Notes under the pieces: model-generated
Databases searched by the model: none
Told to the model about the DNA's origin: nothing
The model's input: only the letters and a program-made list of their open reading frames with translations
IMG/VR virus record: IMGVR_UViG_3300017917_001342
Location: 310,001-374,000 of that record
Strand: one strand, 5' to 3'
Length of the DNA stretch: 64,000 nt
Made by a program: the position numbers and the translations under genes
Part shown: one piece after another, positions 1 to 64,000 of the stretch
Layout of the letters: every line of letters starts with the position of its first letter
Position numbering within the stretch: position 1 is the first letter of the stretch

Positions 1-1131
1 TTCATCAATCCATTCTTTATTGGTTTTGATAATGCTTTTGAAGGTGTTTTCATCTTCTAGCGTTTTACGAATATACACATCTACATCGTCATTGATCAGT
101 CGAGTTTTGCTCTGACTGTCAAAGTTAGGTGCATGCATTACAGTTACGTTGTATATCAGTAAACCGTCAGCTACGTCACTGCGGTTAGGTGTTAGCCCGC
201 GGCGTTTGCTTTCGCGCTCTAGTCCTTTGATAAGACCGCTGTAAAACAATCGTTTGAATGTGTCAATGTGCTGTCCGCCGTTGAATGCAGGAATGTCATT
301 AACAGTAGTATGCAGATATTCACCATCGTCTGCAAAATTTGGTACCAAGTAGTAGCTGCTGTTGAAGTTTTTGTCCTTAACAACAATTTCAATCACACGC
401 TTGTTATCAAAGAATGTTTTTGCAACAGTTGGTTTGACTACTATGCGACTGTCGTTGAAATAAAACTTGATCTTAGGATGGTTAGCAGCAATCTCGGTTA
501 TACGAGCCTTGACAAATGCCAATGGCAAATTGATCTTCTTGAACACAGTTTTGCTGAGTTTAAAAGTCACAGTAGTACCGCTTTTCGCAGCACTTTTTGT
601 AATCTTAGGTTCGCGAATATCAAGTTCGTCAATTGCAGCATTGCCTTCGTTAAACGTCTGTTGGAAACGCTGTCCGTCTCTAACAATGTCTAACATGAAG
701 TATTCGCTACAACTTACCACTGTGCTGGCACCGATACCGTTGGTGCCGCGCACTTCTTCTCTTACACCAAAGTTACGTCCAGCTCTTGCCTGTGTAAGAG
801 CGATCGTTGCTTTGTGCATACGTTCGTTTTCATCCCAGTCAATTGGAATACCGCGACCATCATCGGACACTGTGAATTCCATAGTTTTGGGATCATACTT
901 TACATCAACGCGACTGCCATGCCCATGACCAATGACTTCGTCAAGTGCGTTGTCGAGTATTTCGCGGAATGCGCAATACACAGCAGGGGTCCATGTCATT
1001 TCAACTGGCTTGAGTTCTTTGCCATCCCAATTGACAATGGTCTGCGTATGCGGACTGCGACTACCCAAGTACATTTCTGTACGTAGTCTATGATGTTGAT
1101 AATCTGTGAGTTTTTGAATATTTTCTGTCAT
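1..1131 (-). CDS. gp39: DNA topoisomerase II large (ATPase, GyrB/T4 gp39-like) subunit, 3'-truncated by the window edge
   Basis: Not in the ORF track; manually translated MTENIQKLTDYQHHRLRTEMYLGS...AFREILDNALDE...VSDDGRGIP...GTNGIGAS, which carries the GHKL ATPase motifs of type II topoisomerases. The frame is open to base 1. Confidence 0.9.
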   Translation of the reverse strand, partial: MTENIQKLTDYQHHRLRTEMYLGSRSPHTQTIVNWDGKELKPVEMTWTPAVYCAFREILDNALDEVIGHGHGSRVDVKYDPKTMEFTVSDDGRGIPIDWDENERMHKATIALTQARAGRNFGVREEVRGTNGIGASTVVSCSEYFMLDIVRDGQRFQQTFNEGNAAIDELDIREPKITKSAAKSGTTVTFKLSKTVFKKINLPLAFVKARITEIAANHPKIKFYFNDSRIVVKPTVAKTFFDNKRVIEIVVKDKNFNSSYYLVPNFADDGEYLHTTVNDIPAFNGGQHIDTFKRLFYSGLIKGLERESKRRGLTPNRSDVADGLLIYNVTVMHAPNFDSQSKTRLINDDVDVYIRKTLEDENTFKSIIKTNKEWIDE

Positions 1132-1140
1132 CGTGTGTTA

Positions 1141-1169
1141 GTTATACAAGAAACGACTGCGTTGAACAA
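1141..1169 (-). promoter_or_regulatory. sigma70-like promoter upstream of the topoisomerase gene
   Basis: TTGTTC-N17-TATAAC, about 10 nt upstream of the ATG. Confidence 0.4.
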
Positions 1170-1381
1170 GAGTTTTTATTTTCATATGCTTAAAACAATG
1201 AAATCGGAATGTATTTTTACATCCCGACTCACTGTATTCGTTTATAATATAATAATTTAGAGTCTGACAAATTCAACGCCTTCGGCGTGGCTTGGCAGTA
1301 ATATAATAATTTATCTTGACGGGTACTTTATATTTACTAGTCTTGATAGGTATGTAGTTAATATGTTATCATCATTGGTGT

Positions 1382-1718
1382 AGTAAAACGGCAGTTTGAT
1401 TCTGTTTCCAAGTCCAAACTGCCAAAAACTCATTTACGCTGCGAGAGCGTAAGAAGGTGCAACGTTATCGTTTGCAACTGTTGATTTTCTTGCGTTAACC
1501 GAGCTTGCGCCGGGCAACTCCACTCACATAGTCCGCCTGTCGATCCTATTTCGAGCCCATCAAGAATACACACCGTGATCTAAGGCCGGAATTCCCGCCC
1601 CTTGACGTATCGAAGTCGCTGTCCAGTTTCCCGAACTATTTCGATACATGTGTACTCTTGGTGGACCCGCTGGGTACCGCCCCCAGGTCCAGAACGTGTT
1701 CCGTTTGCTTCAACGTTA
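1382..1718 (-). ncRNA. ssrA: tmRNA, circularly permuted two-piece form: acceptor piece ~1718-1659, intervening segment 1658-1559, coding piece 1558-~1382
   Basis: Acceptor piece ends CTGGG-GGCGGTA-CCCAG-CGGGTCC-ACCA. Coding piece starts GGGCTCG-AAATAGGATCGAC. The acceptor stem GGGCTCG/CGGGTCC has G3:U70 and an A discriminator. Tag frame 1475-1434 reads ANDNVAPSYALAA*. Outer ends are approximate. Confidence 0.93.
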
Positions 1719-1723
1719 CAGTG

Positions 1724-1731
1724 TATTTATA
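1724..1731 (-). promoter_or_regulatory. T4-like late promoter (TATAAATA) driving the tmRNA precursor
   Basis: Exact TATAAATA just upstream of the acceptor piece. Confidence 0.65.
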
Positions 1732-1862
1732 GCTTCACTTTTTTGGTTTGTCAACTGGTGTTTTTTCTAACTTCTTGTCTTGCTTAGTCTGTTCTTCTAA
1801 ACATTCTGGACAAAATTCTGAACCGTATTCTGCACAATCTTTACAATGGTCTTTTTCTTTTT

Positions 1863-2078
1863 TCATAGTGCGGCCTTACGCTTTTCTATCATAAATGCAG
1901 TTGCACAAGCAGGACCACAAAATCCTGCTTGATACTCAGTTAAATGGTATAATGGCGCATAATAAGATCGTTTACTAACATCGAATGTATGTAACATTGT
2001 AGTAGTAGGATTGCCGCAGTGACTACAGGCCTGTCCTTCCGACCATACCATTACATCAGTTCGAGGTGTCGTAAACAT
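1863..2078 (-). CDS. small hypothetical protein with a possible Zn-binding Cys cluster
   Basis: CSHC...CGPAC; start overlaps the stop of the upstream gene. Confidence 0.6.
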   Translation of the reverse strand: MFTTPRTDVMVWSEGQACSHCGNPTTTMLHTFDVSKRSYYAPLYHLTEYQAGFCGPACATAFMIEKRKAAL

Positions 2079-2416
2079 TATCTAACTAGTCCAGTCTGTC
2101 TAGCACTTGGTACTGCTAATCCAGTTGTGTTGGTGATATAGCTGTTTTTTGCGTTTTCTTCTGACAGTGTGATAGTAATCACATGCTGCATACTGATTTT
2201 GAGTTTGGCATCAGGTTGGCCGCTAAACAAGAATGTTGGCAACATTTGCAATTGATATTGCTGTGTTTGCGGATCAACACCTAGTGTAAGTACCAATGGT
2301 TTGGTAATGGTAATTGAATCACTTGTAGAATCAACTACTTTTGCAACAACTTCGTCGCCTGTGACCATTTTTATGGTACAAACGTCATCATTTTTCCATG
2401 ATCGTTCTAATAGCAT
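2078..2416 (-). CDS. hypothetical protein, possible Sm-like fold
   Basis: TIKMVTGDEVVAKV...ITITKPL pattern recalled from small T4-like phage proteins with an Sm-like fold. Confidence 0.5.
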   Translation of the reverse strand: MLLERSWKNDDVCTIKMVTGDEVVAKVVDSTSDSITITKPLVLTLGVDPQTQQYQLQMLPTFLFSGQPDAKLKISMQHVITITLSEENAKNSYITNTTGLAVPSARQTGLVR

Positions 2417-2468
2417 ATGGTTCTCCTATATTGCTTTAGTGTGCAATACTATTGGATATTATGCAAGA

Positions 2469-3404
2469 TCAAATTAATGGTTTGTCATATTCAGCAGGAA
2501 CAGGCCATGCTCTTCCTACAAACGAAACATCACTTAAACTATATTTTGAAGTAGTTACAGACTGACCTTGGTTACCACCAGTGCAGTATAAAATACCATT
2601 ATCAATATAACGTATAAATGACACATGACTAAAGCTAAACCATACAACGTCATTTCTGCGCCACGATGCTACGTCTCTTACATTCATTCTAGTACAATCC
2701 CAGCTTTGAGAATAGGCTTTAGAAGCTAGACTATTGAGATAATTTGTACCAGATGCTTTTAACACAAGACCAACAAATGCAGCACACCACGGAACTTGGT
2801 CGCCAGGCTGGCGGGCACCCGGACCAGGATATGCACGATCAAGAACATCTTTTGGATATCCTACCTGTAAAAATGCATTCATGATATTTGGATTAGATGG
2901 ATAATTTGGCGCAACTGATCCTGCTGGAGTCTGTTCTCTCCATGCACCAGATTCTGCTTCTTTCAAGCACTGATTAAGATAATTTTCGACTCGACCCCAA
3001 ACAGTGTCACCTGGTGCTAATTGTATAGGGCTTCCTAAATTTTCTGGGTTACCAACCGGGTCGTTAGGATCACCTGTTCCATTGGGAATAGCATCGCCGC
3101 CGATAGTAGAAACAGTTTGTCCTGCATAATCGCCTGCAACACTTTGAGAAACATAGGGGTTTAATGCTGCAAACTGTTGTGTTGCAGCATAATTGTCTTT
3201 TTGACTTTGATTTGGTGCATAATCATCAACTGGTGGTGCAGCTGGCATTGACAATGCACTAAGTGAGCTATTGCCAGTGACTGCTTCCTTCCATAATGCC
3301 ACAGGTACGTTATTGATAAACACGTTTGGACTGCTATAAACATCCTTGACACCTGGATCAATAACGTTTAACGCTTGCGGTACACTGCGTCTTATATATG
3401 GCAT
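2469..3404 (-). CDS. virion-associated peptidoglycan amidase (TIGR02594/NlpC-P60/CHAP-like) with a PAAR-like N-terminus
   Basis: N-term SSPNVFINNVPVA resembles PAAR; C-term VPWCAAFVG...SHVSF...GGNQ gives a Cys-His catalytic pair. Confidence 0.7.
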   Translation of the reverse strand: MPYIRRSVPQALNVIDPGVKDVYSSPNVFINNVPVALWKEAVTGNSSLSALSMPAAPPVDDYAPNQSQKDNYAATQQFAALNPYVSQSVAGDYAGQTVSTIGGDAIPNGTGDPNDPVGNPENLGSPIQLAPGDTVWGRVENYLNQCLKEAESGAWREQTPAGSVAPNYPSNPNIMNAFLQVGYPKDVLDRAYPGPGARQPGDQVPWCAAFVGLVLKASGTNYLNSLASKAYSQSWDCTRMNVRDVASWRRNDVVWFSFSHVSFIRYIDNGILYCTGGNQGQSVTTSKYSLSDVSFVGRAWPVPAEYDKPLI

Positions 3405-3423
3405 CGGCTAACTCCTACAACAA

Positions 3424-3699
3424 TTACTTATTGTTGGAATTTTGCAAATATACCACTAATTGATCATGGCCGCCTATATATTCACCGTCTAACCAAATCT
3501 GTGGTACAGTGCGAGCGTTTGGTGCTGCTTCTAGCAGTGCTTCTCTAGTGGTCCAACTTTGATTTTCATGTAGATTCCTATTGTCTGGGCCGTTTACAGC
3601 TATGATTTTTTCTTCATAGGAAATATTTCTACTACTCATTAGGTTTTTTGCCCTTATGCAATATGGGCAATTGTCTTTTGTATATATTATTGCATGCAT
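3424..3699 (-). CDS. glutaredoxin
   Basis: CPYC active site, TVPQI and YIGG motifs; adjacent to nrdAB. Confidence 0.93.
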   Translation of the reverse strand: MHAIIYTKDNCPYCIRAKNLMSSRNISYEEKIIAVNGPDNRNLHENQSWTTREALLEAAPNARTVPQIWLDGEYIGGHDQLVVYLQNSNNK

Positions 3700-3713
3700 C
3701 TGTTAAATTCCTT

Positions 3714-4403
3714 TTACTCATTATGTTTACGGTGTACAAGTGTGCCGTTTTCATCAACATCTATCCACACTGCATCAGGTGGTATTGGTAAGCCGGCGTG
3801 TTTATAGTGCCATGCCCATTTTGTTACATATGCAACAGTTGGTTCGTCGCATCGTACAATGTTAAGTCCGCATTTAAACATAGCTTTTGCAAAATGCCTA
3901 TCACTCCATAGACGCTGAGTTGGATCAACAACCCACGTGGTCATAAGGTGCATAGCTTTGCTAGTAACAAACCAACTATTAGTATCTACCATATTTTCGC
4001 CATTGCTTTCTACCCTGTCAACATACATAGGAGTACAATCTTGCGAATAAATGGTCCTTGTAGCAACTACAGCAGCGGCCTTACTGTCTTCAATAACTTT
4101 TACCATTGTGTCTATGTGATGTGGTTCGTACCAATTGTCGGCATCAAGAAACGCAACTGCATCATAGCCTCGACTAAATGCACTAAGCGCACCCAATGCT
4201 CTAGGTGTAGCGCCTGCATCATTGTGTGAATGAGGTAAAACCATGTGTTCAGCAAACCTATAAAGTGGATCCAATTGTTTTGGATGGCCGTCTGCTACCA
4301 TAATGTGTGTAACAGGATATGTTTGCGAATTGACACTAGACATGCAGCGGTTAAGCTGCATGTCTGTTTCTTTATAGTAAGGTGTAACTACTGCTATTCT
4401 CAT
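3714..4403 (-). CDS. glycosyltransferase family 2 (GT-A)
   Basis: AVVTPYY...VADG...FLDADNW (DxD). Confidence 0.85.
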   Translation of the reverse strand: MRIAVVTPYYKETDMQLNRCMSSVNSQTYPVTHIMVADGHPKQLDPLYRFAEHMVLPHSHNDAGATPRALGALSAFSRGYDAVAFLDADNWYEPHHIDTMVKVIEDSKAAAVVATRTIYSQDCTPMYVDRVESNGENMVDTNSWFVTSKAMHLMTTWVVDPTQRLWSDRHFAKAMFKCGLNIVRCDEPTVAYVTKWAWHYKHAGLPIPPDAVWIDVDENGTLVHRKHNE

Positions 4404-5530
4404 TACAAAACAAAGTCTTTAAAACTATTAGCATCGAGGTCTTGTTTGATACCACCACTTACGTAACTGGTAATTTCAGTTTCTTGCGGCGCAACCTGTA
4501 CATCAGCATTTGATATCCACTTTTGCGTCCACGGCAACGGATTGCTACCACCCTTGTATCGCTGAGGTAGTCCTACTGCGGCCATACGTTTTGCTGCAAT
4601 ATGTTCTACATACTCTGATAGTAATTGATGATTGAGTCCGATCATGCTACCACCTTTGAACAGATATTCAGCCCAACGCTTTTCCTGTTCAACTGCATCT
4701 TCGAAAAGTTTGATAGCCATAGGCTGGCATTCAATTTCAATCTTAGCGTAATCAGGATCGTCCTTTGGCAGCAGCTTGAGCAGTGTCTGTGTACTAGCTA
4801 GATGCAGATTTTCATCGCGACAGATGAATTTGATAATCTTTGCATTGCCTTCCATCTTTTTCAATTCAGCAAATGCCCAGCTACATGCAAAGCTAACATA
4901 GAAACGAACACCTTCAAGGATGTTTACACTCATCAGTGCTAGCCACAGTTTCTTCTTCATTTCGTAAAGATCAACTGTGATCGTTTTTCCATTTACAGTG
5001 TGTGTACCTTCGCCTAGCATATTGTACCAATTGATAAGTTCAATTAGTTCATCGTAGTTCTTAGAGATATCATCAGCACAGTCAACGATCTCTTGAATGT
5101 CCATCATTTCATCAAAGATTTTACTTGGATTTGCATAGACATTTCTAATGATATGAGTGTAGCTACGACTATGAATAGTTTCACTAAATGTCCAAGTTGT
5201 GATCCAATTTTCAAGTTCTGGTAGACTGCAAATTGGACCAAATGCTACACTAGGTGCCCGACCCTGCACACTGTCTAGTAGAATTTGACGCTTGAGGTTA
5301 CTGGTGAAAATATGCTGTTCGTGTTCGGTTAAATCTTTAAAGTCTTTTGCATCACGCAGAATATCAACTTCTGTTGGTAGCCAGAAGAAGCCCAGCTGAC
5401 TTTCGGTTAGTTTATCAAAAGTCTTGTACTTCATAGTATCATAGCGTTGAATAGTGACACCGCCATTGGGATCAAGAAATGCAAGGCTCTTAGTGTGGTC
5501 GGAACGGTTAGTAACGTCAAAAACGCTCAT
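4403..5530 (-). CDS. nrdB: ribonucleotide reductase class Ia beta subunit
   Basis: FW.PTEV, LLDSVQGR, ETIHSRSYTH, LEGVRFYVSF and RDENLH di-iron ligands; C-term QETEITSY. Confidence 0.97.
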   Translation of the reverse strand: MSVFDVTNRSDHTKSLAFLDPNGGVTIQRYDTMKYKTFDKLTESQLGFFWLPTEVDILRDAKDFKDLTEHEQHIFTSNLKRQILLDSVQGRAPSVAFGPICSLPELENWITTWTFSETIHSRSYTHIIRNVYANPSKIFDEMMDIQEIVDCADDISKNYDELIELINWYNMLGEGTHTVNGKTITVDLYEMKKKLWLALMSVNILEGVRFYVSFACSWAFAELKKMEGNAKIIKFICRDENLHLASTQTLLKLLPKDDPDYAKIEIECQPMAIKLFEDAVEQEKRWAEYLFKGGSMIGLNHQLLSEYVEHIAAKRMAAVGLPQRYKGGSNPLPWTQKWISNADVQVAPQETEITSYVSGGIKQDLDANSFKDFVL

Positions 5531-5554
5531 TTAAAATCCTCTTTAATGTAAGTT

Positions 5555-5583
5555 ATTATGCCGAATAGTTTGTCAGTTGCCAA
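5555..5583 (-). promoter_or_regulatory. sigma70-like promoter between nrdA and nrdB
   Basis: TTGGCA-N17-CATAAT. Confidence 0.45.
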
Positions 5584-5588
5584 CCATC

Positions 5589-7916
5589 TTAGATGGTACA
5601 GCTTTCACAATTTGCATCATCTAGCGAACCACTTGGTAAGTCAACTTCCAACATCTTGTTTACATTCACTTCTTCTTGTCCGTCAAATGTATTGAAGTAG
5701 TAAAGCTGTTTGCCGCCGTACTTATAGAACATCAATACATGCTTGATCAGTTCAGTAAGTGGAATCTTAGTATCTGGATAATGTTGTGGGTTGTAACTGG
5801 TGTTAACACTGATACCTTGATCTACATATTTTTGTAGAACTCCGCAAATTTTAAGATAGCCTTCAGGTGTTTTTTGATCCCATAGCAATTCATACTTGTT
5901 TTTCAAACGACGGAATTCTGGTACAACCTGCTTGAGTACACCATGTTTGCTAGTCTTTACAGAAACATAGCTGCGCGGTGGCTCAATGCCGTTGGTTGCG
6001 TTTGCAATCTGCGCACTGGTTTCGCTAGGCATAATTGCCATTAGTGTACTATTGCGAATTCCCACTACTTTGAGATCTTCACGAAGTTCTTCCCATGGCA
6101 TGCGTTCTTGATGCGATACCAGTTCGTCGACATCGCGCTTGCGAGTATCGATTGGCAATATGCCACGACCGTATTTGGTTTCGTTACTCTTAGGACATGC
6201 ACCTTTGGTTCTGGCAAGGTCAACACTGGCTTTGATTAGGTAATAGCTCATTGCTTCCATGTATTCGTCAACCAGTGCTAATGCAGCAGGATCACTATAA
6301 CTGAGATTGTTCTTAGCTAGCCAATAGGCAAAGTTAATGATACCAACACCGAGTGGTCGACGGTTCATTGTGCTGATTTTGCCGGCCATAACAGGATAAT
6401 CTTGATAATCAAGTAGATTGTCAAGCGCCATTACTGCTAGTTTGCAAGGCTTTTCAAAGTCAGCAGGGCTCTTAATATTACCCCAATTGATTGCACTTAG
6501 AGTACAAAGGCTAATTTCGCCTTCTGTATCATTAATGTTGTTGAGCGGTTTAGTTGGCAAATCAATTTCAGCACAGAGATTACTCTGACGGATCGGCGCA
6601 ACGCTTTCGATAAATGATCCATGCATATTTGCATTGTCAACATTTTGTAGATAGATACGACCGGTGTTTTTGCGTTCTTCTATGAAGCTGCTGAATAGTT
6701 CAATGGCTGGTATGGTTTTCTTTCGAATCTTCTTATTTTTCTCTGCGTTTTCATAGAGTTCTCTAAACAACTCTTGGTCTGCAAAGAATGCATCATATAG
6801 ACCAGGAACGTCGTTTGGTGAGAACAGTGTAATATCGCGTCCTGTTGTCAAACGTTCGTAAAACAGTTTATTAAATTGTACGCCATAGTCCATATGACGA
6901 ACGCGATTGTCTTCTGTACCACGATTGTTTTTTAGCACAAGCAGGTCTTCTATTTCGTAATGCCATATTGGGAAATACAATGTTGCTGCGCCATTGCGAA
7001 CTCCGCCTTGACTGCAACTACGCACAGCAGCTTGGAACATTTTATAAAAACTGATAACACCGGTATGACTTGCATCACCGTTGCGTATCTGACTGCCGAT
7101 GGCGCGAATACTGCCGCCACCGATACCAATACCTGCTTTTTGGCTAACGTACTTTACAATAGCACTGGTAGTCGCATTGATACTGTCTAGACTATCGCCT
7201 GTTTCAATTAATACGCATGAACTAAACTGTCGCTGTGGTGTACGAACGCCTGACATGATTGGTGTTGGCAAACTGATGTCATGCTTACTAATTGCATCGT
7301 AGTAGTCTTTTACAATTTGCATACGAGTGTTGCGGTCATGGTTGATAAACAGTGTTGCAGCGATCAACGCATAGGCTATTTGCGGAGTTTCTTTAATTTC
7401 ACCGGTGACACGGTTTTGTACCAAATACTTGCCGCGCATCTGTTCCATTGCAACATAGGTAAGAGCCATATCCCTGTCGTGATCGATGAAACGGTTGATT
7501 TGTTCCCATTCACTATCGCTATACTTTTCAAGTAATTCTTTATCGTAAAAACCGTCTTGTGTATTCTTAACAACAAGATCTTTGATATGCCAAGGTTGAT
7601 ACTGCCCGTATACGTCTTTTCTAAGATGGTAGTTAACTAGTCTGCCTGCTACATATTGATAGTTTGGAGTTTCTTCACTGATGAGATCAGCAGCAGCTTT
7701 GATCAGTGTTTCTTGCATTGTAACAGTTTTGATGTTTTGATAGAACTGTATTTGGCTGCGAATTTCAACTTCGCTTGCACTTACACCGCTAATGCCTTCA
7801 GTTGCCCAAAACACAACTTTGTGCATTTTATCAAGATCTAACGGTTCTCGACGACCGTCTCGTTTCGTAACCATAATATCTGGTCGATGTGTTGCTGCCA
7901 TAATCTGTATCTCCAT
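5589..7916 (-). CDS. nrdA: ribonucleotide reductase class Ia alpha subunit with ATP-cone
   Basis: VTKRDG ATP-cone, PTPIM, SSCVL, SNLCAEI, C-terminal CESCTI; no intein-sized insert. Confidence 0.97.
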   Translation of the reverse strand: MEIQIMAATHRPDIMVTKRDGRREPLDLDKMHKVVFWATEGISGVSASEVEIRSQIQFYQNIKTVTMQETLIKAAADLISEETPNYQYVAGRLVNYHLRKDVYGQYQPWHIKDLVVKNTQDGFYDKELLEKYSDSEWEQINRFIDHDRDMALTYVAMEQMRGKYLVQNRVTGEIKETPQIAYALIAATLFINHDRNTRMQIVKDYYDAISKHDISLPTPIMSGVRTPQRQFSSCVLIETGDSLDSINATTSAIVKYVSQKAGIGIGGGSIRAIGSQIRNGDASHTGVISFYKMFQAAVRSCSQGGVRNGAATLYFPIWHYEIEDLLVLKNNRGTEDNRVRHMDYGVQFNKLFYERLTTGRDITLFSPNDVPGLYDAFFADQELFRELYENAEKNKKIRKKTIPAIELFSSFIEERKNTGRIYLQNVDNANMHGSFIESVAPIRQSNLCAEIDLPTKPLNNINDTEGEISLCTLSAINWGNIKSPADFEKPCKLAVMALDNLLDYQDYPVMAGKISTMNRRPLGVGIINFAYWLAKNNLSYSDPAALALVDEYMEAMSYYLIKASVDLARTKGACPKSNETKYGRGILPIDTRKRDVDELVSHQERMPWEELREDLKVVGIRNSTLMAIMPSETSAQIANATNGIEPPRSYVSVKTSKHGVLKQVVPEFRRLKNKYELLWDQKTPEGYLKICGVLQKYVDQGISVNTSYNPQHYPDTKIPLTELIKHVLMFYKYGGKQLYYFNTFDGQEEVNVNKMLEVDLPSGSLDDANCESCTI

Positions 7917-7994
7917 TCTTACTATTTTTGTATCGGCGTTCGCTTGGCTAGCGATGGTTTATTTAAGACTTTAAAAATTCCAAAAGCAATGCAG

Positions 7995-8019
7995 TAGACG
8001 CAACACAGTGTTGCATCTA
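7995..8019 (-). terminator. hairpin, possible terminator, between ORF 8122-8634 and nrdA
   Basis: TAGATGCAAC-N5-GTTGCGTCTA stem. Confidence 0.4.
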
Positions 8020-8121
8020 TTAAAGCTATATCACTACGTTAACGATGCAGAGTGTTGCTGTTAACGTATTGAAAATTATTATCTATTTTTTGCGTTTGAC
8101 AGTAATTTAAGGTACAACTGA

Positions 8122-8634
8122 TCAGCATGTGTAATTGCTTTCCATCCATGATTGTGTTTCCTCAATTTGTCGTAGGCTAGAATTATAATTATACATCTGG
8201 CGATATTCTAAGTCACTCTCGTTGTCAAAATTTGACAAAATTCCGTGACGTAGACCTAGTAACCATTTGTTGTCAACAACACATACTAGTTGTTCTGTGC
8301 TGTATTTTCTATTAATAACCACCGCTAGTGATAAACGATTGCCAGACCATCTGCGATCGTCAGAATACAATAATGTATAGAACATACATAGACTAATAGT
8401 GTTAACGTCAAAGTCTTTGTTTTCGATTAACTCCCAGGGATCAGACCAAGTTGAACAATCTGTGTAGTCGATAACACGTTCACTGAGTGGTGCAGATTTC
8501 CACCAGTCGATTACAAGTTTAAATTGTTGTTCGTCGGTCAAATCAGTAGTAAGACTTTTGCGCAGTTCTCGCCATTGATGTCGCAGTTCTGTAGGATGTA
8601 GAAGGAAATGATTGTGCATAGGTATTGGTTGCAC
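8122..8634 (-). CDS. hypothetical protein
   Basis: 170-aa ORF co-oriented in the operon; WSDPWELI motif; no assignable function. Confidence 0.65.
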   Translation of the reverse strand: MQPIPMHNHFLLHPTELRHQWRELRKSLTTDLTDEQQFKLVIDWWKSAPLSERVIDYTDCSTWSDPWELIENKDFDVNTISLCMFYTLLYSDDRRWSGNRLSLAVVINRKYSTEQLVCVVDNKWLLGLRHGILSNFDNESDLEYRQMYNYNSSLRQIEETQSWMESNYTC

Positions 8635-8646
8635 CCCTCCAGGTTA

Positions 8647-10185
8647 TTATGTTGTCCAATATGTTGTTATAAAACTCATCATACCGTTTGTTGATCCGGT
8701 ACTAGTGTATCGTATCACTATGTTGTTTCCAGAAACTATTGCTCCAAAAACCACTGATTCACTAGTATTCAGCTCATTGCTGGTATCAGTTAACTGTACT
8801 GTCACAGTATCGGAAATAATAGATAACCTTCCATTTTTTCTATATGATCCCAATGAAAGAGAATAATCTACCCAAGCTGTTAACATGTTGGTTGCTGTTA
8901 GCAAACTAAATGTTATACCTGTAGAAGCATTGGTTTGTCCAGGTAATATAGTCGCAGTATCAGGAGTAGGATTAGTGTTGGTAAATTCTATTAATTGTGC
9001 ATCAAATATTACATTTGTTGAAGGTGATCCATTGTACACATATAGTGATGGGTTTATTTGATCAAATACATCACCTATACTAGAACAACTTGATGTAGCG
9101 TTACTCCAATATATAGCATAGCGATTATATTCGTTGCCAACATCAACGTAGTTGTTGTTGCTACTGGTAATACCTTCTCCAGTAGTTGTGGCATATAAAC
9201 CATATGAATCTATGGCACGGAATATGCTGTTGCTAATCTTTACATAGCTCGGACCAGAATCAGCACCTTCTATCAATCCAATACCAGTGTAGCATGTTAC
9301 AAACGAAGAATTGGTTACATTTACAAAACGTATAGGATCTTCCGAATACAATCCAAACGCAACATTGTTAACAACAATGTTGTTAAAATTAAGATATTCA
9401 GTTGAAGTAGCAGTACCTATGCTCTCTACAGTAATACCGTTTCCGGTACTATTAAATGCATCGCCCGGTTGCCATGCGCCTATTAACTTACAATTGTCCA
9501 TGTTGGTATTAGTACATCTCTGTAGCAATACCATTGTGTTCGGCGGATCTATACTGCTATCAAATGTAAAACCGCTAACAGTAATGTGTGTTGGTAAAAT
9601 ACCGCCATTTGTGCCAATATTTGCACCAGTCTGTCCTAAACTGTCAGCAGTGCGCAATACCGGACCAACATAACCTGCTTGCAACGTTATGATAGATCTA
9701 TCAATGCCATCTCCCATGAGAGTGATGTATGGATACAATTTGATTGTCGCAGTGATAAGATAATTACCTGCTGGGAAATAAATTGGATTTCTGCTTTGTG
9801 CATACGCTGCGGGATTTGCTGAAATACGTGCCCACTCATCAGCTATAGCTGCTTGAATTGCATCTGTATCATCTGTTATACCATCGCCTACTGCACCGTA
9901 ATCTTTCACGCACAGTGTATCATCGAGTATACTGCCAAGTGTGCGTATAGTAGGACCAGTTAATGCACTTACACCAGTATCGCCAACATAGGTGTGTTTA
10001 ATAATTTGGTCGTTTGGGCTCCATTGGGTAAGTACCTGACTGTTGCCAGTGTAGGTATTACCGTTACCAATGAATAGTTCTCTAGTGTCTAAACACCAGC
10101 CAAATTCTGCTTCGTTTAAGCTAGCAGGTAAATCAGCACGTAAACCTCTACGTTGCTGAATTCTACTGATTGATATGATAGCCAT
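8647..10185 (-). CDS. tailspike/tail fibre with an Mtd_N-like N-terminal domain and a pectate-lyase-like beta-helix
   Basis: RIQQRRG...EFGWCLDTRELFIGNG; VKDYGAVGDGITDDTDAIQAAI...IYFPAGNYLIT; late-promoter-like AATAAATA near 10212-10219. Confidence 0.8.
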   Translation of the reverse strand: MAIISISRIQQRRGLRADLPASLNEAEFGWCLDTRELFIGNGNTYTGNSQVLTQWSPNDQIIKHTYVGDTGVSALTGPTIRTLGSILDDTLCVKDYGAVGDGITDDTDAIQAAIADEWARISANPAAYAQSRNPIYFPAGNYLITATIKLYPYITLMGDGIDRSIITLQAGYVGPVLRTADSLGQTGANIGTNGGILPTHITVSGFTFDSSIDPPNTMVLLQRCTNTNMDNCKLIGAWQPGDAFNSTGNGITVESIGTATSTEYLNFNNIVVNNVAFGLYSEDPIRFVNVTNSSFVTCYTGIGLIEGADSGPSYVKISNSIFRAIDSYGLYATTTGEGITSSNNNYVDVGNEYNRYAIYWSNATSSCSSIGDVFDQINPSLYVYNGSPSTNVIFDAQLIEFTNTNPTPDTATILPGQTNASTGITFSLLTATNMLTAWVDYSLSLGSYRKNGRLSIISDTVTVQLTDTSNELNTSESVVFGAIVSGNNIVIRYTSTGSTNGMMSFITTYWTT

Positions 10186-10245
10186 GAATAACTCTTCTCC
10201 GGACGGTGAGATATTTATTCAAGCTAAGGTGTTTAAAATGCGCAG

Positions 10246-10926
10246 TTAAAATACAAACTTTTCGTAATAATCAGCTACTCGCTGACTCCATAACATAGTG
10301 CTTTCTTCAAATTCATGTCCACTCCAAACAAACTGTTGGAACTCGCATTCCCTACTGCACATTAAAACCACTGTGGTCTTGATGTTAGTGCCGTAGATAA
10401 GATTGTGCGACATCGCATATGCTGCTAACTGCATACGATAGTCTTCAACCCATTCGCGTTTTTTAGGTTTGATTGTAGTTTTGAAGTCGATGATTGCAGG
10501 TTGACCTTGCCATGTGCCAACTAAGTCTGTTGTACCTGCCCATAGGTTATGATAGTGCAGGTGTGCTTCAACACCCCACACTTCATCTACATGTACAAGC
10601 CCTTCTGAAATGATAGTGTCAGCCATTTTCTTAGCCATCACTCTACCGTAGTTAGTACCACCCGGTCGTTCTTGACCTAACACATAGGCTTCCAGGTGAG
10701 CGTGCATTGTAGTACCAAGTCCGGCACTTTCCTCGGTAATACGCTTGGCGTTGTCCTCGCCTATGCGTTTCTTCCAAGCGTCTAAATGACTCTTGTCTTT
10801 TGTTGCACCAAGTATAGTTGTGACGCTAGGCATTTTGTTGCCTTGCTCGTCTACATAAACACGGCCTTGTGCACCGCCGTCTTGACGGTTTAGTTGTTTA
10901 TAAGTGTATATTGGATTGTATTGCAT
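10246..10926 (-). CDS. PD-(D/E)XK exonuclease (YqaJ/MGME1/Cas4-like fold)
   Basis: PSVTTIL, GTTMH, AGTTDLVG...IIDFKT, QLAAYA. Confidence 0.85.
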   Translation of the reverse strand: MQYNPIYTYKQLNRQDGGAQGRVYVDEQGNKMPSVTTILGATKDKSHLDAWKKRIGEDNAKRITEESAGLGTTMHAHLEAYVLGQERPGGTNYGRVMAKKMADTIISEGLVHVDEVWGVEAHLHYHNLWAGTTDLVGTWQGQPAIIDFKTTIKPKKREWVEDYRMQLAAYAMSHNLIYGTNIKTTVVLMCSRECEFQQFVWSGHEFEESTMLWSQRVADYYEKFVF

Positions 10927-10931
10927 GTAAC

Positions 10932-10960
10932 ATTATGTCAATGCAACAGTTAAATGTCTA
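10932..10960 (-). promoter_or_regulatory. sigma70-like promoter of the exonuclease gene
   Basis: TAGACA-N17-CATAAT, flanked by an inverted repeat GCATGTA...TACATGC. Confidence 0.5.
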
Positions 10961-10966
10961 CATGCA

Positions 10967-11329
10967 TCAATACATATCTTGATTTTTAGCACGTTTAACA
11001 AAACTTTGTTGTTTTTTAGGTGATGCCGGATTTCCAGTACCTAGTGCATCGTGAGTGAAAAATCCCAACAGATTAACTACCGCAGGATTTGACCCAGACA
11101 AATAGTAAATCAAACTAATGTCATGTGTCATATGAGCGTGTAACAGTTTTGGTTTATGATTGCCAAGTGGTCCATTACCTCTAAATGGCCCATCTGTGCT
11201 ACCAAATGGCTGCATATGATTTTGCATTTTTGTTTGTTTGAATTTTTCAAAATTGTCGTAAACTGCCAGACCATGTTGTAACAGGGTTTCGTCAAACAAT
11301 GCACACTGTTTAAAAACTACTTTTGACAT
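10967..11329 (-). CDS. RelE/YafQ-like mRNA interferase (toxin-like)
   Basis: LLHAHMTHDISLIYY...LLGFFTHDAL parallels YafQ DAHVEPDWILIY...RTGTHAAL. The start is probably MSKVV at 11329 rather than 11359. Confidence 0.55.
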   Translation of the reverse strand: MSKVVFKQCALFDETLLQHGLAVYDNFEKFKQTKMQNHMQPFGSTDGPFRGNGPLGNHKPKLLHAHMTHDISLIYYLSGSNPAVVNLLGFFTHDALGTGNPASPKKQQSFVKRAKNQDMY

Positions 11330-11330
11330 A

Positions 11331-11513
11331 TTATTCGATACCCAACAGTTTGCGAACATGTGCGGAAAGTTCGTCGCCGGTCATGGCAGGTCCAAAATCA
11401 GATTCTTTTACAGACAAAATACGATCAACATCTGCATCAGAAAAAGTTGGATCAATGTTAGACGTATCCAGGTACTCGTCCAGTTTGTTAGCTTTGAGAT
11501 CTTTGATACGCAT
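11331..11513 (-). CDS. small acidic protein, candidate antitoxin partner
   Basis: 60 aa, D/E-rich, stop 1 nt upstream of the toxin-like start. Confidence 0.5.
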   Translation of the reverse strand: MRIKDLKANKLDEYLDTSNIDPTFSDADVDRILSVKESDFGPAMTGDELSAHVRKLLGIE

Positions 11514-11567
11514 GATATCCTCGCTTTGCAGTAGTTACGTGTTACTTAGCTTATATTCTATTTGTTG

Positions 11568-11816
11568 TCAACCAGATAACATATCCGGATGGTGCATTTT
11601 TGTCATTAAATCTGCTAGAATTTCTGCACGGCTTGCAGATGCGGCTTGCATATCTAGTTTTCTAATATTAAGCAATCCCCTAATAACATCTGGCTTTTCA
11701 GGCAGTGCTGTTATTTCATCTTCAGTCATAGTCTTACAGCGAGCAACTAATTCTTGCACATGTGGTTTTTTACTTTTGAGTAGAAATGCTTCAGGGCCAT
11801 GTAATGCACTACGCAT
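11568..11816 (-). CDS. hypothetical protein
   Basis: 82-aa ORF co-oriented in the operon. Confidence 0.55.
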   Translation of the reverse strand: MRSALHGPEAFLLKSKKPHVQELVARCKTMTEDEITALPEKPDVIRGLLNIRKLDMQAASASRAEILADLMTKMHHPDMLSG

Positions 11817-11820
11817 TGTA

Positions 11821-12003
11821 TCACCTATGTCTATTAGGCATGTGTCTATCTAACATGCCACGTAGCTGTTCAAAATTTATACCAACAAGGTCTTGTATTT
11901 GTTGATAACTTAGACCTTGCTTATATGCACGTTTTACTTTTCTAATAAGTTCTTTATCATTTGGCTTGATGTAAGCTTCTGTGGTAAATTCCTGTGCTCG
12001 CAT
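11821..12003 (-). CDS. small HTH protein
   Basis: AYKQGLSYQQIQDLVGINFEQLRGML; MRAQEFTTE leader. Confidence 0.6.
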   Translation of the reverse strand: MRAQEFTTEAYIKPNDKELIRKVKRAYKQGLSYQQIQDLVGINFEQLRGMLDRHMPNRHR

Positions 12004-12005
12004 TG

Positions 12006-12836
12006 TTACTCACCATATTTTGGCCAATTAACGCCGCTTCTTTCCCTACTACTAGGCCCTCTAAGACGTTGGTTATCACCTATGCCGCCGCGAGTCTTAG
12101 TTGTTGTTACAGCAACAGACGGTTTAGATTGTTTGTTAATTAAATGGTCTGTTCGTATTTCTATCCAATTTGGTAATCTTCTAAGGTGGTAATCAACTGT
12201 AGAGTTTTGTACATTTAAACCTAGCATCTTAGGAATACTGCTTGAACTATATCCTTTACTATATAAATCTGCCATTTGTTGCACTTGCTCAGGTGTTGTG
12301 CCTACTGTTAAACCCTGCTGCCCATATCGTTGTTTTTTTATTTCGTTATATTTGTCAACACCAATTAATTTATATAAAAGTTTAGGCACAGTGCTAATAT
12401 CTATGCCAAATTGGTCAGCAATATCAGTTGCAGATGCACCATTTAAAAACAAATCTGTAATCTGTTTTTTATCCTCGTCGGTTAATGCGTTACCTGCCAT
12501 TAACGTTTTATGTTGACGCTCGGGGTATTTAAGTTCTAATATTCTATTGACTTTTTTAAGAGGTATGCCAAGATCTTTAGAAATTGCAGTAGGACCTTTA
12601 CCTTCATCCCACAACATTTTTACTAGCTCAATAGTATCGTCATCTATAGGCTGTTGTAATCTTACTCTGTCTGTATAATGTCGTTTTATTATATGTCGAA
12701 CTTGGCTTACACTTAATCCAAGTTCATCTGCAATTGTACTAGAGCTTTTACCACTGTCTCTTTTAGATTTTATTAGATCAATTGTTTGTTGATCATACTT
12801 TTTAGATGTTTCGACTATAAACTCACTAGCTCTCAT
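12006..12836 (-). CDS. multi-HTH DNA-binding protein (four tandem HTH units)
   Basis: Four repeats of G.S...IA..LG....V; MRASEFIVE leader. Confidence 0.75.
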   Translation of the reverse strand: MRASEFIVETSKKYDQQTIDLIKSKRDSGKSSSTIADELGLSVSQVRHIIKRHYTDRVRLQQPIDDDTIELVKMLWDEGKGPTAISKDLGIPLKKVNRILELKYPERQHKTLMAGNALTDEDKKQITDLFLNGASATDIADQFGIDISTVPKLLYKLIGVDKYNEIKKQRYGQQGLTVGTTPEQVQQMADLYSKGYSSSSIPKMLGLNVQNSTVDYHLRRLPNWIEIRTDHLINKQSKPSVAVTTTKTRGGIGDNQRLRGPSSRERSGVNWPKYGE

Positions 12837-12840
12837 TGCA

Positions 12841-15330
12841 TCACCACTTGATATTCCACTGCAATGTATTGCCAGTGATTGGATTAGTTTGACGGTTTAT
12901 TGTGTAGCCCAAGTTAGTAAAGTACGCAATAACAGTGTCCATGCGTTCTGCATACGGGCGAGTTAGATTGGGATCACTAGGTGTTTGATTTTGCCATACT
13001 GCCCAATAATCTCTACTTGCAGGATATGGTTGTATACTCATAGTACCTGTACCATAGCCGATAGTTGCAGTTGCAGTTGCAGTATTACCTGTTAAATTAC
13101 TAGGCGCACTAATGGTAACTGCGGGCGCAGAATCATAACCGTCGCCGCTATTTGTGATAACAACTGTGTCTATACTAAAGCCTCTGATTACACTAGTCGT
13201 AGGCTGTATTGGCGAAACTGTTTCGCCTGCACCTGGTATTATGTTTACCTGTGGGTCACTGGTATAATTCTGCCCACCGTTTGTAACTACAATCTGCTCA
13301 ATACCTGTACTGTACAAACTGACATTCGCTGTTGCCGCACCGCCAATTGACACAGTTGGTACACTGGTATAGTTTTCGCCGTAATTAGTAAGTGATAGAT
13401 AATCAACTGTTGTAGGTCTCAATTGTGCAGATGCAACAGCACCGGACCCGTCGCCGTCAATGATAACTGTTGGTGCTAAGATATAACCACTACCTTCATT
13501 TACAACATCTATACTGACAATTTCACCGCCAACTATGTTAGGTGTTGCATAGGCATTTACACCGTGATTGGTAACAAAGGTTACAGTAGCAGTTGTGTAT
13601 CCAGAACCTGTGTTGCTAACATTAACATATTGTACACTAGTTGCTGACAATGTAGCAGTTGCAGTTGCTCCGCTACCGCTGGTAATTGTCACAGTTGGTA
13701 CAGCAGTGTATCCAGTACCAGGAGCAGTAACTACTACATTACTAACAGAACCGCTTGATAATAACGAATATGCACTGGCACCGTAACCAGTTAGATCGTT
13801 AGATGTAATTACTACAGTCGGGGGTGCAGTATATCCACTACCACCGTTTGACAACACAACACTACCAATACCAGCAGTTAGGTTAAAACTTGCTGCTTGA
13901 CCTGTGCCGCCGTATACAGCATTGTATGTCATTACAGGCAATACATTGTACGAACCACTGGTTTGTAGTGTGTACAGTACAATCTGTCCTTGTAGGCCAA
14001 CTTCGTCTACTCGTATAGTTGCAGTACTGGTACCAGACCCACCTGCAACTATCAGTACATCGCCGACACTGTATTGACTGCCTGCACCGCCTGTTACCAG
14101 ATTAGCACCGATGATATTCATATAAACCGCAGATACCGCAGCACCGCCGCCGGCAGCATTTATACTAACACCGGGCGGGCTTATGTAAGTTGCACCACCA
14201 TTGTTTAGCAATGTAATGTTACCAACTCCTGTTGGCACCAAGTAGGGCGTTGCTGTTGCACTGCTTCCGCTAGTGATCGTCACTGTTGGTGCCGATGTAT
14301 AGTTAGATCCTGGATTAGTAACTACAATACTTGTTACTGTACCGGCTGTTAAAACTGCTGTTGCAGTTGCACCAGTACCTCCACCTGACAATAAAACTCT
14401 AGGAGGTGCAGTATATTGACCCCCACTGTTACTAACTGCAATTGCAGATATACCCATTGTTAGATTAAGGGTACAGCCAGTGCCGCCTCCAGGTGCTACT
14501 GATGTAGACACAGCTATAAGTGTAGGAAGAGTGGTATAATTGCCGTAATTGAATAGACTTACAGTAACAACTTCTCCGTTACTGCCAATTGAAGTTACAA
14601 CTGCTGTGGTTGCCGAACCAACACCGCCAACTACACTTAAAACGTCCCCAATGTTATAATATTGTCCGCCTGCATTAACCTGTACAGAAACTGCTCTAAA
14701 TGACACAGTGCCTGCTACTGCACCGCTACCTTGTGCTACGATAGACACACTTGGTACATAGTGATATCCAGTACCCTGGTAGCCGACTGTGATATATGAA
14801 ATGTTACCGTAAGGTGCAAGGTATGCCATTGCAGTTGCTTCAACTGTTGCATTACCGCCTGTAAATGTAACAGTTGGTGTTGCAGTGTATCCACTACCGT
14901 TATTGGTAACTGTTATACTGTTAACACCCGATACTAAATCAATACTAATGGGACGTTTTGCAAGAGCATCTTGTTTAGTTGCAGCTAACTTAACAGTATC
15001 AACGTCAACATATATTATATAATAGATGACACCAGTAGTTAATGGACTTGGTAATTGTCCAGTACTACTAACAAACACTTCGTCGCCTGTGTTGTATCCA
15101 TGACCGGCAACTGTAAAAGTATTTGCCGTGTCATCAATAGTATAAACAGGTGTAGTAATAGCCGAACTCTGAGTCATAGGTGACCCATTGTTTACCAGTG
15201 CATTATAGTATCCTATACGCACTGCATCTAGTATTGCACTACTGATTGCAGTACCCTCATCAAATACTACACGTTCACGTATTGGATTCTGACGGGCTTC
15301 TGCCGCAGTAATGAAAATACTATTAGCCAT
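12841..15330 (-). CDS. virion structural protein with many G-S-G-Y-T-x-x-P-T-V beta repeats
   Basis: Recurrent NGGSGYTAPPTVVI-type units, Gly/Thr/Val rich. Confidence 0.75.
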   Translation of the reverse strand: MANSIFITAAEARQNPIRERVVFDEGTAISSAILDAVRIGYYNALVNNGSPMTQSSAITTPVYTIDDTANTFTVAGHGYNTGDEVFVSSTGQLPSPLTTGVIYYIIYVDVDTVKLAATKQDALAKRPISIDLVSGVNSITVTNNGSGYTATPTVTFTGGNATVEATAMAYLAPYGNISYITVGYQGTGYHYVPSVSIVAQGSGAVAGTVSFRAVSVQVNAGGQYYNIGDVLSVVGGVGSATTAVVTSIGSNGEVVTVSLFNYGNYTTLPTLIAVSTSVAPGGGTGCTLNLTMGISAIAVSNSGGQYTAPPRVLLSGGGTGATATAVLTAGTVTSIVVTNPGSNYTSAPTVTITSGSSATATPYLVPTGVGNITLLNNGGATYISPPGVSINAAGGGAAVSAVYMNIIGANLVTGGAGSQYSVGDVLIVAGGSGTSTATIRVDEVGLQGQIVLYTLQTSGSYNVLPVMTYNAVYGGTGQAASFNLTAGIGSVVLSNGGSGYTAPPTVVITSNDLTGYGASAYSLLSSGSVSNVVVTAPGTGYTAVPTVTITSGSGATATATLSATSVQYVNVSNTGSGYTTATVTFVTNHGVNAYATPNIVGGEIVSIDVVNEGSGYILAPTVIIDGDGSGAVASAQLRPTTVDYLSLTNYGENYTSVPTVSIGGAATANVSLYSTGIEQIVVTNGGQNYTSDPQVNIIPGAGETVSPIQPTTSVIRGFSIDTVVITNSGDGYDSAPAVTISAPSNLTGNTATATATIGYGTGTMSIQPYPASRDYWAVWQNQTPSDPNLTRPYAERMDTVIAYFTNLGYTINRQTNPITGNTLQWNIKW

Positions 15331-15661
15331 TCTTTATACTCTTTTTCGCTGCGCTACTTGCCATTTGGGCAACTTTGTCTTGACTGAACATTGCTTCTTC
15401 ATCAGATGCAGTTTCAGGCGTTTCTTCTGGTTGTAATATCACTTCATCTTTAGCAATACGTTGTATACCAGCTTTGTCTTTAAGTGCATCCATGACCCAA
15501 CGCTTGTCTGCATCAAATCCTTGATTATGTAATACACTTAAAATTTCATCCATTGGAATACTAGCGGCGTTTTTACTTTTATACACCGTCACAAGATCTA
15601 ATATAGCATTTTTTGCCTCTTCTGGTGTACTAGGTAAACTAACTATTTCTTTATAACGCAT
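15323..15661 (-). CDS. hypothetical protein
   Basis: 112-aa ORF overlapping the next gene by 8 nt. Confidence 0.65.
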   Translation of the reverse strand: MRYKEIVSLPSTPEEAKNAILDLVTVYKSKNAASIPMDEILSVLHNQGFDADKRWVMDALKDKAGIQRIAKDEVILQPEETPETASDEEAMFSQDKVAQMASSAAKKSIKNG

Positions 15662-15673
15662 TGCAGCATCCTA

Positions 15674-18661
15674 TTACTTTGATGCTGCAATGTCGAAATG
15701 TTCAGGCCCGATTAGTTTTGCGTTTTTAACGTCATTGAGTTGAACCCAATAGTCGCGTGCTTGTTGGTCCTTAAAGAACTTATAATTTTTTGCACCATTA
15801 GCACTTTCAACTATAACGCCCCACGGAGTAGTAGCTTTAATTTGCGCAAAACGATATGCTTTTTGTTCTTGCTCAACTACAGCTTGCATACGACGATTAC
15901 TTTCTGCATTGATTGAACTGATTTTGTTCTCAAGTCCTTTGATCATTTTTTGCATTTCCATTATCTTCTTTTCGATAATGTCGCCTTCTAGACCTTGGCC
16001 ATGTGCAAGTACGTCTTTAGTTCTACCTTCGACTACCATTCTGGTAAATTCAGCACGGTGATCAGCTAGCTGGCCTTCTAAGATTTTTTTACCTTTTTCA
16101 GCTCTCAACAGCAATGTGTTTAGACGACTGATGCTTTCGTCTACTTTTTCAATGCCTCTGGCTATTTTATGTCCACGAGTGATTATTTTCTTTGGTAGAT
16201 CCTTAGCTGGTTTGTTTGGATCCAAACCAGCTTCTTTCTTAGCTTGCCACATGCCTATAGCATAGGGATTCTTTTCTTTCTTAGCCTCAGCAACTTTCTT
16301 AGCTTTTGCTTTGTCAGCAACTGCTTTCTTCATTGACTCTTTTTTGTTGCCATCTTTGTCCATATCAAGAAAATCTGGCTTGGCTTTTTTAGCTTCTTCT
16401 ACGCCTTCTTTCTTAACATCGCCAAACTTGTCTTTTTGCTTAGCACGGATTGCAAAGTCAATTTGCTTGACTTCTTTTTGCTCAGCAGCAGTACGAGTTT
16501 CTTTGTCCATTAGGGATTTACGACGAGCACGAAGTTTAGCAAGTGTCCAACCGTCCCACTTGCCTTTATCTTTTTCAGCAGTTTTCATTTCGGTGTCCCA
16601 CTTTTCACCTAGGCGCTTGCGGCCTTCTGCAAGTTCCTCGCCCGGTACAGGCTTTTTAGCACGACCTAGTGGTTCTTCACCGCCTGCTGCCGCTGGTGTT
16701 GTACCAAACCCTTCTGGTTCTTCAATTTCTGGCTCTTCGCCTGGACCTGCTACTGCTGGTACATTTTCAATATCTGTAGTACCTGCACCAGGTATACCGC
16801 CATTTTGAATAGCTAGTACGGCGTTGTCGCTTTGTTCTTTTGCTTCCTGTGTTGCAGCAAGTAATGTATCTAATTGTGCTTTCATTACTTCGTTATATGC
16901 ATCAGCAGCTTCTGGGCCAAACTGTGATTTCATTGTGTCAACCAATGGCATTAATTCATCAACACCCATACGTGCGATTTTTTCTGCCATTGATTGTAGA
17001 TCATCACTGATGCTTTTTGCTGCAATCAGTGTTTCTGCTTGCTGTAGATCCTGATCTGCAGAATCTAATGCTTCTTTAACTGTTTTCTTTTTACTACCTG
17101 CAAATTGGCTCATGTCTGCATCCTTTTGATGTTCTTTTGCGTTTGCGGCAGCAAAAAACATGCCGCGGTTAAATTTTGGATTTGTTTTAGCAAATACTTC
17201 AGCATGGTGTTTAGCCATATGATGTCTTGCAATTGGATCTGGATGTTTTTTTATTAAATCTGCAACGAGTTTAAAATCTCGTTTTGAGATTTCTTCCTTC
17301 AATCCATACTTTCTGCTTTCTTCTAGACTGAATCTATCAGCAGCATGACGTTCAAAGTTTTTGTAATCTAAATAGTGCTTTGCACTGCTGATACCTTCAC
17401 TAGCGGTGGTGAGTTTCATTGCTACCCAGCCTTCTAACTTATCACCGGGTTGAATCATGTGGAACAATTTAACACTGTATTCAAAAATTTGAATTAGGTT
17501 TTGTCTAGCAATTGTACCAGTTGTATCTTCTAACTCGTCTGCATCTTCATCTAATGCAGACAGGTCTGGTTGTACTGTAGATCCAGGTAGTTGTTCTGGT
17601 TCAAACTTAGTATAATAATCCAAGTAATGGAATATCTTGTCAAGATACATTGCGTCTTTAGTTAAGTTTGCAGCTATCCACGGCTCAACATCATCTTCGG
17701 GATGTATCATCTTAAGCATGTCCATTGCATACTTTGCATTGCGATACAGTTCGCTACGAGCCATACTGGCCTGGTAATCGTGGTGTTGCATATGATTTTC
17801 TGACAATTTAGATTTAACTGATTCGTGTACTTGATATGTTTTGCCGCCAACTGTGAACGAATCTTTGTGTGCAGCTCTTGCAGAAGCCAATGCACCCGAA
17901 AACTCGTTACCTTCTTCTACATCGGCATCGGAAATGTCAACTCCGTATTTCTGTGCCATGTTTACAAGATCTGGGAATTTAGAAGCAAATTCTGATGTGC
18001 TATCTACATCGCCCATAGACATTTCATCAACTTTATCAGTTGACAATAAATCTACCTCAACAGGTTCTCTGTTTGAATGATGTTTGTCGTAGAGCTTAAA
18101 CCCAACTCGCATTACATGTATGTTGTCTTTTGCAAGCTGGCGGTCATCTTCATCATTTAATTCGTTGTTAGCACGAGATTCGTAATCGGCAATGAGATCT
18201 TTTACAGATTGCCAACGACCCTGATCTCCTACATTGATGAGATCATCACCAATACGACCAAATCCATTTAATATTTTCAGCATTTTGTCGTCATTTGTTG
18301 ATGCACGTTCTGCAAAATCAATCAGCCAGCGTCCCACTCTGGCTGCTTTGTTGTCTACAGTATGCAAAGTACCTTCTTTAAGGTGTCTAGGCCGACGTCT
18401 TGGCGCAATTTCTTTGAGATACAAACGTGTAGCTTCTATGATAAGCATATGTTTAGCATAATCCGGATTTGAATACCACGAATTAAATGCAGATTCATTT
18501 ACTATGCTGTTTTTAAGAAGTTCGCTGCTGGTGCTCAAAGTTTCAATTTGATCATCGGATGACTCATCTAAATTCAGATCAAACCCGTGTACATGTTTAA
18601 GAGTATGCACAATTTGATTTAATCTGTGCGTCGCTGATGTGTTAACGTCGTCTACGAACAT
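15674..18661 (-). CDS. large charged modular protein, putative prohead core/internal head protein
   Basis: K/E/A-rich; duplicated ~55-aa module; DFLDMDKDGN motif; late promoter CTAAATA upstream (~18711-18717). Confidence 0.55.
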   Translation of the reverse strand: MFVDDVNTSATHRLNQIVHTLKHVHGFDLNLDESSDDQIETLSTSSELLKNSIVNESAFNSWYSNPDYAKHMLIIEATRLYLKEIAPRRRPRHLKEGTLHTVDNKAARVGRWLIDFAERASTNDDKMLKILNGFGRIGDDLINVGDQGRWQSVKDLIADYESRANNELNDEDDRQLAKDNIHVMRVGFKLYDKHHSNREPVEVDLLSTDKVDEMSMGDVDSTSEFASKFPDLVNMAQKYGVDISDADVEEGNEFSGALASARAAHKDSFTVGGKTYQVHESVKSKLSENHMQHHDYQASMARSELYRNAKYAMDMLKMIHPEDDVEPWIAANLTKDAMYLDKIFHYLDYYTKFEPEQLPGSTVQPDLSALDEDADELEDTTGTIARQNLIQIFEYSVKLFHMIQPGDKLEGWVAMKLTTASEGISSAKHYLDYKNFERHAADRFSLEESRKYGLKEEISKRDFKLVADLIKKHPDPIARHHMAKHHAEVFAKTNPKFNRGMFFAAANAKEHQKDADMSQFAGSKKKTVKEALDSADQDLQQAETLIAAKSISDDLQSMAEKIARMGVDELMPLVDTMKSQFGPEAADAYNEVMKAQLDTLLAATQEAKEQSDNAVLAIQNGGIPGAGTTDIENVPAVAGPGEEPEIEEPEGFGTTPAAAGGEEPLGRAKKPVPGEELAEGRKRLGEKWDTEMKTAEKDKGKWDGWTLAKLRARRKSLMDKETRTAAEQKEVKQIDFAIRAKQKDKFGDVKKEGVEEAKKAKPDFLDMDKDGNKKESMKKAVADKAKAKKVAEAKKEKNPYAIGMWQAKKEAGLDPNKPAKDLPKKIITRGHKIARGIEKVDESISRLNTLLLRAEKGKKILEGQLADHRAEFTRMVVEGRTKDVLAHGQGLEGDIIEKKIMEMQKMIKGLENKISSINAESNRRMQAVVEQEQKAYRFAQIKATTPWGVIVESANGAKNYKFFKDQQARDYWVQLNDVKNAKLIGPEHFDIAASK

Positions 18662-18745
18662 GATAAAAAACTCTCCTGGCAGGGACCGCCGAATATTGAT
18701 TTGCTAGGTTTATTTAGCGGAAGATAAGAGAATTTTAAGTCGATA

Positions 18746-19063
18746 TTATAAACTAAAGCTAGTACCGCAACCGCATGTGCTAGTTGCTTCTGGAATCTCT
18801 ATTGTAAAATATGCACCTGCAAGGTCATGTTTATAATCAACTGTAGCAGTATCTAACATTTGATAGCTCATGCTGTCGATTACAACAGGACCGGTGGCAG
18901 TTTCTACAAGAATGTCATCATCTGCAACTGCGGTTGTCCAGCTAAACGTTTTTTCAAAACCATTGCAGCCACCTGCTTTGATTTCAATACGAGGATTGCC
19001 GTTTGAAGTTTTACGTAATTCACCAAAGCGCAATGCAGCACGTTCAGTAATATTAATTGGCAT
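18746..19063 (-). CDS. iscA: HesB/IscA-type iron-sulfur cluster assembly/carrier protein
   Basis: GGCNG and CGCGTSF motifs (three conserved Cys). Confidence 0.9.
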   Translation of the reverse strand: MPINITERAALRFGELRKTSNGNPRIEIKAGGCNGFEKTFSWTTAVADDDILVETATGPVVIDSMSYQMLDTATVDYKHDLAGAYFTIEIPEATSTCGCGTSFSL

Positions 19064-19706
19064 TGTTCAATGCTCGCTTTAGTTCAGCTTTAGCAGACAT
19101 TGCTAAATCAAGTGCCTTTTGATACTTGGTAGCATAGATGTCTTCTTTAATCATGTTGCCGGTTTTTTCTGCTTTTCTGTGTGCTAACTTTGCAGATATT
19201 GCGTCAACTCTATGGCTAGTATAACGTGCATCAATTTCAAATAGATTACGAACTTTGATATCGTTAACAAATTTGTTGTTGTTTAACAGTTTAACAACAC
19301 CCAACGCAACTTCGTATAGAGTAATGTCATCTGCGATCACAGTACCGGATGTTGCGTGTTCTATTCTGTAATATTGTTTACCAGCAATTCTACGTTCGTC
19401 GGTCATTATTTCTATCTTATAACCACCTACATTTACTGCACGGTCGCTACGAGTAGTCATTATGTCCATCTTGGTGTTAACGTCGCCGTTGCTTTCTAGC
19501 ATAACCTGATGAGTAACTTGATTGAGTTTGCTAAGCACATCTGCCATTGCGTTAATTTCACGCTGTGTTACAACACCCGGACCTGCTAGCTCAACACCTT
19601 CTGTTATTGGTGCAGATCCAGAAGTAGACATAGCCGGCGGTGTTTCGCCGTTCATAATAGCCATCATTCTGGCCATTGCTTCGCGTTCTTCGTTACTAAC
19701 TACCAT
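19053..19706 (-). CDS. hypothetical protein
   Basis: 217-aa ORF, coupled to both neighbours. Confidence 0.7.
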   Translation of the reverse strand: MVVSNEEREAMARMMAIMNGETPPAMSTSGSAPITEGVELAGPGVVTQREINAMADVLSKLNQVTHQVMLESNGDVNTKMDIMTTRSDRAVNVGGYKIEIMTDERRIAGKQYYRIEHATSGTVIADDITLYEVALGVVKLLNNNKFVNDIKVRNLFEIDARYTSHRVDAISAKLAHRKAEKTGNMIKEDIYATKYQKALDLAMSAKAELKRALNNAN

Positions 19707-19936
19707 CAGTCTCTCTCCATGTATTCTATATCATTATAAGAGTAACACAGTTTACCTTCAATCATCACACGATCCAAAACTCCTCGAAAAACTAATTGTC
19801 TAGCAAGTTCTTGTTCGCGTTCATTGAGTTGTCGTTTGGGAAGAGGTTCACCGTTGCCTTTAACACGTTCCATAACTAGCATTTCATCATTGCTAATAGG
19901 AACCATCAAGCCACCAGTTATTTCAACAAATCTCAT
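19706..19936 (-). CDS. hypothetical protein
   Basis: 76-aa ORF with overlapping start/stop on both sides. Confidence 0.65.
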   Translation of the reverse strand: MRFVEITGGLMVPISNDEMLVMERVKGNGEPLPKRQLNEREQELARQLVFRGVLDRVMIEGKLCYSYNDIEYMERD

Positions 19937-20625
19937 TCTGTTGCCCCCGGTATAGTTGTAACACCAGATACGTTTTTCTGTACGTTTGGATTGGTCATAT
20001 CTTGTGCAGTTTTAATCAAGTCTGCACCCATAACTGCGATGGTATTGAGTGCTTGCACCTTTTGTCTACCCGCAACTGTTTGTGGCGGATTATCATTTAT
20101 AGTTTTACCTATAGTAGAAAGTATTGCACCGATAGTATACATTCTTGCAGCTTCGTCGTTGCCTTTGAATTGTGGCAAATTAGAAGCTTGTTGTACCATA
20201 CGATTTAGCATATCATCGCTTGCATCTTCTACAATGTACTGATCTTCGTTTGTGACAACAGTACCACTATGTTCAAGACCTGCTAATTGCATCATGCGAT
20301 TAATTGCTGGCATAGCAGTCACACCACCCATAACGCCTTCGTTTACTGATGATTTAGTTAATTTACTTTCGTGTACCATTGTTAAATGTCCGTTTAACAT
20401 AATTCCTACTGAATTACGTGGGCCTTGGGGTATTTTTATTGTTGTTTCTATATTTTCGTATATTACAGTTTCGCCTATTTCATATCTAGGTTGAATGCCT
20501 GCTCCTGCTACTTCACTTTGACTAAAATGATGTTTTGCACGTCTACTCCAACGATCATCAGTTGTACCATATAGGCCTTCTTCACCATCGAGATCAACTT
20601 GTGCAAATTTTTTAAGCTTTCTCAT
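19933..20625 (-). CDS. hypothetical protein, putative head-associated
   Basis: Contains INRMMQLAGL, a motif shared with two other ORFs in the window. Confidence 0.65.
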   Translation of the reverse strand: MRKLKKFAQVDLDGEEGLYGTTDDRWSRRAKHHFSQSEVAGAGIQPRYEIGETVIYENIETTIKIPQGPRNSVGIMLNGHLTMVHESKLTKSSVNEGVMGGVTAMPAINRMMQLAGLEHSGTVVTNEDQYIVEDASDDMLNRMVQQASNLPQFKGNDEAARMYTIGAILSTIGKTINDNPPQTVAGRQKVQALNTIAVMGADLIKTAQDMTNPNVQKNVSGVTTIPGATE

Positions 20626-20668
20626 GACATTCTCCTTTGAGATAGAATGATGTTAACTACTATTCATA

Positions 20669-20830
20669 TTATTCATATCTTGGTGATTTAATAGGAAACA
20701 TCGGTTTGTGCTGTTTATGCATATCAGGTTGTGGTTCAAGATCCTTTGACACTTTTTTCAATGTGCCATCTTTACGAACCCAAACTTTTTTTGTTCTAAC
20801 AATACTGTCGAATACTTCGTCTAGTAGCAT
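20669..20830 (-). CDS. small hypothetical protein (53 aa, not in the ORF track)
   Basis: MLLDEVFDSIVRTKKVWVRKDG...; AAGGAG RBS and AATAAATA upstream. Confidence 0.6.
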   Translation of the reverse strand: MLLDEVFDSIVRTKKVWVRKDGTLKKVSKDLEPQPDMHKQHKPMFPIKSPRYE

Positions 20831-20884
20831 AACATGCTCCTTGTTTGATATTTATTGAAAATTTGAAGACAATTAACATAAAAG

Positions 20885-20910
20885 AAAAAGGGCACACAAG
20901 GTGCCCTTTT
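20885..20910 (-). terminator. rho-independent terminator
   Basis: GGGCAC-N5-GTGCCC followed by TTTTTCTTTT on the minus strand. Confidence 0.75.
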
Positions 20911-20933
20911 CCTGTAGCATAATAGCGTATCTA

Positions 20934-21719
20934 TTATACGACTAGTGTACCTGACATCATGGTGCTCATTGCTACCATAGTGTTGGTTAGTGTTGCACTT
21001 GAAGTGTTCCAAGTACTTACGTATGGAGCAACAGTGTTTGATGTCGCATACTGGCTGTTTGTTGCAGCAGCAGTGCTGTTGCTTGAACCACTTAGAACCT
21101 GTGCGCTCTGAGTGTCGTATGCGAGCAAGCCGTCTAGGCCGCCGTAGAGTGTGTTGCTGCTAAGAATACCATAACCATTTAGGTTAGTGTTGTCATAGCT
21201 GGTACCTGCGTAGTTGCCGTTACCGTATGTTTCCCACTCGTTGTTCTTTTCAGTACTGACGTTAACAATGGTAATTGTCTTACCAGTTGTGTATGCAGAA
21301 CCAAATACACTAGAAACTGTACCGTTGTTGTTGTAGTAGCCAGCTTCTGCGAAGTATGTACTTGTGTTAGCATTGATTGTAGTACCGTTGATACTACTTG
21401 GAAGAACTTTGATACCGATTTGAACTGGGTTACCACGACCAGCGAATGTGCTGATCAAGTTGTCCATGTTGCGCTGCTTATAGAAAGCATCAAGGTAGCT
21501 GTTAAGTGTACTGTATGTGATTGCTGTACCTGCACCGTTAACAACTGTTACGTTTGTCCAGATGCCAAGTGTAGCATATACTTGGTAACCAGGTAGACTA
21601 GTTACTGGTGTATCTACGTTGGTTTGTGCAACTGGCACAACTGTAGCAAACGAGAACCACTGTGGTTGACCGCTAAGGAACGAACCAGCTTTTCTGTTGC
21701 CATTTACTAGGTCTGTCAT
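20934..21719 (-). CDS. putative structural protein (T/S/N/G-rich)
   Basis: Composition; own TATAAATA promoter (~21764-21771), GGAG RBS and downstream terminator. Confidence 0.65.
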   Translation of the reverse strand: MTDLVNGNRKAGSFLSGQPQWFSFATVVPVAQTNVDTPVTSLPGYQVYATLGIWTNVTVVNGAGTAITYSTLNSYLDAFYKQRNMDNLISTFAGRGNPVQIGIKVLPSSINGTTINANTSTYFAEAGYYNNNGTVSSVFGSAYTTGKTITIVNVSTEKNNEWETYGNGNYAGTSYDNTNLNGYGILSSNTLYGGLDGLLAYDTQSAQVLSGSSNSTAAATNSQYATSNTVAPYVSTWNTSSATLTNTMVAMSTMMSGTLVV

Positions 21720-21781
21720 TATATCTCTCCTGAGAATTTATGCAAAACTGCTTTGCTGAGATATTTATACCTAGAGGCAAA

Positions 21782-21991
21782 TTATTTAGATTTGCGGCTC
21801 TTTTTACGCTTAGTTTCGGTTGGTTGTGGAATATAGCCAAACAAACTAGGACGTCTGTTTATCGCGCTCATGGGATTTGCTACACTAGCTATACTACCTG
21901 CAGAAGTTGCACCGCCAGATGCACTTTCTATGATATCTATAATTTTTTTGTCTCTGTCGTTTGCAAATTCTTTGAGTTTCACGATAATCAT
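21782..21991 (-). CDS. small hypothetical protein
   Basis: IIESASGGATSAGSIA motif, basic tail; overlaps the upstream stop. Confidence 0.55.
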   Translation of the reverse strand: MIIVKLKEFANDRDKKIIDIIESASGGATSAGSIASVANPMSAINRRPSLFGYIPQPTETKRKKSRKSK

Positions 21992-23136
21992 TCCTTACGC
22001 ATAAAATGTGGTCTATCTACTAGTTTAATTTTAGCAGTTGGAGTATCTGCTACGTACCCTTCATGCCCTTGCTGTCCGTGCAATATTGCACCTATTGTAT
22101 TACCAACTTGTTTATCAACATTGCTACGTATATAGTCTTTAAGCTTCACTAATTGTTCTACTATTGTCCAAAGTGCATTATACCCGTGTTCATGCTGACT
22201 GATCCAGTCTAGCATATTTGCACGTTTGTTTTCTGTCAGTTTACTTTCAGGACTACTTATCCAGGTGATAAATCCGTGCTTAGCATCAGACACCCCTCGA
22301 ATTCCATGAGATGCTCTCTGTGCTAGATACTGTTTTAGTTTAGCACTTAGGTCTGACAGTTTAGCGGCACGCAGTTGATCAATATCTAAAAACGTATCTA
22401 TTTCAGACCTAGATCTAGTTATTAAAGTGTCTATTGCAGTTTTTATATTGTTTGGGACATGTACAACTTCTAGATCATGTATTTCAGGGCCCATTATGAC
22501 TAAACCTGCAATGTCTTTGAGACCCAATTTACTAACATTGCCTATTGCACGAGAATCGTCAACTGATTGATCGTCGAACTCGCTGTGTACAACAATGCCG
22601 GCAATGCTGTTGCTTATTTTGTTACCGAGCAAACTGTCAACCGGTATTGAATAGGTAATTTTGTTTGGTTTGAATACGTAGTTGCCATTGATTATTTGAG
22701 GTTTAGACGTCCAAAGTACGTCACCTTGCAGATAACCTTTGTAGTCGTCTGGTACTGCACTATCTAGTAATGGATACAATTTTGCTATGCTGTCTGCGTA
22801 TACTTCTCTACCAACTTCGTTTGGTTTACGCATAAACAGCATTTGTTGGACTTCAGCTTGGCTGCGTGGCATGCCGCCCGGTTTTTTGCTGTTAAATCCG
22901 CTCTTATCGGTCAATACCATACCAGGAGAATAATCTCTACCGAATATGATTGCAGGACTACCATCCCACTTAATGCTTACACTTCTAGGCTCTTCTGCTG
23001 CATGAATCATTGCAGCAAGTGCTTTTTTAGCACCTAAAGTCCCTTCGTCGAACACAAGATCTTCTGGATGATCAATTCGTGCTTTTGCTTCTGTTATAAA
23101 CCAACGTTGTGGTACTACAATATCTAGGTGCCGCAT
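21988..23136 (-). CDS. ATP-dependent ligase-like nucleotidyltransferase (DUF6267-like)
   Basis: IKWDGSPA (KxDG motif I), HEGYV (motif IV-like), KIKLVDR (motif V-like). Start is probably MRHLD at 23136. Confidence 0.55.
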   Translation of the reverse strand: MRHLDIVVPQRWFITEAKARIDHPEDLVFDEGTLGAKKALAAMIHAAEEPRSVSIKWDGSPAIIFGRDYSPGMVLTDKSGFNSKKPGGMPRSQAEVQQMLFMRKPNEVGREVYADSIAKLYPLLDSAVPDDYKGYLQGDVLWTSKPQIINGNYVFKPNKITYSIPVDSLLGNKISNSIAGIVVHSEFDDQSVDDSRAIGNVSKLGLKDIAGLVIMGPEIHDLEVVHVPNNIKTAIDTLITRSRSEIDTFLDIDQLRAAKLSDLSAKLKQYLAQRASHGIRGVSDAKHGFITWISSPESKLTENKRANMLDWISQHEHGYNALWTIVEQLVKLKDYIRSNVDKQVGNTIGAILHGQQGHEGYVADTPTAKIKLVDRPHFMRKE

Positions 23137-23198
23137 TGTTATCTGTCCGTGATATCTAAGTTGGTATAATAGCAAAATTTCAAAAACAATGCAAGACT

Positions 23199-23459
23199 TT
23201 ACTTTTCGTTTTTGAGTTCTTTTATCTTGCGAAGAAACTTCTTGTTATCTTCACTTACGATACTTCTGTGTAATCTTTTTACCAAGTCTTGAGCAACTTC
23301 GTCAGGATAGGTTTCTTTGATAAGCTGCACTAAATTGATAGCACTGGCAATAATATGACTAGCACGGCTTTCAATAACCGTGTGTTTACTCTTAGCAGGT
23401 ACGAACTTGTCAAGCTCATCAAGTAAACTGTTGATCTTATCGACCATTATGATCCTCAC
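23199..23459 (-). CDS. hypothetical protein
   Basis: 86-aa helical ORF with a late promoter CTAAATA upstream (~23473-23479). Confidence 0.65.
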   Translation of the reverse strand: MRIIMVDKINSLLDELDKFVPAKSKHTVIESRASHIIASAINLVQLIKETYPDEVAQDLVKRLHRSIVSEDNKKFLRKIKELKNEK

Positions 23460-23524
23460 TCGTTGCAGATTATTTAGCGGTAAATCTTAATCAGATAAAT
23501 ACCTTTAGCAGAGGTAAAAATATT

Positions 23525-23971
23525 ATGGATAACATTGAATCTATTAAATCATATAAAGACTTGATCAGTCGGTTAAATGAGGCTGAAGAAGAGCCTGCTG
23601 TTACACCACCAGCAGAAGAGCCTGCTGTTACACCCCCGCCGGAAGAAGAGCCTGCTGCTGCACCAGAAGCAGATACAGTTGACCAAGAACAAGACGACAA
23701 AGAAATTGAAGATGTAATGACATCTCCAAAGTCTGAAACTAAAAAGATATCTATTGGTACACTTGCATCTGATTTAGGTCTTGAAAATCCTGACATATTC
23801 AAATCTGCATTTAGACAACTTCGCAAAGGCGAATTACCAGACGACGAAGATGAAATGCGCGAATTGGGCGATGCATTTTTTAAAATAATGACCGCAGACG
23901 CATCTACCACACAAAGAGTAATAAATCGTCTGCGATCCATTTATCGTAAATCTTCTAAACCTAACGTCTAA
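23525..23971 (+). CDS. acidic hypothetical protein with EEPAVTPP tandem repeats
   Basis: GATAAATA promoter and GAGG RBS upstream; repeated gaagagcctgctgttaca. Confidence 0.65.
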   Translation: MDNIESIKSYKDLISRLNEAEEEPAVTPPAEEPAVTPPPEEEPAAAPEADTVDQEQDDKEIEDVMTSPKSETKKISIGTLASDLGLENPDIFKSAFRQLRKGELPDDEDEMRELGDAFFKIMTADASTTQRVINRLRSIYRKSSKPNV

Positions 23972-25397
23972 TTAAACTAGTCAACGACTGCAAATTCTGC
24001 ATGTTCTTAGCTAAATCCGATGTGGGTTTAGCCGTTGCAACCTGTCGTGCTGCTGCTGGTGTATCTGTTTGATCAGCAGTGTTTTTTCTACGCAATGCAT
24101 CAAACATATCTGCACCAGCAGCACTGGCCTGTAACTGATTTTGCTGTTCTTCGTCCAAATCAAATATACGCAGTGTATTTGGATCAAATCCTAAGAATAC
24201 TTTGCTTCCAACACCACTTGAACTACGAGTTTTTAAGAACTGTATTTGATACTGACCGCGCTCTTTCATTGCTGCACTAGCAAAGATACTGATCACGTTG
24301 TCTGCTGTTTGAACTTTACTCAAACCACCTGCAATATGACTGTGGTCATGTTCTTGTTCTTGCACTGCTGATCTGTTTAACTGAGATGCTGTGATCCCAA
24401 TCATATTGCGATCTGTACAAAGCCCTCTGAACTCTTCTGTAACAAACTTGTCTTTGATATTCAAGTTACTCGGATCAATTGCTTTGTTGTTTGGATAAAG
24501 AAGATCAAGATAATCTACTATCAACACATCGCAACGTTGTTGGGTTTCAATTTCATAGTTTTTGAGATATGCTTTGAGATCATTACAGGTGCTACCCTGT
24601 GGCAATTGTCTAACATGTAGTAAACCACTTGATCGTTGTGCTTGCTTAACTTTGAGTTCAACAGTGTCTAGATTCCTAAAGATTTCTTTACTGCCAACTT
24701 CAGTAAGCATACTGTCCATACGCATACTTGTCAGACCTTCGCTAAGTTCTAATGTGATATAAACCACGTTTAGCTTTTGCTTAGCAAGGTTTATACTCAT
24801 GTTTTGCAAGAACAGACTTTTACCAACACCAGAACCTGCTGCCCATATGGTTATCTCGCCTCGATTGATACCGCCATAGAGCTTGTCGTCAACTGATTTC
24901 CAGCCAGTGGTTACCTGTCCGTTTTTGTCTTTAATTTTCAATAGACGTTCGCGCGGATTTTCAAAGTAGTTAGTACCTATATCACTTTGCAGACTTATTA
25001 AGATTGCATCTCTAACTAGTTTTTCAACTTCGCCATAGTTACCTTTGTCGATGAGTTCAGTACTTGCCAACACTGCTTCTGCCAATGCACGATTTTTACA
25101 AAATTCTTCAATTTCTTTCAAAAACGCATCTTGGTGACCGTCTGTTATATTTTCGATAAAATCAAACTCAATACCAGTTTCTGCTTTTACCTGTATAAAC
25201 TTAGGCAATACTCGATATTCATCTGCATGTTTGAGAATATACCGCATAGCAGGTCGCAGTTTATTAACAAAATACTTTGCATTTAAAATGTTGACACAGC
25301 GAGCAAATATATCCTCACTGCTCAGCAACACGCTTATAAGCAACTTTTGTTTTTCTTCACCATATTGTATCGATTCTTGTTCTTCGCGCCTTGCCAT
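23961..25397 (-). CDS. gp41: replicative DnaB-like helicase (T4 gp41-like)
   Basis: AGSGVGKS Walker A, YITLELSE, IVDYLDL, TASQLNR, KTRSS. Confidence 0.92.
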   Translation of the reverse strand: MARREEQESIQYGEEKQKLLISVLLSSEDIFARCVNILNAKYFVNKLRPAMRYILKHADEYRVLPKFIQVKAETGIEFDFIENITDGHQDAFLKEIEEFCKNRALAEAVLASTELIDKGNYGEVEKLVRDAILISLQSDIGTNYFENPRERLLKIKDKNGQVTTGWKSVDDKLYGGINRGEITIWAAGSGVGKSLFLQNMSINLAKQKLNVVYITLELSEGLTSMRMDSMLTEVGSKEIFRNLDTVELKVKQAQRSSGLLHVRQLPQGSTCNDLKAYLKNYEIETQQRCDVLIVDYLDLLYPNNKAIDPSNLNIKDKFVTEEFRGLCTDRNMIGITASQLNRSAVQEQEHDHSHIAGGLSKVQTADNVISIFASAAMKERGQYQIQFLKTRSSSGVGSKVFLGFDPNTLRIFDLDEEQQNQLQASAAGADMFDALRRKNTADQTDTPAAARQVATAKPTSDLAKNMQNLQSLTSLIRR

Positions 25398-25398
25398 C

Positions 25399-26166
25399 TT
25401 ACTTCCTTATAATATCATCTTCGACACAGTTTTCGCCAAACTGTATTTCTACCATTCTTAATTCTTCAGTACCTTCGTTGGCTAACTGATGCCAGTCGCC
25501 TGTGTGTATCCAAAGGTGTTCGTGTTCACTAAAGACACCAGCTAATTCTACATCGCTGCTGACATTCAGGGTATATACAGTTGCTTTACCGTGTGTAACG
25601 AACCAAAACTCAGACCGCTTGTCATGCTTTTGCATGCTTAGACGTTTACCCGGTTCTACCGTTAATTCTTTTAGTTTTACACTTTTACCGTCTTGATGTA
25701 GCACTCTGTAATACCCCCATTGCCTTTCTGTTTTGGCGTTTTTCCAATCTTCTAATAACCACGAGCTAGAGTTGGCTTTGTTATTACCTCCAACTGCCCA
25801 GACAAATTTTAAATCATCGTCGATCATAGACATCCGCATCTCTGGTGTGTTAGTGCTGCCTCTATCGCCGCCGTTTGCAAAAATTATAATGTCATCTGGA
25901 TATTGCATTCTAACTTTTTTAATAGCGTCACATGCAGATCCGTCACTATCATCGAATTCAATTACATCATCTACTACTTCCAAATTAGCAATTACACTTT
26001 TACGTTCTGGCATAGACATAAAAGGACGTTCTTTTTTTCTAGTAAGCCATGCATCTGAATTAAGCCCGACTATTAATTTATCACCTAGAGATTTTGCAGC
26101 AATTAGGTACGCGATGTGGCCGCTGTGTATCGGATCAAATCCGCCTGTACACAATACAATTTTCAT
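25399..26166 (-). CDS. cytidylyltransferase-like domain fused to a mannose-6-phosphate isomerase type II cupin
   Basis: TGGFDPIHSGH (HxGH), NSDAWL..KK, FANGGDR; C-term LSMQKHDKRSEFW...WHQL. Confidence 0.85.
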   Translation of the reverse strand: MKIVLCTGGFDPIHSGHIAYLIAAKSLGDKLIVGLNSDAWLTRKKERPFMSMPERKSVIANLEVVDDVIEFDDSDGSACDAIKKVRMQYPDDIIIFANGGDRGSTNTPEMRMSMIDDDLKFVWAVGGNNKANSSSWLLEDWKNAKTERQWGYYRVLHQDGKSVKLKELTVEPGKRLSMQKHDKRSEFWFVTHGKATVYTLNVSSDVELAGVFSEHEHLWIHTGDWHQLANEGTEELRMVEIQFGENCVEDDIIRK

Positions 26167-27185
26167 GATTTGAACATCCTTCTTTTGATATTGATTTGCA
26201 ATTTATTATGTGTTCTATTGTCTATTATAGTTTGCAACGTGAAAAGTTTACCGTATTTGCAAGATGCATCTGCGGCATCTTTAACATCATCTTCCCATTC
26301 TGGAAAACTAACTGCCCAGTTCTCTTCTAATGCAACATCTATGAGACCTTGATTTTTACGCTGCCTGTCTGGCAACACAATTATTTCTTTGTCTGTGCTT
26401 TTTAGCAATGATAATTGTTGTTTGTTCAATTTGCTACCTAAAGCAGCAACACCATCTATTGCAATAGCATCTAGTGGCCCTTCGACTAATATTACATATT
26501 TTCTATTTGTTTTATGAATTACATCGCTGTTAAACAAATAGCCAAGCTGGAGATCACTGTTATAATATCTAGGAGTATCAGTTGGCGGTTTGCCTGCATA
26601 GCGTGCGGTCCACCCTACAATTTTATTTTTGTAATAAAATGGAATAATAAATCGCTTGTTGAGATCCCATTTTTCGCTTGACGACCAATAATAATCCCAA
26701 CCATTGGCAATTGCCGAGCCACGCGATGCAAGATAGTTACAGCATTGAACAAACTCGTCTGTGACGTTGTCATCTTCCATAACAACTTGAAACGGCCTTG
26801 CATTTTCTGGCAATTTAACTTCTGTAAAATCTGTTATGATTTTTACATCGCTAGTAGTTACTGCTACATCAACACCATTTATTTTGTTATGCAATAATTC
26901 TAGCTTGACTCGTTTAACATCATCATCTGACACACCAAGCCATTTTAACAGATTATCAAATTTCTTGCTGATATTTTGATTGTCATAAACAGTTTTAAAA
27001 CCACAGTTATAACAATTATATGCAACATATCCGCCTTCAGCCATAAGAAGGTTGCCGCGCATTCTATTGTCTTGATTATGGCCGCGATGATGACAACAAG
27101 GTGCATTAAACATAACCCAGCCGCGTGGACTAGATTTACGTTTTTGTGGTAGATGTTCCGCTATCAACTGATGTACGAGTGCCAT
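26163..27185 (-). CDS. gp61: DNA primase (T4 gp61-like)
   Basis: Zn-binding C..H...CYNC; TOPRIM VEGPLDA...DRQ...KDAAD. Confidence 0.9.
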   Translation of the reverse strand: MALVHQLIAEHLPQKRKSSPRGWVMFNAPCCHHRGHNQDNRMRGNLLMAEGGYVAYNCYNCGFKTVYDNQNISKKFDNLLKWLGVSDDDVKRVKLELLHNKINGVDVAVTTSDVKIITDFTEVKLPENARPFQVVMEDDNVTDEFVQCCNYLASRGSAIANGWDYYWSSSEKWDLNKRFIIPFYYKNKIVGWTARYAGKPPTDTPRYYNSDLQLGYLFNSDVIHKTNRKYVILVEGPLDAIAIDGVAALGSKLNKQQLSLLKSTDKEIIVLPDRQRKNQGLIDVALEENWAVSFPEWEDDVKDAADASCKYGKLFTLQTIIDNRTHNKLQINIKRRMFKS

Positions 27186-27207
27186 CTACCATTATATGAT
27201 CTACAGG

Positions 27208-28083
27208 TTAATTTTTATAGAGTACTTTGTGGAAAACGCCATCATTTACTATCAGTGTACCAAGTGCTCTAACATTCAACGGATTTTGGTCACCTGCCCA
27301 AACAGGTATGAAACCAAATCGGACCCAATAGGCATTACATGTGAAATTGAACAGTGTCGGTCCAGGATTGGTATTGTTGCTATTGTCAAATATATAGAAC
27401 GGGTTGTTGTTTTGTCCTATTGGAATATAAAACCATTCTTGCGGAAGTGGTGAATCACTTTGTAAACTTGCTTGTATAAAGAAAGAACCAACCCATTTGG
27501 TTTGATATACTGCAACTGTGTGCATACCATTTGCACGTTGACTTTGTGCAGCACCAGCATATGCACCACTTATAAACATTATGTCGTTGGCATTGCCTAA
27601 CGGTGTTTCAGTAAACTGAGCTGCTAATATTTCTGTTGCAGGTGCTTCGGCTGATAATACACCGTCAAATAGTTGAAAACTACCTGTTGTTGTTTTGTTA
27701 ATATCAGTGTAGTATAGTTGCTCTATGCCATTAACATCAACGTATTTGACTACGTAATCATAATAGTTTGCTGGCCAATCTTGCAAATCATACGGAGTAA
27801 GAATTAAGCGTGCTTTACCCTCAACTGCAACTGTGACTTCAACTGGTTTTCTAAGAACGATCTGTCCGTTGTTTTGGTTTTGAATAACACATTCGATATC
27901 TAGACCAACTAAGTTAACCGGTCTACGTTCGTTATTTCTTATAACGAAATCTATTGTGTTAGTGACACCCTTGTAGCATTTAATGTCATACTGTATCATT
28001 GGCCAATTCACATATGCAGGATTAGCGTCCCAGGATACCAGCTGTACATATTCCTTGAAATTGAATAGGAAAACTGTTGGCAT
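27208..28083 (-). CDS. putative baseplate/structural protein (BppU-N-like)
   Basis: beta-rich NTIDFVIRNNERRPVNL. The in-frame start is probably MPTV at 28083, because the longer ORF start lies upstream of the promoter. Confidence 0.5.
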   Translation of the reverse strand: MPTVFLFNFKEYVQLVSWDANPAYVNWPMIQYDIKCYKGVTNTIDFVIRNNERRPVNLVGLDIECVIQNQNNGQIVLRKPVEVTVAVEGKARLILTPYDLQDWPANYYDYVVKYVDVNGIEQLYYTDINKTTTGSFQLFDGVLSAEAPATEILAAQFTETPLGNANDIMFISGAYAGAAQSQRANGMHTVAVYQTKWVGSFFIQASLQSDSPLPQEWFYIPIGQNNNPFYIFDNSNNTNPGPTLFNFTCNAYWVRFGFIPVWAGDQNPLNVRALGTLIVNDGVFHKVLYKN

Positions 28084-28113
28084 GGCATTCCATTTATCTA
28101 ATAAACTCCTATT

Positions 28114-28127
28114 GTATTTATAAATAC
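28114..28127. promoter_or_regulatory. palindromic bidirectional late promoter
   Basis: GTATTTATAAATAC is a perfect palindrome giving TATAAATA on both strands between divergent genes. Confidence 0.7.
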
Positions 28128-28149
28128 CTATCAACAGGACATAGCGAAC

Positions 28150-28521
28150 ATGACAGACACAAAAAAATTATTGCAGGAAAAGTTTCCATTCCTGACAATT
28201 GTTAGACATTTAAATCAAGATCACCTAGGCATTATACAAAATGCCGATCAATTATTTGTCAGCATTTATGTAATGGACAATACTTTTACCCCAGACATGA
28301 AAAGAGATTTCCTAGAATGTGGTGACACATGGTGGTGGGAAAGCAATAGACAAATACCAATCAACATGTTCGTCAAAACAAAATTTGCACAGTTTAAACC
28401 GTACCTTCGTGTATTTGCCAGTAAAGATACAGAAATTGTACAAGGTCCTATAGTTAATCTAAAAGACACAATGAACAAGCGAGTAAAGCGTAGAACTATT
28501 CAATTAGTGAGGACCAGCTGA
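28150..28521 (+). CDS. hypothetical protein
   Basis: 123 aa; WWWESNRQIPINMF motif; AGGA RBS. Confidence 0.7.
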   Translation: MTDTKKLLQEKFPFLTIVRHLNQDHLGIIQNADQLFVSIYVMDNTFTPDMKRDFLECGDTWWWESNRQIPINMFVKTKFAQFKPYLRVFASKDTEIVQGPIVNLKDTMNKRVKRRTIQLVRTS

Positions 28522-28847
28522 TGAACAGTAACGATCTTGCAGAACTTAGAGAATACACCCTTGCTATTAACAACATGTTAAAAATGAAAGACTTCGGTGC
28601 CATATTATGGATAGTTGATAATATGCCAAGGACATTTGCACACCACTTTAAACCAATGTTAGAAGATAACAAAGCTGCAATTATCAAACATATTCTTGAA
28701 AAGATTAATCGTTACGGGTTAGATGACAATCTCGTAACAGGTGCAGTTAATGCATTAGATACTGCAAGAATCGAATGGCCAGAATTAACTGCTATCAAAA
28801 AAAGCATGGCAGCAGAAGGCTATAAACGTTTAGGTATAGATTTTTAA
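28521..28847 (+). CDS. hypothetical protein
   Basis: 108 aa, coupled to the upstream gene. Confidence 0.6.
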   Translation: MNSNDLAELREYTLAINNMLKMKDFGAILWIVDNMPRTFAHHFKPMLEDNKAAIIKHILEKINRYGLDDNLVTGAVNALDTARIEWPELTAIKKSMAAEGYKRLGIDF

Positions 28848-28866
28848 AGGGCCCGTAGGCCCTTTA
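28845..28866. terminator. bidirectional terminator between convergent genes
   Basis: TAAAGGGCC-CGTA-GGCCCTTTA. Confidence 0.75.
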
Positions 28867-28867
28867 A

Positions 28868-29338
28868 TTAATCACGCAGTCCTGTCACGTCAAGGGTAAC
28901 GGTAATAGTACCGTCATCGTTGACTTTGAGAACTTCTTGTTTAGGTTTGCCACGCTCAGCAGCATCTTCAGCTTCTTTTTCGTTGCTCCATTTTTCAAAT
29001 AGGCTGTGCCTATATGCAAACATTGTAGCTTCGCTGCGATCAAAAATACGTGCAAATGCTGTAAATTCAACTGCATCATCTTCTTTGTCTTCAGCTTCAA
29101 CCCAAACATTATAGGGTTCGGTAAACTGTTCCATAGTGTCCCAAATCTCTACAAGACGTGCTGGATCAAGCTTTGGACTGCGGAACAAATAACCTTCGCT
29201 AAGATCAGGTGACAATTGTGCAATTGGATCATACGACAAGTCGTGTCCTACGATCATTTGATTGTTTTTGTATTTGAGTTTAATATCGCGACCAAACATG
29301 TCGCCAGTGCAAATAAGTTTACATTTGGTGCGAGTCAT
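28868..29338 (-). CDS. hypothetical protein
   Basis: 156-aa ORF coupled to the DnaE-like gene. Confidence 0.65.
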   Translation of the reverse strand: MTRTKCKLICTGDMFGRDIKLKYKNNQMIVGHDLSYDPIAQLSPDLSEGYLFRSPKLDPARLVEIWDTMEQFTEPYNVWVEAEDKEDDAVEFTAFARIFDRSEATMFAYRHSLFEKWSNEKEAEDAAERGKPKQEVLKVNDDGTITVTLDVTGLRD

Positions 29339-29970
29339 ACCGACACTCCTTGTTGATGTGTACCTACTATAGCAGATTTAACAGATTGGTCAAGTAGCAA
29401 ATTTGCATGAACATACACTAGCATAGCATAACTCACAGCATGTGCTTTTTTGAACTCGTAACCTGCGTCACCTTTTGCCCAAATCTCATTGCGAATGCTG
29501 TCAAATCCATAGCGTTCACACTGTCCTTGCAAATGACGTTTACCAGGTCGTATCAATGCTAATATCATTGCCAAATGTTCTATGCTGGTGGGTTTAAGTC
29601 TAGCTGTTAGATCTCCGTAGTTTCCCAAGTGAAACAGCTTAGATACAAACACTGGATTACGAAATACTGCCCAATCAATTGGTTTGTGCATTAGTTCGAG
29701 CAGATGTGCTTCGTTTCGTACCTGTTCATACACACCAACGTTTAGAAAATCGATCTTGAAGAATCCTCGTTCTTCAGCAGATTCGTAATCTATACTGCAC
29801 AACCCACTGATCGGATCCTGTGGCACATCATGAAAATAAACACCTGTATTGTGTTTGGTAATTTTGCCATCTTTGATGATACTTGCAGGGACATAGTTTA
29901 GTTCTGCTAGTGCTGCATCTCTGTTGGCAAAATCTATATCAATGTCACCACGCCGATGAATTCTGTTCAT
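29335..29970 (-). CDS. minimal DNA polymerase III alpha (DnaE, family C)-like catalytic core
   Basis: GDIDIDF, FFKIDFL, LALIRPG and GYEFKKAHAVSY match DnaE DFDVDF, VKFDFL, ALYRPG and GYGFNKSHSAAY. Confidence 0.8.
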   Translation of the reverse strand: MNRIHRRGDIDIDFANRDAALAELNYVPASIIKDGKITKHNTGVYFHDVPQDPISGLCSIDYESAEERGFFKIDFLNVGVYEQVRNEAHLLELMHKPIDWAVFRNPVFVSKLFHLGNYGDLTARLKPTSIEHLAMILALIRPGKRHLQGQCERYGFDSIRNEIWAKGDAGYEFKKAHAVSYAMLVYVHANLLLDQSVKSAIVGTHQQGVSV

Positions 29971-30275
29971 TATGACGCCTTGTCAATTTTATTGTTTAAG
30001 GTTGTCCTAAGTTTTTCTATATCTCTAACTCTATTTCTATAGTTGTCGTCTAACCGTGCAATTGCATTTTGCATATTTGCCATCATGCGTTCAGTATTAC
30101 GCAAACGCTGTTCTAACATATTCACATAGTCCGGATCTATAATTTTAATACTTTGACCGTCTATGACAATTTCTGTATGTGCAGGCTTTGAAATTAAAGA
30201 TATTTTTTGTTGATTAGAGTCAGATTTATATTCATCGTCGTTGTCAGCACCGTACATGTCTATCATGTCGTCCAT
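29970..30275 (-). CDS. hypothetical coiled-coil protein
   Basis: Heptad-like C-terminal half. Confidence 0.6.
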   Translation of the reverse strand: MDDMIDMYGADNDDEYKSDSNQQKISLISKPAHTEIVIDGQSIKIIDPDYVNMLEQRLRNTERMMANMQNAIARLDDNYRNRVRDIEKLRTTLNNKIDKAS

Positions 30276-30985
30276 TACATACCTGCCTTTTTTAAAGTGT
30301 CTTTGACAAAATTAGCACTTTCTTTATCATTTTTGAATTTCAATGACCATTGTGCCACTGGTGCTGCTGTCATAATTATGCCAACCTGTTCTGGTGTACA
30401 GCGTGTTAGCATGTCTGCTGCACTGTCTGCATTATACAGTACCCACGGTGATATACGACCCATTTTAACCCAATTTGCAATTTGGTTGGTGTTGACTTCT
30501 CTGAAGAAGTCGTTCCAGGGTTTATCGTGTTGTTGTCCCCATTCACGCATTAAAATGATTGCACGTTCCAATGCTTGTTCGGGTGGTTCTGTTCGTATAA
30601 GTTCTTTGATGTATTGTTCGAACACAATATCATGTGTCCAATTGTCAATTGGTAAATTGTTTTTAATCACATAATCTATGAACTTAGTTGGTTCAGGTAC
30701 TGCAAGATCTAGTATATGTCTTGAAAATTTACTAAATGCAAGATAATACCTGCTATCTATAAATTCTCTATAGGTTTTCTTTTCGCCTTGTTTTTTGAGT
30801 CTTGAATTTAATTCATAAAATCTGCTCCAACCTAGAAATGCAATTCTGCCTTGAGGCTGATCTTTTTGAAACCACCGACGTTTCTTCTCACAGATATGAT
30901 TAATTAATCGCATTTCATCTGTGAACTGACGTTCACAAAATTCGCACTTATACTGCCGTGGTTTTGTTGTAGAACTTTTTGGCAT
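30275..30985 (-). CDS. hypothetical protein with an N-terminal C2H2-like zinc finger
   Basis: YKCEFCERQF...LINHIC; start probably MPKSS at 30985. Confidence 0.7.
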   Translation of the reverse strand: MPKSSTTKPRQYKCEFCERQFTDEMRLINHICEKKRRWFQKDQPQGRIAFLGWSRFYELNSRLKKQGEKKTYREFIDSRYYLAFSKFSRHILDLAVPEPTKFIDYVIKNNLPIDNWTHDIVFEQYIKELIRTEPPEQALERAIILMREWGQQHDKPWNDFFREVNTNQIANWVKMGRISPWVLYNADSAADMLTRCTPEQVGIIMTAAPVAQWSLKFKNDKESANFVKDTLKKAGM

Positions 30986-31472
30986 CTTCGACAAGCTCTT
31001 TGATTTCTGCTTTACTAAGTCCTGCATCTTCGCCTAATTTCTGTAATGTGTCTTTATTGTGTTGACTTTTTAATATGTTTAACTCTGTTTCATTGATAGT
31101 AGGATACAGTCCTATTAAAAAATCATCAATTACTTTAGACGATGTAGTTTTACTAGATGCTCCAATGTAAGGCCTATATTGCGTTTTACCAGTACCAGTT
31201 AAACACAGTAACATATGCAGCAGTTCAGGATGTTTACCTAGCTGAAACAGTAATTTGTTAACAATTTCATTGGTTATCATGACTGCATACGCAGCCGATT
31301 CATTTTGAGGACCAAGGCTGCTCATGCAACGCATTAAAACCAATGGTACATATAGTTTTTTATCGTCATCACTTAGACGATTGTAATAGTCTAAATCTTT
31401 TCGATCTATAGCAGGTAATACCACCTTTAGATCTAGTCGTTTCTTTGTTGATGTTGTTGCTTTTGTCATCAC
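30948..31472 (-). CDS. putative clamp-loader small subunit (T4 gp62-like)
   Basis: AID.K...Y.P.V..R.MS pattern, size and replication-gene context. Confidence 0.5.
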   Translation of the reverse strand: MMTKATTSTKKRLDLKVVLPAIDRKDLDYYNRLSDDDKKLYVPLVLMRCMSSLGPQNESAAYAVMITNEIVNKLLFQLGKHPELLHMLLCLTGTGKTQYRPYIGASSKTTSSKVIDDFLIGLYPTINETELNILKSQHNKDTLQKLGEDAGLSKAEIKELVEDAKKFYNKTTAV

Positions 31473-31474
31473 AC

Positions 31475-31503
31475 ATTGTACCTTAAACAGATTAATTCTT
31501 CAA
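31475..31503 (-). promoter_or_regulatory. sigma70-like promoter of the gp62-like/DnaE-like operon
   Basis: TTGAAG-N17-TACAAT. Confidence 0.55.
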
Positions 31504-31531
31504 GTGTTAGTTTTGACCCAATAATTAGTGT

Positions 31532-31900
31532 ATGGGAAGACCGCTTACATCTAAATGGATAGGTTATAAAAATGATCAGTCTCCTGTGCTGTATCCGTTG
31601 GTTAGGATAAACGGCGAAATATCTCGCGGCTATATATTGAAACAAACTGGTGCAGACAAATTCCTAGTAGAATCTGCTGTGTCTAGTATAAAAAGCATTT
31701 GTAAATTAGTAAACACTGATCAATTACACATGGATGGTCAGATGTGTTTGAGATTTACTGGTAAATCCGCAGGGTTTGTAAAAAATCTTAATGATTATAG
31801 ACTTAGAGATTTTCACGGAAATAGCCACAATTGGAGCATTTTCAATATAACAGATTTTGAAGTGTATGTGTACGACAATAGTAACCATACTGATAAATAG
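31532..31900 (+). CDS. hypothetical protein, MGRPL-family short paralog
   Basis: Shares MGRPL...I.KQ and C-terminal N/T-F.G...W features with the next gene. Confidence 0.65.
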   Translation: MGRPLTSKWIGYKNDQSPVLYPLVRINGEISRGYILKQTGADKFLVESAVSSIKSICKLVNTDQLHMDGQMCLRFTGKSAGFVKNLNDYRLRDFHGNSHNWSIFNITDFEVYVYDNSNHTDK

Positions 31901-31971
31901 ATTACACAACAGCTAATGATTATGCGGTTACCCGCCGCGTAGCCTTAGAACGGCAAATTAAGGAGTAAACA

Positions 31972-33081
31972 ATGGGACGCCCGCTTAAAAAGCAATATTT
32001 TGGCAACGTCACAGCTAACGGCCAAACAATAGTTGGCAACGCCTGGGTAGCAGGCGACACTGTGGCACGACCATGCTGGATTTACAAACAGCTTTCTACA
32101 GATAGTTTCTACTGGTTCTCAGTTGACGGCACAGGTCCGGCATCTGGTGGCCAAGCATACCTTGTCAATGGTGCAATCACTGGCCCAGGACAGGCAAATA
32201 TCACACTTTATCCATATGGCGCACAAGGTGGCGGTGCAACAGGTATTGCAAACCTAGGCGTAAACGGTGGTACTGTGATTGTAAGTGGTACTGGCACTGT
32301 TGATGCAGATTATGGTGTAGGTAACGTACTGAGTGTATCTGGTGGTACATATACTGGTAACCAACAAGCCAACGTAACAGTTGCATCTGTAAAGGTACGC
32401 ACTGTTGCAGCAGCAGTAGGTGGTTCAAACTACACAGTAGGTGACACATTCACATTTAGCACTGCTGGCTTTAGCACCAATGCTGTACTAACTGTTACAG
32501 CAGCAGACGGTACAGGTGCAGTAACTGGTGTATCTATTACCAATGCAGGTGTATACACTGGCGCAACACTACCAGCTGATCCAGTATCTCCAACATCAAC
32601 AACTAAAACAAACGTATCAGCAAGTGGTGCAACTTTCAACATAGGTTGGGGTATCAACACTCTAACAGTTGCAAATGCAGGCGACTATCGTGTGTTACCA
32701 GCTAACCCTGTGTCTCTAACAGGTGGTGGCGGTGGTGCAACAGCTAACCTTACATATCAAGTAAGCAGTGTACAAGTTACTAACGGCGGTTCGGGCTTCG
32801 ATTCAGGCTTAGAAGCTGGCGTAACATTTACACCTGCAAATGGTGCGGTTGCTGTAGGTAGTGTTAACACTGCTGGTTCTGTTACAAGTGTTAGTGTAAC
32901 TACTGCTGGTTCAGGATTTACTGCGATTCCAACAGTGGCTATTGCTCCACTTGATACACCAAGTTCAGCAGCTAAGATATTCGATGGCACTGTAACTAAC
33001 TTTGCTGGTCAGAATTACAAGTGGCTAACACAGGGTAATACACTACCTGATCCAACTTGGGCACACCTAAATACTGAATAA
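31972..33081 (+). CDS. virion structural protein, MGRPL-family with inserted G/T/A beta repeats
   Basis: AAGGAG RBS, GATAAATA promoter (~31892-31899), GGSGF/AGSGF..IPTV repeats. Confidence 0.75.
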   Translation: MGRPLKKQYFGNVTANGQTIVGNAWVAGDTVARPCWIYKQLSTDSFYWFSVDGTGPASGGQAYLVNGAITGPGQANITLYPYGAQGGGATGIANLGVNGGTVIVSGTGTVDADYGVGNVLSVSGGTYTGNQQANVTVASVKVRTVAAAVGGSNYTVGDTFTFSTAGFSTNAVLTVTAADGTGAVTGVSITNAGVYTGATLPADPVSPTSTTKTNVSASGATFNIGWGINTLTVANAGDYRVLPANPVSLTGGGGGATANLTYQVSSVQVTNGGSGFDSGLEAGVTFTPANGAVAVGSVNTAGSVTSVSVTTAGSGFTAIPTVAIAPLDTPSSAAKIFDGTVTNFAGQNYKWLTQGNTLPDPTWAHLNTE

Positions 33082-33110
33082 TTATTGTCCGCGGTAGCAG
33101 GCAGACTCGA

Positions 33111-33153
33111 GCAAAACCCTTAGAAAGCCGGAGCGATCTAAGGGTTTTGTTTT
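33111..33153 (+). terminator. terminator hairpin
   Basis: CAAAACCCTTAG...CTAAGGGTTTTG followed by a T-run. Confidence 0.7.
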
Positions 33154-33163
33154 GACTAAATTT

Positions 33164-33700
33164 TTAAACTAATTTGCGTATATCAAGACTCTCTGGTATT
33201 TTACCAATGTCTTTGAGAAAATACGCACACAACGGCTGATCACCATCACTGAGTGGCACAGCTAATAGCTGTCCATTTTTTAATTTAGGAAAATACCAGT
33301 TAACATCTGGCCATAGATTTAACACTTCTAATTTTAAAAAGTGTGGCATATAACCATTGATAGGGTTATAGCAAAACACATCGAAATCTTTATCGTTAAG
33401 GTATATCAAAGGCATTATTTCTATTTCGCCGCTGTTCTTATCTCCAATTACAACACTCCAATCCAATGGCATTTGGATATTCAAGTTGCCAATTTTTAGA
33501 TCAACACAGGGACTATTAAAACTCTCAAGAAAAATAAGAGGTATGAAATAATAGTCAACATTTGCTTGGTCAGAATAATCAAGAACGCCGAATCGTACAT
33601 CTCCGGCGTTGTCTGGTATTTGATTTAAATTAAATGTTTTGTTGTAGTTTGTAAGTATTTTCATGTGCAAATTACTTAGTAGTAAAATGCACATGAACAA
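33164..33700 (-). CDS. hypothetical protein
   Basis: 178-aa ORF downstream of uvsW; beta-rich. Confidence 0.7.
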   Translation of the reverse strand: MFMCILLLSNLHMKILTNYNKTFNLNQIPDNAGDVRFGVLDYSDQANVDYYFIPLIFLESFNSPCVDLKIGNLNIQMPLDWSVVIGDKNSGEIEIMPLIYLNDKDFDVFCYNPINGYMPHFLKLEVLNLWPDVNWYFPKLKNGQLLAVPLSDGDQPLCAYFLKDIGKIPESLDIRKLV

Positions 33701-33708
33701 AATAATTA

Positions 33709-35169
33709 TCAGCTAAATCTGTCTATTTTCTCTATAGAAAAAGGGTATTTTGCTTGATTATAAAACTGTTTTCGTTTAGTTAAATGTCTTGCACTGAATT
33801 TACAGTTACTTGTCATATCCCAGATTTGCACAAAGTCTTTGTCTTCTGCTTTACGTAACCCTCGTCCAATACTTTGAATAACACGAACAAAACTTTTACC
33901 AGGTTCGATTAGTACTAGGTTAAAGAGTCGAGGTACGTTAATACCAACAGCAGCAACGCCATAAGTAGCGATAAGCGTTTGATCATCATTAGTCGCGATG
34001 TTTTCATATTCTGCCTTTCTGTCTTTAGTCTTTACTGCACCGCTGATAAACGTACTTCCTTCTATCAATGCTTCTAGTGCTTTACCAGTTTCTAGTCTAT
34101 CGCATAACACAAGAGTGTTACCAGTTTTTGCAATAGCAGATATCATACTAGACATCCATTTGACTCGATCTTTGTCTGTCACAAGAAATTTTAATTCTTC
34201 TTGGTAGTTGTTGTACTTCATAAGTTCTTTTGTCTGTAACACATTGACATGACACTTGGCAAGTACGCCTTTTTCTTGTAGATCACTTGCAAACAAATCG
34301 CCCACGTTAGGCCCAACGCTCGACAGTAAGCACAACTGATTTTGTTCTTCTTCTGGAATGGTACCAGTCATACCCCATCTGATTGGAACATGTCTAAACA
34401 CAGTAGTCATCAAACGTGTAACAACTTCAGCTTGAAGAATGTGACACTCATCAACAATGACACATACCAGATTGTTCATAAATTCTTCAAGCTGGTTATC
34501 GTCTAGTGCTTCTTTGTGTTTCTTATCAAGTATGTTAAGACTTTGCCAAGTGCATATTGTATGCGTTTTGTTGTATTCTTTACGGTCGCCATAAAGTACA
34601 CCAACATCTAAACCTAAGTTAATGTAATCGGCTTCGGTTTGTTCAACTAGACTTTTGTTAGGTACAATAATAATACTGCGTCCAAAAGGCTCTACTAATT
34701 GACTTAGTGTAGCAGTTAGCAGTGTTTTGCCTGCACCGGTTGCAATCTGTTGAATACACTGTAGATTTTCTGCGTATCTGTTAACTAATTCTACTTGATA
34801 ATCTCGCAGTACAATTGGTTGCCCTGCACGTTCATGTTTAGCGGGCCAAACTTTTGGATGATGTGCATTTGAATCAATTGGTTTTAAATCAATGTGATAT
34901 TGCATTCGTTCGTCGACAATATCTATCTCATAACCATTTTCTTTGATTATAGGCAACATGCGATCTAATAGATTTAGATATGTGCGTCCGCCCATTGTAC
35001 AAAAGCTTTGAGTACCATCCCATCTACCTAACTTAAATGCAGCACTGTATCTTGCACTAGGTAAGAAATACTTAACTGCATTCACACATGCACGCCGTGT
35101 AGATAAGTCAAGACCGCCCATCTTGATGTTAACTTCGTCTTCTATTGTTATTATACATTCTTTAATCAT
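33709..35169 (-). CDS. uvsW: SF2 DNA helicase (UvsW-like)
   Basis: LRDYQ, ATGAGKT, IVDECH, GMTGT, QSIGRGLR. Confidence 0.93.
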   Translation of the reverse strand: MIKECIITIEDEVNIKMGGLDLSTRRACVNAVKYFLPSARYSAAFKLGRWDGTQSFCTMGGRTYLNLLDRMLPIIKENGYEIDIVDERMQYHIDLKPIDSNAHHPKVWPAKHERAGQPIVLRDYQVELVNRYAENLQCIQQIATGAGKTLLTATLSQLVEPFGRSIIIVPNKSLVEQTEADYINLGLDVGVLYGDRKEYNKTHTICTWQSLNILDKKHKEALDDNQLEEFMNNLVCVIVDECHILQAEVVTRLMTTVFRHVPIRWGMTGTIPEEEQNQLCLLSSVGPNVGDLFASDLQEKGVLAKCHVNVLQTKELMKYNNYQEELKFLVTDKDRVKWMSSMISAIAKTGNTLVLCDRLETGKALEALIEGSTFISGAVKTKDRKAEYENIATNDDQTLIATYGVAAVGINVPRLFNLVLIEPGKSFVRVIQSIGRGLRKAEDKDFVQIWDMTSNCKFSARHLTKRKQFYNQAKYPFSIEKIDRFS

Positions 35170-35174
35170 CTAAA

Positions 35175-35203
35175 ATTTTACTGCATATGTTGCATTTTTA
35201 CAA
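35175..35203 (-). promoter_or_regulatory. sigma70-like promoter of uvsW
   Basis: TTGTAA-N17-TAAAAT. Confidence 0.5.
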
Positions 35204-35206
35204 GCA

Positions 35207-35235
35207 AAAAGGGAGGGTATAATACCCTCCCTTTT
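35207..35235 (-). terminator. rho-independent terminator after groL
   Basis: AAAAGGGAGGGTA...TACCCTCCCTTTT. Confidence 0.8.
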
Positions 35236-35261
35236 AATTATCGTCAGTAATCTGTTTAGGA

Positions 35262-36887
<1,626 letters not shown>

Positions 36888-36898
36888 TTATTCTCCTA

Positions 36899-37189
36899 TT
36901 AATCAAGCACTGCAAAGATTTCGTCTTCTTTAAGAATCAACAGATCCTCACCTTGGTGGCGAATCTGCGTACCAGAATGCTTACCAAACAGCACACGGTT
37001 ACTAACTGTAACGTCAATTGGAAGATAGTTGCCATTGCGGTCTTTCTTGCCCGGACCGACTGCTAGCACAACACCTACATTTGGTTTTTCAGCGACAGAA
37101 TCTGGGATAACGAGACCACCTTTAGTGACATTATCGCTGTCCACTCTTTTTACTATGACCCTATCATTAAGCGGTCTTAGATCTGACAT
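36899..37189 (-). CDS. groS: co-chaperonin GroES
   Basis: PLNDRVIV, GGLVIP mobile loop, VLAVGPG. Confidence 0.97.
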   Translation of the reverse strand: MSDLRPLNDRVIVKRVDSDNVTKGGLVIPDSVAEKPNVGVVLAVGPGKKDRNGNYLPIDVTVSNRVLFGKHSGTQIRHQGEDLLILKEDEIFAVLD

Positions 37190-37307
37190 CGTTTTCTCCT
37201 ATATAAAACAAAAAGCACCGGTAACTTACCGGCCTCTTAAAAAATATAATCGGAGATATACTGCAAATCAACTCAATAGATAGATTTTTTCAGCATAGCA
37301 GATAAAA

Positions 37308-37338
37308 GAAAACTGTCAACCTTTCAGTTGACAGTTTT
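37308..37338 (-). terminator. terminator after uvsY
   Basis: AAAACTGTCAAC-N6-GTTGACAGTTTT. Confidence 0.7.
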
Positions 37339-37360
37339 ACAGTATTAGAGATGATTTTTA

Positions 37361-37825
37361 TTAACCTCTGGTATCAAGATGTGCATCTTCCATACCTTGA
37401 ATACGCAATCGTACTATGTTACTAATTTGAAACTGTTTAACATCTAAACCTTTAATCAACGCAAGATACTTGTTACGAACCAATGCAACTTCGTTAATCA
37501 ACGTACTCATTGTGATAACATCGTCTTCGCCATCAATGTATTTTTCAATACTGCGATCAGATAGTTCTCGCTGATAACGTTCTAAATAACGTCTATAATG
37601 ATCAGACCTGATTTTGTCATAGCGTATATTCAAAAATTTAAGTATTGCTTCTAACTCCTGAAGCTGCCCAAACCTATAGGCCATAATGCCACTAAGTTCT
37701 TGTGAGTTTTTTTCTATACTACCAATTATTTTAGTTTCTACCCACGCCGTTTCAAGTTGTTTTTGAAACCAATCTATAGCGTCTGGTAACACGCTAATGT
37801 CCGTAGCTACTCGATTGTACCACAT
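37361..37825 (-). CDS. uvsY: recombination mediator UvsY
   Basis: ELSDRSIEKYIDGEDD...QFQISNIVRLR; context with uvsX. Confidence 0.75.
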   Translation of the reverse strand: MWYNRVATDISVLPDAIDWFQKQLETAWVETKIIGSIEKNSQELSGIMAYRFGQLQELEAILKFLNIRYDKIRSDHYRRYLERYQRELSDRSIEKYIDGEDDVITMSTLINEVALVRNKYLALIKGLDVKQFQISNIVRLRIQGMEDAHLDTRG

Positions 37826-37834
37826 AGGTGTTTA

Positions 37835-38077
37835 TTACTTTCCAAGTCTGTTGTAAAATTCCCACAGTTTCCAGTCAATCTTATTAAGATTGGTAGCAAT
37901 AGACAACAACAACTTCAACTGAACTTTTGACATTTCAGCAGGGTTGTCACTTTTTAATGCAGCTTCTACTTCGGCTTCTAGTAATGAAGCCGCAGGATCA
38001 TTACTAGCAGTTTTAGTTTTAACTGTTTTTGTTGACGCTGGTTCGTCTTTAACTACTGTTACAGGTGATTTAGCCAT
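37835..38077 (-). CDS. hypothetical protein
   Basis: 80-aa ORF with an RBS. Confidence 0.6.
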   Translation of the reverse strand: MAKSPVTVVKDEPASTKTVKTKTASNDPAASLLEAEVEAALKSDNPAEMSKVQLKLLLSIATNLNKIDWKLWEFYNRLGK

Positions 38078-38087
38078 TTATATCTCG

Positions 38088-38333
38088 TTATTCATCCAGA
38101 TCTTCATCATAATCGATGGAATACTTGTCAACTGACTCACCATTGTATTGCGATTCTATTGCGATGTCAAGGTGATCATCCTCGCCTATCAGTACTTCGA
38201 AATCGTCGTAATCCATACCTTTATCTGCAAAGATATGTACTAGTTTTCTAGCCATGTCTTCGCGTTTGTTGTTAGGAAGTGATTCAGACACCACTTCCCA
38301 AACTTCCAAAAACAAATTAGCGCCTATGTTCAT
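38088..38333 (-). CDS. hypothetical acidic protein
   Basis: 81 aa, overlaps the uvsX stop. Confidence 0.65.
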   Translation of the reverse strand: MNIGANLFLEVWEVVSESLPNNKREDMARKLVHIFADKGMDYDDFEVLIGEDDHLDIAIESQYNGESVDKYSIDYDEDLDE

Positions 38334-39424
38334 TCGTTATCCTCATTATTTTTATCAGTGTCAAACATAGAATCATCTTGATCAGAAACGTCGTCCATGA
38401 CAATTTTAGATTCGTCCCACTCTGCCATGATCAGATCAAGTAATTCATCGGTTATCCCAGAACGGAAGTACTTATGTTCTTTACCGGTCTTGTCGGTATA
38501 TTTTAATTTGTTACCTTCTTTGACCAGTACACCTTTCTTTTCAAATAGATCAATGAGACCGCTGTATTCATCCATACCAGTATCCCACGGAATTTTGATT
38601 TCAACTGACTCAAATGGTTTGTTGTAACGAGTCTTCATAATCTTACATGCTGCACGAATACCACGTACATCAGTTACTTTCTTACCATCTTCATCTTCTT
38701 TGAGTTTCAACTTACGCATTGCCACAACGATAGAACTTGCGTAGATAAAACCCTGGCCGCCACTGATCTTGTCGTCTGGATCAAACATATCCTGACTTGC
38801 GTAGCTGTGGTTAGTTACTACAAGACCCACGTCGAACTCGCCAAACATATTAACACAGTTACGGACTAGCGCAGTAAGTGCTTTGGGTTTACGGCCCATA
38901 TCGCCTTTTAAGTCGCCTGCTTCAAACTGATTAACATCGGTCGGTGTTAGCAACATACCAAGACTATCAAGTATGAACAAAATTTTAGGACGGTTCTCCG
39001 GATCTTCTTTTTCGTACTTTGACTTGTAATCTTTCATAAAGTCACTGATGAGTTTAGCAACGTCATCAATCATTGCAAGGTTGCATTTGAGCAGCTTATC
39101 TTCGCTAGTGTCAACACCCAATGGCTGTAGCCATTTTTCATCAAGTGCGTTTTCAGTATCAATTACAATCGGGAATATACCAGCTTTCTGCGCATTACGT
39201 ACAATGTTGCCGCTGCAAATGTAGCTTTTGCCAGAACCTGATTGTCCTGCAAACATTGTAACTTTGCCAAGCGGAATACCTTTTTTAAAGTTACCACTGA
39301 TCGCGTAGTTTAATGCATAGTTGCCACTGTGAATCCAAGTGTTAGGATCGTGAAATCCCATACTCAGTGTAGGAATAGATTTGGTAATGTCTTTTCTAAA
39401 TTTGCTTATGTCAAACGGTTTCAA
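38330..39424 (-). CDS. uvsX: RecA-like recombinase UvsX
   Basis: GQSGSGKS Walker A, IDTENA, LDSLG, SGGQGFIYASS. Confidence 0.93.
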   Translation of the reverse strand: MKPFDISKFRKDITKSIPTLSMGFHDPNTWIHSGNYALNYAISGNFKKGIPLGKVTMFAGQSGSGKSYICSGNIVRNAQKAGIFPIVIDTENALDEKWLQPLGVDTSEDKLLKCNLAMIDDVAKLISDFMKDYKSKYEKEDPENRPKILFILDSLGMLLTPTDVNQFEAGDLKGDMGRKPKALTALVRNCVNMFGEFDVGLVVTNHSYASQDMFDPDDKISGGQGFIYASSIVVAMRKLKLKEDEDGKKVTDVRGIRAACKIMKTRYNKPFESVEIKIPWDTGMDEYSGLIDLFEKKGVLVKEGNKLKYTDKTGKEHKYFRSGITDELLDLIMAEWDESKIVMDDVSDQDDSMFDTDKNNEDNE

Positions 39425-39492
39425 GTCACTTCTCCTGTGAATTTAAAGTAGGCAGAGAGCTAAACCCTCTGCCTATATCATTGTGTGTAGTA

Positions 39493-40530
39493 TTAGTTGC
39501 CCATCTTACGGCGACGGATTGCTTCAAGAATGTCTTCAGGTGTAGACATCTTTGGCTTATCGCCTGCTGGTGCCGCAGGTGTTTCTGTTTGCGGCTTAGG
39601 GTCAACCCAACCAGTATCATGTGTAGTTTCTGCAGATTTTGCAGATGCACGTTCTAGTATGCTACTAGCTGTAACAGGTTTAGTAACTGGTGCTACTGCT
39701 GGTGCAACATCAGCATCACCGCCATCTGAACGCATACCGTTTGGCTTGTAGAATTGTCCCCAACGTTCAGTGTCATAGAGTTCTTCATTAACACTTGCAT
39801 GGAACAGTTCAACGATTGCGTTGAGATGATCATCATCTGGCTTCTTTGGCAAGAATTGACTTAGATTGTACAATCCAAACTTTTCAATGCTTTCCATTTC
39901 ACCATCGTTAAGCGGACGTTCTTTCATAGACCAACTAGAGCTAGCATAGTTAGCATAACCTCCCTTACTGGTTTTAGTGAGGTAGAAGTCACGCCCATTT
40001 GCATAGTCAGTAGGACTATTCTCGAGGTCCTGTCGCATAAGAATGCCTTTAACCACGTCAAACACACTTGGGTTAATGATAAACCTGCGGATTGGATTTT
40101 CCGGTGTGTTGTCATCCTTGTTTGGATTTTGTGTAACAAAGCCCTGGAACAGATAGCTCTTTTTACGCCAGTATTTACGAGCCATGTCTTCCAATGACGG
40201 ATCTTTCCACCATGAACGTGTTTCTGCTGCGATAGGACAGGTACCAGGTTTCCACATATCCATGCAAGGAACTTGCACTTCAACTGGCCTAGCGTCATTT
40301 TGACCTTTAACACCTGGGAATGGAATTTTGATAATCAGTCGTTCTACCCAGAAAAAGTCATTGGTATCATCACCGTCTGGGAGAAATCTTAGAGTTGCAG
40401 TGCTGCCTTCTGGGTTGTTCCAGAACGGATAAATGCTATTGTCGCTTGTAAAGTTTCCACCGCGACCACGTTCTTTACGTGCTTGTTGCTCTAAGAGTTT
40501 AGCTTGTATTTCTTTAAGATTAAGTGCCAT
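39493..40530 (-). CDS. gp32: single-stranded DNA-binding protein (T4 gp32-like)
   Basis: LRFLPDGD, C...G.CP, YANYASSSW; CATAAATA and GGAGG upstream. Confidence 0.85.
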   Translation of the reverse strand: MALNLKEIQAKLLEQQARKERGRGGNFTSDNSIYPFWNNPEGSTATLRFLPDGDDTNDFFWVERLIIKIPFPGVKGQNDARPVEVQVPCMDMWKPGTCPIAAETRSWWKDPSLEDMARKYWRKKSYLFQGFVTQNPNKDDNTPENPIRRFIINPSVFDVVKGILMRQDLENSPTDYANGRDFYLTKTSKGGYANYASSSWSMKERPLNDGEMESIEKFGLYNLSQFLPKKPDDDHLNAIVELFHASVNEELYDTERWGQFYKPNGMRSDGGDADVAPAVAPVTKPVTASSILERASAKSAETTHDTGWVDPKPQTETPAAPAGDKPKMSTPEDILEAIRRRKMGN

Positions 40531-40642
40531 GATATGTGCCTCCTATATGTGTTTTTTTCATGTGCCTAAATGTGTATTAAGACAACATACAAAGATCGCT
40601 GTATGCTGACAGTGTTATTTATGCCACAGATATCATCAAAAG

Positions 40643-41464
40643 TCAAAATAATAATTGATAATCTCTAGGATCAATGTTAAATTCACCGCAGGCATGTATC
40701 TTTGATACGTTGTCTAGCTTCGACCACTCAGTGTAACCTATGTATTGAGGTCTTACAAGAGTCGCCGATATAAATCTTTTGGTTGCATCTATTACCACAG
40801 AATGTCGCATGCAGTAGGATGCTAACAATGCACAGGGGTTCGGATGAATTAATTGGTTTGGTAAGTCAGCCCACTGACTTTCAAGATATCGCAACATCAA
40901 CAGGCCTGCTGCACTTCTGCCTGCAACATAACAAAGATCGTCTGCTAATTCGATGTCAGATTGGTCAACTGTAACAGATTCTGCAACAGTGTTTAGAGTA
41001 GCAACAACTTCCATAGTACCTGCAATTTTTGTAGACGTTGCAGTTTGAAAAAAACCATATTTGCAGTCTGGTCTGGCAAATACAATTTGCTCATATCGTG
41101 TACCTGACAGTATTTCTTGTTTTCTTAACTCTATGCCAAGTTGGTAATCTAGCCAGGCTAATTTCCAATAATCTGGTGCATATCCGTCCCAGCTCTGTCT
41201 ATGTGTATAAGGACATTTGTAATTTTCTTCATTTACAAATTTGCAGGATATTAGATTACTTTTGTAAAAATCTCTATGTAGACTATCGATCGTAACCGTA
41301 TCAGACTTGGGGAAACACATATACCAATCGATGTTATCGTAGCAGTTGTTTAAGAAAGCTAAATTTTGATATTTTACAAGATTCCATGTGCGTACATGTC
41401 CACGCAAAAATATTGCAGTTTTCATTGCAATGCACCAACTTTTAATTTGATGCGATTTGCCCAA
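40643..41464 (-). CDS. hypothetical protein, possible GT-A-like glycosyltransferase
   Basis: FLRGHVRTW...IVFARPD pattern; weak. Confidence 0.45.
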   Translation of the reverse strand: MGKSHQIKSWCIAMKTAIFLRGHVRTWNLVKYQNLAFLNNCYDNIDWYMCFPKSDTVTIDSLHRDFYKSNLISCKFVNEENYKCPYTHRQSWDGYAPDYWKLAWLDYQLGIELRKQEILSGTRYEQIVFARPDCKYGFFQTATSTKIAGTMEVVATLNTVAESVTVDQSDIELADDLCYVAGRSAAGLLMLRYLESQWADLPNQLIHPNPCALLASYCMRHSVVIDATKRFISATLVRPQYIGYTEWSKLDNVSKIHACGEFNIDPRDYQLLF

Positions 41465-41925
41465 TGCAAGAACATATTAGTATAATTGGTTTCTATAGTT
41501 GGAAATGGATTACCCCATCCTGATTGCGCAGTACTAGTCCATTCAAAATTTCCAAGTTCTAATATACCAGACAAAAATTTAACTATTGCTAAAGGGTGGC
41601 CTGCAACCCATCCGCAGTGATATGCAGGATCTCTAGATGGGAATATCAGTTCATCTGTGCGTATGTGATGCAAATACAAATTTATATTTGCTATATCATT
41701 GATAAAGTTATCAAATATCAAGAGAATTGACGTATATTTGGTATTAGCTGTATATGTGTTAGAAGTTAACACACATGATTCTAAATGAATACTTGCATCA
41801 AACAGTTTGTTGTAAACGTCTGTTTTATCGCTGCGAACTGTTAATAGTTCATACTGATCAAAACAGGTTGTTATGTGATGTAGTTGGGTATCATCTAAAC
41901 CAACTACATCACATATCAATATCAT
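41422..41925 (-). CDS. hypothetical protein
   Basis: 167-aa co-oriented ORF. Confidence 0.6.
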   Translation of the reverse strand: MILICDVVGLDDTQLHHITTCFDQYELLTVRSDKTDVYNKLFDASIHLESCVLTSNTYTANTKYTSILLIFDNFINDIANINLYLHHIRTDELIFPSRDPAYHCGWVAGHPLAIVKFLSGILELGNFEWTSTAQSGWGNPFPTIETNYTNMFLHWANRIKLKVGALQ

Positions 41926-41926
41926 T

Positions 41927-43432
41927 TTATTCCTGAGACGTTAAACCAGCTAATTCACTTAGACGGACGATATCAAATTCATCGTCATCTTCATCATTAT
42001 AAAGTTCGTCATCGTCTTGTGCAACCGTACCAACAGGTATATTAATAATATATCTAGCGGCGGTGTTCAATGCTTTAACTGCGTCTTCGTCTTCTTCACA
42101 GCTACAAGCTTCAATAAGGTCATTTGCAAAATCTATATACGCTTGTTGATCTACTTCCGATAGATTAGAAAGATCCTCAATACCTTTGGTGTAACCTCGA
42201 GATCCACTGAGTCGTTTGCTGTCTTTGCTTAGACGTTTTATAGCATCTTTTACTTTTAATCCGTTGTCAACATCGCCTGCACGTGATAGCAATTTATTTG
42301 CACGCTTGAGTTCAATATATTCTTCACTCATACGTAAAATAGCTTCACCAATAGTGTCGTTCATACGACCATTGTTAGACAAATGCCTAGCCATTGCTCT
42401 TGCACCTGCAATATGTGCATGTGGATATGCAAAACGTTCACCTAATTTTGTTTCGATGAATATGTTGCGAATTCTGCGCCAACGACTACCTTTTTTAGAT
42501 TCGTCTATCGGATCAGTGTGTCTGATTATCAGTTTGCTATCAGCAATCTGTTGGTAGCTGCTTTTAGTGCTGCCATAGGGTTTACTGATGTCTTTACTTT
42601 CATTCACTGTTGCTTCAAACACTGCACTTTCATTGCAATTCCATTTGCGCAGTGCCAATGCTTTTCTAGTAGGCTTGCCATTTTCATCTTTCATTGGGCC
42701 TTTTACCCCACTCATGCGAGCGCAGAAAGATTTACGACGTTTTGCAGCTTTGCTACCTTTTTTAAGTTTACTAGGTTTAGTAGTTACAGCAGTTTGTAAT
42801 TTGCTACCAGGGTGAGCTCTACGGTACGATGCTACACCTTTTTTATTCAAACCACCAGTTTTACTCTTGCCAGCTTTTTTCTGCCAAGTTGCAACTTCTA
42901 ACAGTGTTGCATCATCAACGTGTTCAAAATCTTCCCAGATCAATTCACTGTCGACATTGTGTTGTATAGCCAACTGTTCTACAAACCATTCAATTAAATC
43001 AAATTGACTGTTTAAGTCTTCTTCGATATCAGATTGAACCGAGCTGATGTTTTCTTGTATGTTGTTTATAGCATCTTCTCTAGGATCGATATCATGGTCA
43101 AACTTGTACCAGTTTATACTAAGACCCTCGGAATCACCGATGTTGTTTTCTATACTTTTCTTTAGATTAACTACTGTATCAAAATCTTTATCATTTGGTA
43201 GATTTGGTGTTTTAATATCTAAATGACTGCTACTGTCTTCATCATGCAGACTTATCAGTATGCTGAAATCTTTCAACGACGGATCTTTACTAGGTATTGT
43301 AGCAAAATACCTAGTGGCTTCATGCGGATCCATTGTTTTGTTGCCTTCTTTGTCAAACATCTGCAGACGGTAACCCCGTCCTCGCAATATGCCAAAGAGC
43401 TTGTCGCCTATTATGTCCCAGTTATAATTCAT
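41927..43432 (-). CDS. putative head-associated protein with an internal basic DUF6321-like module
   Basis: WQKKAGK..TGGLN.KG...RRKSFCARMSG; C-term RLSELAGL; GATAAATA upstream. Confidence 0.6.
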   Translation of the reverse strand: MNYNWDIIGDKLFGILRGRGYRLQMFDKEGNKTMDPHEATRYFATIPSKDPSLKDFSILISLHDEDSSSHLDIKTPNLPNDKDFDTVVNLKKSIENNIGDSEGLSINWYKFDHDIDPREDAINNIQENISSVQSDIEEDLNSQFDLIEWFVEQLAIQHNVDSELIWEDFEHVDDATLLEVATWQKKAGKSKTGGLNKKGVASYRRAHPGSKLQTAVTTKPSKLKKGSKAAKRRKSFCARMSGVKGPMKDENGKPTRKALALRKWNCNESAVFEATVNESKDISKPYGSTKSSYQQIADSKLIIRHTDPIDESKKGSRWRRIRNIFIETKLGERFAYPHAHIAGARAMARHLSNNGRMNDTIGEAILRMSEEYIELKRANKLLSRAGDVDNGLKVKDAIKRLSKDSKRLSGSRGYTKGIEDLSNLSEVDQQAYIDFANDLIEACSCEEDEDAVKALNTAARYIINIPVGTVAQDDDELYNDEDDDEFDIVRLSELAGLTSQE

Positions 43433-43448
43433 AGTGAAATATTTATCA

Positions 43449-45035
43449 TTAATAACCCATGCTGAATGGCATAGGTTCTACGTTGTCATCGTCGTCAAAC
43501 TCATCCTTAATAAGGTTACTGATGTTTTCGTCCCAGGTTGTAACCAATTGCATCATTCTAATACACAACAGGGTTGCCATTACACAATCGTCATTTTCTC
43601 CGACTTTAGCAGCAAAACTATTACCTTTGGCAACAAAGAATTTTATCTGTCGCACAAGTTGTTTACTCAGGAATGTTAATCTATTAGATTCTAAAAGATT
43701 TTTTAGTTTCATACAGGCCAATGCCTTGGATCTAACGTTGGTATTAAAACCTCTACGCAATCTAGCAACACCTCTGGCTTTGGGTTCATGCACCCAGATA
43801 CCAGCAAACCTTTCTTCTCCAATCTCGTCTATCGTTAAAACAGCAGCTTCACCCCAACTGTTGTTCTCCAATGTGAAGTATATATCGGGTTCGGATTTTT
43901 GTTCTCTGTGTGACTTCATTTCGTCGTGAATATATTTCAGTATACTCTGCATAGTTTTTACTTGATTTGGTATACTGGTTCTATTATGACTCCATTCGGC
44001 TACCTGTTTCATATCAGGTAAACTGAACACTTCAATCGCAGCATAATCCTGACCCACACCTGCACTGGGATCTAATCCAACTACATAGGTTTTGTTAGGA
44101 TATATTTTGTCATACCAGCGTACATTACCAGTTTTGAATATCGGTTCAATGCCTTGCATTTTAAGCAATGTAACAGCATTGATAAGTGTTTCGTCAGCAG
44201 TTAAGAATTTACAATCATATTCGCGATCAAACTTATCTGATCCAATTTTTGCACGTTCAGTTGCTGCCCATACTTCATCTCTGCCAGGTACTTCGCTATA
44301 ATGTGCTGTTACTGCTTTAAATCCGTTTATGCCCAGACCATTCTCAAGCGTGTTACCAAATTCGTCTATAGTTTTATTAGCACCAAACCATATTTCAGCA
44401 AACTTGTCTTCATCACTGTTAGGAGTAGAAGTAATAATACAACGTCCGCCTGTTGCAAGTGTTGGACTCATAGCTGTCCAAAACTCTTCTGCAATACGCG
44501 GTTTAACGAACGCAAATTCGTCTAGGTAAAGCAGTGAAATTGACATGCCTCGACCACTGTCCGGAGTAGTGGTTGTACTTTTAATTCTCGATCCGTTGTC
44601 AAAACGTATGTCTTGCACGTTGTAGGTTGCAACACCTGCTCTTAGCCAGTCTGGTAATTCTTCGTAGGCAAATTTAACACGGTCCATAATTTCTGTAGCA
44701 GCACGAAACTTGTTAGCTGCAATCAATATGGTTACGTTTGGATTAAACATTGCATACCAAAGCAAATACCCTGCTGCGGTAGTAGTTTTACCAGTCTGTC
44801 TAGGTAACAATGCTACAACTGATATATTCTTCCAATATGCATCAACTAAACGTTTTTGATATTCGTATGCAACAAATGGTATTTTGCCTTTTACAGGGTG
44901 CTGAATCCACATGTAGTTTTCCATAAAGTACAATGGATCTAATGAGCATTTAGCCATTTCTCGAACTTGTTCGGGTGTATAGGTAGTTTTAGTACCCGCC
45001 GCCTTTACCAGTTTAAAATCTATGTCGCTTCCCAT
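43449..45035 (-). CDS. gp17: terminase large subunit (T4 gp17-like)
   Basis: PRQTGKTT Walker A, LYLDEFAF Walker B, GLDPSAGVGQDY and NDDCVMA nuclease motifs. Confidence 0.95.
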   Translation of the reverse strand: MGSDIDFKLVKAAGTKTTYTPEQVREMAKCSLDPLYFMENYMWIQHPVKGKIPFVAYEYQKRLVDAYWKNISVVALLPRQTGKTTTAAGYLLWYAMFNPNVTILIAANKFRAATEIMDRVKFAYEELPDWLRAGVATYNVQDIRFDNGSRIKSTTTTPDSGRGMSISLLYLDEFAFVKPRIAEEFWTAMSPTLATGGRCIITSTPNSDEDKFAEIWFGANKTIDEFGNTLENGLGINGFKAVTAHYSEVPGRDEVWAATERAKIGSDKFDREYDCKFLTADETLINAVTLLKMQGIEPIFKTGNVRWYDKIYPNKTYVVGLDPSAGVGQDYAAIEVFSLPDMKQVAEWSHNRTSIPNQVKTMQSILKYIHDEMKSHREQKSEPDIYFTLENNSWGEAAVLTIDEIGEERFAGIWVHEPKARGVARLRRGFNTNVRSKALACMKLKNLLESNRLTFLSKQLVRQIKFFVAKGNSFAAKVGENDDCVMATLLCIRMMQLVTTWDENISNLIKDEFDDDDNVEPMPFSMGY

Positions 45036-45051
45036 GTTTATCCTCAGAAAG

Positions 45052-45078
45052 AAAAGCAGCGCAAATTGCGCTGCTTTT
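45052..45078 (-). terminator. rho-independent terminator
   Basis: AAAAGCAGCGCA-AAT-TGCGCTGCTTTT. Confidence 0.8.
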
Positions 45079-45104
45079 ACTTATTATATTTTTTACCAAT
45101 GTAA

Positions 45105-47675
45105 TTAATTCATTACATCTTGACGCTTGACAGTACTAAGTGGACTGCGACTACCGTCATCTACAGGTGTTTCATCAACAAACGGATCTTTGTCAAATTC
45201 ATCACGATTGTTAGCAGTTAGTGGACTATCAAATCCTGCATTACTTGGTTCTAAATCAGCTTCTGCTAAAACTTGTGAATATTCTTTACTGTAATTTTTG
45301 AATATAGAAATTGCACGTTCTGCCATTAGCGTATTGTCGCCGATTTTACCAAAGCGTTGATTCAAGTGTGGGCCGTCCCATACATATTCTTCAGTATCTA
45401 AAGGTTCACCTTCGCTGCTGTTTTCTTTGTTACCATAGTCGTGATCAGCATTTTCAAGTGCCATTCCACACTGGCATTCACCTTCTGGTGCACCGCATCC
45501 GCAATCACTGCCATGATGATCACATGTGCAGGCATCTACAGGTCTGCCGCATCCGTCACAAATGTCAATACGTTTTACACTGATTTGATCACCAATTCCG
45601 GCATTGCGTAGCATAGCAGCAAGTCTATCAACATCTTCGTCAGTTGCACTAATACTCAACGATTTAGTTACACGACCGTCTCTAACATCCATGTTACTGT
45701 TAACAGTAACACTTTCTTCAAAATGATTCACATCGGTGCCACCTGTTACAACCATGCCCCATTCTTCTGGGCCATTATTAGTAGCACCAAGAGGTGTAAA
45801 AGGTGCTCCCACTAAAGGTGCATCTTCACTCACTTCGTCGCTAACACCGTATTTGTGCATTAGATCTTCTATACTCATATCAGTTGACATGTCATCAACT
45901 TTTGCAGTATCTTCTATGTCTTGTATGTCATCAGCATTTTTAAGGCCTGCTAATTCCATTATACGGTCAACCGATTCTCCCATAACACCTTGTGCTATTG
46001 CAGCAAGAGCTAGCTGAGCTTCCTCTGAATTATTTTTGTTGTACTGAACTGGATCAGCTTTCATTATACCACGTATTCTAGCTCTAGTTGCTTTATCAGC
46101 CAGACCCGAATCACTACCAACATAACGAGTTCTACCATCAGCACCAACGAACTGATACCATTCTTCGTCGTTATATTCAACTGACAGTCCTGTAGGTTTA
46201 CCTATGTTAGCCGGGACACCTGGTAGTTTACCAGTACTTGCTGCACCCATGCGTGTATCACCGCCGGCTACTGCACCTGTTCCTGCTGCTGCGCCAGTAC
46301 TTGCTGCACCTGTTCCTGCTGCTGTAGCAGGCTTAGCACCAGTTTGTCCCGGCTTATTTGCAACTAGTTTCTTACCAGCTGGAGTATCTACATAACTGTA
46401 TCCCAATGGTGCATTGCCACGTTCTGCTGCCATTGCATCCATTGTGGCTTTTGTTTTAGCTACTCTAGCAGCATAACTATCAGTTGCAGCAGGAGTTGCT
46501 GCGTTTGCTGCTACTAGTTTCTTACCAGCAGGTGTATCTATGTATTTGTAACCAGCAGGTGCTGCACCAGTTGCTGCGGTAGCAGCAGTTGCACCTGGTA
46601 CACCGTATCTACCATCAAGCGATTTAGGTAGAACTGCCGGTGATTCTCGACCAGTGTTTGATTTAGGAACTGCACCAGGTACACCATATGTACCGCCAAT
46701 TGACCTAGGCAATACAGATGGATCTTCTAAACCAGTTTTAGGTTTAGCATTTCTTGCTCGAATATTGTTTGCAGCTCTAAGAACTCTCTTACCTACTTCG
46801 GTAGGCGAAGTAGCCGCTGGAACATCAATTCTATCCAGCCATTCATTACCAAATCCCATTGGATCTGCTTCGTTTATAGACTCGTTAGTTTCCCAGCCAC
46901 CGCCAACTCGTTTTAGTTTCGGACTATTCCATGCTAGTCCTTTTTCACCTTTGACGTTAGTCTGATAAGGTTTACCTCTCCACATAAAGACTCCGCCACC
47001 ACCGCCTGCTGCTTTTCTTGCAGCAGCAAATGCTTTACCAAACGACAAATTGTCATAGCTTTGCGGACTTTGCGGAGACGCAGTTGCAGGTTTGTTAGTA
47101 GTTGTCTTAGTTGGTACAACTGCACCAGTCATACTTCCAGATGATGCTGTTACAGGCGAAGTTGCAGTTTTTGGTCTATAAGTCGGATCACTTGTTACAC
47201 CGCCACTTGTGTCTGGTGGTAATTTACCAGTGCTTGCTGCACCCATACGGGTATCACCGCCGGCGATTGCACCAGACGAAGTTTTAGAAGCAGCAGGCAT
47301 ACCTGTCGGAGTCGGCGCAGGGCGTGCACCGCCAATTTGCCAACCAGTAGATGCTTGCGCTGTTGGGAATTGACCAGATTCTGGTTCAGTACCTTGATAA
47401 TTTGTATCGTCTGTCCATTCATTGCCAAATCCCATCGGGTCGCCTTCGTCCATCTGCCCGGAATTCTTTAGCATACCTTTTAGAGTATCTATATCGCCCT
47501 CTTCCATTGGAACAGTTGGGCATTCTTTAAGACCATGTACAGGGCAAGATTCGCCTTCTGCGGTCATAGAACATGTGCTGCCTTCAGTTGTAGCTTCTTC
47601 TTCTGCTACGTAATTTTTTGTAACGCCAAGGCTTTCTATAGCCCTGAGCTTTCCTATCATGCTATGGAAATCCAT
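45105..47675 (-). CDS. large low-complexity protein with internal duplications, putative internal virion protein
   Basis: Duplicated E.DPMGFGNEW, AGGDTRMGAASTGKLP and Y.Y.DTPAGKKLVA; RIMELAGL motif. Confidence 0.6.
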   Translation of the reverse strand: MDFHSMIGKLRAIESLGVTKNYVAEEEATTEGSTCSMTAEGESCPVHGLKECPTVPMEEGDIDTLKGMLKNSGQMDEGDPMGFGNEWTDDTNYQGTEPESGQFPTAQASTGWQIGGARPAPTPTGMPAASKTSSGAIAGGDTRMGAASTGKLPPDTSGGVTSDPTYRPKTATSPVTASSGSMTGAVVPTKTTTNKPATASPQSPQSYDNLSFGKAFAAARKAAGGGGGVFMWRGKPYQTNVKGEKGLAWNSPKLKRVGGGWETNESINEADPMGFGNEWLDRIDVPAATSPTEVGKRVLRAANNIRARNAKPKTGLEDPSVLPRSIGGTYGVPGAVPKSNTGRESPAVLPKSLDGRYGVPGATAATAATGAAPAGYKYIDTPAGKKLVAANAATPAATDSYAARVAKTKATMDAMAAERGNAPLGYSYVDTPAGKKLVANKPGQTGAKPATAAGTGAASTGAAAGTGAVAGGDTRMGAASTGKLPGVPANIGKPTGLSVEYNDEEWYQFVGADGRTRYVGSDSGLADKATRARIRGIMKADPVQYNKNNSEEAQLALAAIAQGVMGESVDRIMELAGLKNADDIQDIEDTAKVDDMSTDMSIEDLMHKYGVSDEVSEDAPLVGAPFTPLGATNNGPEEWGMVVTGGTDVNHFEESVTVNSNMDVRDGRVTKSLSISATDEDVDRLAAMLRNAGIGDQISVKRIDICDGCGRPVDACTCDHHGSDCGCGAPEGECQCGMALENADHDYGNKENSSEGEPLDTEEYVWDGPHLNQRFGKIGDNTLMAERAISIFKNYSKEYSQVLAEADLEPSNAGFDSPLTANNRDEFDKDPFVDETPVDDGSRSPLSTVKRQDVMN

Positions 47676-47679
47676 TGGT

Positions 47680-48495
47680 TTATCCCTTCTTTATGAATTC
47701 TGGTTTGTTAGGTGCTTTGGGTGCTGCAAGATTTACTCTGTTTCCGTCTGCATCTTTGTAAAACTTGTAAAGATGTGCTGCACCATCATCAAAATTGCCC
47801 TCTGGGCCTAAACCACTGCGAGGTGTTGGAGGTTGTGTATTATTAGAGGCTTTTGATACTGGTTTAGGTGTATCATATCTTGCATTAAAATCGGCTGTAT
47901 CTTGTGTTGGTTCTGCAGATTTAACCTTGCTCATATCAAGCCAACTAAACAACGGAGTAGGAGCATTGTACTCGTCGCTAGGGCGATGTTGTTTTACAGA
48001 TGCAAGATAATCTAAAAAGCGTTTGTTGTATGCATCACCGAATATATCTGTTGTAACAGGCTGTTCAACATCTTGGTATAAACGGTCAGTGCTTAATCTG
48101 GCAGCAGGTGTTAACCCTTTGTCAAATGCTGCAATTTTGAAACCTTTTTCGATCATGCCGCGATCAGCGTTGGTTTCGACAGGTTCGGTTGCAGTACGCA
48201 CAACTATTAATTTTTCAGCAACATTTAAGACTTCTCTCAAGCCTTCCATTGTTACATAACTGCTGAGAGGCTGGCCTGTTACAAAATTAATTTGGTGTAC
48301 TATATGGTTTGGTATGTCAATAAAATCTAGATTGTCACCTGTAATTTTTTGAGGTGCAGTAATATCTAGCAGATTAAATTGCTGCAAATAACTAGCTATA
48401 GCAGCACATTGCTCATCAGTTGGTTCTACAACTAATTTTATTACATAGCCGTATTCTCTAGCGTTTTCTGCCAGATATTGCTTAAATGACTTCAT
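47680..48495 (-). CDS. hypothetical protein with a T4 CTS-like leader
   Basis: MKSFKQYLAE; CTAAATA promoter at ~48522-48528. Confidence 0.7.
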   Translation of the reverse strand: MKSFKQYLAENAREYGYVIKLVVEPTDEQCAAIASYLQQFNLLDITAPQKITGDNLDFIDIPNHIVHQINFVTGQPLSSYVTMEGLREVLNVAEKLIVVRTATEPVETNADRGMIEKGFKIAAFDKGLTPAARLSTDRLYQDVEQPVTTDIFGDAYNKRFLDYLASVKQHRPSDEYNAPTPLFSWLDMSKVKSAEPTQDTADFNARYDTPKPVSKASNNTQPPTPRSGLGPEGNFDDGAAHLYKFYKDADGNRVNLAAPKAPNKPEFIKKG

Positions 48496-48519
48496 GATAC
48501 AAAATGCTCCAATGTGACA

Positions 48520-49026
48520 TTATTTAGCAGGGTTTTGCAATTCACCGAGCTGTTTAAGCAGTTCGTTACGATCCAGCATAGTAGCTTTGCCTTCTACTGT
48601 ATCTGTAGTGGTTGGTTTATATGATCTGTCCATCTTTAATTTGTCTAATTGAAGCTTTAACATTTTGAGTTTTTTATCAACTTTACTGTTTTTAGCATCA
48701 ACAGCAATTTTTAACATTTGGCTACTACTGCTGAATATTTCACCTGCGTGTCGTATTTCAACGTTCATACCAAGGTCTTGAAGATCTTTGTGTGCTTGAA
48801 TAGCAAGTTCTGCTAATTCATCCATTTCTTCATCGTGTACATCACGACCTCTGGCTTCACTTAATTGTTTATCAATTTGATCAGCTAGTTCTAATGCAGC
48901 ACGAATTTCTGTTTCTGGTAAATTTGTTTGTTCGTCAGCAACAGTATCATCATCGTCAAATGCATCAGTATCATCTATACTGTCTAATTCAAATGTACTT
49001 TCTAAAGTTCTAAACCTTTTGCTCAT
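48520..49026 (-). CDS. putative terminase small subunit (gp16-like)
   Basis: Helical profile with C-term LDRNELLKQL; position near gp17 and gp4. Confidence 0.5.
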   Translation of the reverse strand: MSKRFRTLESTFELDSIDDTDAFDDDDTVADEQTNLPETEIRAALELADQIDKQLSEARGRDVHDEEMDELAELAIQAHKDLQDLGMNVEIRHAGEIFSSSSQMLKIAVDAKNSKVDKKLKMLKLQLDKLKMDRSYKPTTTDTVEGKATMLDRNELLKQLGELQNPAK

Positions 49027-49466
49027 TTTCGCCTCGTGGTTGGTTTAGTAATATAAATGTCGTTTTCAGTGAGAACTCTGAATGTCATGCCGTTCTTTTT
49101 GCACCATGCCATTGCAGCCGCCCACTTCGCACTATTAATTAGCAATACTGCCTTGTCTCTTTTACTTTTTGCGTTTTCTAAAATAGCTTCTTTAGTTGGT
49201 TTTACTTCTACTATTTCTGCTCGGCGTTGACCATTCTTGTCTTGATACAGTACCATAAAGTCTGGTATATAACGACGCTGCTCACCAGTTAACGGATTTA
49301 TATACGGTATGCTTATGCTTTCGCTTGCCCATTGCAACACACTTGGATGGCTGTCAAGGAAATTCATCACAGTTAATTCCCAACTAGATCTAAATGTAGG
49401 CTGTGCATTACCTATTAGTTTTTGTGGATTCTTTGGTACAAATATACCTTGACTGTATTTGGCCAT
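49023..49466 (-). CDS. gp4: head completion nuclease (T4 gp4, TnsA-like)
   Basis: F.PKNP.K, FRSSWE, WASE...IPY, YIPDF, VEVKP, KWAAA. Confidence 0.92.
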   Translation of the reverse strand: MAKYSQGIFVPKNPQKLIGNAQPTFRSSWELTVMNFLDSHPSVLQWASESISIPYINPLTGEQRRYIPDFMVLYQDKNGQRRAEIVEVKPTKEAILENAKSKRDKAVLLINSAKWAAAMAWCKKNGMTFRVLTENDIYITKPTTRRK

Positions 49467-49467
49467 A

Positions 49468-49944
49468 TTATCTACCTATTGCTGCTGCTATTGTGGGACC
49501 AAGAGTTGGGTTGTTACTCCAATTCGGTGTTAGGTTTAGACCAACATATCCAATTTGACTACTGGGATCTCGTATACTGTTAATGGTATATAAGAAGTCG
49601 TTTAATAGTACACCTTGTTTAAACAGGTTTTGTACTGGCTGCCCTGTTTGTGTTGCATAATATGTTGCTAGGTTTGCTAACACTTCGATTAGATCGTCCG
49701 GTACACCTTGCCCGCCAAACAAACCCTTTGCTAAATTATAGGTCTGTGCTTGCATACCTGTTACGTATACAGCAGGTGCTTGCGATAAACCATAATTTGT
49801 TGCATCACTTGCAGATGAAACAGGATTTCCACTACCATCGGCAAATTGCCAATTACCGTTTCTATTAACAACTTGTAACTGACCGCTGTTTAATGCAAGT
49901 TGCTTTCGTATGTTGTTTAATATTACATCTTTGTTAAGAGCCAT
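49468..49944 (-). CDS. hypothetical protein
   Basis: 158 aa, coupled. Confidence 0.65.
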   Translation of the reverse strand: MALNKDVILNNIRKQLALNSGQLQVVNRNGNWQFADGSGNPVSSASDATNYGLSQAPAVYVTGMQAQTYNLAKGLFGGQGVPDDLIEVLANLATYYATQTGQPVQNLFKQGVLLNDFLYTINSIRDPSSQIGYVGLNLTPNWSNNPTLGPTIAAAIGR

Positions 49945-51221
49945 TAGTAGGTACCTCTTGGATTATACGGATAACCGCTGCCACCACTGTTATTGTTCAA
50001 TGCATTTTTTGCAGAAGGTGGTTGCAACCCGCCAGTACCAAAATTGTAATTTCCGTAGGTACTAAGAGTACTGTTAGATGGATTCAACGCTACAGAAAAT
50101 GTTGTTAAGAACGGTGCAGCAATCGCAGATGTTGCTGCTGGTAACGATCCAAACGGTAATCCAGACAACACAGCACCAGCTATAGTGCTAGCAATAGTGT
50201 TATTGCTGTAGGTTCTTGATACAGGTGCAGTTGTATAATAGACGTTATCAAATGCATTTGTTGCATTGGTATATGTTATAGCACCCGGTGTGCCAGATGT
50301 TATACCCATACCAGATTTTGGATTAGTTGTTTTAGTAAATGCGTTGTAACTGACCTTAGATAATCCAAAGTTGGCAACTGCGGCAGCGGCTGTGCCTATA
50401 ATACTAGCTTCTGGCTGGTTTGAATTGGCAATATACTGACTAATCATAGTATCAGCTACATTTGCCAATGCATCGCGTATTACGCCTGCTACACTAACAT
50501 CGGGTTCTACTGCTGGCGGGCCAAGATCAAATCCAAATTGCGCTGCTAACGACGGAGTAATATTTTGACTAGGATCGTAATTAACTGTCTCATATGTAAC
50601 CTGCATACCTATGTCAGTTAATTGTTCCCCATCGCTTTGATATGAGTTAAAGTTTACGTTTGTTATTCTAGGATTTAGATAACTGAATCGTGTGTACTTT
50701 AATCCAAATATTGCATAGACTTCTAGTCTGGTAAAAAAGTTTATTTCTTCAGTGAGAGGTCTTAATCCCCAGCCAGTGCCATCACTGAATGTAGGCGACA
50801 CTGGACTCTGATTCATTGTCAACGCAGACTTTTGTCTAGCATCACCAAAATAGTAAGTAAAATACTGTCGCCACATGTCAAGTGGCTTGTTGTCTACTGT
50901 GTCCCATATAGTTAAGTTTACTGGTTTATAATCAATGTTGGTATAGACAGGTCTGTGGCGATTGTATTGATTAAGAGTTTTAACCTTTAAATCGACGTTG
51001 GGTTTGTCAACTTTTTTGATTTTAAAACTTATACCGTTTACGCCGCCAAGTTCTCGCAACCATGGATATATTGCAGCAGCTTGGCTATTAACAACAAAGT
51101 TTGCATAATACATCCACTGGTAACGTGGAACTGCATACATGTATTGTCCAGGACTCTGTGCCCCAAACATCCATGCAGCATATTGCTTGTTTCTAAATGA
51201 TGTAATCTGTGCTATAGCCAT
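49944..51221 (-). CDS. tail tube-like/baseplate protein (gp19/gp48/gp54 fold paralog)
   Basis: VDKP.V....LNQYN...YKPVNLTIWD pattern shared with the tube protein; TATAAATA upstream. Confidence 0.6.
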   Translation of the reverse strand: MAIAQITSFRNKQYAAWMFGAQSPGQYMYAVPRYQWMYYANFVVNSQAAAIYPWLRELGGVNGISFKIKKVDKPNVDLKVKTLNQYNRHRPVYTNIDYKPVNLTIWDTVDNKPLDMWRQYFTYYFGDARQKSALTMNQSPVSPTFSDGTGWGLRPLTEEINFFTRLEVYAIFGLKYTRFSYLNPRITNVNFNSYQSDGEQLTDIGMQVTYETVNYDPSQNITPSLAAQFGFDLGPPAVEPDVSVAGVIRDALANVADTMISQYIANSNQPEASIIGTAAAAVANFGLSKVSYNAFTKTTNPKSGMGITSGTPGAITYTNATNAFDNVYYTTAPVSRTYSNNTIASTIAGAVLSGLPFGSLPAATSAIAAPFLTTFSVALNPSNSTLSTYGNYNFGTGGLQPPSAKNALNNNSGGSGYPYNPRGTY

Positions 51222-51240
51222 GAAAATATTTATACCAATA

Positions 51241-51268
51241 AAAAAGCTGCCGTAATGGCAGCTTTTTT
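51241..51268. terminator. terminator after the tail tube gene
   Basis: AAAAAGCTGCC-GTAAT-GGCAGCTTTTT. Confidence 0.8.
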
Positions 51269-51293
51269 TGATTCTGAGTTGTATCGGTAATTA

Positions 51294-51890
51294 TTAACCG
51301 ACTTGTATACCAACACCAGTGATAGGTGCAACCTGTGGCATGATAGTATTGTCTTGTGTAGCGTTGTCGTAACGTATTGTCATAGTAATCATTACCTGAT
51401 CACTACTTTCATAACTGAAACTATCGTAACCTACTTTTTCTAGATAGCAACCTTCTAGATACCAATTTTCTAATACACCACTGTTACTACCATCCAGTGT
51501 TTCAATCTGTGTAGTGAACTTGTAGTTAATACCTGCTAATGCACTGGTTTGGTCGAAGTGGTTCATTTGCTTTTGCAACTGTGTTGCAACCAATCTACTT
51601 GCACTGCTATTAACATCGTCACGAACTTTGAGTTCAATTGTATCCCATTCCGGTTTACTTGGTAGATACATTACGTTGTTATAGCTGTGTACTTTTGTTG
51701 CAGATGTTGAAATAGATGGTCTACCGCATTCTGCAACTTGCCGTGTCATTTCAATGGCTGCACCAGTAGGGCCAAAGTTTTGCATACTAATTCTAAAGCG
51801 ATATTTCAGCTTAGGCATCAATATGCCAAGACCGCTAGTGCCCGGTACAATTGGTACGCCAAACTTGCTCAGTGTGGGCTGGAACGCCAT
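51294..51890 (-). CDS. gp19: tail tube protein (T4 gp19-like)
   Basis: PKLKYRFR, RP....., KPEWDTIEL.VRDD, ENW.LEGCY, MTIRYD; TATAAATA promoter ~51915-51922 and AAGGAG RBS. Confidence 0.85.
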   Translation of the reverse strand: MAFQPTLSKFGVPIVPGTSGLGILMPKLKYRFRISMQNFGPTGAAIEMTRQVAECGRPSISTSATKVHSYNNVMYLPSKPEWDTIELKVRDDVNSSASRLVATQLQKQMNHFDQTSALAGINYKFTTQIETLDGSNSGVLENWYLEGCYLEKVGYDSFSYESSDQVMITMTIRYDNATQDNTIMPQVAPITGVGIQVG

Positions 51891-51954
51891 GTTAGTGTCT
51901 CCTTGTTTGCAATATTATTTATATCAACCGGTGAGGTATAATTTTCTATGCAAA

Positions 51955-51983
51955 TTGATAGTCTATCAAAGATAGACTATAAT
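51955..51983 (+). promoter_or_regulatory. sigma70 promoter with an overlapping operator-like inverted repeat
   Basis: TTGATA-N17-TATAAT; ATAGTCTATC-AAA-GATAGACTAT at 51958-51980. Confidence 0.7.
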
Positions 51984-51989
51984 TAAAAT

Positions 51990-52757
51990 ATGGAGTCTAA
52001 TATGCAAATCAAAAGAATACCCGACAGTTGGTTACTGTTTATATTTCAAGTCATTGCTCATGTAGGGTTGGTGTTACTTGTTGTTTATGGCGATTGGTAT
52101 CATTGGCTTATGAGTTTTTCAGTTTACTTTGTAACAGGTTGTTTTGGTATGACAATGACATACCACAGACTGTTAAGTCATAAAAGTTGGAATGCACCAA
52201 GTTGGTTTGAAAAATTTGGAACACTTTGTGGCACCTATGGATTAGTAGGCAGCAGTATAGGTTGGGTTGCAATTCACCGTGAGCATCACCATCACACAGA
52301 TAAAGAGCAAGACCCACATAGTCCAAAACACAAAGGTTTTGCATCAGTACAATGGTTAAGCATGTTCGAAAAACCAAACCCAAAATATGCATTGCATTTA
52401 ATTAAATCACCATTTCATTTGAATTTACACAAATACTATTTTGTTATTCACGCTGCTATATTTGTAGTATTGGCATTGATAAACCCAATGCTGTTGTTAT
52501 CGCTATATTTGGCGCCTGCTGCAATATTATGGAACGCAGGTTCATTAATAAACACACTTACACATATGGTTGGATATAGAAATTACGAAACAAGAGATGA
52601 TAGTACTAACATATTATTCTTAGGGTATTTAATGTGGGGTGAAGGCTGGCATAATAACCACCACAATCAACCAACCAATTCAACATTTGGGGAAAAATGG
52701 TGGGAATTTGACATGGGCGACAAATTTATAAAACTGATTGGGAAATCAAACACATGA
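51990..52757 (+). CDS. membrane fatty acid (delta-9 type) desaturase
   Basis: His boxes HRLLSH, HREHHHH and HNNHH; transmembrane segments; start may be the second Met (52002). Confidence 0.93.
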   Translation: MESNMQIKRIPDSWLLFIFQVIAHVGLVLLVVYGDWYHWLMSFSVYFVTGCFGMTMTYHRLLSHKSWNAPSWFEKFGTLCGTYGLVGSSIGWVAIHREHHHHTDKEQDPHSPKHKGFASVQWLSMFEKPNPKYALHLIKSPFHLNLHKYYFVIHAAIFVVLALINPMLLLSLYLAPAAILWNAGSLINTLTHMVGYRNYETRDDSTNILFLGYLMWGEGWHNNHHNQPTNSTFGEKWWEFDMGDKFIKLIGKSNT

Positions 52758-53614
52758 AAATACTAGTAACAGGAAGTGACGGTTTTATAGGAAAACATTA
52801 TTGCTCTCATGCAGAGCGCGATTCAACTGTGCTAAAAGCTGACAAACAATCTGGTATAGATATATCTAAAGACCGATCTATTTTTGACAGATTTGGCAAA
52901 TGCGATGTTGTTTTGCATTTAGCTGCAACCAATGGAACCAAACTGTTCTACGAAACGCCTGCCGACATAACCATTAATGACACACAAGCTACATTGAATT
53001 TAGTTGATTACTATAGAACAACCAATACTAAAATAGTGTTTAGTAGCAGTTGCGAAATTGTCAATGGTGCAGTCGATAGCGGATTATCAGCTGTGCCAAC
53101 CAATGAAAACACTCCAATAGTGTTCAACAACATTGCCAATCCACGATGGAGTTACAGTCTACCAAAGGCATTAGGTGAAAATCTAATAATTAACTCCGGT
53201 GCACCTTGGCTAATAATCAGGTACTTTAATGTCTACGGTCCAGGTCAGCGATATCACTTCCTTGACGAATTCATTTCAAGAGTTGCAGCAGGCGAATATT
53301 ATATAAAAGGCAACGATTATAGAAGCTTCTGTTATGTAGATGATGCTGTTGATATGACACATACCCTGATAAAACATCACCAAGGTTGCATTGTAAATAT
53401 AGGTAAGCCAGAGATGGTATTAATCAGTGATGTTGCTAGACTAATAATGGATTTAATGGGAGTAGATCCAGAGAAACTGAAAATACTACCAGGTGCAGTG
53501 GGCAGTGTATCTAAAAGATGTCCCGATACTACTCTGGTTAAAGAATTAACAGGGTTTACTCAATACACTGATTTGAAATCAGGTCTTAGAAAAACCATAG
53601 AAAGTTTATTATGA
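52754..53614 (+). CDS. NAD-dependent nucleotide-sugar epimerase/dehydratase
   Basis: TGSDGFIG, HLAA, YSLPK (YxxxK), RYFNVYGP. Confidence 0.92.
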   Translation: MKILVTGSDGFIGKHYCSHAERDSTVLKADKQSGIDISKDRSIFDRFGKCDVVLHLAATNGTKLFYETPADITINDTQATLNLVDYYRTTNTKIVFSSSCEIVNGAVDSGLSAVPTNENTPIVFNNIANPRWSYSLPKALGENLIINSGAPWLIIRYFNVYGPGQRYHFLDEFISRVAAGEYYIKGNDYRSFCYVDDAVDMTHTLIKHHQGCIVNIGKPEMVLISDVARLIMDLMGVDPEKLKILPGAVGSVSKRCPDTTLVKELTGFTQYTDLKSGLRKTIESLL

Positions 53615-54408
53615 AAATAGGAATAATAGGTGTAGGGATAGTTGGTAATGCATTAAAATATGGGTTTGAACAATTAGGACATGAAGTTCGTGTTCATGAT
53701 ATAAAATTACCAACAGCTATCACAGACGTGTTAGATACAGAAATTGCATTTATATGTGTACCTAGCCCGTCAACTGCAAACGGCGAATGCGATACAACTA
53801 TTATAGAAAGTGTAATAGACGAATTAAACAGTTACAACTATGCAGGAATAGTTGCAATAAAAACCACAGTTGTACCAGGCTTTACAGAAAGCATTATCAA
53901 ACACTATAATAAATTAATCGTATGTTTTGTTCCCGAATTTTTAAGAGAACGCTGTGCCATTGATGATTTTATAAATCAACACAGTTTATTAGCAGTAGGA
54001 ACACACGACTCTAACGTGTACAATAAAATTGTGCAAGCACATGGATATTTTCCAAAACAAACAGCACAATTAACCCCCACCGAAGCAGAGTTATTAAAAT
54101 ATTTCAACAACGTGTATGCTGCATTGCGTATTTCATTTGCTAATATAATGTACGAAGTTTCGAATAAACTGAATTGCAATTATACTACAATTAAAAATTC
54201 ATACATCATGACGGGAAAAGCTAAAGATCTATATCTAGATGTAAATCCACAATTACGTGGGTATAGTGGTACATGTTTGCCAAAAGACACAAAAGCATTG
54301 AGTGTGTTGATTAAACAATTGGATCTCGATTACGAGTTAATAGAATCAATACACAACGACAATGAAAAATTTGATAAAACTGTATTTCCGGGTATGAGAC
54401 ATGAATAA
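53611..54408 (+). CDS. UDP-glucose/GDP-mannose dehydrogenase family, lacking the C-terminal domain
   Basis: GVGIVG, PEFLRE, KYFNN, GYSGTCLPKD. Confidence 0.9.
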   Translation: MKIGIIGVGIVGNALKYGFEQLGHEVRVHDIKLPTAITDVLDTEIAFICVPSPSTANGECDTTIIESVIDELNSYNYAGIVAIKTTVVPGFTESIIKHYNKLIVCFVPEFLRERCAIDDFINQHSLLAVGTHDSNVYNKIVQAHGYFPKQTAQLTPTEAELLKYFNNVYAALRISFANIMYEVSNKLNCNYTTIKNSYIMTGKAKDLYLDVNPQLRGYSGTCLPKDTKALSVLIKQLDLDYELIESIHNDNEKFDKTVFPGMRHE

Positions 54409-55177
54409 CAGCATCAAAGACTTAATATTGTCGCAATCAACTGCTGTACGTACCAGTGTGCTACCCGAAGTTAACAATTTAATCAGCACAGTTAAACCAG
54501 ATTTCGACAGTGTAAGACCCTACAAAACAGCTATAGTAGATTGGTTAAAACCTGTTGTAGATCTATCAGGATACAGCGTTTATCCAACCAATGGTATTAC
54601 CGAAGGTTTGAATTGGTGGTATAATAGAGAAAAAAGAGCAGTATGGGTTAAGCCGGGTGATTACCAATGGGTAACTACCAGAATGAATGGCGGTCCTGCA
54701 ATTGTCTATCAAAGTTTACCTAGTAGCATAGATGGCAACTACACAGCACTACATACCGACGCTGCAATGGCATTAGACTTAGCCTATGTTGGCAGCACAG
54801 TGCCTATGCGTATAGAGTTGCATCAAAATGTAGATGTAGTGTTTTATAGTCTTAGTAAAGCGTTTGGTGTAAGAAATGTGAGAACTGGATGGATTTTTAC
54901 AAAACAACCAGACCCTGCATTAGATGCACTTACGCATAGTGCAAAATACTATAATTATTTTGCAGTCGATATAGCTGAGCGCATAATAGAGAACTACGAT
55001 ATTGGATATGTGCATAGCCGCCTTAAACACAAACAATTGCAAGTCTGCGACATGTTAGATTTAACTCCTAGTGACAGTGTTTGGTTAGCAACCAGTGAAC
55101 ATGAAGACTATGCAAAATTTAGGCGTAACCAAAACACAGCAAGAATTTGTTTATCAGGAGCATATGAATTATGTTAA
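54401..55177 (+). CDS. PLP-dependent aminotransferase (class I/II-like)
   Basis: DLAY and SLSKAFG...RTGW PLP motifs. Confidence 0.75.
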   Translation: MNNSIKDLILSQSTAVRTSVLPEVNNLISTVKPDFDSVRPYKTAIVDWLKPVVDLSGYSVYPTNGITEGLNWWYNREKRAVWVKPGDYQWVTTRMNGGPAIVYQSLPSSIDGNYTALHTDAAMALDLAYVGSTVPMRIELHQNVDVVFYSLSKAFGVRNVRTGWIFTKQPDPALDALTHSAKYYNYFAVDIAERIIENYDIGYVHSRLKHKQLQVCDMLDLTPSDSVWLATSEHEDYAKFRRNQNTARICLSGAYELC

Positions 55178-55794
55178 AAAAACATCAGTTACCAACAATC
55201 AGTAACTTCAATCTAAAAATAGATCTAGAACGTTTGCAAAAAGAAACTGACAAACTGGCAGAAAAGTTTGTCGATGTTCGAACTGCAAATCCCATGCTAT
55301 GCGACAATCACATGACACTGGTTGAACAGGTCTACGACAATTTCGAACAGATAAATTTAACCACTCCTAGTAAAATACTTCCGTATACAGACAGCGTTAA
55401 AGAAAGACTACGCAGAAAAGAAGAACATTTATATAATGTGCCAACTGAACATTACGAAGGTAGTTACTTCCAAGAGATAATCAGCCAATTAAAAGCACCT
55501 GCAAGCCGTGTACGTATTACTAAACTTGCACCAGGTAAAACTATTCCGTTCCATGTGGATTATGACGTAAACTATGCTGTAAGATGTATATGTCCAATTT
55601 ACAGCGACAGAAACGTAATCAATCTATTTAGAAGAGACGACCAGCTTGAAGCATACACGTTTGAGCCAGGTAATGCATATTTCTTGAATATTGCATATCC
55701 GCATGCTGTTATCAACATGAGCGATAAACCAAGAATTGCACTTATGTTCAGTTTAGATGGTCAAGATGACCTTATGGATTTCGCAATTCAATGA
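55171..55794 (+). CDS. Asp/Asn beta-hydroxylase-like 2OG-Fe(II) dioxygenase
   Basis: RVRITKLAPG..IPFHVD...PHAVIN....RIAL. Confidence 0.85.
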   Translation: MLKKHQLPTISNFNLKIDLERLQKETDKLAEKFVDVRTANPMLCDNHMTLVEQVYDNFEQINLTTPSKILPYTDSVKERLRRKEEHLYNVPTEHYEGSYFQEIISQLKAPASRVRITKLAPGKTIPFHVDYDVNYAVRCICPIYSDRNVINLFRRDDQLEAYTFEPGNAYFLNIAYPHAVINMSDKPRIALMFSLDGQDDLMDFAIQ

Positions 55795-56321
55795 TAAAAG
55801 AAAGTGTTAGCACTGTAGGTAATCAAGCATATCAGTTTGCGCAGTTTAAACAGAATCAGATAAATCTAATCATGTTTATCTGCAATCACTGTCCTTATGT
55901 ATTGTATAGAATGCCTGCTATTTCACAGTTAGTCGACGACTACAAGGATGCTATAAACATTGTTGCAATCAACAGCAATGATAGTAGTCCATCTACCTAT
56001 GATAGTCATCCTGAAGACGCCCCAGAGTACATGCCGGCATTTAAAATAAAACACAATCTCAATTGCGAGTATATTTTTGATGCAGACCAATCTCTAGCCA
56101 AACAATACAATATACAATGTACACCAGAATTTGTTTTAACTGATAAAAACGGTATCATTGTCTATCACGGTGAATTAGATCCCAGCAGGAAAACTAATCA
56201 ATTAAAATCCACTGGCAGCAGTCTACGTCATGCAATTGAATTAACCGTAGTCGGACAAAAAATCACATGGCAACCTGCTGCTAGCTTTGGTTGCAGTATC
56301 AAATGGAAAGAAACACTATGA
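55791..56321 (+). CDS. thioredoxin-fold redoxin (AhpC/TSA-like)
   Basis: MFICNHCPYV, INSND, CTPEF, FGCSIKW. Confidence 0.9.
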   Translation: MIKESVSTVGNQAYQFAQFKQNQINLIMFICNHCPYVLYRMPAISQLVDDYKDAINIVAINSNDSSPSTYDSHPEDAPEYMPAFKIKHNLNCEYIFDADQSLAKQYNIQCTPEFVLTDKNGIIVYHGELDPSRKTNQLKSTGSSLRHAIELTVVGQKITWQPAASFGCSIKWKETL

Positions 56322-56683
56322 AATATTGCCAAATAATGAATCCTGATACTTTTACAGATCACAGAGGTTCCATATTCAGTTTTTTTCCAGACGTTGATAT
56401 AAAAGAATACAACCTCATGGTAACATTCAAAGGCGACGAAAGAGGTTATCATTACCATCCGCATTTCTATGAATATATAATGATTGTTGACGGCGAATGC
56501 TTATTTAAGGAACATCACAACGGTGAAACAAACGAGATTCTTCTTAAAACAGGCAGTAGTGTACGAATCCCTGCGGGTATTGCACATGCATTTGTAGCGA
56601 TAACAGATCTAAAATTTGTCAGCATGCTAACACAGGGATGGAACGATAGTAATCCACCTATTGTAAAAGTAGATTTCAAATGA
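56318..56683 (+). CDS. cupin (sugar epimerase/isomerase-like)
   Basis: DHRG, RGYHYHPHFYE, IPAGIAHAF; start probably MKYCQ at 56318. Confidence 0.8.
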   Translation: MKYCQIMNPDTFTDHRGSIFSFFPDVDIKEYNLMVTFKGDERGYHYHPHFYEYIMIVDGECLFKEHHNGETNEILLKTGSSVRIPAGIAHAFVAITDLKFVSMLTQGWNDSNPPIVKVDFK

Positions 56684-57351
56684 GCAACGTAGAAACCGAT
56701 CCAGTGTTGGAGATAACAGTGTTTGAAAATGTATATGTAAAACCATACGATAAATCTTACAAAACGCAAATAGACGAGTTTTTAGAACTTGCAATTAACG
56801 AAGGCAACGACTCGTACAAAAGCAGCAATTTTCATCCGGACAATATTGACGGTCAAACGTGGATGACATTTGTTGATGGCGACCTGGCCAGTATCAGTGC
56901 AGTAGAACGTAGTCATTATACTGGTGACCCTGACATAGCCGGGCGAGTTTGTAGGTACCACATACTGAAAAAATACAGACATAGCAATGCCGGATTTAGA
57001 ATGTTAAACGACCAAGTACAATGGGCTAAAGAAGTCGGTCTAAAAACACTGTACTGGACTCATAATGTAAACAACAAAGCACTGAACGCAATGTATCAAC
57101 ATAAACGCACAATGCCATTCAGAGGTGAAAGTGTACCGTATTTTATGACTGATACATATAAAGCATTTGTTTTACAGCCCGATATGATATTCAAAGTAAG
57201 TCCAAAAAGTGATTTCTTACAATACGTTTATGCTAATATGTTAGTCGAAGGATTTGTCTGGAGACCAGAGCATCCGACTATTATCTATTATGAACACAAC
57301 GGCGAAATAACAGAAACTATAAAATCCGCAGTACTAAGCCTAGGGTCGTAA
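56680..57351 (+). CDS. GNAT-like acetyltransferase
   Basis: R....KKYRHSNAG (motif A-like), N.KALNAMY. Confidence 0.6.
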   Translation: MSNVETDPVLEITVFENVYVKPYDKSYKTQIDEFLELAINEGNDSYKSSNFHPDNIDGQTWMTFVDGDLASISAVERSHYTGDPDIAGRVCRYHILKKYRHSNAGFRMLNDQVQWAKEVGLKTLYWTHNVNNKALNAMYQHKRTMPFRGESVPYFMTDTYKAFVLQPDMIFKVSPKSDFLQYVYANMLVEGFVWRPEHPTIIYYEHNGEITETIKSAVLSLGS

Positions 57352-57858
57352 TACCAATTCAGTTATCTCATATTGATTGTTGTGTATTGCATCTAACAGA
57401 AATTTAGATGCATATGCATGCGATATCTTTCCTGCACCATCACCTAAATATCCAGGTTTAAATATCATTAATTTACAACCATGTCGATCGTGGCTGTTAA
57501 CAAGTTGATATGTTGCAACGTCAAGTGCTTTTTTAACCGTGCTATATAGGCAAGGTCTTAAACGCCACTCTGCTGCATTGCTAGCCATACTACCTACAGT
57601 AACTATGAGTTTTTTACTGTTCTTCCATTCATCGTACAGTTCATAAAGAAGATCTAACTGCCCATATCTGTCATACGCATTGTTTATAAAAACGTCACAA
57701 TGTGTCACAGTGTCAATCAAACGTTTCCTATCATCGCGATTGGTTATATCAAATCCGTTTGATCTGCTGAACCCAATCACATCAATATCTTGTTCAATTG
57801 AATAGTTGTAAATGCTCTTACCTAGTCCAGATGTGTGTCCAGTTATTGCCAACTTCAT
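57340..57858 (-). CDS. short-chain dehydrogenase/reductase
   Basis: TGHTSGLG, FINNA, YSTVK. Confidence 0.85.
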   Translation of the reverse strand: MKLAITGHTSGLGKSIYNYSIEQDIDVIGFSRSNGFDITNRDDRKRLIDTVTHCDVFINNAYDRYGQLDLLYELYDEWKNSKKLIVTVGSMASNAAEWRLRPCLYSTVKKALDVATYQLVNSHDRHGCKLMIFKPGYLGDGAGKISHAYASKFLLDAIHNNQYEITELVLRP

Positions 57859-58952
57859 TTTATTTCTTTCATATAATTGTGTATATCTAGTACAAATTTT
57901 GCGTTAACAGATCTGTCCAACGACGTTTGCTTATTCAGTTGCAGTGTGTTTTTATCTTTATAGATCCAAGAGTAGGGATCGTCTATAGATTGCAATAATG
58001 AATTAACACGCTTTAATTCATTGAGCAAACCGTGCAATCTATCTGCATCATTTTTTATAAAATCAAATGATAAATCGAAATAGTTATCGTACAGTTTAAA
58101 TCCTAAATCTTTTAAGTAATGATTAACACCGGGCTGTCCCCATATTATAATAGGTCGATTGAACAACAGATACTTGAAAGTCTTTTCAGTGATATAAAAA
58201 CCAATGTCATCTAATATAGTATCTTGCACTAATATAAAACTGTAATTGATTGCAGATGTGCAGATATCTTCTGTCCATTGCACTGGCATGTCTGTGTCAA
58301 AATCTGTTCTATCAATTTCATAATTCTTTAAAAACACGCTGTCAGATTTGCATTCTATATTAAATCTAGTCAGATGATCTTTTAATACGTGCGGCTCTAC
58401 AATGCTTTGACTTATAGCTGCATTTAAATCATTCTCGATAATAAGGTAATTCATTGCGTTTCTATGAGCCCGAGGATTTCTAGAAAATGTGATAAATCCT
58501 GGTACTACTTTATCGGGATCGGTTCCTATTCTATCTTTGAACATGTGATTTATTTCAACAAACGTTGCAACAGGAAATGTTGCTATTTTATTTTTGAAAT
58601 CGGTAGTCAAAAACCAATTGTTGTAGGTTGATATTTCTCTATCAAGATTTGCAGTTAACAAAATTACATTTGGTTCTGGTATGTCATACTTTATACAGTC
58701 CATATGTATGCTATAATACAAATGTCCAATATCAAACGATTCCCAAGTATAGTCTAGCACTATAAAATGATCTTTTGCACGTTGTAATTCGTCTGCTGTA
58801 AGACTATCAAATATAGGCATATGTATTAACGACTGTGCACCACTGATAATATCCCAATGCGGATTTACTGATTTAGTAACAATTTCTTTTGAGAAATTAT
58901 ATTCGACACCCCAGGGTTTGTTATAGTTCATCCCATCTACTAACAAAGTCAT
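57855..58952 (-). CDS. hypothetical protein, possible GT-B (GT10-like) glycosyltransferase
   Basis: YITEKTFK...RPIIIWG motif. Confidence 0.45.
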   Translation of the reverse strand: MTLLVDGMNYNKPWGVEYNFSKEIVTKSVNPHWDIISGAQSLIHMPIFDSLTADELQRAKDHFIVLDYTWESFDIGHLYYSIHMDCIKYDIPEPNVILLTANLDREISTYNNWFLTTDFKNKIATFPVATFVEINHMFKDRIGTDPDKVVPGFITFSRNPRAHRNAMNYLIIENDLNAAISQSIVEPHVLKDHLTRFNIECKSDSVFLKNYEIDRTDFDTDMPVQWTEDICTSAINYSFILVQDTILDDIGFYITEKTFKYLLFNRPIIIWGQPGVNHYLKDLGFKLYDNYFDLSFDFIKNDADRLHGLLNELKRVNSLLQSIDDPYSWIYKDKNTLQLNKQTSLDRSVNAKFVLDIHNYMKEIK

Positions 58953-59671
58953 TATAACAATTCCTCAAATATATAAAATTCTTTTGACAACACAGGTTTT
59001 ACAAAATCGTTAACATCTAAAATTACCGAATCACCGTTTAACCATTTTACTGCTAAGTTTGCTAGTATTTCATTATTTTCTTTTGTCATATGGCATTTTC
59101 TCATATCATATTCAAAAATAGGATATTCTATATTCCATGCTGTGTTTTCCATAGCAAACACATCAGTCAATGTATTGCCAACTATATTTTCGAAACTGTT
59201 ATTGAAATTGGGAACTAGCATTATATCCGGTCTCAGCTTTTTACAGTAATCTACTAGACTATTGTGTATTAAGTTTACATGATCTTCTTGATATATGTAA
59301 ATGTAATAATCTAATACGCTGTTTAATTCTGTTAACCATTTTTCTTTTTTTGCTCTATCATACCATAATTTACTGTATTCGTAATTAACGAAATGCGGAG
59401 TTGGTTGGTTGTCGCTAGGAAAGCCCATTGTTACACGACCAGGATGCGTAACTAATAAAATTACCTTGTCGTACAAATGATGCGTGGACTTTAACAGGTC
59501 TGCACTGTAAACAAGACTAGAACTAAATGCAGAATAGTTTGTTACAGCGTACTTACTAGCTAGTATTTCTGTCCAATCTAAACCTATGTAACTGAGATAT
59601 TGTTTACCAGATTCTGAAACATTGAACGCAAACCCAGATCCGAAACTGTCACCGTATATACCGATTTTCAT
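58952..59671 (-). CDS. SGNH/GDSL-like protein
   Basis: IGIYGDSF; C-term CH.T...N. Confidence 0.5.
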   Translation of the reverse strand: MKIGIYGDSFGSGFAFNVSESGKQYLSYIGLDWTEILASKYAVTNYSAFSSSLVYSADLLKSTHHLYDKVILLVTHPGRVTMGFPSDNQPTPHFVNYEYSKLWYDRAKKEKWLTELNSVLDYYIYIYQEDHVNLIHNSLVDYCKKLRPDIMLVPNFNNSFENIVGNTLTDVFAMENTAWNIEYPIFEYDMRKCHMTKENNEILANLAVKWLNGDSVILDVNDFVKPVLSKEFYIFEELL

Positions 59672-60450
59672 TTTAGGTTAGACTCAATTATCTGCGCAGC
59701 AGTGCGATGACTCAGTGTTCCGTAGTGTATTAGGTCTCTAGCACTGTCTAATTTATATAGCTGCTGTATGCCTAGCACTTTAGCTGTTTCTTCAAAAAAA
59801 CTAACCTGTGCATATCTGGTTCGTGTTTTCCAAAATCCTTCGCACGCCATACCAGTAAAATACATCTGTGCTTGCGAGTTAGTGTCATTGCCGTTCCAGA
59901 TTTCAAATAGAGATTTGAGGCGTTTATCAAAATTGTCCCAGCGACCACCACTCCAGTATCCAACCCTTGATACTTTGTTTTCCTCATAATATAGGAATCT
60001 GCCAATGTCGCTCCATACTTGCACAACTGCATAGGGAGTTGGATACCATTTGTCTAATAATAAACTGTTATGCCAACTAAACATCGGACTTGTGCCAGAT
60101 TGACCAATGTTTATAACTGGCCTATCTGTTAATCTAGACAAGTGATAGCAAAGTGTTTCTGTTTCAGCTAATCCTTCTCCAAACACATGCGAACACCCAA
60201 ATACTACTATGCTTTCTTTCCAATCAACTGTGTCCCATTCCGGTGCTCTATAATAGTTTTGATTGAGGTTATACTTCACTTCCTTTGTTCTATAGGGCCA
60301 ATCAGCTGGTTGATTTTTTAGGTTTTCATAATAGGCCGCTTTTTCTTCTACTGATAAAAAATCAGGTAGGAGTTTACCATATTTTAATTCGTTCGGTAAT
60401 ACCAAAGGGAACGGCCCAGGTAAAAAAGCGTTTGGTTCTAAATAGTTCAT
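59668..60450 (-). CDS. SGNH/GDSL-like protein
   Basis: VFGCSHVFG, NIGQSGTS, ARDLIHYG. Confidence 0.55.
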   Translation of the reverse strand: MNYLEPNAFLPGPFPLVLPNELKYGKLLPDFLSVEEKAAYYENLKNQPADWPYRTKEVKYNLNQNYYRAPEWDTVDWKESIVVFGCSHVFGEGLAETETLCYHLSRLTDRPVINIGQSGTSPMFSWHNSLLLDKWYPTPYAVVQVWSDIGRFLYYEENKVSRVGYWSGGRWDNFDKRLKSLFEIWNGNDTNSQAQMYFTGMACEGFWKTRTRYAQVSFFEETAKVLGIQQLYKLDSARDLIHYGTLSHRTAAQIIESNLK

Positions 60451-61037
60451 TTACGTTTTGGTACAGAAACTAAACTAGGATCTTTTAATTCAGCGATGTC
60501 AATTGGCATAGCAATTGTCATTATTGCAACTAATTTATTAGACATATTGACAAAGTTATGCCAAACAGTATTTGATGCAAACGTAGGTTTAGTAATCTCA
60601 AATTGAGTTGTAGCATTATCATAGGTAAAAACACCTGTCCCTAAAATAGGAAATACCAGTGTTGTTCCGCCAAAGTTTCCTTTATCAATGTGCTCTTGTA
60701 AATGCGCACCAGGTACTAACAACAAAAATGCAGTACCCATATCATCAATATTAACAGTCAACGAATTATCTCTAATCATTTGAAATTTAATATCAGCAAT
60801 GATATTTTTATATTCTATATGTTCTGGATATGTACTCCATGAAAGTTTTTTGTCTTTTTTAGAAAAAGAAACAGCTAAGTTAAAAAGTGACGCATTTTGA
60901 TCATTGCTTTCATATGTCGATGTTTCAAAATCACTAGACATTAATAGGTTAATAAATCTATCGCTTTGCAGTGTACTTAAAAACTCATCGTATCTAGAAG
61001 TTGTGCAGGGATAGCGTGTTGGTACATATTCGTTCAT
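60447..61037 (-). CDS. 2OG-Fe(II) dioxygenase-like (DSBH) protein
   Basis: LQEHID...VWHNFVN. Confidence 0.6.
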   Translation of the reverse strand: MNEYVPTRYPCTTSRYDEFLSTLQSDRFINLLMSSDFETSTYESNDQNASLFNLAVSFSKKDKKLSWSTYPEHIEYKNIIADIKFQMIRDNSLTVNIDDMGTAFLLLVPGAHLQEHIDKGNFGGTTLVFPILGTGVFTYDNATTQFEITKPTFASNTVWHNFVNMSNKLVAIMTIAMPIDIAELKDPSLVSVPKRK

Positions 61038-61588
61038 TTGATTAACAGACCTCGTGTATAAAGATCTTTTAATACGTCATATGTGTAAGGCTCCATGAAA
61101 CAAACACTAAGGTTTATTCTAGGACTGCTGCTTTTTCTATTGTCTACACCGTGTGGTACATTTCTAAACAAAATGGGTTCTGTATAAAGCACACTGTCTA
61201 TGATATGCCCATTTGAGTAATCATGAAACTTTTGTTGCTTGCCAACTTGACCTTCCCATTCTGGTATATGCCAAAAGTCTAAAGTATGTTGCTCATAGCT
61301 GTCTGTACATGGTATTAGTATTGCAGCACTTCTGCCATTATCAACATGCGGAATTAGCAATTCACCTGCTCTACAGGCTATTAAAATACCCATGTAACTC
61401 CAAATTGGTAACAGTTGATCTTTTAACCAATCAGGCTCGTATTTTTTGTAATACTGCACATACCCGTGATTCTCATGTTCGGGTGTAATCTCAGACCATC
61501 CAGTCCTATCGTTTATTACAGTTTGCAAATGTGCCTTGTCTATTTTTAATTCAGGGAGTTTGCAATATAGTTCCATATTATTCTCCAA
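61034..61588 (-). CDS. 2OG-Fe(II) dioxygenase-like protein
   Basis: IPHVD...PHGVDN...PRINLS. Confidence 0.7.
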   Translation of the reverse strand: MENNMELYCKLPELKIDKAHLQTVINDRTGWSEITPEHENHGYVQYYKKYEPDWLKDQLLPIWSYMGILIACRAGELLIPHVDNGRSAAILIPCTDSYEQHTLDFWHIPEWEGQVGKQQKFHDYSNGHIIDSVLYTEPILFRNVPHGVDNRKSSSPRINLSVCFMEPYTYDVLKDLYTRGLLIK

Positions 61589-62345
61589 TAGAAATGCAGC
61601 GTATATTACACGGACTGTCTAATATATACTTAACTGCATTTACTATGTCTCTACTTTTAACATTTTGAGTTATTTTTACAGTAGTAAATTCGTCTGACGG
61701 ATGATCGCCTATGTAAATGACAAACTTGTTTTTATGCTGTTTTGCAAAAAATATGTTATCGGTTATTAGTATGTCACAGGCATCTGCATTTGAATGTGTG
61801 TTAAAGTATGCTTTTAATACAGCATTGTCAAAGGTCTGACATATGTTATAGTCTTGTGTCCATTTCGTAACAAGCGTATCTGTTTTTTCCATGTTGACAA
61901 TTTCGTCATAGGATTTGTCAAAATGAAATAACAGATTATATCTAGGTTTATCTGAATAGTTAATACCATTGTGCCAAGTCTTGGCATTTGTTACAACTGG
62001 ATTGCTGTAATAGTAATCAACTTCTTCATCATTTACTTTAAATCGTATCAAATGAGGAGTAGTATCAATTGGTACAATTAGTGTGCAACCTCTAGTAAAA
62101 TCAGTGTGCCAGCCAGTTTCATGACCAGGTGGTACGTAGCTAAAACTATAGGTGGTAGAATCTAACAGACGATTTTTAATACGTATAGCTTCTATGCTAA
62201 CTGGAAACACAATATCTCTATGTGTGCTGAAAAAGGTTTTACCTCTATCAGCAGTGTATTGCGGCCAATGTTTTATATCAGAAATGGTCTCGTATAAAAA
62301 TTCTCTGTCATAATCAAGAGTTATCGGATAGATGTAGTCATCCAT
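61578..62345 (-). CDS. 2OG-Fe(II) dioxygenase-like protein with a C-terminal extension
   Basis: GWHTD...WHNGIN...PRYNL. Confidence 0.7.
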   Translation of the reverse strand: MDDYIYPITLDYDREFLYETISDIKHWPQYTADRGKTFFSTHRDIVFPVSIEAIRIKNRLLDSTTYSFSYVPPGHETGWHTDFTRGCTLIVPIDTTPHLIRFKVNDEEVDYYYSNPVVTNAKTWHNGINYSDKPRYNLLFHFDKSYDEIVNMEKTDTLVTKWTQDYNICQTFDNAVLKAYFNTHSNADACDILITDNIFFAKQHKNKFVIYIGDHPSDEFTTVKITQNVKSRDIVNAVKYILDSPCNIRCISIGE

Positions 62346-62928
62346 GTTTCATATTCTTTGTTAATGTTATATCTTCAACGCATTCCGGTGCATCGATTAT
62401 CCATTTGATAACAGATGCAACATACTCTGTATTTAATTTAGGTTCATCTGGGTGCAATTTGTCAACGTATGGTGTATGCATATGTCCGAGGCTCATATAT
62501 GTACACTTTATGTTAGGCGTTATAGTTGTTCTGTTATGATTGATAGTTTGACACAGTTGCTTTAATGCAATTTTTTCACTGCTGTAGCTTATGTATTTTA
62601 ACCAAGGCTGTGCAGTATTAATGTGATCACTAATGCTGCCAATGCATATAACATGTCCAGACTTGTTGCTTTGTTCCCAATCAACATAGAGTTTGTGCAA
62701 CAATCTAACTTGACTATAGTTGTTCATTTTTTCAGTATAGCAATTTAAAATCACCACGTCATAATGACATGCAATGTGACAGAATTTATCCATACCTTCG
62801 TCAGTAGATAAATCATAGCCATTTGATCTACTAGCAAAACTGCTTTTTAGCAGTGTATTAATTCCAGCAGCAAGGCCGTACGATGGATTACCCGTTGTTA
62901 GAATATGTGTTACTGGTTGTCCGGCCAT
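62338..62928 (-). CDS. short-chain dehydrogenase/reductase
   Basis: TTGNPSYGLA, VILN, YSSEK. Confidence 0.75.
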   Translation of the reverse strand: MAGQPVTHILTTGNPSYGLAAGINTLLKSSFASRSNGYDLSTDEGMDKFCHIACHYDVVILNCYTEKMNNYSQVRLLHKLYVDWEQSNKSGHVICIGSISDHINTAQPWLKYISYSSEKIALKQLCQTINHNRTTITPNIKCTYMSLGHMHTPYVDKLHPDEPKLNTEYVASVIKWIIDAPECVEDITLTKNMKHG

Positions 62929-63359
62929 ATTGATAATCCTAACCTTTGACTAGAAATTTCACTTATATCATGTATTATGTCAACTTGTATACGATGCCAC
63001 GTATGCAGTGGTGCAGTTGCTTCGTAAACTATTTCGGTAGAGTCGTCATTGTACCAGCGAGTTCTCACATTGTCGCCACCAGTTAAAAACAAATAGTTGT
63101 AACAAAATGTTCTACCAACATCGCGATGAGGCGTTAGCTGCACACCGATTAATTGATAGTTTGCTTTGATTTTGAAGCTAAAATGCTGTTGCAAAAAATC
63201 ATGCAACTCGTCGCTTATAGCATGTGTAAAGTACCAATGATCGCCCGACGGATCATCGGAAAACATGTTTTTACCTTTGCGTATAATAGCAGGATCTGTT
63301 ATTGCAAGACCTTCTGGTATTTTTGGTAAATTTGGTTCTATTTGATAATATGGTAACAT
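62910..63359 (-). CDS. 2OG-Fe(II) dioxygenase-like protein
   Basis: TPHRD...IIHDI...RLGLS. Confidence 0.65.
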   Translation of the reverse strand: MLPYYQIEPNLPKIPEGLAITDPAIIRKGKNMFSDDPSGDHWYFTHAISDELHDFLQQHFSFKIKANYQLIGVQLTPHRDVGRTFCYNYLFLTGGDNVRTRWYNDDSTEIVYEATAPLHTWHRIQVDIIHDISEISSQRLGLSIWPDNQ

Positions 63360-63362
63360 TTA

Positions 63363-63824
63363 TTATCCTTGTAGTAAACGTTTTCTAGCATACCAACTAA
63401 GAGGCAAATTCAATGTTTTATAATCTTCGCCGGTTACTTTGCCTCTGCACTTGGGTGATCCGCACTTGCAAACTTCTATCGGATTCTTTTTGGTTAAGAA
63501 AAAAGTTCCGTAGTCTACTGTGATGAATTCGCCTTGTTGTATATCGCGCAATGCTCTAAATACAATTTGCCCATCTATATAGCAATTTGGATCACAACTG
63601 TGATTAACATATGCTTCGTATTCACTGCCAGCAGGCAAATCTAATACAAAGTCTTTATCAATCAGCAATCCTTTATACCAAGTGGTTTCTTGGTTGTTTA
63701 TTGCTATGCCGCCTGCAACAAATATCACATCGTCTTTATTAATTACAGAAGTTGCACATCTACACAAACCATGTACTGCACTTTCTTTTACTTCGGTATT
63801 TTTATTAATCCAAAAATAATGCAT
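63363..63824 (-). CDS. SET-domain lysine methyltransferase with post-SET
   Basis: YVNHSCDPNC, ALRDI..GEFITVDYG, CKCGSPKCRG; start probably MHYF at 63824. Confidence 0.92.
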   Translation of the reverse strand: MHYFWINKNTEVKESAVHGLCRCATSVINKDDVIFVAGGIAINNQETTWYKGLLIDKDFVLDLPAGSEYEAYVNHSCDPNCYIDGQIVFRALRDIQQGEFITVDYGTFFLTKKNPIEVCKCGSPKCRGKVTGEDYKTLNLPLSWYARKRLLQG

Positions 63825-64000
63825 TAAATTTAGGATCCTCAAAGTTTGCTAATACTAGTATGTGGTAACGTGCATCGCCTGCTGTATTATTTACAGCATG
63901 GTTATGTTGTGTGTTTATTATCCATGCTTCATTAAAACCATAATGTTGAACATGCAATGTTTTATCCATGTATACTAACATAGATGCATGTTCAGATGTA
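63805..64000 (-). CDS. C-terminus of another Asp/Asn beta-hydroxylase-like 2OG-Fe(II) dioxygenase (5'-truncated)
   Basis: Manual translation: ...AWIINTQHNHAVNNTAGDARYHILV...LFLD*. Confidence 0.65.
   Translation of the reverse strand, partial: TSEHASMLVYMDKTLHVQHYGFNEAWIINTQHNHAVNNTAGDARYHILVLANFEDPKFNALFLD

What the first reader, a model, noticed from the sequence alone, without database searches (positions are those of the whole stretch)
1382..1731. Phage-encoded circularly permuted (two-piece) tmRNA under a T4-type late promoter
Seen in sequence: the CCA-bearing acceptor piece precedes the coding piece, the acceptor stem has the G3:U70 alanine identity pair, the T-loop is GGCGGTA rather than TTCRAAT, the tag reads ANDNVAPSYALAA*, and TATAAATA lies directly upstream. 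Established: permuted tmRNA with this T-loop and ANDN-type tags is typical of Alphaproteobacteria. Inference: the host is alphaproteobacterial, and the phage expresses its own ribosome-rescue RNA late in infection using host SmpB, RNase P and AlaRS. The ORF track misses this gene entirely.
Basis: partly seen in the sequence, partly recalled or inferred. Interest (0 to 1): 0.85.

Follow-up and report, generated by a model that had tools for sequence, protein, structure and literature searches.

The report
Phage-encoded two-piece tmRNA gene
A giant T4-like phage carries its own intact, split-type ribosome-rescue RNA (tmRNA); this is real but already known for such phages, and its promoter looks built for expression both early and late, not only late.

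Summary
ARAGORN and two Rfam models (97 and 101 bits, thresholds 50 and 47) find one circularly permuted, alphaproteobacterial-type tmRNA on the minus strand, about 1390-1719. It has the tag ANDNVAPSYALAA, a G3:U70 pair, an encoded CCA and the T-loop GGCGGUA. The window comes from a 519-kb T4-like jumbo phage contig whose nearest isolates infect Sinorhizobium and Agrobacterium.

The interpretation needs two corrections.

1. TATAAATA is not a bare late promoter. This compound arrangement recurs in 65 of 78 related viral contigs. The other TATAAATA sites in the window, two of them before tail-tube genes, have no -35. The best reading is transcription by host sigma-70 early and by the phage late factor later.

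2. The tmRNA belongs to a large phage-borne family whose signature is nearly absent from bacterial genomes. It therefore points to an alphaproteobacterial origin, not necessarily the present host.

Phage two-piece tmRNAs are already published (Melnitz, pelagimyophages, Sinorhizobium jumbo phage AP-J-162). This is a new member of a known kind, of moderate to low interest.

The parts
1749..1754 (-). -35 box TTGACA (6 of 6), 17 nt upstream of TATAAATA
   Evidence: the only TTGACA-N16-18-TATAAA site in the 64 kb (0.18 expected); conserved at the same spacing in 65 of 78 related viral loci.
1724..1731 (-). TATAAATA: the -10 element (TATAAA) of the sigma-70-type promoter and, at the same time, the T4-type late-promoter motif
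   Evidence: The other exact copies precede tail-tube genes and have no -35 box.
1659..1719 (-). Acceptor piece, 61 nt. It holds the 5' strand of helix P2 (1719-1687), the T-arm (1686-1670, loop GGCGGUA at 1681-1675), the 3' strand of the acceptor stem (1669-1663) and ACCA (1662-1659). The predicted transcription start is about 1719-1717.
   Evidence: Family covariation.
1559..1658 (-). Intervening segment, 100 nt, predicted to be removed. It folds as a long hairpin that extends the acceptor stem. U1559 comes just before the predicted RNase P cut.
   Evidence: -38.3 kcal/mol on its own; the flanking ACAC...GUGUAU...UGAU|GGG is conserved; the length ranges from 5 to 224 nt in the family.
1390..1558 (-). 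Coding piece, about 169 nt. It holds the 5' strand of the acceptor stem GGGCUCG (1558-1552) and the D-loop analogue AAAUAGGAUCGAC (1551-1539), followed by the P2 3' strand, a possible PK1, the tag frame and the 3' hairpin.
1434..1475 (-). Tag reading frame, from the GCA resume codon to the TAA stop, encoding ANDNVAPSYALAA. The stop codon sits in the helix-5 hairpin at 1452-1434.
   Evidence: synonymous codon variation at the conserved residues across the family.
1383..1423 (-). 3' terminal hairpin enclosing the invariant loop motif GAAACAGAA, followed by GUUUUAC. This is the probable 3' end and a weak terminator.
   Evidence: aligned to the 3' end of the alpha_tmRNA model; invariant loop; covarying inner stem
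40616..40646 (-). Context: a second compound promoter, TTGACT-N17-CATAAATA, upstream of the gp32-like SSB gene (39493-40530)
   Evidence: 2 sites found, 0.15 expected; 0 of 100 shuffles reach 2
51227..51234 (-). Context: TATAAATA with no -35 box, 5 nt upstream of the tail-tube-like gene 49944-51221. A similar site at 51916-51923 precedes tail-tube gene 51294-51890, another lies at 21762-21769, and a further one at 28115-28122.

Best explanation
This is an intact gene for a two-piece (circularly permuted) tmRNA of alphaproteobacterial ancestry, carried by a roughly 519-kb T4-like jumbo phage.

Shown: every sequence element of the tRNA-like domain and of the tag template is present. The same elements covary or stay conserved in more than 100 viral contigs.

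Inferred mechanism:
1. Transcription starts at about 1719 from a compound promoter. Host sigma-70 holoenzyme can use TTGACA-N17-TATAAA early. A gp55-type late factor can use TATAAATA late. The RNA would therefore be made throughout infection.
2. The precursor folds so that the 100-nt intervening hairpin extends the acceptor stem.
3. Host RNase P cuts before G1558, and host 3' processing trims back to the encoded CCA at 1659. This leaves a 61-nt acceptor piece and a coding piece of about 169 nt, held together by the acceptor stem and helix P2.
4. Host AlaRS charges the RNA through the G3:U70 pair, and host SmpB and EF-Tu deliver it to stalled ribosomes.
5. Translation resumes at GCA and adds ANDNVAPSYALAA. 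The ALAA end of the tag sends the product to host ClpXP-type proteases.

The likely benefit is to keep ribosomes free and recycle amino acids while phage-induced mRNA decay produces non-stop messages.
For: Identity: (ARAGORN; two covariance models at about twice their thresholds). Searches give the anatomy and a fold z-score of -3.43.

Phage context: (NrdAB, gp41-like helicase, primase, UvsX, gp32, large terminase, tail-tube proteins). Searches show that the window is IMG/VR contig 3300017917_001342, 518,643 bp. One search gives the nearest large terminases: Phosso 52.7% and Atu_ph07 50.8%.

Conserved locus. Contigs L025, L110, L113 and L041 carry a tmRNA downstream of the same nrdA-nrdB gene string, in the same orientation.

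Selection for function in the phage family:
- The variable T-stem pair is Watson-Crick in 121 of 121 loci, with four different pair types.
- The acceptor stem is fully paired in 98 of 105 loci, with 19 distinct stems.
- G3:U70 is kept in 104 of 105 loci, and ACCA in 120 of 121.
- Helix P2a covaries. The 3' hairpin and helix 5 covary.
- Of 56 unique tag frames, 45 end in LAA, and synonymous codons vary at each conserved residue.

Promoter. One search shows a subgroup with separate TGnTATAAT and TATAAATA boxes. The related phage Atu_ph07 encodes a gp55-like late sigma factor (PMC6102473).

Nearest isolate: Phosso also carries a permuted tmRNA, which is not annotated.
Against: There are no expression or processing data, so transcription start, timing, cleavage sites and charging all rest on homology. 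TATAAA lacks the T at -7 that sigma-70 normally needs, so early use of the promoter could be weak. Neither a gp55 nor an smpB gene was seen in the 64 kb examined, and the other roughly 455 kb of the contig were not available. PK1 could not be confirmed by covariation. The benefit to the phage is conjecture.
Confidence: 0.72

Rival explanations
1. One reading: the tmRNA is transcribed only late, from a T4-type late promoter read by a gp55-like factor, and the upstream TTGACA has no function.
For: Exact TATAAATA is the late motif, and in this window it precedes tail-tube genes. It is invariant in 71 unique family promoters, by the way they were anchored. TATAAA lacks the -7 T that sigma-70 prefers.
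Against: T4-type late promoters need no -35 box, yet TTGACA is conserved at exactly 17 nt in 59 loci (65 at 16-18 nt) while the spacer varies freely. The late-type sites in the window lack a -35 box. The gene lies at the end of an nrdAB (early-type) gene string in the same orientation. The Melnitz tmRNA was assigned an early promoter (PMC9004378).
Confidence: 0.13
2. The promoter is purely of the host sigma-70 type (early or constitutive), inherited with the gene, and the resemblance of its -10 element to TATAAATA is incidental.
For: TTGACA-N17-TATAAA matches 11 of 12 consensus positions. The Rfam alpha_tmRNA consensus itself carries a CUAUAUU box at the aligned position, so bacterial ssrA genes have a -10 element there.
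Against: The full 8-mer TATAAATA, rather than TATAAT, recurs in 78 of 121 viral loci. A subgroup has a good TGnTATAAT box and, in addition, a separate TATAAATA a few nt downstream. Sigma-70 use alone does not explain that second box.
Confidence: 0.12
3. The RNA does not rescue ribosomes for the phage. It acts as a decoy that titrates host SmpB, or as a device to tag selected host proteins for destruction.
For: A phage RNA consisting only of the tRNA-like domain (mycobacteriophage DS6A) inhibits host tmRNA (PMC4131195, PMC11915505). The Melnitz authors raise selective tagging as a possibility (PMC9004378).
Against: The full tag frame, with its resume codon and a protease-type ALAA end, is kept under peptide-level selection. 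A decoy would not need it. No targeting element is apparent.
Confidence: 0.08
4. It is not a working phage gene: a fragment of a host ssrA integration site, a decaying pseudogene, or an assembly chimera.
For: tmRNA genes are common prophage integration sites. The G+C content of the gene (about 50%) is higher than that of its flanks (about 41%).
Against: The gene is complete and has its own promoter. Phage genes lie on both sides and have homologues in L025. The same locus is occupied in four related contigs. No integrase lies next to it. All functional elements are intact. Structured RNAs are normally richer in G+C than AT-rich phage DNA.
Confidence: 0.02

Closest known systems
Two-piece tmRNA of Alphaproteobacteria (Caulobacter type; Rfam RF01849 alpha_tmRNA, RF04321 tmRNA_permuted)
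   Same: Permuted gene order, T-loop GGCGGUA, the GAAAUAGGAUCGAC segment, G3:U70, encoded CCA, an ANDN... tag, and the 3' loop GAAACAGAA.
   Different: It is shorter. The 5' hairpin (model positions about 40-62) and about 45 nt after the stop codon (about 275-318) are missing. The 5' P2 strand is of a phage type (GUAACGUUGAAGC). With the T-arm attached, that signature was found in 37 of 120 viral loci but in only 2 contigs among the genomes of 185,579 bacterial species. One of those two is clearly a phage contig and the other is probably one.
tmRNAs of marine T4-like phages (OM43 phage Melnitz, pelagimyophages HTVC008M and Mosig; PMC9004378)
   Same: A virulent T4-like phage carrying a complete alpha-type two-piece ssrA and no reported smpB. 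Many IMG/VR contigs of this type share the promoter and 5' region seen here.
   Different: No glutamine riboswitch is present here. The carrier is a 519-kb jumbo phage of the Atu_ph07/Phosso lineage rather than a pelagiphage of about 150 kb.
tmRNA of Sinorhizobium jumbo phages (AP-J-162, PMC11242549; Phosso, found here)
   Same: This is the nearest cultured phage lineage by large terminase. Phosso has a permuted alpha-type tmRNA with tag ANDNVSTKVALAA, an identical ...GCUCUCGCAGCGUAA end and a TTGACT-N16-TGTAAATA promoter.
   Different: Phosso's intervening segment is 410 nt against 100 nt here. The immediate neighbours differ. Similarity over the mature parts is limited (no percentage was computed), and the two lie far apart in the tmRNA tree.
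One-piece tmRNAs of mycobacteriophages (Bxz1 group) and Bacillus phage G (PMC4131195)
   Same: Phage-encoded tmRNA with no phage smpB reported.
   Different: Those are standard, unpermuted genes of a different bacterial ancestry.

Membership tests
Two-piece (permuted) tmRNA, alpha type | Covariance-model score above the curated threshold | tested here: met
   RF01849: 97.2 bits against 50. RF04321: 101.2 bits against 47.
Two-piece (permuted) tmRNA, alpha type | Gene order: the CCA-bearing acceptor piece lies upstream of the coding piece | tested here: met
   Acceptor piece 1719-1659, coding piece 1558-1390.
Two-piece (permuted) tmRNA, alpha type | tRNA-like domain: 7-bp acceptor stem with G3:U70, discriminator A plus CCA, and a T-arm | tested here: met
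   In the family these features covary or are conserved.
Two-piece (permuted) tmRNA, alpha type | Tag frame that starts at an Ala resume codon, ends in a hydrophobic protease signal, and has its stop codon in helix 5 | tested here: met
   ANDNVAPSYALAA*, with a hairpin at 1452-1434.
Two-piece (permuted) tmRNA, alpha type | Pseudoknot PK1 upstream of the resume codon | tested here: inconclusive
   Rfam pairs CCGG with UCGG, and a second 3-bp stem is possible. Only 2-4 of 8 relatives keep these pairs in the MAFFT alignment.
Two-piece (permuted) tmRNA, alpha type | Processing into two RNAs, alanylation, SmpB binding | not testable with these tools
   Needs RNA from infected cells.
Two-piece (permuted) tmRNA, alpha type | A partner smpB gene in the same genome | tested here: inconclusive
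   No SmpB family appears among the 25 strongest Pfam families of 69 window ORFs. Only 64 of 519 kb were seen, so use of host SmpB is presumed.
T4-type late promoter | TATAAATA about 6-7 nt upstream of the transcript start | tested here: met
   1731-1724. The model's first position is 1719.
T4-type late promoter | The motif marks late (virion) genes of the same phage, independently of any -35 box | tested here: met
   Sites before both tail-tube genes and two other genes have no -35 box. The overall count is not enriched (6 found, 6.5 expected), but 4 of the 6 lie in the 5% of the window that is intergenic, all in sense orientation.
T4-type late promoter | gp55, gp33 and sliding-clamp genes present | tested here: inconclusive
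   None appear among the strong PHROG hits of the window. The relative Atu_ph07 has a gp55-like gene. The rest of the contig was not seen.
Sigma-70-type promoter | TTGACA, a 17 +/- 1 nt spacer, then TATAAT | tested here: met
   11 of 12 positions match, with a 17-nt spacer. The -7 T is replaced by A. The tool's own scan skips this site because it requires that T.
Phage-borne alpha-type tmRNA family (IMG/VR, Melnitz-like) | Shared 5' region GUAACGUUGAAGC, a compound promoter, and T4-like neighbouring genes | tested here: met
   The nearest tmRNAs are those of L004 (81% over 113 columns, branch support 99) and L046.

The most novel reading that the evidence does not exclude
The gene belongs to a tmRNA lineage that now lives essentially only in phages. 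It would move as a cassette with an invariant compound early-plus-late promoter (TTGACA-N17-TATAAATA) and be exchanged among T4-like phages at a conserved locus next to nrdAB. Its role would be to maintain ribosome rescue through the whole infection, possibly as a counter to host defences that cut mRNA or tRNA or that generate non-stop translation. Compatibility with host SmpB could then limit host range.
Probability: 0.3. Interest if true: 0.55.

Novelty: new member of a known kind. Interest (0 to 1): 0.33.

Why it matters
The result adds one well-resolved example to a class that is known but under-annotated. ARAGORN-based annotation misses members with long intervening segments, as in Phosso. 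GenBank records sometimes lay a hypothetical CDS over the gene, as in RcRudolph. The curated tmRNA database lists only 79 phage sequences, whereas a single T-arm pattern retrieves at least 120 IMG/VR contigs.

The conserved compound promoter is a concrete, testable clue. It suggests these phages want the rescue RNA throughout infection, which bears on why virulent phages invest in trans-translation at all. The result also warns against reading a host's taxonomy directly from a phage tmRNA type.

Tried and rejected
- Megablast of 20 kb of the window against GenBank phages found no match. A blastn search with the tmRNA found only a 66-nt hit in RcRudolph.
- The tool's sigma-70 scan did not list the tmRNA promoter, because it demands a T at the last -10 position. 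I searched for the site explicitly instead.
- A whole-window count of TATAAATA shows no enrichment. Only the positional analysis is informative.
- MAFFT plus RNAalifold on 89 family members recovered only the tRNA-like domain and helix P2a. Covariation for PK1 and distal P2 was inconclusive.
- ARAGORN failed on 53 of 121 loci, including L004, L113 and Phosso, which Rfam detects.
- A tmRNA tree on 117 columns is too poorly resolved to prove cassette exchange.
- No glutamine riboswitch or other Rfam family lies in 1-2600.
- A blastn search with the Phosso tmRNA found nothing in Atu_ph07, in line with the published count of zero.
- The SmpB and gp55 search covered only the window, and only the 25 strongest families were shown.
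- The minimum-energy fold pairs the 5' end GUAACGUUG with UAACGUUGC inside the tag frame. I treated this as chance, because relatives have different codons there.
- The ideas of an integration-site remnant or an assembly chimera were rejected (see rival explanations).

Full report
**Observation**

The feature is real and lies on the minus strand. ARAGORN reports a single permuted tmRNA at 1343-1751 with the tag ANDNVAPSYALAA* and no other tRNA-like gene in the 64 kb. Rfam's alpha_tmRNA model (RF01849) matches 1758-1390 at 97.2 bits against a threshold of 50. The newer tmRNA_permuted model (RF04321) matches 1719-1434 at 101.2 bits against 47 (repeated with lax filters, which found nothing else in 1-2600).

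**Anatomy**

Reading the sequence gives the following layout:
- The acceptor piece runs 1719-1659. Its T-stem is CUGGG/CCCAG, its T-loop GGCGGUA lies at 1681-1675, the 3' acceptor strand is CGGGUCC, and ACCA ends at 1659.
- A 100-nt intervening segment runs 1658-1559.
- The coding piece starts at 1558 with GGGCUCG.

The acceptor stem is G1-C, G2-C, G3-U, C4-G, U5-G, C6-G, G7-C. After it come several further elements:
- the conserved AAAUAGGAUCGAC segment;
- the resume codon GCA at 1475;
- the stop codon at 1436-1434, inside a hairpin at 1452-1434;
- a 3' hairpin at 1423-1390, whose loop GAAACAGAA aligns to the 3' end of the alpha model.

The 330-nt precursor folds with the intervening segment as a long hairpin stacked on the acceptor stem. 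It is more stable than all 100 shuffles (z = -3.43).

**Genomic context**

The window is phage DNA of T4-like type:
- NrdB and NrdA lie at 4403-7916.
- A gp41-like helicase and a primase lie at 23961-27185.
- GroEL, UvsX, a gp32-like SSB and the large terminase are also present.
- Two tail-tube proteins lie at 49944-51890.

The tmRNA matches IMG/VR contig 3300017917_001342 (518,643 bp) at 100% identity. There is no nucleotide-level relative in GenBank phages. By large terminase, the nearest isolates are Sinorhizobium phage Phosso (469 kb, 52.7% identity) and Agrobacterium phage Atu_ph07 (490 kb, 50.8%).

**The gene is a conserved feature of a phage lineage**

Four of them share the same gene string as the window: L025 (from a 216-kb contig), L110, L113 and L041. 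In each, the string is nrdA, nrdB, two or three small genes, then the tmRNA, all in the same orientation.

The nearest isolate, Phosso, also has a permuted tmRNA that its record does not annotate. Rfam scores it at 108 and 113 bits, its tag is ANDNVSTKVALAA, and its intervening segment is 410 nt. ARAGORN misses it.

Across the viral loci the RNA is clearly under selection for tmRNA function:
- The one variable T-stem pair is Watson-Crick in 121 of 121 loci, with all four pair types represented.
- The acceptor stem is fully paired in 98 of 105 loci, with 19 different stems.
- G3:U70 is kept in 104 of 105 loci, and ACCA is encoded in 120 of 121.
- Helix P2a, helix 5 and the 3' hairpin show compensatory changes.
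- Among 56 unique tag frames, 45 end in LAA and 33 begin with ANDN. Every conserved residue is written with several synonymous codons. The peptide itself is therefore under selection, which argues against a mere SmpB decoy.

TATAAATA (1731-1724) is present. As a word it is not enriched in the window, with 6 copies found against 6.5 expected. Its placement, however, is informative. Four of the six copies lie in the 5% of the window that is intergenic, all in sense orientation just upstream of minus-strand genes. Two of those genes are the tail-tube genes. A fifth copy (28115) sits just before a ribosome-binding site and an ATG. All of these lack a -35 box, with 3-5 mismatches to TTGACA. This is what T4-type late promoters look like, and the related Atu_ph07 encodes a gp55-like late sigma factor (PMC6102473).

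The tmRNA copy is different. A perfect TTGACA lies exactly 17 nt upstream of it, at 1754-1749. TTGACA-N16-18-TATAAA occurs once in the window, against 0.18 expected.

The same compound design recurs in the family. Of the 121 loci examined (120 IMG/VR contigs plus the RcRudolph locus), 78 have TATAAATA upstream of the tmRNA. Of these, 65 have TTGACA (at most one mismatch) at 16-18 nt, and 59 have it at exactly 17 nt. In 71 unique promoter windows, the information content peaks at the two boxes and falls to nothing in the spacer.

A late promoter needs no -35 box, and a sigma-70 promoter would do better with TATAAT. Conservation of both elements is therefore best explained by use of both. A subgroup of contigs supports this. 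It carries a separate TGnTATAAT box followed a few bases later by TATAAATA (also L122).

Within the window the only other compound site, TTGACT-N17-CATAAATA, precedes the gp32-like SSB gene. Two sites were found against 0.15 expected, and no shuffle reached two. In T4, gene 32 is known to be transcribed in more than one phase; I state this from general knowledge and did not test it here.

I therefore infer expression both early and late, not late only. The Melnitz authors likewise placed their phage tmRNA behind an early promoter (PMC9004378). The predicted start is about 1719-1717, which coincides with the first position of the tmRNA_permuted model. The acceptor piece may therefore need no 5' trimming.

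**Mechanism (inferred from homology)**

The steps below are inferred by homology to bacterial two-piece tmRNA.
1. The precursor pairs GGGCUCG with CGGGUCC.
2. RNase P cuts after U1559.
3. The 3' trailer is trimmed back to the encoded CCA.
4. The two pieces stay joined through the acceptor stem and helix P2.
5. AlaRS reads the G3:U70 pair.
6. SmpB and EF-Tu deliver the RNA to ribosomes stalled on broken messages.
7. The ALAA-ended tag hands the products to ClpXP-type proteases.

No smpB appears among the strong Pfam hits of 69 window ORFs. However, 455 kb of the contig were not available, so use of host SmpB is an assumption. The benefit to the phage is conjecture: freeing ribosomes and recycling amino acids while host and phage mRNAs are being degraded.

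**Host**

An alphaproteobacterial host is plausible, because the nearest isolates infect Rhizobiaceae. It does not follow from the tmRNA type.

The 5' region of this RNA (GUAACGUUGAAGC...) differs from the bacterial consensus in the Rfam model. With the T-arm attached, that signature occurs in 37 of 120 viral loci, but in only two contigs among the representative genomes of 185,579 species. One of the two is a T4-like phage contig binned into a Rhodobacteraceae MAG; its gp43-type polymerase scores 1030 bits. The other is a 335-kb, 36% G+C contig that has the same phage promoter and an endolysin-like ORF.

The exact-pattern search would miss close cellular variants such as the SAR11-type sequences that the Melnitz paper places nearest. 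The claim that the lineage is phage-restricted is therefore provisional. Melnitz itself carries an alpha-type tmRNA but infects OM43, which is not an alphaproteobacterium (PMC9004378).

**Comparison with what is known, and novelty**

Phage tmRNAs have been catalogued since the mycobacteriophage Bxz1 group (PMC4131195). Two-piece forms were counted in 53 unique cases among 18,146 phage genomes, and studied in Melnitz and pelagimyophages (PMC9004378). The Sinorhizobium jumbo phage AP-J-162 is reported to have one tmRNA, and Atu_ph07 none (PMC11242549). Bradyrhizobium elkanii phages carry tmRNAs (PMC12656738). The 2025 tmRNA database holds 79 phage sequences (PMC11915505).

This gene is therefore a new member of a known kind. 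Compared with the bacterial model it is trimmed, lacking the 5' hairpin and about 45 nt after the stop codon. It has no glutamine riboswitch, unlike Melnitz.

The modestly new points are these:
- the conserved compound promoter;
- the conserved position next to nrdAB;
- several unannotated tmRNAs in GenBank phages.

Syntenic relatives carry rather different tmRNA subtypes at the same locus. This hints at cassette exchange, but the 117-column tree is too weak to show it.

**Verdict**

Interest is 0.33.

Noticed in passing
L124 5924-6613 (Sinorhizobium phage Phosso PV764938, about 349,553-350,242): An unannotated permuted tmRNA (Rfam 108 and 113 bits) with an unusually long 410-nt intervening segment, tag ANDNVSTKVALAA and promoter TTGACT-N16-TGTAAATA. 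ARAGORN does not detect it.
   Followed up: partly
L001 1463-1877 (Rhodobacter phage RcRudolph OP009285): A permuted tmRNA (tag ANDNVRMDAQALAA; Rfam 95 and 104 bits) lies under the annotated hypothetical CDS RCRUDOLPH_61. T-arm matches with no annotation also occur in RcSimone-Hastad, RcXuper, vB_RpoS-V10, MD18 and DSS3P8.
   Followed up: partly
L123 (PBPT01000016.1, 335-kb contig of a Neomarinimicrobiota MAG) and L122 (FZLS01000066.1, Rhodobacteraceae bin): Both carry a phage-type tmRNA with the phage promoter. L122 is clearly a T4-like phage contig (gp43 polymerase, primase) binned into a bacterial MAG. L123 (36% G+C, an endolysin-like ORF, a tRNA-Thr) may be a jumbo phage binned as a bacterium.
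   Followed up: partly
window 40616-40646 (-): A second compound promoter, TTGACT-N17-CATAAATA, lies upstream of the gp32-like SSB gene (39493-40530). Apart from the tmRNA site it is the only one of this kind in the window.
   Followed up: partly
L025, L110, L113, L041 compared with window 1390-7916: Relatives with the same nrdA-nrdB-...-tmRNA gene order carry tmRNAs with different acceptor stems, 5' regions and tags (for example ANDNFVASEIRLAA and ANANRAPEMALAA). The window's nearest tmRNA (L004) comes from a less similar contig. This could reflect cassette exchange, but the tree is too weak to decide.
   Followed up: partly
L017, L029, L030, L049, L052, L061, L064, L104, L118, L122 (upstream of their tmRNAs): In this subgroup a sigma-70 extended -10 box (TGnTATAAT, with a TTTACA-like -35 box) is followed within a few nt by a separate (T)ATAAATA motif. 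That amounts to tandem rather than fused early and late elements.
   Followed up: no
window 35262-37189 (-): Phage-encoded GroEL (540 aa, phrog_5725, E 2e-173) next to a GroES/Cpn10 homologue.
   Followed up: no
window 51990-63842: A block of sugar-nucleotide and polysaccharide genes: epimerase/dehydratase, GDP-mannose dehydratase, UDP-glucose dehydrogenase, a glycosyltransferase, a heptose kinase/adenylyltransferase and cupins. Its G+C content (34-37%) is lower than that of the rest of the window. SET-domain, fatty-acid desaturase, Asp/Arg hydroxylase and TnsA-like endonuclease hits also occur somewhere in the window.
   Followed up: no
window 1711-1719 and 1461-1469 (-): The minimum-energy fold pairs the 5' end of the acceptor piece (GUAACGUUG) with UAACGUUGC inside the tag frame, instead of forming the canonical distal P2 helix. 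This is probably chance, because relatives have different codons there.
   Followed up: partly
window 1244-1316 (+): Two AT-rich near-repeats (ATATAATAATTTA) flank a small GC hairpin (ACGCC-UUCG-GCGU) in the gap between the converging plus-strand genes and the tmRNA. This may be a bidirectional terminator region. The repeat finder did not report it as a repeat family.
   Followed up: no

What the first reader, a model, noticed from the sequence alone, without database searches (positions are those of the whole stretch)
11821..12836. T4 capsid-targeting-sequence-like leaders on non-structural-looking proteins
Seen: N-termini MRAQEFTTE (11821-12003), MRASEFIVE (12006-12836), MKSFKQYLAE (47680-48495) and MRHLDIVVPQRWFITE (ligase-like gene). 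Established: T4 internal proteins carry the leader MKTYQEFIAE, which is removed by gp21 after Glu. Inference: HTH proteins and the ligase-like enzyme are packaged in the head and injected with the DNA.
Basis: partly seen in the sequence, partly recalled or inferred. Interest (0 to 1): 0.6.

Follow-up and report, generated by a model that had tools for sequence, protein, structure and literature searches.

The report
Capsid-targeting leaders on jumbo-phage cargo proteins
A 519-kb T4-related jumbo phage puts a short T4-like address tag, ending at a predicted head-protease cut site, on unrelated DNA-binding proteins and enzymes, so these are probably loaded into the capsid and delivered with the DNA; this would let injected cargo be predicted from sequence alone.

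Summary
All four reported N-termini are real and sit at the first ATG of their reading frames. The motif M[RK]AxEF occurs five times in the six-frame translation of the 518,643-bp phage genome, each time at an ORF start (expected 0.018).

Evidence that it is a T4-type capsid-targeting leader:
- **Conservation.** It is invariant across 17 multi-HTH homologs that share only 35-46% identity and diverge right after Glu9.
- **Unrelated carriers.** It sits on several families with no other similarity.
- **Cut site.** It usually ends in [LI]-x-Glu, the T4 gp21 cleavage motif.
- **Protease and capsid.** The genome encodes a gp21-family protease and a gp23-family capsid protein.
- **Ligase-like enzyme (DUF6267).** Of 116 homologs, 105 carry such a leader. 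In 114 a Glu lies just before the conserved domain, with L or I at P3 in 112. Cyanophage homologs lack the leader.
- **Experimental link.** In Agrobacterium phage Atu_ph07, analogous leaders mark 25 mass-spectrometry-detected virion proteins in 12 unrelated groups. All four leader-bearing proteins here that have Atu_ph07 homologs match virion proteins.

No virion data exist for the HTH or ligase-like proteins themselves. Cleavage and injection are inferred. I rate this a new member of a known kind, interest about 0.6.

The parts
12006..12836 (-). Gene for a 276-aa basic protein. Layout: 9-aa leader MRASEFIVE, four HTH modules, then a conserved disordered C-terminal tail. Predicted packaged cargo.
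   Evidence: ORF. Pfam HTH_23, HTH_38 and HTH_7. The AF2 model has four 3-helix domains, with residues 1-12 and 239-276 disordered. The mature part has pI 9.5. R2, A3, E5, F6 and E9 are invariant in 17 homologs.
12810..12836 (-). Leader codons 1-9 of the 276-aa gene. Predicted cleavage after Glu9; P3 is Ile.
   Evidence: The gp21 motif L/I-X-E is from PMC9026906.
11821..12003 (-). Gene for a 60-aa basic single-HTH protein with leader MRAQEFTTE. It is a paralog of the 276-aa protein.
   Evidence: ORF. BLAST E=1.5e-4 to the 276-aa protein after trimming the leaders. The ortholog in L025 starts MRVHEFTTE. P3 is Thr, so the L/I-x-E rule is not met.
21988..23136 (-). Gene for a 382-aa ligase-like protein (DUF6267, KxDG motif). 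A 16-aa N-terminal extension ends in ITE just before the conserved domain.
   Evidence: Pfam DUF6267 at E=1e-35, matching from residue 21. Among 116 homologs, 105 have the leader start, 114 have a Glu just before the conserved box, and P3 is L or I in 112 of those 114. Cyanophage homologs lack the leader.
47680..48495 (-). Gene for a 271-aa virion protein with the T4-CTS-like N-terminus MKSFKQYLAE.
   Evidence: Homolog of Atu_ph07 gp113. gp113 was detected in virions with 11 peptides and 61.7% coverage. Its true start, MKTLQDYLTE, lies upstream of the annotated start. Hit to phrog_14802, a virion structural protein family.
15323..15661 (-). 112-aa gene with a leader-like N-terminus (MRYKEIV...), in the same operon.
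   Evidence: Weak hit to a virion-protein PHROG. Its N-terminus resembles that of the Atu_ph07 virion protein gp47; homology between the two was not tested.
19706..19936 (-). 76-aa gene with a leader-like N-terminus (MRFVEIT...).
   Evidence: Homolog of the Atu_ph07 virion protein gp46.
11331..11513 (-). 60-aa ORF with a leader-like N-terminus (MRIKDL...), downstream in the same gene string.
   Evidence: The motif class is the one defined. Not followed further.
12841..18661 (-). Upstream structural genes of the same gene string: 995 aa, 112 aa and 829 aa. The HTH genes follow after gaps of only 2-4 nt.
   Evidence: The 829-aa protein hits virion structural PHROGs. The 995-aa protein is homologous to the Atu_ph07 virion protein gp44. 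Gene order is the same in the relative locus L012.
18711..18717 (-). CTAAATA, a T4-type late-promoter-like element 50 nt upstream of the 995-aa gene. No similar element in a gene-upstream position follows on this strand until 10218; the only other match (12526-12532) lies inside the 276-aa gene.
   Evidence: Genome-wide, this motif class is concentrated just upstream of gene starts.
48521..48527 (-). CTAAATA late-promoter-like element 26 nt upstream of the 271-aa gene.

Best explanation
**What the phage is.** The window lies in a 518,643-bp jumbo phage with T4-type head genes.

**What the element is.** A short N-terminal leader acts as a capsid-targeting propeptide of the T4 CTS type. Its tight form is M-[RK]-A-x-E-F-[IVT]-x-E. 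A looser form is M-[KR]-hydrophobic-x-[DE]-hydrophobic, mostly ending in [LI]-x-E.

**Proposed mechanism, step by step.**
1. The genes are transcribed late, together with structural genes (inferred).
2. The leader docks the protein onto the scaffolding core while the prohead assembles (inferred by analogy with T4).
3. The gp21-family protease cuts after the Glu and releases the mature protein inside the head (inferred; the motif and the enzyme are shown to be present).
4. The cargo stays with the packaged DNA and enters the host cell with it (inferred).

**Cargo in this window.**
- A basic four-HTH DNA-binding protein, modelled as small domains joined by flexible linkers.
- Its single-HTH paralog.
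- A DUF6267 ligase-like nucleotidyltransferase.
- A gp113-like virion protein.

The HTH proteins most likely coat or mark the phage DNA. They may condense it, shield it from host nucleases, or set up early gene control, much as the T-even internal proteins do.
For: **Leader is non-random and selected at the protein level.**
- The tight motif occurs only at ORF starts: 5 observed versus 0.018 expected.
- Codon choice differs between copies, so selection acts on the peptide, not the DNA.
- In 17 HTH homologs (35-46% identity; 3, 4 or 6 HTH repeats) R2, A3, E5, F6 and E9 are invariant, and similarity drops immediately after E9.
- In the AF2 model residues 1-12 are a disordered appendage outside the folded domains.

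**Leader is shared by unrelated proteins.**
- After trimming the leaders, BLAST finds no similarity between the families. They are the HTH proteins, the 249-aa, 58-aa and 71-aa proteins, and the Gly/Ala-rich and 81-aa basic proteins of relatives.
- The 249-aa family also keeps [LI]xE just before its conserved domain.

**The processing machinery is present.**
- A gp21-family protease: Pfam S77 at 88.8 bits and PDB 5JBL at E=9e-13. It has His and Ser where the crystallised T4 chain has Ala at the two presumed active-site positions.
- A gp23-family capsid protein with conserved L-x-E and V-x-E sites in its N-terminal region.
- The 71-aa leader-bearing gene lies immediately after the portal gene. 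Its PA5oct and Atu_ph07 homologs were detected in virions.

**DUF6267 ligase-like family.**
- 105 of 116 homologs start with the leader pattern.
- 114 of 116 have a Glu just before the conserved box. Among these, P3 is L or I in 112 and P1' is Ala or Ser in 104.
- T4-like cyanophage homologs lack the extension.

**Genomic context.**
- The HTH genes follow virion structural genes after 2-4 nt gaps. A late-promoter-like element lies upstream.
- The region is syntenic with Atu_ph07's cluster of virion proteins.
- Cargo content between the conserved flanking genes varies between relatives, from 1 to 4 HTH genes plus other leader-bearing genes. This resembles the T-even Ip hotspots (PMC12373910).

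**Experimental link through Atu_ph07.**
- All 140 rows of the published virion proteome were matched to ORFs by molecular weight.
- 25 virion proteins in 12 unrelated groups carry M[RK][WLY]x[QDE]L..E-type leaders.
- With a regex written after seeing the data: 17 of 135 virion ORFs versus 1 of 693 other ORFs, p=2.6e-13.
- With regexes fixed beforehand on this genome: p=0.058 and p=0.008.
- All 4 leader-bearing proteins here that have Atu_ph07 homologs map to virion proteins, against a background of 47 of 125. One of these four is an amidoligase-like enzyme.
Against: - There are no virion, N-terminal or expression data for this phage, and none for any homolog of the HTH or DUF6267 proteins. Atu_ph07 and Phosso lack both families.
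- The strong Atu_ph07 statistic uses a motif defined after seeing the virion list. 14 of the 25 proteins belong to one paralog family. The pre-specified tests are weak (p=0.058 and p=0.008).
- The Atu_ph07 proteome does not say whether those proteins are in the head or elsewhere in the virion, nor whether their leaders are removed.
- The 60-aa HTH leader has Thr at P3, and the portal-adjacent protein has Glu at P3.
- In the cyanophage Syn1 the leaderless DUF6267 gene lies among replication genes and is not annotated as a virion protein. The enzyme is therefore not intrinsically a virion component.
- The complex prediction for protease plus the 60-aa protein gave no answer.
Confidence: 0.62

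Rival explanations
1. The leader does mark virion proteins, but it is not a head-interior, cleaved, injected cargo signal. It could be an assembly or interaction tag for another part of the virion (tail, baseplate or whisker-like fibres), or an uncleaved structural N-terminus.
For: - The Atu_ph07 proteome gives only presence in whole virions.
- The gp53-63 paralog family could be an external structure.
- In the 271-aa family the leader runs straight into a conserved strand, and the Phosso homolog lacks the Glu.
Against: - The near-universal [LI]xE followed by Ala or Ser, right at the leader-domain junction, fits the specificity of the prohead protease, which acts inside the prohead (PMC9026906).
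- A leader-bearing gene lies between the portal and protease genes.
- The core sequence EFI[AV]E is the same as in the T4 CTS.
Confidence: 0.15
2. The N-terminal motif serves another purpose. It could be a docking peptide for a replication or transcription factor: the MKLxDLF variants resemble the beta-clamp motif QLxLF and the T4 clamp-binding LDFLF. Alternatively it could be a translation-initiation feature of late, partly leaderless mRNAs.
For: - About 19 genes have a late-promoter-like element ending 4-5 nt before the ATG, which implies leaderless mRNAs. Several of these carry the motif.
- The 199-212 kb run of MKLxD[LI]F genes includes nucleotidyltransferases with no homology to structural proteins.
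Against: - The HTH genes have ordinary Shine-Dalgarno spacing and no promoter directly upstream, yet they keep the leader.
- Synonymous codons vary between copies.
- The motif class is enriched among experimentally detected virion proteins of Atu_ph07.
- The resemblance to clamp-binding motifs comes from my own knowledge and was not tested.
Confidence: 0.1
3. The HTH proteins are ordinary cytoplasmic DNA-binding proteins, such as late regulators, a small-terminase-like factor, or partners of homing endonucleases. Their shared N-terminus would then reflect only paralogy and gene conversion among tandem copies.
For: - HTH modules cross-hit profiles for small terminase, transposase and resolvase.
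- The genes occur as tandem paralogs.
Against: - The same leader occurs on non-HTH proteins.
- The leader is invariant across contigs whose proteins share only 35% identity.
- The model shows no oligomerisation domain.
- The genes are not next to the large terminase gene at 43449-45035. One to four copies per genome is unlike a small terminase subunit.
Confidence: 0.08

Closest known systems
T4 and T-even internal proteins IPI, IPII and IPIII (Ip1-3) with the capsid targeting sequence MKTYQEFIAE
   Same: - A leader of about 10 aa is shared by otherwise unrelated small proteins.
- The core EFI[AV]E is identical.
- The leader ends in L/I-x-Glu, the gp21 cleavage motif.
- The genes sit in variable hotspots.
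- The phage has gp21-, gp22- and gp23-type head genes.
- The HTH cargo is basic, like the DNA-associated internal proteins.
   Different: - The consensus is one residue shorter and starts MRA rather than MKTYQ.
- The cargo here is arrays of 1-6 HTH DNA-binding modules and enzymes, not GmrSD inhibitors.
- The host phage is a roughly 0.5-Mb jumbo phage of the Atu_ph07/Rak2-like lineage.
- The number of leader-bearing genes is much larger, about 20-25.
- Packaging and cleavage have not been tested.
T4 Alt (packaged ADP-ribosyltransferase) and gp24, both with short N-terminal propeptides removed by gp21
   Same: - An enzyme carries a short cleavable N-terminal propeptide and is delivered with the DNA.
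- Here the candidates are a DUF6267 ligase-like enzyme, an amidoligase-like protein whose Atu_ph07 homolog gp196 is in virions, and a protein with a weak PARP/ART hit.
   Different: - The enzyme families are different.
- The ART assignment is below the Pfam cut-off.
- The Alt and gp24 propeptide sequences are recalled from my own knowledge and were not retrieved with the tools.
Ejection and inner-body proteins of phiKZ, 201phi2-1 and SPN3US
   Same: Many head proteins, including enzymes such as the virion RNA polymerase, are processed after Glu by a gp21-related protease and then ejected into the host (PMC5694885; PMC9026906).
   Different: - Those phages use the motif S/A/G-x-E and mostly long propeptides of more than 100 aa.
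- Here the propeptides are 9-16 aa and the motif is T4-like L/I-x-E.
Atu_ph07 virion proteome (Attai et al. 2018, PMC6102473)
   Same: - It is the nearest cultured relative.
- 25 of its virion proteins begin with an analogous 8-9-aa leader ending in Glu.
- gp46, gp113, gp196 and gp199 are homologs of leader-bearing proteins of this genome.
   Different: - Its consensus is MRWxQLTE or MRLIDLLE rather than MRAxEFIxE.
- It has no homolog of the HTH or DUF6267 proteins.
- In the passages I searched, the paper does not mention these leaders or prohead processing.

Membership tests
T4-type CTS propeptide cargo (internal proteins) | A short N-terminal leader shared by otherwise unrelated proteins of one phage | tested here: met
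   M[RK]A.EF appears on 5 ORF starts, against 0.018 expected. After trimming the leaders, only the two HTH paralogs are related by BLAST.
T4-type CTS propeptide cargo (internal proteins) | The leader ends in the gp21 cleavage motif L/I-x-Glu | tested here: inconclusive
   Met for the 276-aa HTH protein (IVE; P3 is I or V in all 17 homologs). Met for DUF6267 (ITE; 112 of 114 homologs), the 249-aa protein (INE), the 58-aa protein (INE) and the 271-aa protein (LAE). Not met for the 60-aa HTH protein (TTE) or the portal-adjacent 71-aa protein (EFE).
T4-type CTS propeptide cargo (internal proteins) | The phage encodes a gp21-family (S77) prohead protease and T4-type head genes | tested here: met
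   PF03420 at 88.8 bits, genome 407489-408130. PDB 5JBL at E=9e-13. Gp23 family at 310 bits. The portal, scaffold-like gene and capsid gene are in T4 order.
T4-type CTS propeptide cargo (internal proteins) | The protein is physically present in the mature head | not testable with these tools
   Only indirect evidence exists. Atu_ph07 homologs of four other leader-bearing proteins are in virions. There are no data for the HTH or DUF6267 proteins.
T4-type CTS propeptide cargo (internal proteins) | The leader is removed after Glu during head maturation | not testable with these tools
   This needs N-terminal sequencing or a semi-tryptic mass-spectrometry search. The complex prediction gave no answer.
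T4-type CTS propeptide cargo (internal proteins) | The leader alone is sufficient to target a foreign protein into the head | not testable with these tools
   This is a bench experiment: leader-reporter fusions.
T4-type CTS propeptide cargo (internal proteins) | The genes lie in variable hotspots, with cargo differing between related phages | tested here: met
   Between the conserved 830-aa structural gene and the exonuclease gene, this window has 2 HTH genes. L012 has 4 plus a 124-aa gene. In L013/L014, where the upstream neighbours differ, the genes before the conserved exonuclease are 1 HTH gene plus 81-aa and 191-aa leader-bearing genes.
T4-type CTS propeptide cargo (internal proteins) | Late expression together with head genes | tested here: inconclusive
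   A CTAAATA element lies upstream of the gene string, and gaps between genes are only 2-4 nt. There are no transcript data.
Helix-turn-helix DNA-binding proteins (HTH_23, HTH_38, HTH_7) | A significant profile match and a three-helix fold | tested here: met
   HTH_23 at 47.2 bits, above the 24.6 cut-off; HTH_38 at 39.1; HTH_7 at 36.7. The AF2 model has four 3-helix modules.
Small terminase subunit | An HTH plus an oligomerisation domain, a single-copy gene, adjacent to the large terminase gene | tested here: not met
   The model shows no oligomerisation domain. There are 1-4 tandem paralogs. The gene lies about 31 kb from the large terminase gene at 43449-45035.
DUF6267 (ligase-like nucleotidyltransferase) | A Pfam match above the cut-off and the KxDG motif | tested here: met
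   124.2 bits against a 27-bit cut-off. KWDG is at residue 56. Catalytic activity was not tested.

The most novel reading that the evidence does not exclude
T4-related jumbo phages of the Atu_ph07/Rak2-like lineage use lineage-specific 8-16-aa N-terminal 'zip codes' that end in [LI]-x-Glu. These load dozens of non-structural proteins into the capsid for co-injection. The cargo includes tandem-HTH DNA-coating proteins, a ligase-like nucleotidyltransferase, an amidoligase, other nucleotidyltransferases and a possible ADP-ribosyltransferase. If so, the injected effector set of uncultured giant phages can be read directly from their genomes. The multi-HTH proteins would be a new class of phage-delivered DNA-bound proteins.
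Probability: 0.45. Interest if true: 0.72.

Novelty: new member of a known kind. Interest (0 to 1): 0.6.

Why it matters
Proteins injected with phage DNA act before any phage gene is expressed. In T4 they are dedicated anti-restriction weapons.

- **Prediction from sequence.** A leader that can be recognised from sequence would allow systematic prediction of injected cargo in uncultured jumbo phages. These phages carry hundreds of genes of unknown function.
- **New cargo types.** It points to cargo not seen in T4: arrays of HTH DNA-binding modules and a widespread ligase-like enzyme family (DUF6267, more than 800 homologs).
- **Reinterpretation of published data.** It gives a reading of the Atu_ph07 virion proteome. 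About 25 virion proteins of unknown function there share an N-terminal leader that the passages I searched in the paper do not mention.
- **Possible tool.** The leader could also serve as a packaging tag for engineering such phages, as the T4 CTS has.

Tried and rejected
- **Near-identity DNA search and tblastn of the HTH protein against cultured phages.** No match.
- **tblastn of the 249-aa protein against cultured phages.** No match.
- **Complex prediction, gp21-like protease with the 60-aa HTH protein.** Verdict 'no answer', score 0.00. This is not evidence either way.
- **IMG/VR and metagenome scans for more HTH loci.** Only 2 and 5 loci were found, so the clade is rare in those collections.
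- **PA5oct, first 150 kb scanned for the motif.** Three real genes carry it and two of them were detected by mass spectrometry. This is too few to test, so I dropped it.
- **DNA pattern search for MRxxEFxxE starts in Atu_ph07 and Phosso.** The only hit was the Phosso portal-adjacent gene. The tight consensus is therefore specific to this clade.
- **Loose criterion, [LI]xE within the first 11 residues.** Rejected as uninformative: 4.9% versus 4.3%.
- **MKKFKQF start at genome 66722.** Rejected as a leader. There is an upstream in-frame Met, and the match lies inside a T7 gp0.7-like kinase profile.
- **One mistyped call.** A family search on a 3-residue stretch returned an error.
- **PHROG and Pfam scans of the 199-212 kb leader-bearing gene run.** No structural annotation was found.
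Full report
**Where the window lies.** The window is bases 310001-374000 of a 518,643-bp virus record with direct terminal repeats. No cultured phage is close at the DNA level. Protein matches lead to the jumbo phages Agrobacterium phage Atu_ph07 (490 kb) and Sinorhizobium phage Phosso. The genome encodes a T4 gp21-family prohead protease (Pfam S77, 88.8 bits; PDB 5JBL at E=9e-13). It also encodes a gp23-family major capsid protein (310 bits). The head genes run in the T4 order: portal, small protein, (two further genes), protease, scaffold-like protein, capsid protein.

**Checking the observation.** All four reported N-termini are real. Each sits at the first ATG of its reading frame on the minus strand.
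- The 276-aa protein (12006-12836) has four HTH modules (Pfam HTH_23, HTH_38 and HTH_7).
- The AF2 model shows four three-helix domains joined by flexible linkers. Residues 1-12 and 239-276 are disordered.
- The 60-aa protein (11821-12003) is a single-HTH paralog.
- Both mature proteins are basic, with pI 9.5 and 10.2, against a genome median of 6.0.

**Is it more than chance?** The pattern M[RK]A.EF occurs five times in the six-frame translation of the whole genome, and all five are at ORF starts. The number expected from position-specific N-terminal composition is 0.018.
- Besides the two HTH proteins, the carriers are a 249-aa protein (genome 200139), a 58-aa protein (495464) and a 71-aa protein immediately downstream of the portal gene (410447).
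- Codon choice differs between the copies, so selection is on the peptide.
- After trimming the leaders, none of these proteins is related to another, apart from the two HTH paralogs.
- A looser pattern, M[KR]-hydrophobic-x-[DE]-hydrophobic, marks 19 of 697 N-termini against 3 of 3334 internal Met positions.
- Merely having [LI]xE near the N-terminus is not enriched.

**Conservation in the HTH family.** Seventeen homologs from metagenomes share 35-46% identity with the window protein and carry 3, 4 or 6 HTH repeats. All begin MRA[SH]EF[IV]xE. R2, A3, E5, F6 and E9 are invariant, and similarity collapses immediately after E9.
- In a 184-kb relative contig, four tandem HTH paralogs each start with the same nine residues. 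They follow the same structural genes of 1325, 112 and 830 aa.
- In other relatives the same leader sits on an 81-aa basic protein and on Gly/Ala-rich proteins.
- Leader-bearing cargo thus varies between related contigs: in the window and L012 it sits between the same flanking genes, and in L013/L014 it again lies just upstream of the conserved exonuclease gene. The T-even Ip hotspots behave the same way (PMC12373910).
- The 249-aa family also keeps [LI]xE just before its conserved domain, although its leaders vary more.

**The ligase-like enzyme.** The gene at 21988-23136 belongs to DUF6267 and has a KWDG motif. The Pfam domain begins at residue 21.
- Of 116 homologs with the conserved box, 105 start M[RK]xx[DEQH]-hydrophobic.
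- In 114, a Glu lies just before the box. P3 is Leu or Ile in 112, and P1' is Ala (93) or Ser (11).
- Leaders are 9-10 or 16 residues long.
- This matches the published gp21 specificity L/I-X-E (PMC9026906).
- Homologs in T4-like cyanophages and in phage Melnitz start directly at the box, with no leader. In Syn1 the gene sits among replication genes and is not annotated as a virion protein.
- The leader therefore looks like an add-on acquired in one lineage, as expected for an address tag.

**Expression context.**
- The HTH genes follow the structural genes of 995, 112 and 829 aa after gaps of only 2-4 nt.
- A CTAAATA element, resembling the T4 late promoter, lies 50 nt upstream of the 995-aa gene. 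No other such element in a gene-upstream position follows on that strand until 10218; the only other match (12526-12532) lies inside the 276-aa gene.
- Genome-wide, this motif class is concentrated just upstream of gene starts.
- Late co-transcription with structural genes is inferred from this. It has not been shown.

**An experimental link through Atu_ph07.** I fetched the Atu_ph07 genome. I then matched all 140 rows of the published virion proteome (Attai et al. 2018, Table S5) to ORFs by molecular weight.
- Twenty-five virion proteins begin with an analogous 8-9-residue leader ending in Glu, of the types MRWxQLTE and MRLIDLLE. They fall into 12 groups unrelated by BLAST.
- A regex written after seeing these gives 17 of 135 virion ORFs against 1 of 693 others (p=2.6e-13).
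- The two regexes fixed beforehand on the window's genome give 3/135 against 3/693 (p=0.058) and 5/135 against 4/693 (p=0.008).
- Four leader-bearing proteins of this genome have Atu_ph07 homologs: gp46, gp113, gp196 and gp199. All four are virion proteins, against a background of 47 of 125.
- gp196 is the homolog of an amidoligase-like enzyme, so an enzyme with such a leader is packaged in this group of phages.
- gp113's true start, MKTLQDYLTE, lies upstream of its annotated start.
- The portal-adjacent small protein was also detected by mass spectrometry in PA5oct. In every one of its five homologs a Glu lies just before the conserved core.
- The HTH locus is syntenic with Atu_ph07's cluster of virion proteins of unknown function.

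**Interpretation.** The most economical reading is a T4-type capsid-targeting propeptide. The leader would dock the protein to the assembling core. The gp21-like protease would cut after the Glu, and the mature protein would stay with the DNA and enter the host with it. The small HTH modules on flexible linkers fit passage through the portal and tail channel; this point is my inference.
- Shown here: the motif, its conservation, its spread across unrelated families, the presence of the protease, and the link between this motif class and virion proteins in a relative.
- Inferred: docking, cleavage, location inside the head, and injection.

**Weak points.**
- There are no data on the HTH or DUF6267 proteins themselves.
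- The strongest statistic is post hoc and partly driven by one paralog family.
- The proteome does not separate head from tail.
- The 60-aa leader (TTE) and the 71-aa leader (EFE) do not fit L/I-x-E.
- The 271-aa protein is probably a true structural protein rather than cargo, and its Phosso homolog lacks the Glu.

**Novelty.** CTS leaders are textbook for T-even phages. Long propeptides are known for phiKZ-like phages. Short T4-like leaders in the Atu_ph07/Rak2-like jumbo lineage do not appear in the papers I could search. The same holds for HTH arrays and a DUF6267 enzyme as cargo. I therefore file this as a new member of a known kind.

Noticed in passing
whole genome; in the window, for example 51227-51233 (-) upstream of the gene at 49944-51221: About 19 genes have a T4-late-promoter-like [AC]TAAATA(T) that ends only 4-5 nt before the ATG. 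This would give leaderless late mRNAs. A second, broad peak of spacings lies at 18-30 nt.
   Followed up: partly
window 12006-12836, C-terminal residues 239-276: The HTH family has a strongly conserved, disordered, basic C-terminal tail that ends in either ...GVNWPKYG or ...KWGMxKP. It occurs in no other protein of the genome, and its role is unknown.
   Followed up: partly
genome 198961-212198 (+), outside the window (locus L026): A run of at least 9 consecutive genes starts with M[KR]Lx[DE][LI]F-type residues. It includes cytidylyltransferase-like and Pol-beta-type nucleotidyltransferase proteins. These may be further packaged enzymes. The motif also resembles clamp-binding peptides.
   Followed up: partly
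genome 297158-298264 (-), locus L029:2158-3264: A 368-aa protein has the leader MQINDILTE, a promoter-like element 4 nt before the ATG, and a weak PARP/ADP-ribosyltransferase hit (E=0.0018, below the cut-off). It could be an analog of the packaged T4 enzyme Alt.
   Followed up: partly
genome 51876-53402 (+), locus L027:1876-3402: An amidoligase_2-domain protein has the leader MKINEV. Its Atu_ph07 homolog gp196 is a virion protein with 14 peptides.
   Followed up: partly
locus L002 (Atu_ph07, MF403008.1) 8001-8756: The annotated start of Atu_ph07 gp113 is probably too far downstream. The reading frame and the homology extend 29 codons upstream, to a start reading MKTLQDYLTE.
   Followed up: yes
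window 35262-36884 (-) and 36899-37189 (-): Two adjacent genes look like GroEL (540 aa) and GroES (96 aa), judged from their N-terminal sequences. That would be a phage-encoded chaperonin pair. No profile search was run.
   Followed up: no
genome 404101-404652 (-), locus L010:1101-1652: A 183-aa gene lies two genes downstream of the capsid gene. It starts MRNFISIVE, with the same IVE ending as the HTH leader, and has a weak GapR-like DNA-binding hit (E=0.0023). It may be another head-internal DNA-binding protein.
   Followed up: no
genome 66722-67291 (+), locus L007:3722-4291: An ORF matches the T7 gp0.7-like protein kinase PHROG, a family annotated as a host transcription shut-off kinase (E=1.4e-8).
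   Followed up: no
window 12841-15330 (-): The 829-aa protein is built of many short repeats of a ...TVT.TGG.GY-type unit. It hits several very large virion, baseplate and fibre PHROGs.
   Followed up: no

Follow-up and report, generated by a model that had tools for sequence, protein, structure and literature searches.

A divergent ligase-like phage protein family (DUF6267) in a 519-kb phage and in T4-like cyanophages

A minus-strand gene of a 519-kb phage carries three short motifs, KWDG, EGYV and KLV, in the order expected for motifs I, IV and V of RNA/DNA ligases and capping enzymes, which raised the question of whether it encodes a covalent nucleotidyltransferase and, if so, on which substrate it would act. 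The gene was examined in a window of 64,000 nucleotides (positions 310,001 to 374,000 of IMG/VR record IMGVR_UViG_3300017917_001342), and the full record, referred to as G000:C1, is 518,643 bp in length with terminal repeats and a gp23-type capsid gene. A sequence-only reading had noted the three motifs and the lack of an evident OB or adjacent DNA-ligase domain, and proposed an RNA ligase-like repair or capping enzyme, possibly packaged in the virion given its leader. The motif observation was confirmed, while the interpretation was supported only in part, as described below.

Conservation of the motifs in DUF6267

The open reading frame encodes 382 residues. A TTG-extended frame runs to 23175, although the ATG at 23136 is the start shared by homologues (MRH...). 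The whole protein was placed in the Pfam family DUF6267 (PF19782) with a score of 124.2 bits against a gathering cut-off of 27 (E 1.1e-35), where residues 21-380 matched profile positions 4-369 of 376. A PHROGs search gave an unannotated family, an NCBIfam search gave nothing meaningful, and no paper in the literature library searched mentions DUF6267. A word-index search found 838 relatives, all of them DUF6267, and an exhaustive profile search found 2,136 representative clusters at E<=0.001. Among cultured phages the window protein found 95 records, while a cyanophage member found 467, almost all T4-like cyanophages, plus pelagiphage HTVC008M, Methylophilales phage Melnitz, Stenotrophomonas phage DLP6 and a few others, all annotated as hypothetical. 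The gene corresponds to gp183 of Syn9 and of S-RIM8, and P-TIM40 gp182 is another cultured-phage orthologue. In S-PM2 (NC_006820.1, 103025-104804) it is split, with the N half in S-PM2p141 and the C half continuing into the start of S-PM2p142, annotated 'cytidyltransferase', which is either a frameshift or a natural fusion.

Three short motifs in a single sequence could be chance, but their conservation is not. In an alignment of 246 full-length domains with a median pairwise identity of 34%, only seven of 382 columns were 100% invariant (K56, D58, G59, Y162, E359, G360 and R375), and five of these belong to motifs I and IV. Residues conserved at 97% or more were H23, E25, D26, D77, D139 (D or E), H184, K333 and K371. 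The first Lys of KIKLV (K369) was not conserved, so that motif V has a single conserved Lys plus an Arg. The conserved core is therefore motif I (KxDG), an acidic residue in a GD strand at the motif III position, an aromatic residue in the next hairpin at the IIIa position, motif IV (EG) and the motif V lysine, where motifs III and IIIa were assigned by position only. It is very unlikely that the protein is non-catalytic or structural, possibly virion-borne, and merely retains a ligase-like shape, as the invariant residues are exactly the catalytic ones.

Table 1. Coordinates of the DUF6267 gene, its motifs and the features around it (window positions unless G000:C1 is given)
Feature	Position	Strand	Observations
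DUF6267 CDS, 382 aa plus stop	21988-23136	-	Full-length PF19782 protein
N-terminal H23-P-E25-D26 (HxED) motif	23059-23070	-	Family-specific, nearly invariant; H23 in 245/246, E25 in 244/246, D26 in 245/246; just before the long helix (24-48) that leads into motif I; role in leaving-group or metal contact inferred
Motif I, K56-W-D58-G59	22960-22971	-	K, D and G in 246/246; between strands 53-55 and 62-67 of the model; K56 is the predicted nucleotidyl-accepting lysine; paired weakly by hhalign with motif I of the phage's own PF09414 ligase (E 0.027)
D139 in strand YLQGDVLW, motif III equivalent	22720-22722	-	D in 240 and E in 5 of 246; strand 134-142; expected to contact the ribose; assignment inferred from motif order and strand position
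Y162, motif IIIa-like aromatic	22651-22653	-	246/246; hairpin of strands 152-155 and 160-165; expected to stack on the base; role inferred
H184	22585-22587	-	245/246; strand 177-187; role unknown
All-helical module, residues 229-344	22105-22452	-	Inserted between motifs IIIa and IV; pLDDT above 90; conserved K268 and K333 (K333 in at least 97%); shortened but not lost in the 298-aa cyanophage form; candidate nucleic-acid-binding domain that replaces an OB domain, function inferred
Motif IV, E359-G360-Y-V362	22051-22062	-	E and G in 246/246; paired weakly by hhalign with motif IV of the phage's own Rnl1-type and HNH-fused RNA ligases (E 0.26 and 0.012)
Motif V region, K371-L-V373 plus R375	22012-22026 (KLV 22018-22026)	-	K371 in 245/246, R375 in 246/246, K369 variable; strand pair 361-364/369-372 forms the usual IV-V hairpin
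DnaB/gp41-type replicative helicase	23961-25397	-	PF03796 and PHROG 19; upstream of DUF6267
DNA primase	26163-27185	-	PHROG 47
Cytidylyltransferase-cupin gene, 255 aa	25399-26166	-	RfaE-domain-II-like (heptose-1-phosphate) adenylyltransferase fused to a mannose-6-phosphate-isomerase-type cupin
Acidic, Pro/Glu-rich ORF, 148 aa	23525-23971	+	Opposite strand to all its neighbours; probably real
Small upstream protein, 86 aa	23199-23459	-	PHROG 11854 ('virion structural protein')
Protein ending in CGCG...SF, 105 aa	18746-19063	-	Counterpart in relative L010 carries PF01521 (Fe-S cluster biosynthesis, IscA/HesB type)
Terminator-like hairpin	20883-20913	-	Strong, 13 pairs followed by a T run, after the 261-aa gene; probably ends the transcription unit that contains the DUF6267 gene
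PolX-like gene	G000:C1:403380-404126		Separate gene, about 70 kb from DUF6267
PolyA_pol-head (tRNA nucleotidyltransferase-like) gene and three glycosyltransferase genes	G000:C1:398617-403383 (618-1448 and 2312-5384 of the extracted locus L020)		Just upstream of the PolX-like gene; a gp23-type major capsid gene lies just downstream of it
Rnl1-type RNA ligase, two PF09414 RNA ligases (one fused to an HNH-like N terminus) and a canonical ATP-dependent DNA ligase	G000:C1:68611-69192, 40389-40859, 271836-272294, 73720-74310		Outside the window; five ligase-type genes with DUF6267

Predicted fold and comparison with known ligases

An AlphaFold model built on 38 sequences was confident (pLDDT 89.6, pTM 0.83) and placed the conserved residues on beta-strands in the canonical order, with a six-to-seven-helix module of 116 residues between the IIIa region and motif IV. 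Only nine residues remain after KLV, where the model ends, and no OB fold was seen, so the C-terminal OB domain with motif VI of ATP-dependent DNA ligases and mRNA capping enzymes is not present. A structural comparison with RNA ligases and capping enzymes had been suggested in advance as a way to examine the sequence-only reading, and the predicted fold was of the nucleotidyltransferase type. The structure searches agreed with one another. The best Foldseek hit in the PDB was T4 Rnl1 (E 0.03) with many other ligases among the weak hits, and after re-alignment of the top 1000 Foldseek entries, 47 of the best 50 were RNA or DNA ligases, each matched over its nucleotidyltransferase domain with 160-190 residues aligned. 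Formation of a covalent lysyl-NMP intermediate, which had likewise been named as a criterion, was not assayed here.

Sequence methods did not confirm the link, and no statistically significant similarity to a known member of the superfamily was found. Searches of PDB sequences with either the single sequence or the family profile gave no ligase hit. The ligase Pfam models (PF09511, PF09414 and PF01068) found four other genes in this phage but did not hit this one at E<=1, and there was no Pfam or NCBIfam match to the PF01653 adenylation domain with domain Ia of the NAD+-dependent ligase LigA. The family was compared by hhalign with the Rnl1-type, the two PF09414-type and the ATP DNA ligase genes of the phage, and the 246-sequence profile was compared with a 120-sequence Rnl1 alignment, which was shallow with all members at least 60% identical. 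Only weak local matches were returned, none significant (probability below 4%), although these placed motif I on motif I and motif IV on motif IV. We therefore regard DUF6267 as a new, very divergent family of the superfamily and not a member of any named ligase family.

The nick-sealing RNA ligases Naegleria NgrRnl (Rnl5), T4 Rnl2 and Trypanosoma REL1 showed no detectable sequence or profile similarity to DUF6267, which has its accessory helical module inserted inside the catalytic domain rather than appended at the N or C terminus, an extra invariant or nearly invariant HxED motif, and one conserved Lys plus an Arg in motif V. In T4 RNA ligase 1 (Rnl1, PF09511) the helical tRNA-binding domain follows motif V, while the helical module of DUF6267 precedes motif IV, and the hhalign probability was below 1%. 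Relative to the ATP-dependent DNA ligases (T4 gp30, Chlorella virus, ASFV ligase and LigI/III/IV), DUF6267 has no OB domain, no motif VI and no PF01068 signal.

Genomic context, fusions and distribution

The gene lies in the helicase/primase module, on the same strand as and downstream of the primase, the cytidylyltransferase-cupin gene and the DnaB/gp41-type helicase, with the small PHROG 11854 gene just upstream. The order of helicase, then a few small or variable genes, then DUF6267 recurred in metagenomic relatives, in cyanophages P-TIM40, MED4-213, S-PRM1, S-SZBM1, S-CRM01, S-PM2, S-RIM8 and Syn9, and in HTVC008M and Melnitz. In most of these cyanophages the next gene is a 'cytidyltransferase'. 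An opposite-strand gene of the same size as the 148-aa ORF sits between the helicase and the small upstream gene in relatives L010 and L012. An 83-aa counterpart of the 86-aa protein is conserved a gene or two upstream of DUF6267 in metagenomic relatives, although no similarity was found to gp180, the small gene at the same place in P-TIM40. The variable gene just upstream of DUF6267 in relatives (260-613 aa) was considered as a conserved partner and rejected, as these proteins are unrelated to one another and mostly low-complexity, although two types occur as N-terminal extensions of DUF6267 proteins. A promoter and terminator scan gave counts at background, with the hairpin listed in Table 1 the only notable site. 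Neither the infection timing of Syn9 gp183 nor read mapping was examined.

Of the 150 best representatives, 47 carried a domain of roughly 230 aa, usually N-terminal to DUF6267, that had no Pfam, PHROG or NCBIfam match. Its sequence showed a G..G...SGDxD signature plus a third conserved Asp, and it folds as a minimal family-X DNA polymerase, with a palm bearing three catalytic Asp plus a thumb. A complex prediction of DUF6267 with the stand-alone PolX-like protein returned a score of 0.00, which is not evidence either way. A second partner was a PF01467 adenylyltransferase domain directly after DUF6267, homologous to the cyanophage 'cytidyltransferase' neighbour (phmmer E down to 1e-48), whose best matches were NMN/NaMN adenylyltransferases, though weak and below cut-off. 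Nine of ten long PolX-like fusions checked contained it, giving a PolX-like/DUF6267/NMNAT-like triple architecture. The cytidylyltransferase-cupin gene of the window was considered as the DUF6267-linked adenylyltransferase and rejected, as it is of a different subfamily from the NMNAT-like type, and the phage genome has no NMNAT-like copy. Rarer partners were an Acb1/2H-phosphoesterase domain (4 of 64 multidomain members) and Cu/Zn superoxide dismutase (a 65-member cluster).

DUF6267 is near-universal in T4-like cyanophages, which have no recognisable DNA ligase. Five Kyanoviridae-type genomes that carry DUF6267 had no hit at E<=1 to the ATP-ligase (PF01068), NAD-ligase (PF01653), Rnl2-type (PF09414) or Rnl1-type (PF09511) models. 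Reviews state that cyanomyoviruses have no g30 (DNA ligase) or rnh homologue and that either distant homologues remain unidentified or host enzymes substitute (PMC2984593, PMC1079782), and gp30 is listed among 'non-cyanophage core' proteins (PMC5349666). Against a simple substitution, the 519-kb phage has a canonical ATP DNA ligase and three RNA ligases as well, and DLP6 has both gp30 and DUF6267.

Virion packaging was not supported. The NMNAT-like neighbour is repeatedly reported in cyanophage virion proteomes (PMC10665884), but in S-SZBM1, the one proteome examined, the products of genes 140 and 139 were detected while gene 141 (DUF6267) was not listed. The N-terminal 18 residues of the window protein were variable and unstructured rather than a recognisable leader.

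Proposed function and significance

The explanation favoured here, with moderate confidence, is that the gene encodes a very divergent lysine-adenylating, nick-sealing ligase that probably acts on DNA. In this view K56 would attack the alpha-phosphate of ATP (or NAD+) to form enzyme-AMP, the AMP would pass to a 5'-phosphate end and the 3'-OH would attack to seal the break, while E359, K371/R375, D139 and Y162 would hold the metal, phosphate, ribose and base. The inserted helical module would take the place of an OB domain in gripping the nucleic acid, and the HxED motif would be a family-specific addition to the nucleotide site. The likeliest substrate would be nicked DNA, either Okazaki-fragment joints or repair gaps, and in many relatives the gaps would be filled by the PolX-like polymerase fused to the same protein. 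The analysis itself demonstrates the motif conservation, the predicted fold class, the fusions and the synteny, whereas the adenylation chemistry, the cofactor, the substrate and the role of the helical module are inferred. The ligase-superfamily reading is well supported by conservation and predicted structure but is unproven biochemically.

The preference for DNA rests on the PolX fusion, the replication-module position and the missing ligase in cyanophages, and has a precedent in PgVPolX of Phaeocystis globosa virus, in which a minimal PolX at the N terminus and a ligase module at the C terminus of one polypeptide have been shown to carry out gap filling and sealing in base excision repair (PMC5537341). 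The ligase module of PgVPolX is a recognisable NAD+-dependent LigA homologue, while here the module is DUF6267, often followed by an NMNAT-like domain, and in the 519-kb phage the polymerase and DUF6267 are separate genes. Bacterial LigD also joins a ligase to a gap-filling polymerase and an end-healing module (phosphoesterase), but uses a primase-type (AEP) polymerase and a canonical ligase with an OB domain.

An RNA ligase for RNA or tRNA repair, sealing breaks made by host anticodon nucleases or other RNases, is not excluded and remains a serious though less likely rival, because the nearest structures are RNA ligases and the protein has no OB domain. Against it, the dominant fusion partner is a PolX-like DNA polymerase, the gene keeps to the DNA replication module, this phage already has three RNA ligases, and cyanophages lack the pseT end-healing kinase/phosphatase (PMC1079782). 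It is doubtful that the enzyme transfers nucleotides without joining polynucleotides, whether working with the NMNAT-like partner in NAD+/nucleotide metabolism or counter-defence or AMPylating another substrate. The tight linkage and fusion to the NMNAT-like domain, the discussion of that partner as an NAD+ modulator (PMC10665884) and the fusions to Cu/Zn SOD and Acb1-like domains would fit such a role, but the PolX fusion and the replication-module position are hard to explain this way, and apart from the mRNA capping enzymes, all characterised members of this fold with the KxDG lysine join polynucleotide ends.

NAD+ use is suggested only indirectly, by the NMNAT-like partner. A speculative and unlikely extension, though not ruled out, is that DUF6267 is an NAD+-using DNA ligase that forms, with the PolX-like and NMNAT-like domains, a self-contained gap-fill, seal and cofactor-regeneration module in which the NMNAT-like domain would remake NAD+ from the NMN released at each ligation. 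On this reading it would be the long-missing replicative and repair ligase of T4-like cyanophages, pelagiphages and related megaphages.

T4-like cyanophages and their relatives, which are among the most abundant viruses in the ocean, have been reported for about 20 years to lack a DNA ligase (gp30), and the usual assumption is that they borrow the host enzyme or carry an unrecognised homologue. DUF6267 is an uncharacterised, very large and ecologically prominent family that carries an intact ligase catalytic constellation and may be the missing nick-sealing enzyme of these phages. If active, it would define a new ligase family with a different domain plan, with no OB domain, an internal helical module and natural PolX and NMNAT fusions, which matters for ligase evolution, phage DNA repair biology and enzyme tool development, and it would assign a function to more than 2,000 protein clusters now labelled DUF or hypothetical.

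What the first reader, a model, noticed from the sequence alone, without database searches (positions are those of the whole stretch)
29335..29970. A 211-aa miniature family-C polymerase core in a T4-style replisome
Seen: all three DnaE catalytic aspartate positions (DIDID and KIDFL) and the finger motifs (LIRPG, FKKAHAVSY) fit in 211 aa, against over 1000 aa for bacterial DnaE. PHP, clamp-binding and OB regions are absent. The neighbours are T4-like (gp41, gp61, gp62-like, gp32, UvsWXY), a system that normally uses a family-B polymerase. Inference: a split or minimal Pol III whose other parts may be the coupled ORFs (28868-29338, 29970-30275, 30275-30985).
Basis: partly seen in the sequence, partly recalled or inferred. 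Interest (0 to 1): 0.6.

Follow-up and report, generated by a model that had tools for sequence, protein, structure and literature searches.

The report
Half of a split mini Pol III
The 211-residue gene is real and related to the bacterial replicative polymerase DnaE, but it is only the second half of a two-gene miniature polymerase already described by computer analysis in giant phages; its other half lies 327 kb away, not next door.

Summary
ORF 29335-29970 (-) encodes 211 aa carrying the DnaE motifs DIDIDF, KIDFL, IRPG and FKKAHAVSY. These are invariant or nearly so in 52 relatives. The AlphaFold model (pLDDT 90.9) matches only family-C polymerases (Taq Pol III alpha Z 9.9; E. coli residues 394-818).

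It is not a complete core. It lacks the first half of the palm and the GS phosphate-binding motif. Those sit in a 173-aa protein at genome position 12273-12794 (-), 327 kb away. That protein passes Pfam DNA_pol3_alpha, matches E. coli residues 279-393, and ends exactly where the 211-aa protein begins.

A co-fold of the two halves scored 0.89 against 0.00 for the best control. It pairs the strand before GRGS with the DIDIDF strand.

All 84 first-half genes examined stop at the same point, and the two halves were never adjacent. The genome also has a complete 922-aa family-B polymerase and no PHP domain.

Iyer et al. 2021 (PMC7824862) already described this split minimal Pol III in group 2.2 jumbo phages, so this is a new member of a known, biochemically untested kind. 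One of them, a C2H2 zinc-finger protein, is a conserved neighbour of unknown role.

The parts
29335..29970 (-). C-terminal subunit ('C-half', 211 aa) of the split minimal Pol III alpha. It holds the second half of the palm (metal ligands D9/D11, D74, K72), has no thumb, and carries a shortened fingers domain (RPG, FKKAH..Y). It has a 16-aa C-terminal tail that its closest relatives lack.
   Evidence: The tail arises because a sense codon stands where relatives have a stop. Contigs from independent freshwater studies show no indels. Of the listed natural substitutions, 4 of 5 and 13 of 14 are synonymous.
30275..31027 (-). Conserved upstream neighbour (250 aa; the real start is probably M15 at 30985). 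It has an N-terminal C2H2 zinc finger followed by a roughly 200-aa phage-specific region. It is a possible accessory factor; its role is unknown.
   Evidence: It is present on the same strand just upstream of the C-half in 80 of 82 related loci, often abutting it. It matches PHROG 11058, unknown function, at E 1e-64. The zinc finger is seen. The Atlas finds only phage hypothetical proteins.
30948..31472 (-). Conserved neighbour (174 aa) upstream of the zinc-finger protein; function unknown.
   Evidence: Found in 71 of 82 loci. Matches PHROG 11758, unknown function, at E 2e-28.
29970..30275 (-). Coupled 101-aa ORF, probably coiled-coil, between the zinc-finger gene and the C-half. It is clade-specific and not a core part.
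   Evidence: Found in only 19 of 82 loci. It gives a weak match to PHROG 14909 'virion structural protein' at E 2e-6. Its Pfam hints are all sub-threshold and are mostly to coiled-coil or helical families.
28868..29338 (-). Coupled downstream 156-aa ORF (ATGA overlap with the C-half stop). It is clade-specific and has no family match.
   Evidence: Found in only 21 of 82 loci, all in the close clade. No Pfam or PHROG hit. It is not fused to the C-half in relatives: an in-frame stop separates them.
28150..28521 (+). Conserved antisense neighbour (123 aa) downstream of the C-half; function unknown.
   Evidence: Found in 76 of 82 loci, always on the opposite strand. Matches PHROG 11637 at E 3e-33. 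The same arrangement occurs in phages Phosso and Paride.
26163..27185 (-). DnaG/gp61-type primase, part of the conserved cluster.
   Evidence: PHROG 47 at E 1e-29. Found in 49 of 82 loci within the flank.
23961..25397 (-). DnaB/gp41-like replicative helicase.
   Evidence: PHROG 19 at E 1e-69.
33709..35169 (-). UvsW-like helicase at the upstream end of the conserved cluster. The adjacent 178-aa ORF at 33164-33700 (-) is also conserved.
   Evidence: PHROG 16 at E 6e-71, and PHROG 11279 for the 178-aa ORF. They occur in 40 and 49 of 82 loci.

Best explanation
ORF 29335-29970 encodes the C-terminal subunit of a two-gene, non-covalently assembled miniature relative of bacterial DNA polymerase III alpha. 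This is the 'split minimal Pol III' of group 2.2 (RaK2, PA5oct and Atu_ph07-like) jumbo phages. This subunit supplies the strand with the two metal-binding aspartates (D9 and D11, equivalent to E. coli D401 and D403). It also supplies the strand with the third aspartate and lysine (K72 and D74, equivalent to K553 and D555) and a shortened fingers domain. A separate 173-aa subunit, encoded 327 kb away at genome position 12273-12794 (-), supplies the first half of the palm (E. coli 279-393). That half carries the WGVGRGSS phosphate-binding motif and a 78-aa phage-specific N-terminal domain. The two chains break at the loop between E. coli residues 392/393 and 394. They are predicted to rebuild one Pol-beta-like palm by beta-sheet complementation, so the active site is composite and neither protein should work alone. 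The enzyme has no PHP domain, thumb, clamp-binding region or OB domain. It coexists with a complete T4-type family-B replicase. It is therefore most likely an auxiliary, poorly processive DNA polymerase used in repair, recombination-dependent synthesis or primer extension, not the main replicase. What is shown: homology, fold, the exact complementarity of the two genes, their co-occurrence, purifying selection, and a strongly scored co-fold. What is inferred: that the proteins really bind, that the pair polymerises DNA, and its role in the cell.
For: Identity of the C-half. Partner: Pfam DNA_pol3_alpha at 37 bits, above the 23.9-bit cut-off. Its profile aligns to E. coli alpha 321-392 and Taq 409-454. 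Its model (pLDDT 89.1) matches M. tuberculosis DnaE1 308-413 at Z 10.7 and E. coli 279-393 at Z 8.8-9.0, with the next unrelated hit at Z 3.0. The C-half alignment starts at E. coli 394 and Taq 456, so the two pieces abut without gap or overlap. Co-fold: ipSAE 0.89 in all three runs against a best control of 0.00; runs agree in at least 96% of contacts; partner pLDDT is 87-88. That mark was reached by 58 of 80 solved complexes and 2 of 110 mismatched pairs. The closest contacts are partner residues 138-140 with C-half residues 12-14. Conservation of the split: all 84 N-half ORFs end 31 to 37 residues after the G of GRGS, nearly all at 33, and at the same alignment point. No C-half locus (82, with 4-kb flanks) holds an N-half. 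Co-occurrence: 96 and 92 phage records with the same host genera; both halves are present in complete genomes G006 and G008 and in G002 and G003. Selection: 17 of 19 listed natural substitutions are synonymous. Genome setting: a family-B polymerase is present and PHP is absent. Prior description of the same system: Iyer et al. 2021, PMC7824862, section 3.4.1.
Against: There is no biochemical evidence for binding or for polymerase activity, here or in any paper I found. The co-fold may score high because the model has learned single-chain DnaE structures, and the two alignments were not paired by genome. About 115 residues separate RPG from FNKSH in E. coli but only about 30 here, so finger residues that contact the incoming nucleotide in DnaE may be missing. 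I did not test this. I could not measure whether the three aspartates sit together in 3D, because the tools give no coordinates. Their equivalence rests on sequence-profile alignment and on matched structural ranges. No RNA data were available, so expression is untested.
Confidence: 0.8

Rival explanations
1. One reading: the 211-aa protein is a self-contained minimal polymerase core, or it is completed by the translationally coupled neighbours (28868-29338, 29970-30275, 30275-31027).
For: All three acidic residues and the finger motifs are in this chain. The four genes are tightly coupled by 1- to 4-nt overlaps. The zinc-finger gene is a near-universal upstream neighbour.
Against: The chain starts at E. 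coli residue 394 and lacks the GS motif and the first palm strands. A perfectly complementary partner exists elsewhere in the genome and co-occurs across the family. Two of the three neighbours are absent from about three quarters of related loci. None of the neighbours shows any likeness to DnaE.
Confidence: 0.04
2. The two-piece palm is active but is not a templated DNA polymerase. It could instead add untemplated nucleotides, extend or modify RNA primers only, or make a nucleotide signal or counter-defence product.
For: The thumb and most duplex-gripping parts of DnaE are missing, and the fingers are much shortened. The Pol-beta-like fold is shared with many non-polymerase nucleotidyltransferases; this is established knowledge, not tested here. 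The phage already has a full replicase.
Against: The motifs that are retained and invariant are the DnaE finger motifs (RPG, FKKSH..Y), which are specific to family-C polymerases rather than to other Pol-beta-fold enzymes. The gene is embedded in a helicase-primase-UvsW cluster, and its partner lies near the clamp loader.
Confidence: 0.13
3. It is a catalytically inert remnant or decoy, for example a structural piece of the phage replisome or a binder of host replisome parts.
For: There is no activity data, and large parts of the ancestral enzyme have been lost.
Against: Every metal-binding and phosphate-binding residue is invariant across 52 and 56 diverged sequences at 45-55% mean column identity. 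Natural variation is almost entirely synonymous. Dead enzymes usually lose such residues.
Confidence: 0.03

Closest known systems
Split minimal DNA polymerase III alpha of group 2.2 jumbo phages (Iyer, Anantharaman, Krishnan, Burroughs & Aravind 2021, Viruses 13:63, PMC7824862). Its C-terminal unit is PHROG 11778, found for example in Sinorhizobium phage Phosso, Pseudomonas phage PA5oct/Paride, Agrobacterium phage Atu_ph07, RaK2, 121Q, GAP32 and CBB.
   Same: The architecture is the same: a C-terminal Mg2+ and template-binding unit and a separate N-terminal NTP-binding unit encoded by distant genes. A T4-type family-B polymerase is also present, and no other Pol III domains occur. Identity to isolate homologues is 38-50%. 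The local gene order is shared.
   Different: This copy comes from an uncultivated 518.6-kb freshwater phage. The two genes are 327 kb apart, against about 34 kb in RaK2-like phages and 182 kb in Atu_ph07. The C-half has a 16-aa tail and two extra clade-specific coupled ORFs. Details added here that I did not find in the text of that paper I read (its figures are not held): the exact and invariant break point, the co-fold, the 78-aa extra domain on the N-half, and the two conserved neighbourhoods.
Bacterial DnaE (Pol III alpha), e.g. E. coli 2hnh, Taq 3e0d, M. tuberculosis 5lew
   Same: It shares the Pol-beta-like palm with GS, DxD and K-x-D motifs, and the finger motifs RPG and FNKSH..Y. The structural matches have Z 9-11 for both halves.
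   Different: The two chains together have 384 aa against about 1,160. There is no PHP, thumb, distal fingers, clamp-binding domain, OB fold or tau-binding tail. The palm is cut into two polypeptides. Sequence identity over aligned residues is only 16-26%.
Cyanobacterial split dnaE (dnaE-n and dnaE-c joined by a split intein). This comparison is recalled from Wu, Hu & Liu 1998 and was not checked here.
   Same: A family-C polymerase is encoded by two distant genes.
   Different: There is no room for an intein here. The N-half ends at the DnaE-homologous EFLK, and only 8 residues precede the DxD strand in the C-half. Assembly must therefore be non-covalent. The break also lies inside the palm rather than later in the protein.
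Gram-positive PolC (9qrn, 9qpc)
   Same: Both halves also align to the PolC palm and fingers (Z 7.1 and 10.5).
   Different: For the C-half, identity is lower (14-15% against 16-22% for DnaE chains). PolC carries an inserted proofreading exonuclease and other domains that are absent here.

Membership tests
Split minimal Pol III alpha of group 2.2 jumbo phages (Iyer et al. 2021) | A C-terminal unit carrying the Mg2+-binding and template-binding (fingers) parts, about 190-210 aa | tested here: met
   PHROG 11778 at E 6e-60 over the full length; invariant D9, D11, D74, RPG and FKKSH; fold match to E. coli alpha 394-818.
Split minimal Pol III alpha of group 2.2 jumbo phages (Iyer et al. 2021) | A separate N-terminal NTP-binding unit encoded by a distant gene in the same genome | tested here: met
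   G000:C1:12273-12794 (-), 173 aa, 327 kb away. Pfam DNA_pol3_alpha at 37 bits, above the cut-off. Fold match to E. coli 279-393.
Split minimal Pol III alpha of group 2.2 jumbo phages (Iyer et al. 2021) | Accompanied by a T4-type family-B polymerase and a T4-like replisome, with no other Pol III domains | tested here: met
   A 922-aa family-B polymerase with exonuclease and polymerase domains. No PHP at E <= 10. DnaB, primase, UvsW, UvsX and gp32 homologues in the window.
Split minimal Pol III alpha of group 2.2 jumbo phages (Iyer et al. 2021) | The two units assemble into one active enzyme | tested here: inconclusive
   The co-fold supports binding (0.89 against a best control of 0.00; the mark was reached by 58 of 80 solved and 2 of 110 mismatched pairs). 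This is a model and may reflect memory of single-chain DnaE. Activity cannot be tested with these tools.
Family-C DNA polymerase catalytic subunit (DnaE/PolC) | A Pol-beta-like palm with a GS motif, two aspartates on one strand and a third on a neighbouring strand | tested here: met
   This is met only by the two proteins together: GRGS is on the N-half, and the aspartates are on the C-half.
Family-C DNA polymerase catalytic subunit (DnaE/PolC) | Fingers domain with the RPG and FNKSH..Y motifs | tested here: met
   R141-P142 and F173, H177, Y181 are invariant and align to E. coli 639-640 and 756-764. The fingers are shortened, about 30 aa between the motifs against about 115.
Family-C DNA polymerase catalytic subunit (DnaE/PolC) | An N-terminal PHP domain | tested here: not met
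   There is no PHP match in the whole genome at E <= 10, while the control rang in 14 of 14 reference genomes. The N-half has an unrelated 78-aa N-terminal domain instead.
Family-C DNA polymerase catalytic subunit (DnaE/PolC) | A thumb domain, clamp-binding domain and OB fold on a single polypeptide of over 1,000 aa | tested here: not met
   The two chains have 173 and 211 aa. Sixty residues separate the DxD and K-x-D strands, against about 150 in E. coli, which leaves no room for a thumb. The chain ends at about E. coli residue 818.

The most novel reading that the evidence does not exclude
The pair is a genuine second DNA polymerase of the phage replisome, built from modules supplied in trans. 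In this reading the two palm halves are joined by the near-universally adjacent C2H2 zinc-finger protein (30275-31027), and perhaps by the T4-type clamp, which replace the missing thumb and clamp-binding domains. It would act on primers made by the neighbouring primase. Such an enzyme would be the smallest known family-C polymerase and a working picture of how the bacterial replicase could have been assembled from separate parts.
Probability: 0.15. Interest if true: 0.75.

Novelty: new member of a known kind. Interest (0 to 1): 0.4.

Why it matters
Family-C polymerases are the bacterial replicases. They are large, multi-domain and unrelated to the replicases of archaea, eukaryotes and T4. A 384-residue, two-chain version that keeps every catalytic motif would define the minimal working unit of this enzyme class. 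It bears on how the class arose: either as an ancestral modular state, as Iyer et al. propose, or by reduction of a captured host gene. It would also show that giant T4-like phages run two unrelated polymerase types side by side. The system is widespread, with at least 318 and 580 relatives of the two halves in IMG/VR and about 95 isolate genomes, including culturable PA5oct, RaK2, 121Q and Atu_ph07. I found no experimental work on it, so it can be tested directly. For this window in particular, the value lies in correct annotation. The gene is usually labelled 'hypothetical' or plain 'DNA polymerase', and Pfam does not detect it.

Tried and rejected
(1) An apparent 364-aa fusion of the C-half with the downstream 156-aa ORF appeared in several relatives. 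It was an artefact of my ORF script, because tblastn aligned through a stop. Direct translation shows an in-frame stop between the two genes.

(2) Record G007 (543 kb) has the N-half but no C-half by protein, profile or PHROG search, with G006 as a positive control. It also lacks the zinc-finger neighbour and the DnaB-like helicase. The linear record most likely misses the whole cluster, so I do not count it as a true solo N-half.

(3) Pfam on the C-half alone gives only a sub-threshold finger hit, and phmmer against the PDB gives E 0.025. Profiles and structure were needed.

(4) Function of the zinc-finger neighbour: Pfam, PHROG, the ESM Atlas and a PDB profile search gave nothing beyond the finger.

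(5) Split intein hypothesis: rejected on length, since there is no spare sequence at either junction.

(6) Expression: no RNA run holds the locus, so this is untested.

(7) Literature on experiments: four searches found only the 2021 computational description and genome papers that annotate a 'Pol III alpha' fragment.

(8) Not used: the search for homologous proteins and the search of protein representatives. They are costly, and the family scans had already settled identity. The statement 'never fused' therefore rests only on 82 and 84 IMG/VR loci and the isolate records.

No alternative genetic code was used.

Full report
**Observation.** The ORF at 29335-29970 on the minus strand is open, starts at an ATG and encodes 211 aa. 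Its start overlaps the stop of the 101-aa ORF upstream by one base. Its stop overlaps the start of the 156-aa ORF downstream in an ATGA.

**What the protein is.** Pfam alone barely sees it (DNA_pol3_finger, E 0.041, below the cut-off). PHROG 11778, 'DNA polymerase', matches over its full length at E 6e-60. tblastn finds it in 96 phage records, all jumbo phages at 38-50% identity. These include Phosso, PA5oct and its kin, Atu_ph07, and the RaK2/121Q/GAP32/CBB group. IMG/VR holds at least 318 relatives.

In a 52-sequence alignment (A1), D9, D11, D13, K72, D74, R141, P142, K144, Y171, F173, H177 and Y181 are invariant. A profile of A1 matches DnaE chains in four colinear segments. These place D9/D11/D13 on E. 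coli D401/D403/D405, K72/D74 on K553/D555, RPG on 639-641, and FKKSH on 756-760.

The AlphaFold model is confident (pLDDT 90.9, pTM 0.82). Foldseek's top 14 PDB hits are all Pol III alpha or PolC. VIA-align gives Taq 3e0d at Z 9.9 (rmsd 4.6, 203 aligned, Taq 456-886) and E. coli 2hnh at Z 9.4 (residues 394-818). The first unrelated hit has Z 3.1.

The protein is therefore a true family-C relative. It spans the second half of the palm and a shortened fingers domain. Sixty residues lie between the two acidic strands, against about 150 in E. coli, so the thumb is gone. The chain ends before the clamp-binding and OB regions.

**It is only half an enzyme.** The structural match begins at E. coli residue 394. 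The first palm strands and the GS phosphate-binding motif of the Pol-beta-like fold are therefore missing.

A search of the whole genome found one hit to Pfam DNA_pol3_alpha. The window is C1:310001-374000 of a 518,643-bp IMG/VR virus record with direct terminal repeats. The hit lies at C1:12276-12497 (-), at 37 bits against a cut-off of 23.9. The ORF there is C1:12273-12794 (-) and encodes 173 aa. It carries W-G-V-G-R-G-S-S and ends in ...EFLK.

Its 56-sequence profile (A3) aligns to E. coli alpha 321-392 and Taq 409-454. Its model (pLDDT 89.1) matches M. tuberculosis DnaE1 308-413 at Z 10.7 and E. coli 279-393 at Z 8.8-9.0, with the next unrelated hit at Z 3.0. Only residues 79-173 take part in that match. 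The first 78 residues are a phage-specific domain that I could not characterise.

The first gene product ends at E. coli 392/393 and the second begins at 394. The two are exact complements. The break lies in the loop between the helix after GS and the DxD strand. There is no spare sequence for an intein.

**Do the halves fit?** A co-fold of A3 and A1 scored ipSAE 0.89 in each of three runs, against 0.00 for the best of three controls. The runs agree in at least 96% of contacts, and the partner pLDDT is 87-88. That mark was reached by 58 of 80 solved complexes and 2 of 110 mismatched pairs. The tightest contacts pair N-half residues 138-140, the strand just before GRGS, with C-half residues 12-14 of the DIDIDF strand. 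This is the beta-sheet complementation expected if one palm is rebuilt. The result supports binding but does not show it. The model may be recalling single-chain DnaE, and the alignments were not paired by genome.

**Conservation of the arrangement.** All 84 N-half ORFs examined stop at the same alignment point, nearly all 33 residues after the G of GRGS. None of the 82 C-half loci, with 4-kb flanks, contains an N-half. In isolates the two genes lie about 34 kb apart in RaK2-like phages and 182 kb apart in Atu_ph07. Here they are 327 kb apart.

The N-half occurs in 92 phage records with the same host genera as the C-half's 96, and in at least 580 IMG/VR loci. Both halves are present in the complete genomes G006 and G008 and in the partial records G002 and G003.

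One 543-kb record has the N-half but no C-half. It also lacks the zinc-finger neighbour and the DnaB-like helicase, so the whole cluster is probably missing from that linear record.

The locus recurs in independent freshwater metagenomes without indels. Of 19 listed substitutions in the gene, 17 are synonymous. The gene is under purifying selection.

Across 82 loci the conserved order is as follows:

- UvsW-like helicase
- a 178-aa ORF
- a 174-aa ORF (71 of 82 loci)
- a 250-aa C2H2 zinc-finger protein (80 of 82, same strand, often abutting)
- the C-half
- an antisense 123-aa ORF (76 of 82)
- a virion-type ORF
- primase, then DnaB-like helicase

The 101-aa and 156-aa ORFs that are coupled to the C-half in this window occur in only 19 and 21 loci, all in the nearest clade. 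They are not core parts. The zinc-finger protein is the only candidate accessory factor. No tool gave it a function beyond the finger.

The N-half has its own conserved setting: a 121-aa ORF (74 of 83 loci), a GroES-like gene (76 of 83) and, further on, a gp44-like clamp loader (40 of 83 within the flank). A Dda-like helicase sits upstream only here and in the nearest relative.

**Genome level.** The phage has a complete 922-aa family-B polymerase with exonuclease and polymerase domains. It has no PHP domain and one DnaQ/RNase T-like exonuclease. The miniature enzyme is therefore an addition to the T4-type replicase, not a replacement for it.

**Literature.** Iyer et al. 2021 (PMC7824862, sections 3.4.1 and 3.5) describe exactly this system. 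They report a phage-specific minimal Pol III alpha in group 2.2 jumbo phages. It is split into an N-terminal NTP-binding protein and a C-terminal Mg2+ and template-binding protein, encoded by distant genes alongside a family-B polymerase. They suggest it may act on one strand or in repair, and that it pictures an ancestral state. Attai et al. 2018 had already annotated a 'Pol III alpha' fragment and an 'epsilon' in Atu_ph07. I found no experimental study.

**Mechanism and rivals.** The best-supported reading is an obligate heterodimer with a composite active site. It would act as an auxiliary DNA polymerase of low intrinsic processivity. I put identity at about 0.95, real association at about 0.8, and templated DNA synthesis at about 0.6-0.65. 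The rivals are:

- a self-sufficient core, or one completed by the neighbours (0.04)
- an active but non-polymerase nucleotidyltransferase (0.13)
- an inert remnant (0.03)

The shortened stretch between RPG and FKKSH is the main reason for caution about normal polymerase chemistry.

**Verdict.** It is a new member of a kind that is known from computational work but has not been tested biochemically. The system is striking and untested, but it is published and this copy adds only detail, so I score interest as moderate at 0.4.

Noticed in passing
window 1343-1758 (-): The phage encodes a permuted, alphaproteobacterial-type tmRNA. ARAGORN reports tmRNA* with tag ANDNVAPSYALAA. Rfam matches alpha_tmRNA RF01849 at 97.2 bits (E 3e-25) and tmRNA_permuted RF04321 at 101.2 bits. 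Together with the closest isolates being Sinorhizobium and Agrobacterium phages, this hints at an alphaproteobacterial host.
   Followed up: partly
G000:C1:12273-12794 (-), outside the window; residues 1-78 of the 173-aa N-half: The N-terminal 78 residues of the partner subunit match nothing in DnaE or PolC, where only residues 79-173 align. In the co-fold they touch the C-half at residues 46-60. This is a phage-specific domain of unknown role, placed where the PHP domain would join the palm.
   Followed up: partly
window 29335-29385 (-), C-terminal 16 aa of the C-half: The closest relatives have a stop after ...LLEQS and then 12 codons before the next gene. This genome has a sense codon there and reads on to an ATGA overlap with the next ORF. 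Contigs from independent studies show no indels, so this is not an assembly error.
   Followed up: yes
window 35262-36884 (-) and G000:C1:11542-11874 (-): The phage carries a GroEL-like chaperonin (PHROG 5725, E 2e-173). It also has a GroES-like gene that is a conserved neighbour of the N-half (76 of 83 loci).
   Followed up: no
G000:C1:107656-108498 (+) (L169:1438-2280): This is a 280-aa DnaQ/RNase T-family exonuclease (Pfam E 1e-13). It is a possible proofreader in trans for the miniature polymerase, as suggested for Atu_ph07 gp671 by Attai et al. 2018. No link was tested.
   Followed up: no
window 25399-26166 (-): A 255-aa ORF sits between the DnaB-like helicase and the primase. It has a GGFDPIHSGH-type nucleotidyltransferase motif at its N-terminus, read from the sequence. 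I made no family search for it.
   Followed up: no
window 31532-31900 (+) and 31972-33081 (+): Two adjacent ORFs both begin MGRPL. The second (369 aa) is rich in Gly, Thr, Ala and Val. Both are conserved only in the closest clade (20 of 82 loci). They interrupt the otherwise minus-strand replication cluster.
   Followed up: no
L099:2575-3495 (+) (IMG/VR contig 3300025534_000213): One N-half relative is called as a 307-aa ORF, about 134 residues longer at the N-terminus than the usual 170-185 aa. This may be an added domain or a wrong start.
   Followed up: no
G007 (543,035-bp IMG/VR record reached through L093): This record is rated 100% complete but linear. It has the N-half yet lacks the C-half, the zinc-finger neighbour and the DnaB-like helicase. 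Either the completeness estimate is wrong for this giant phage, or a whole replication cluster has been lost or replaced.
   Followed up: partly
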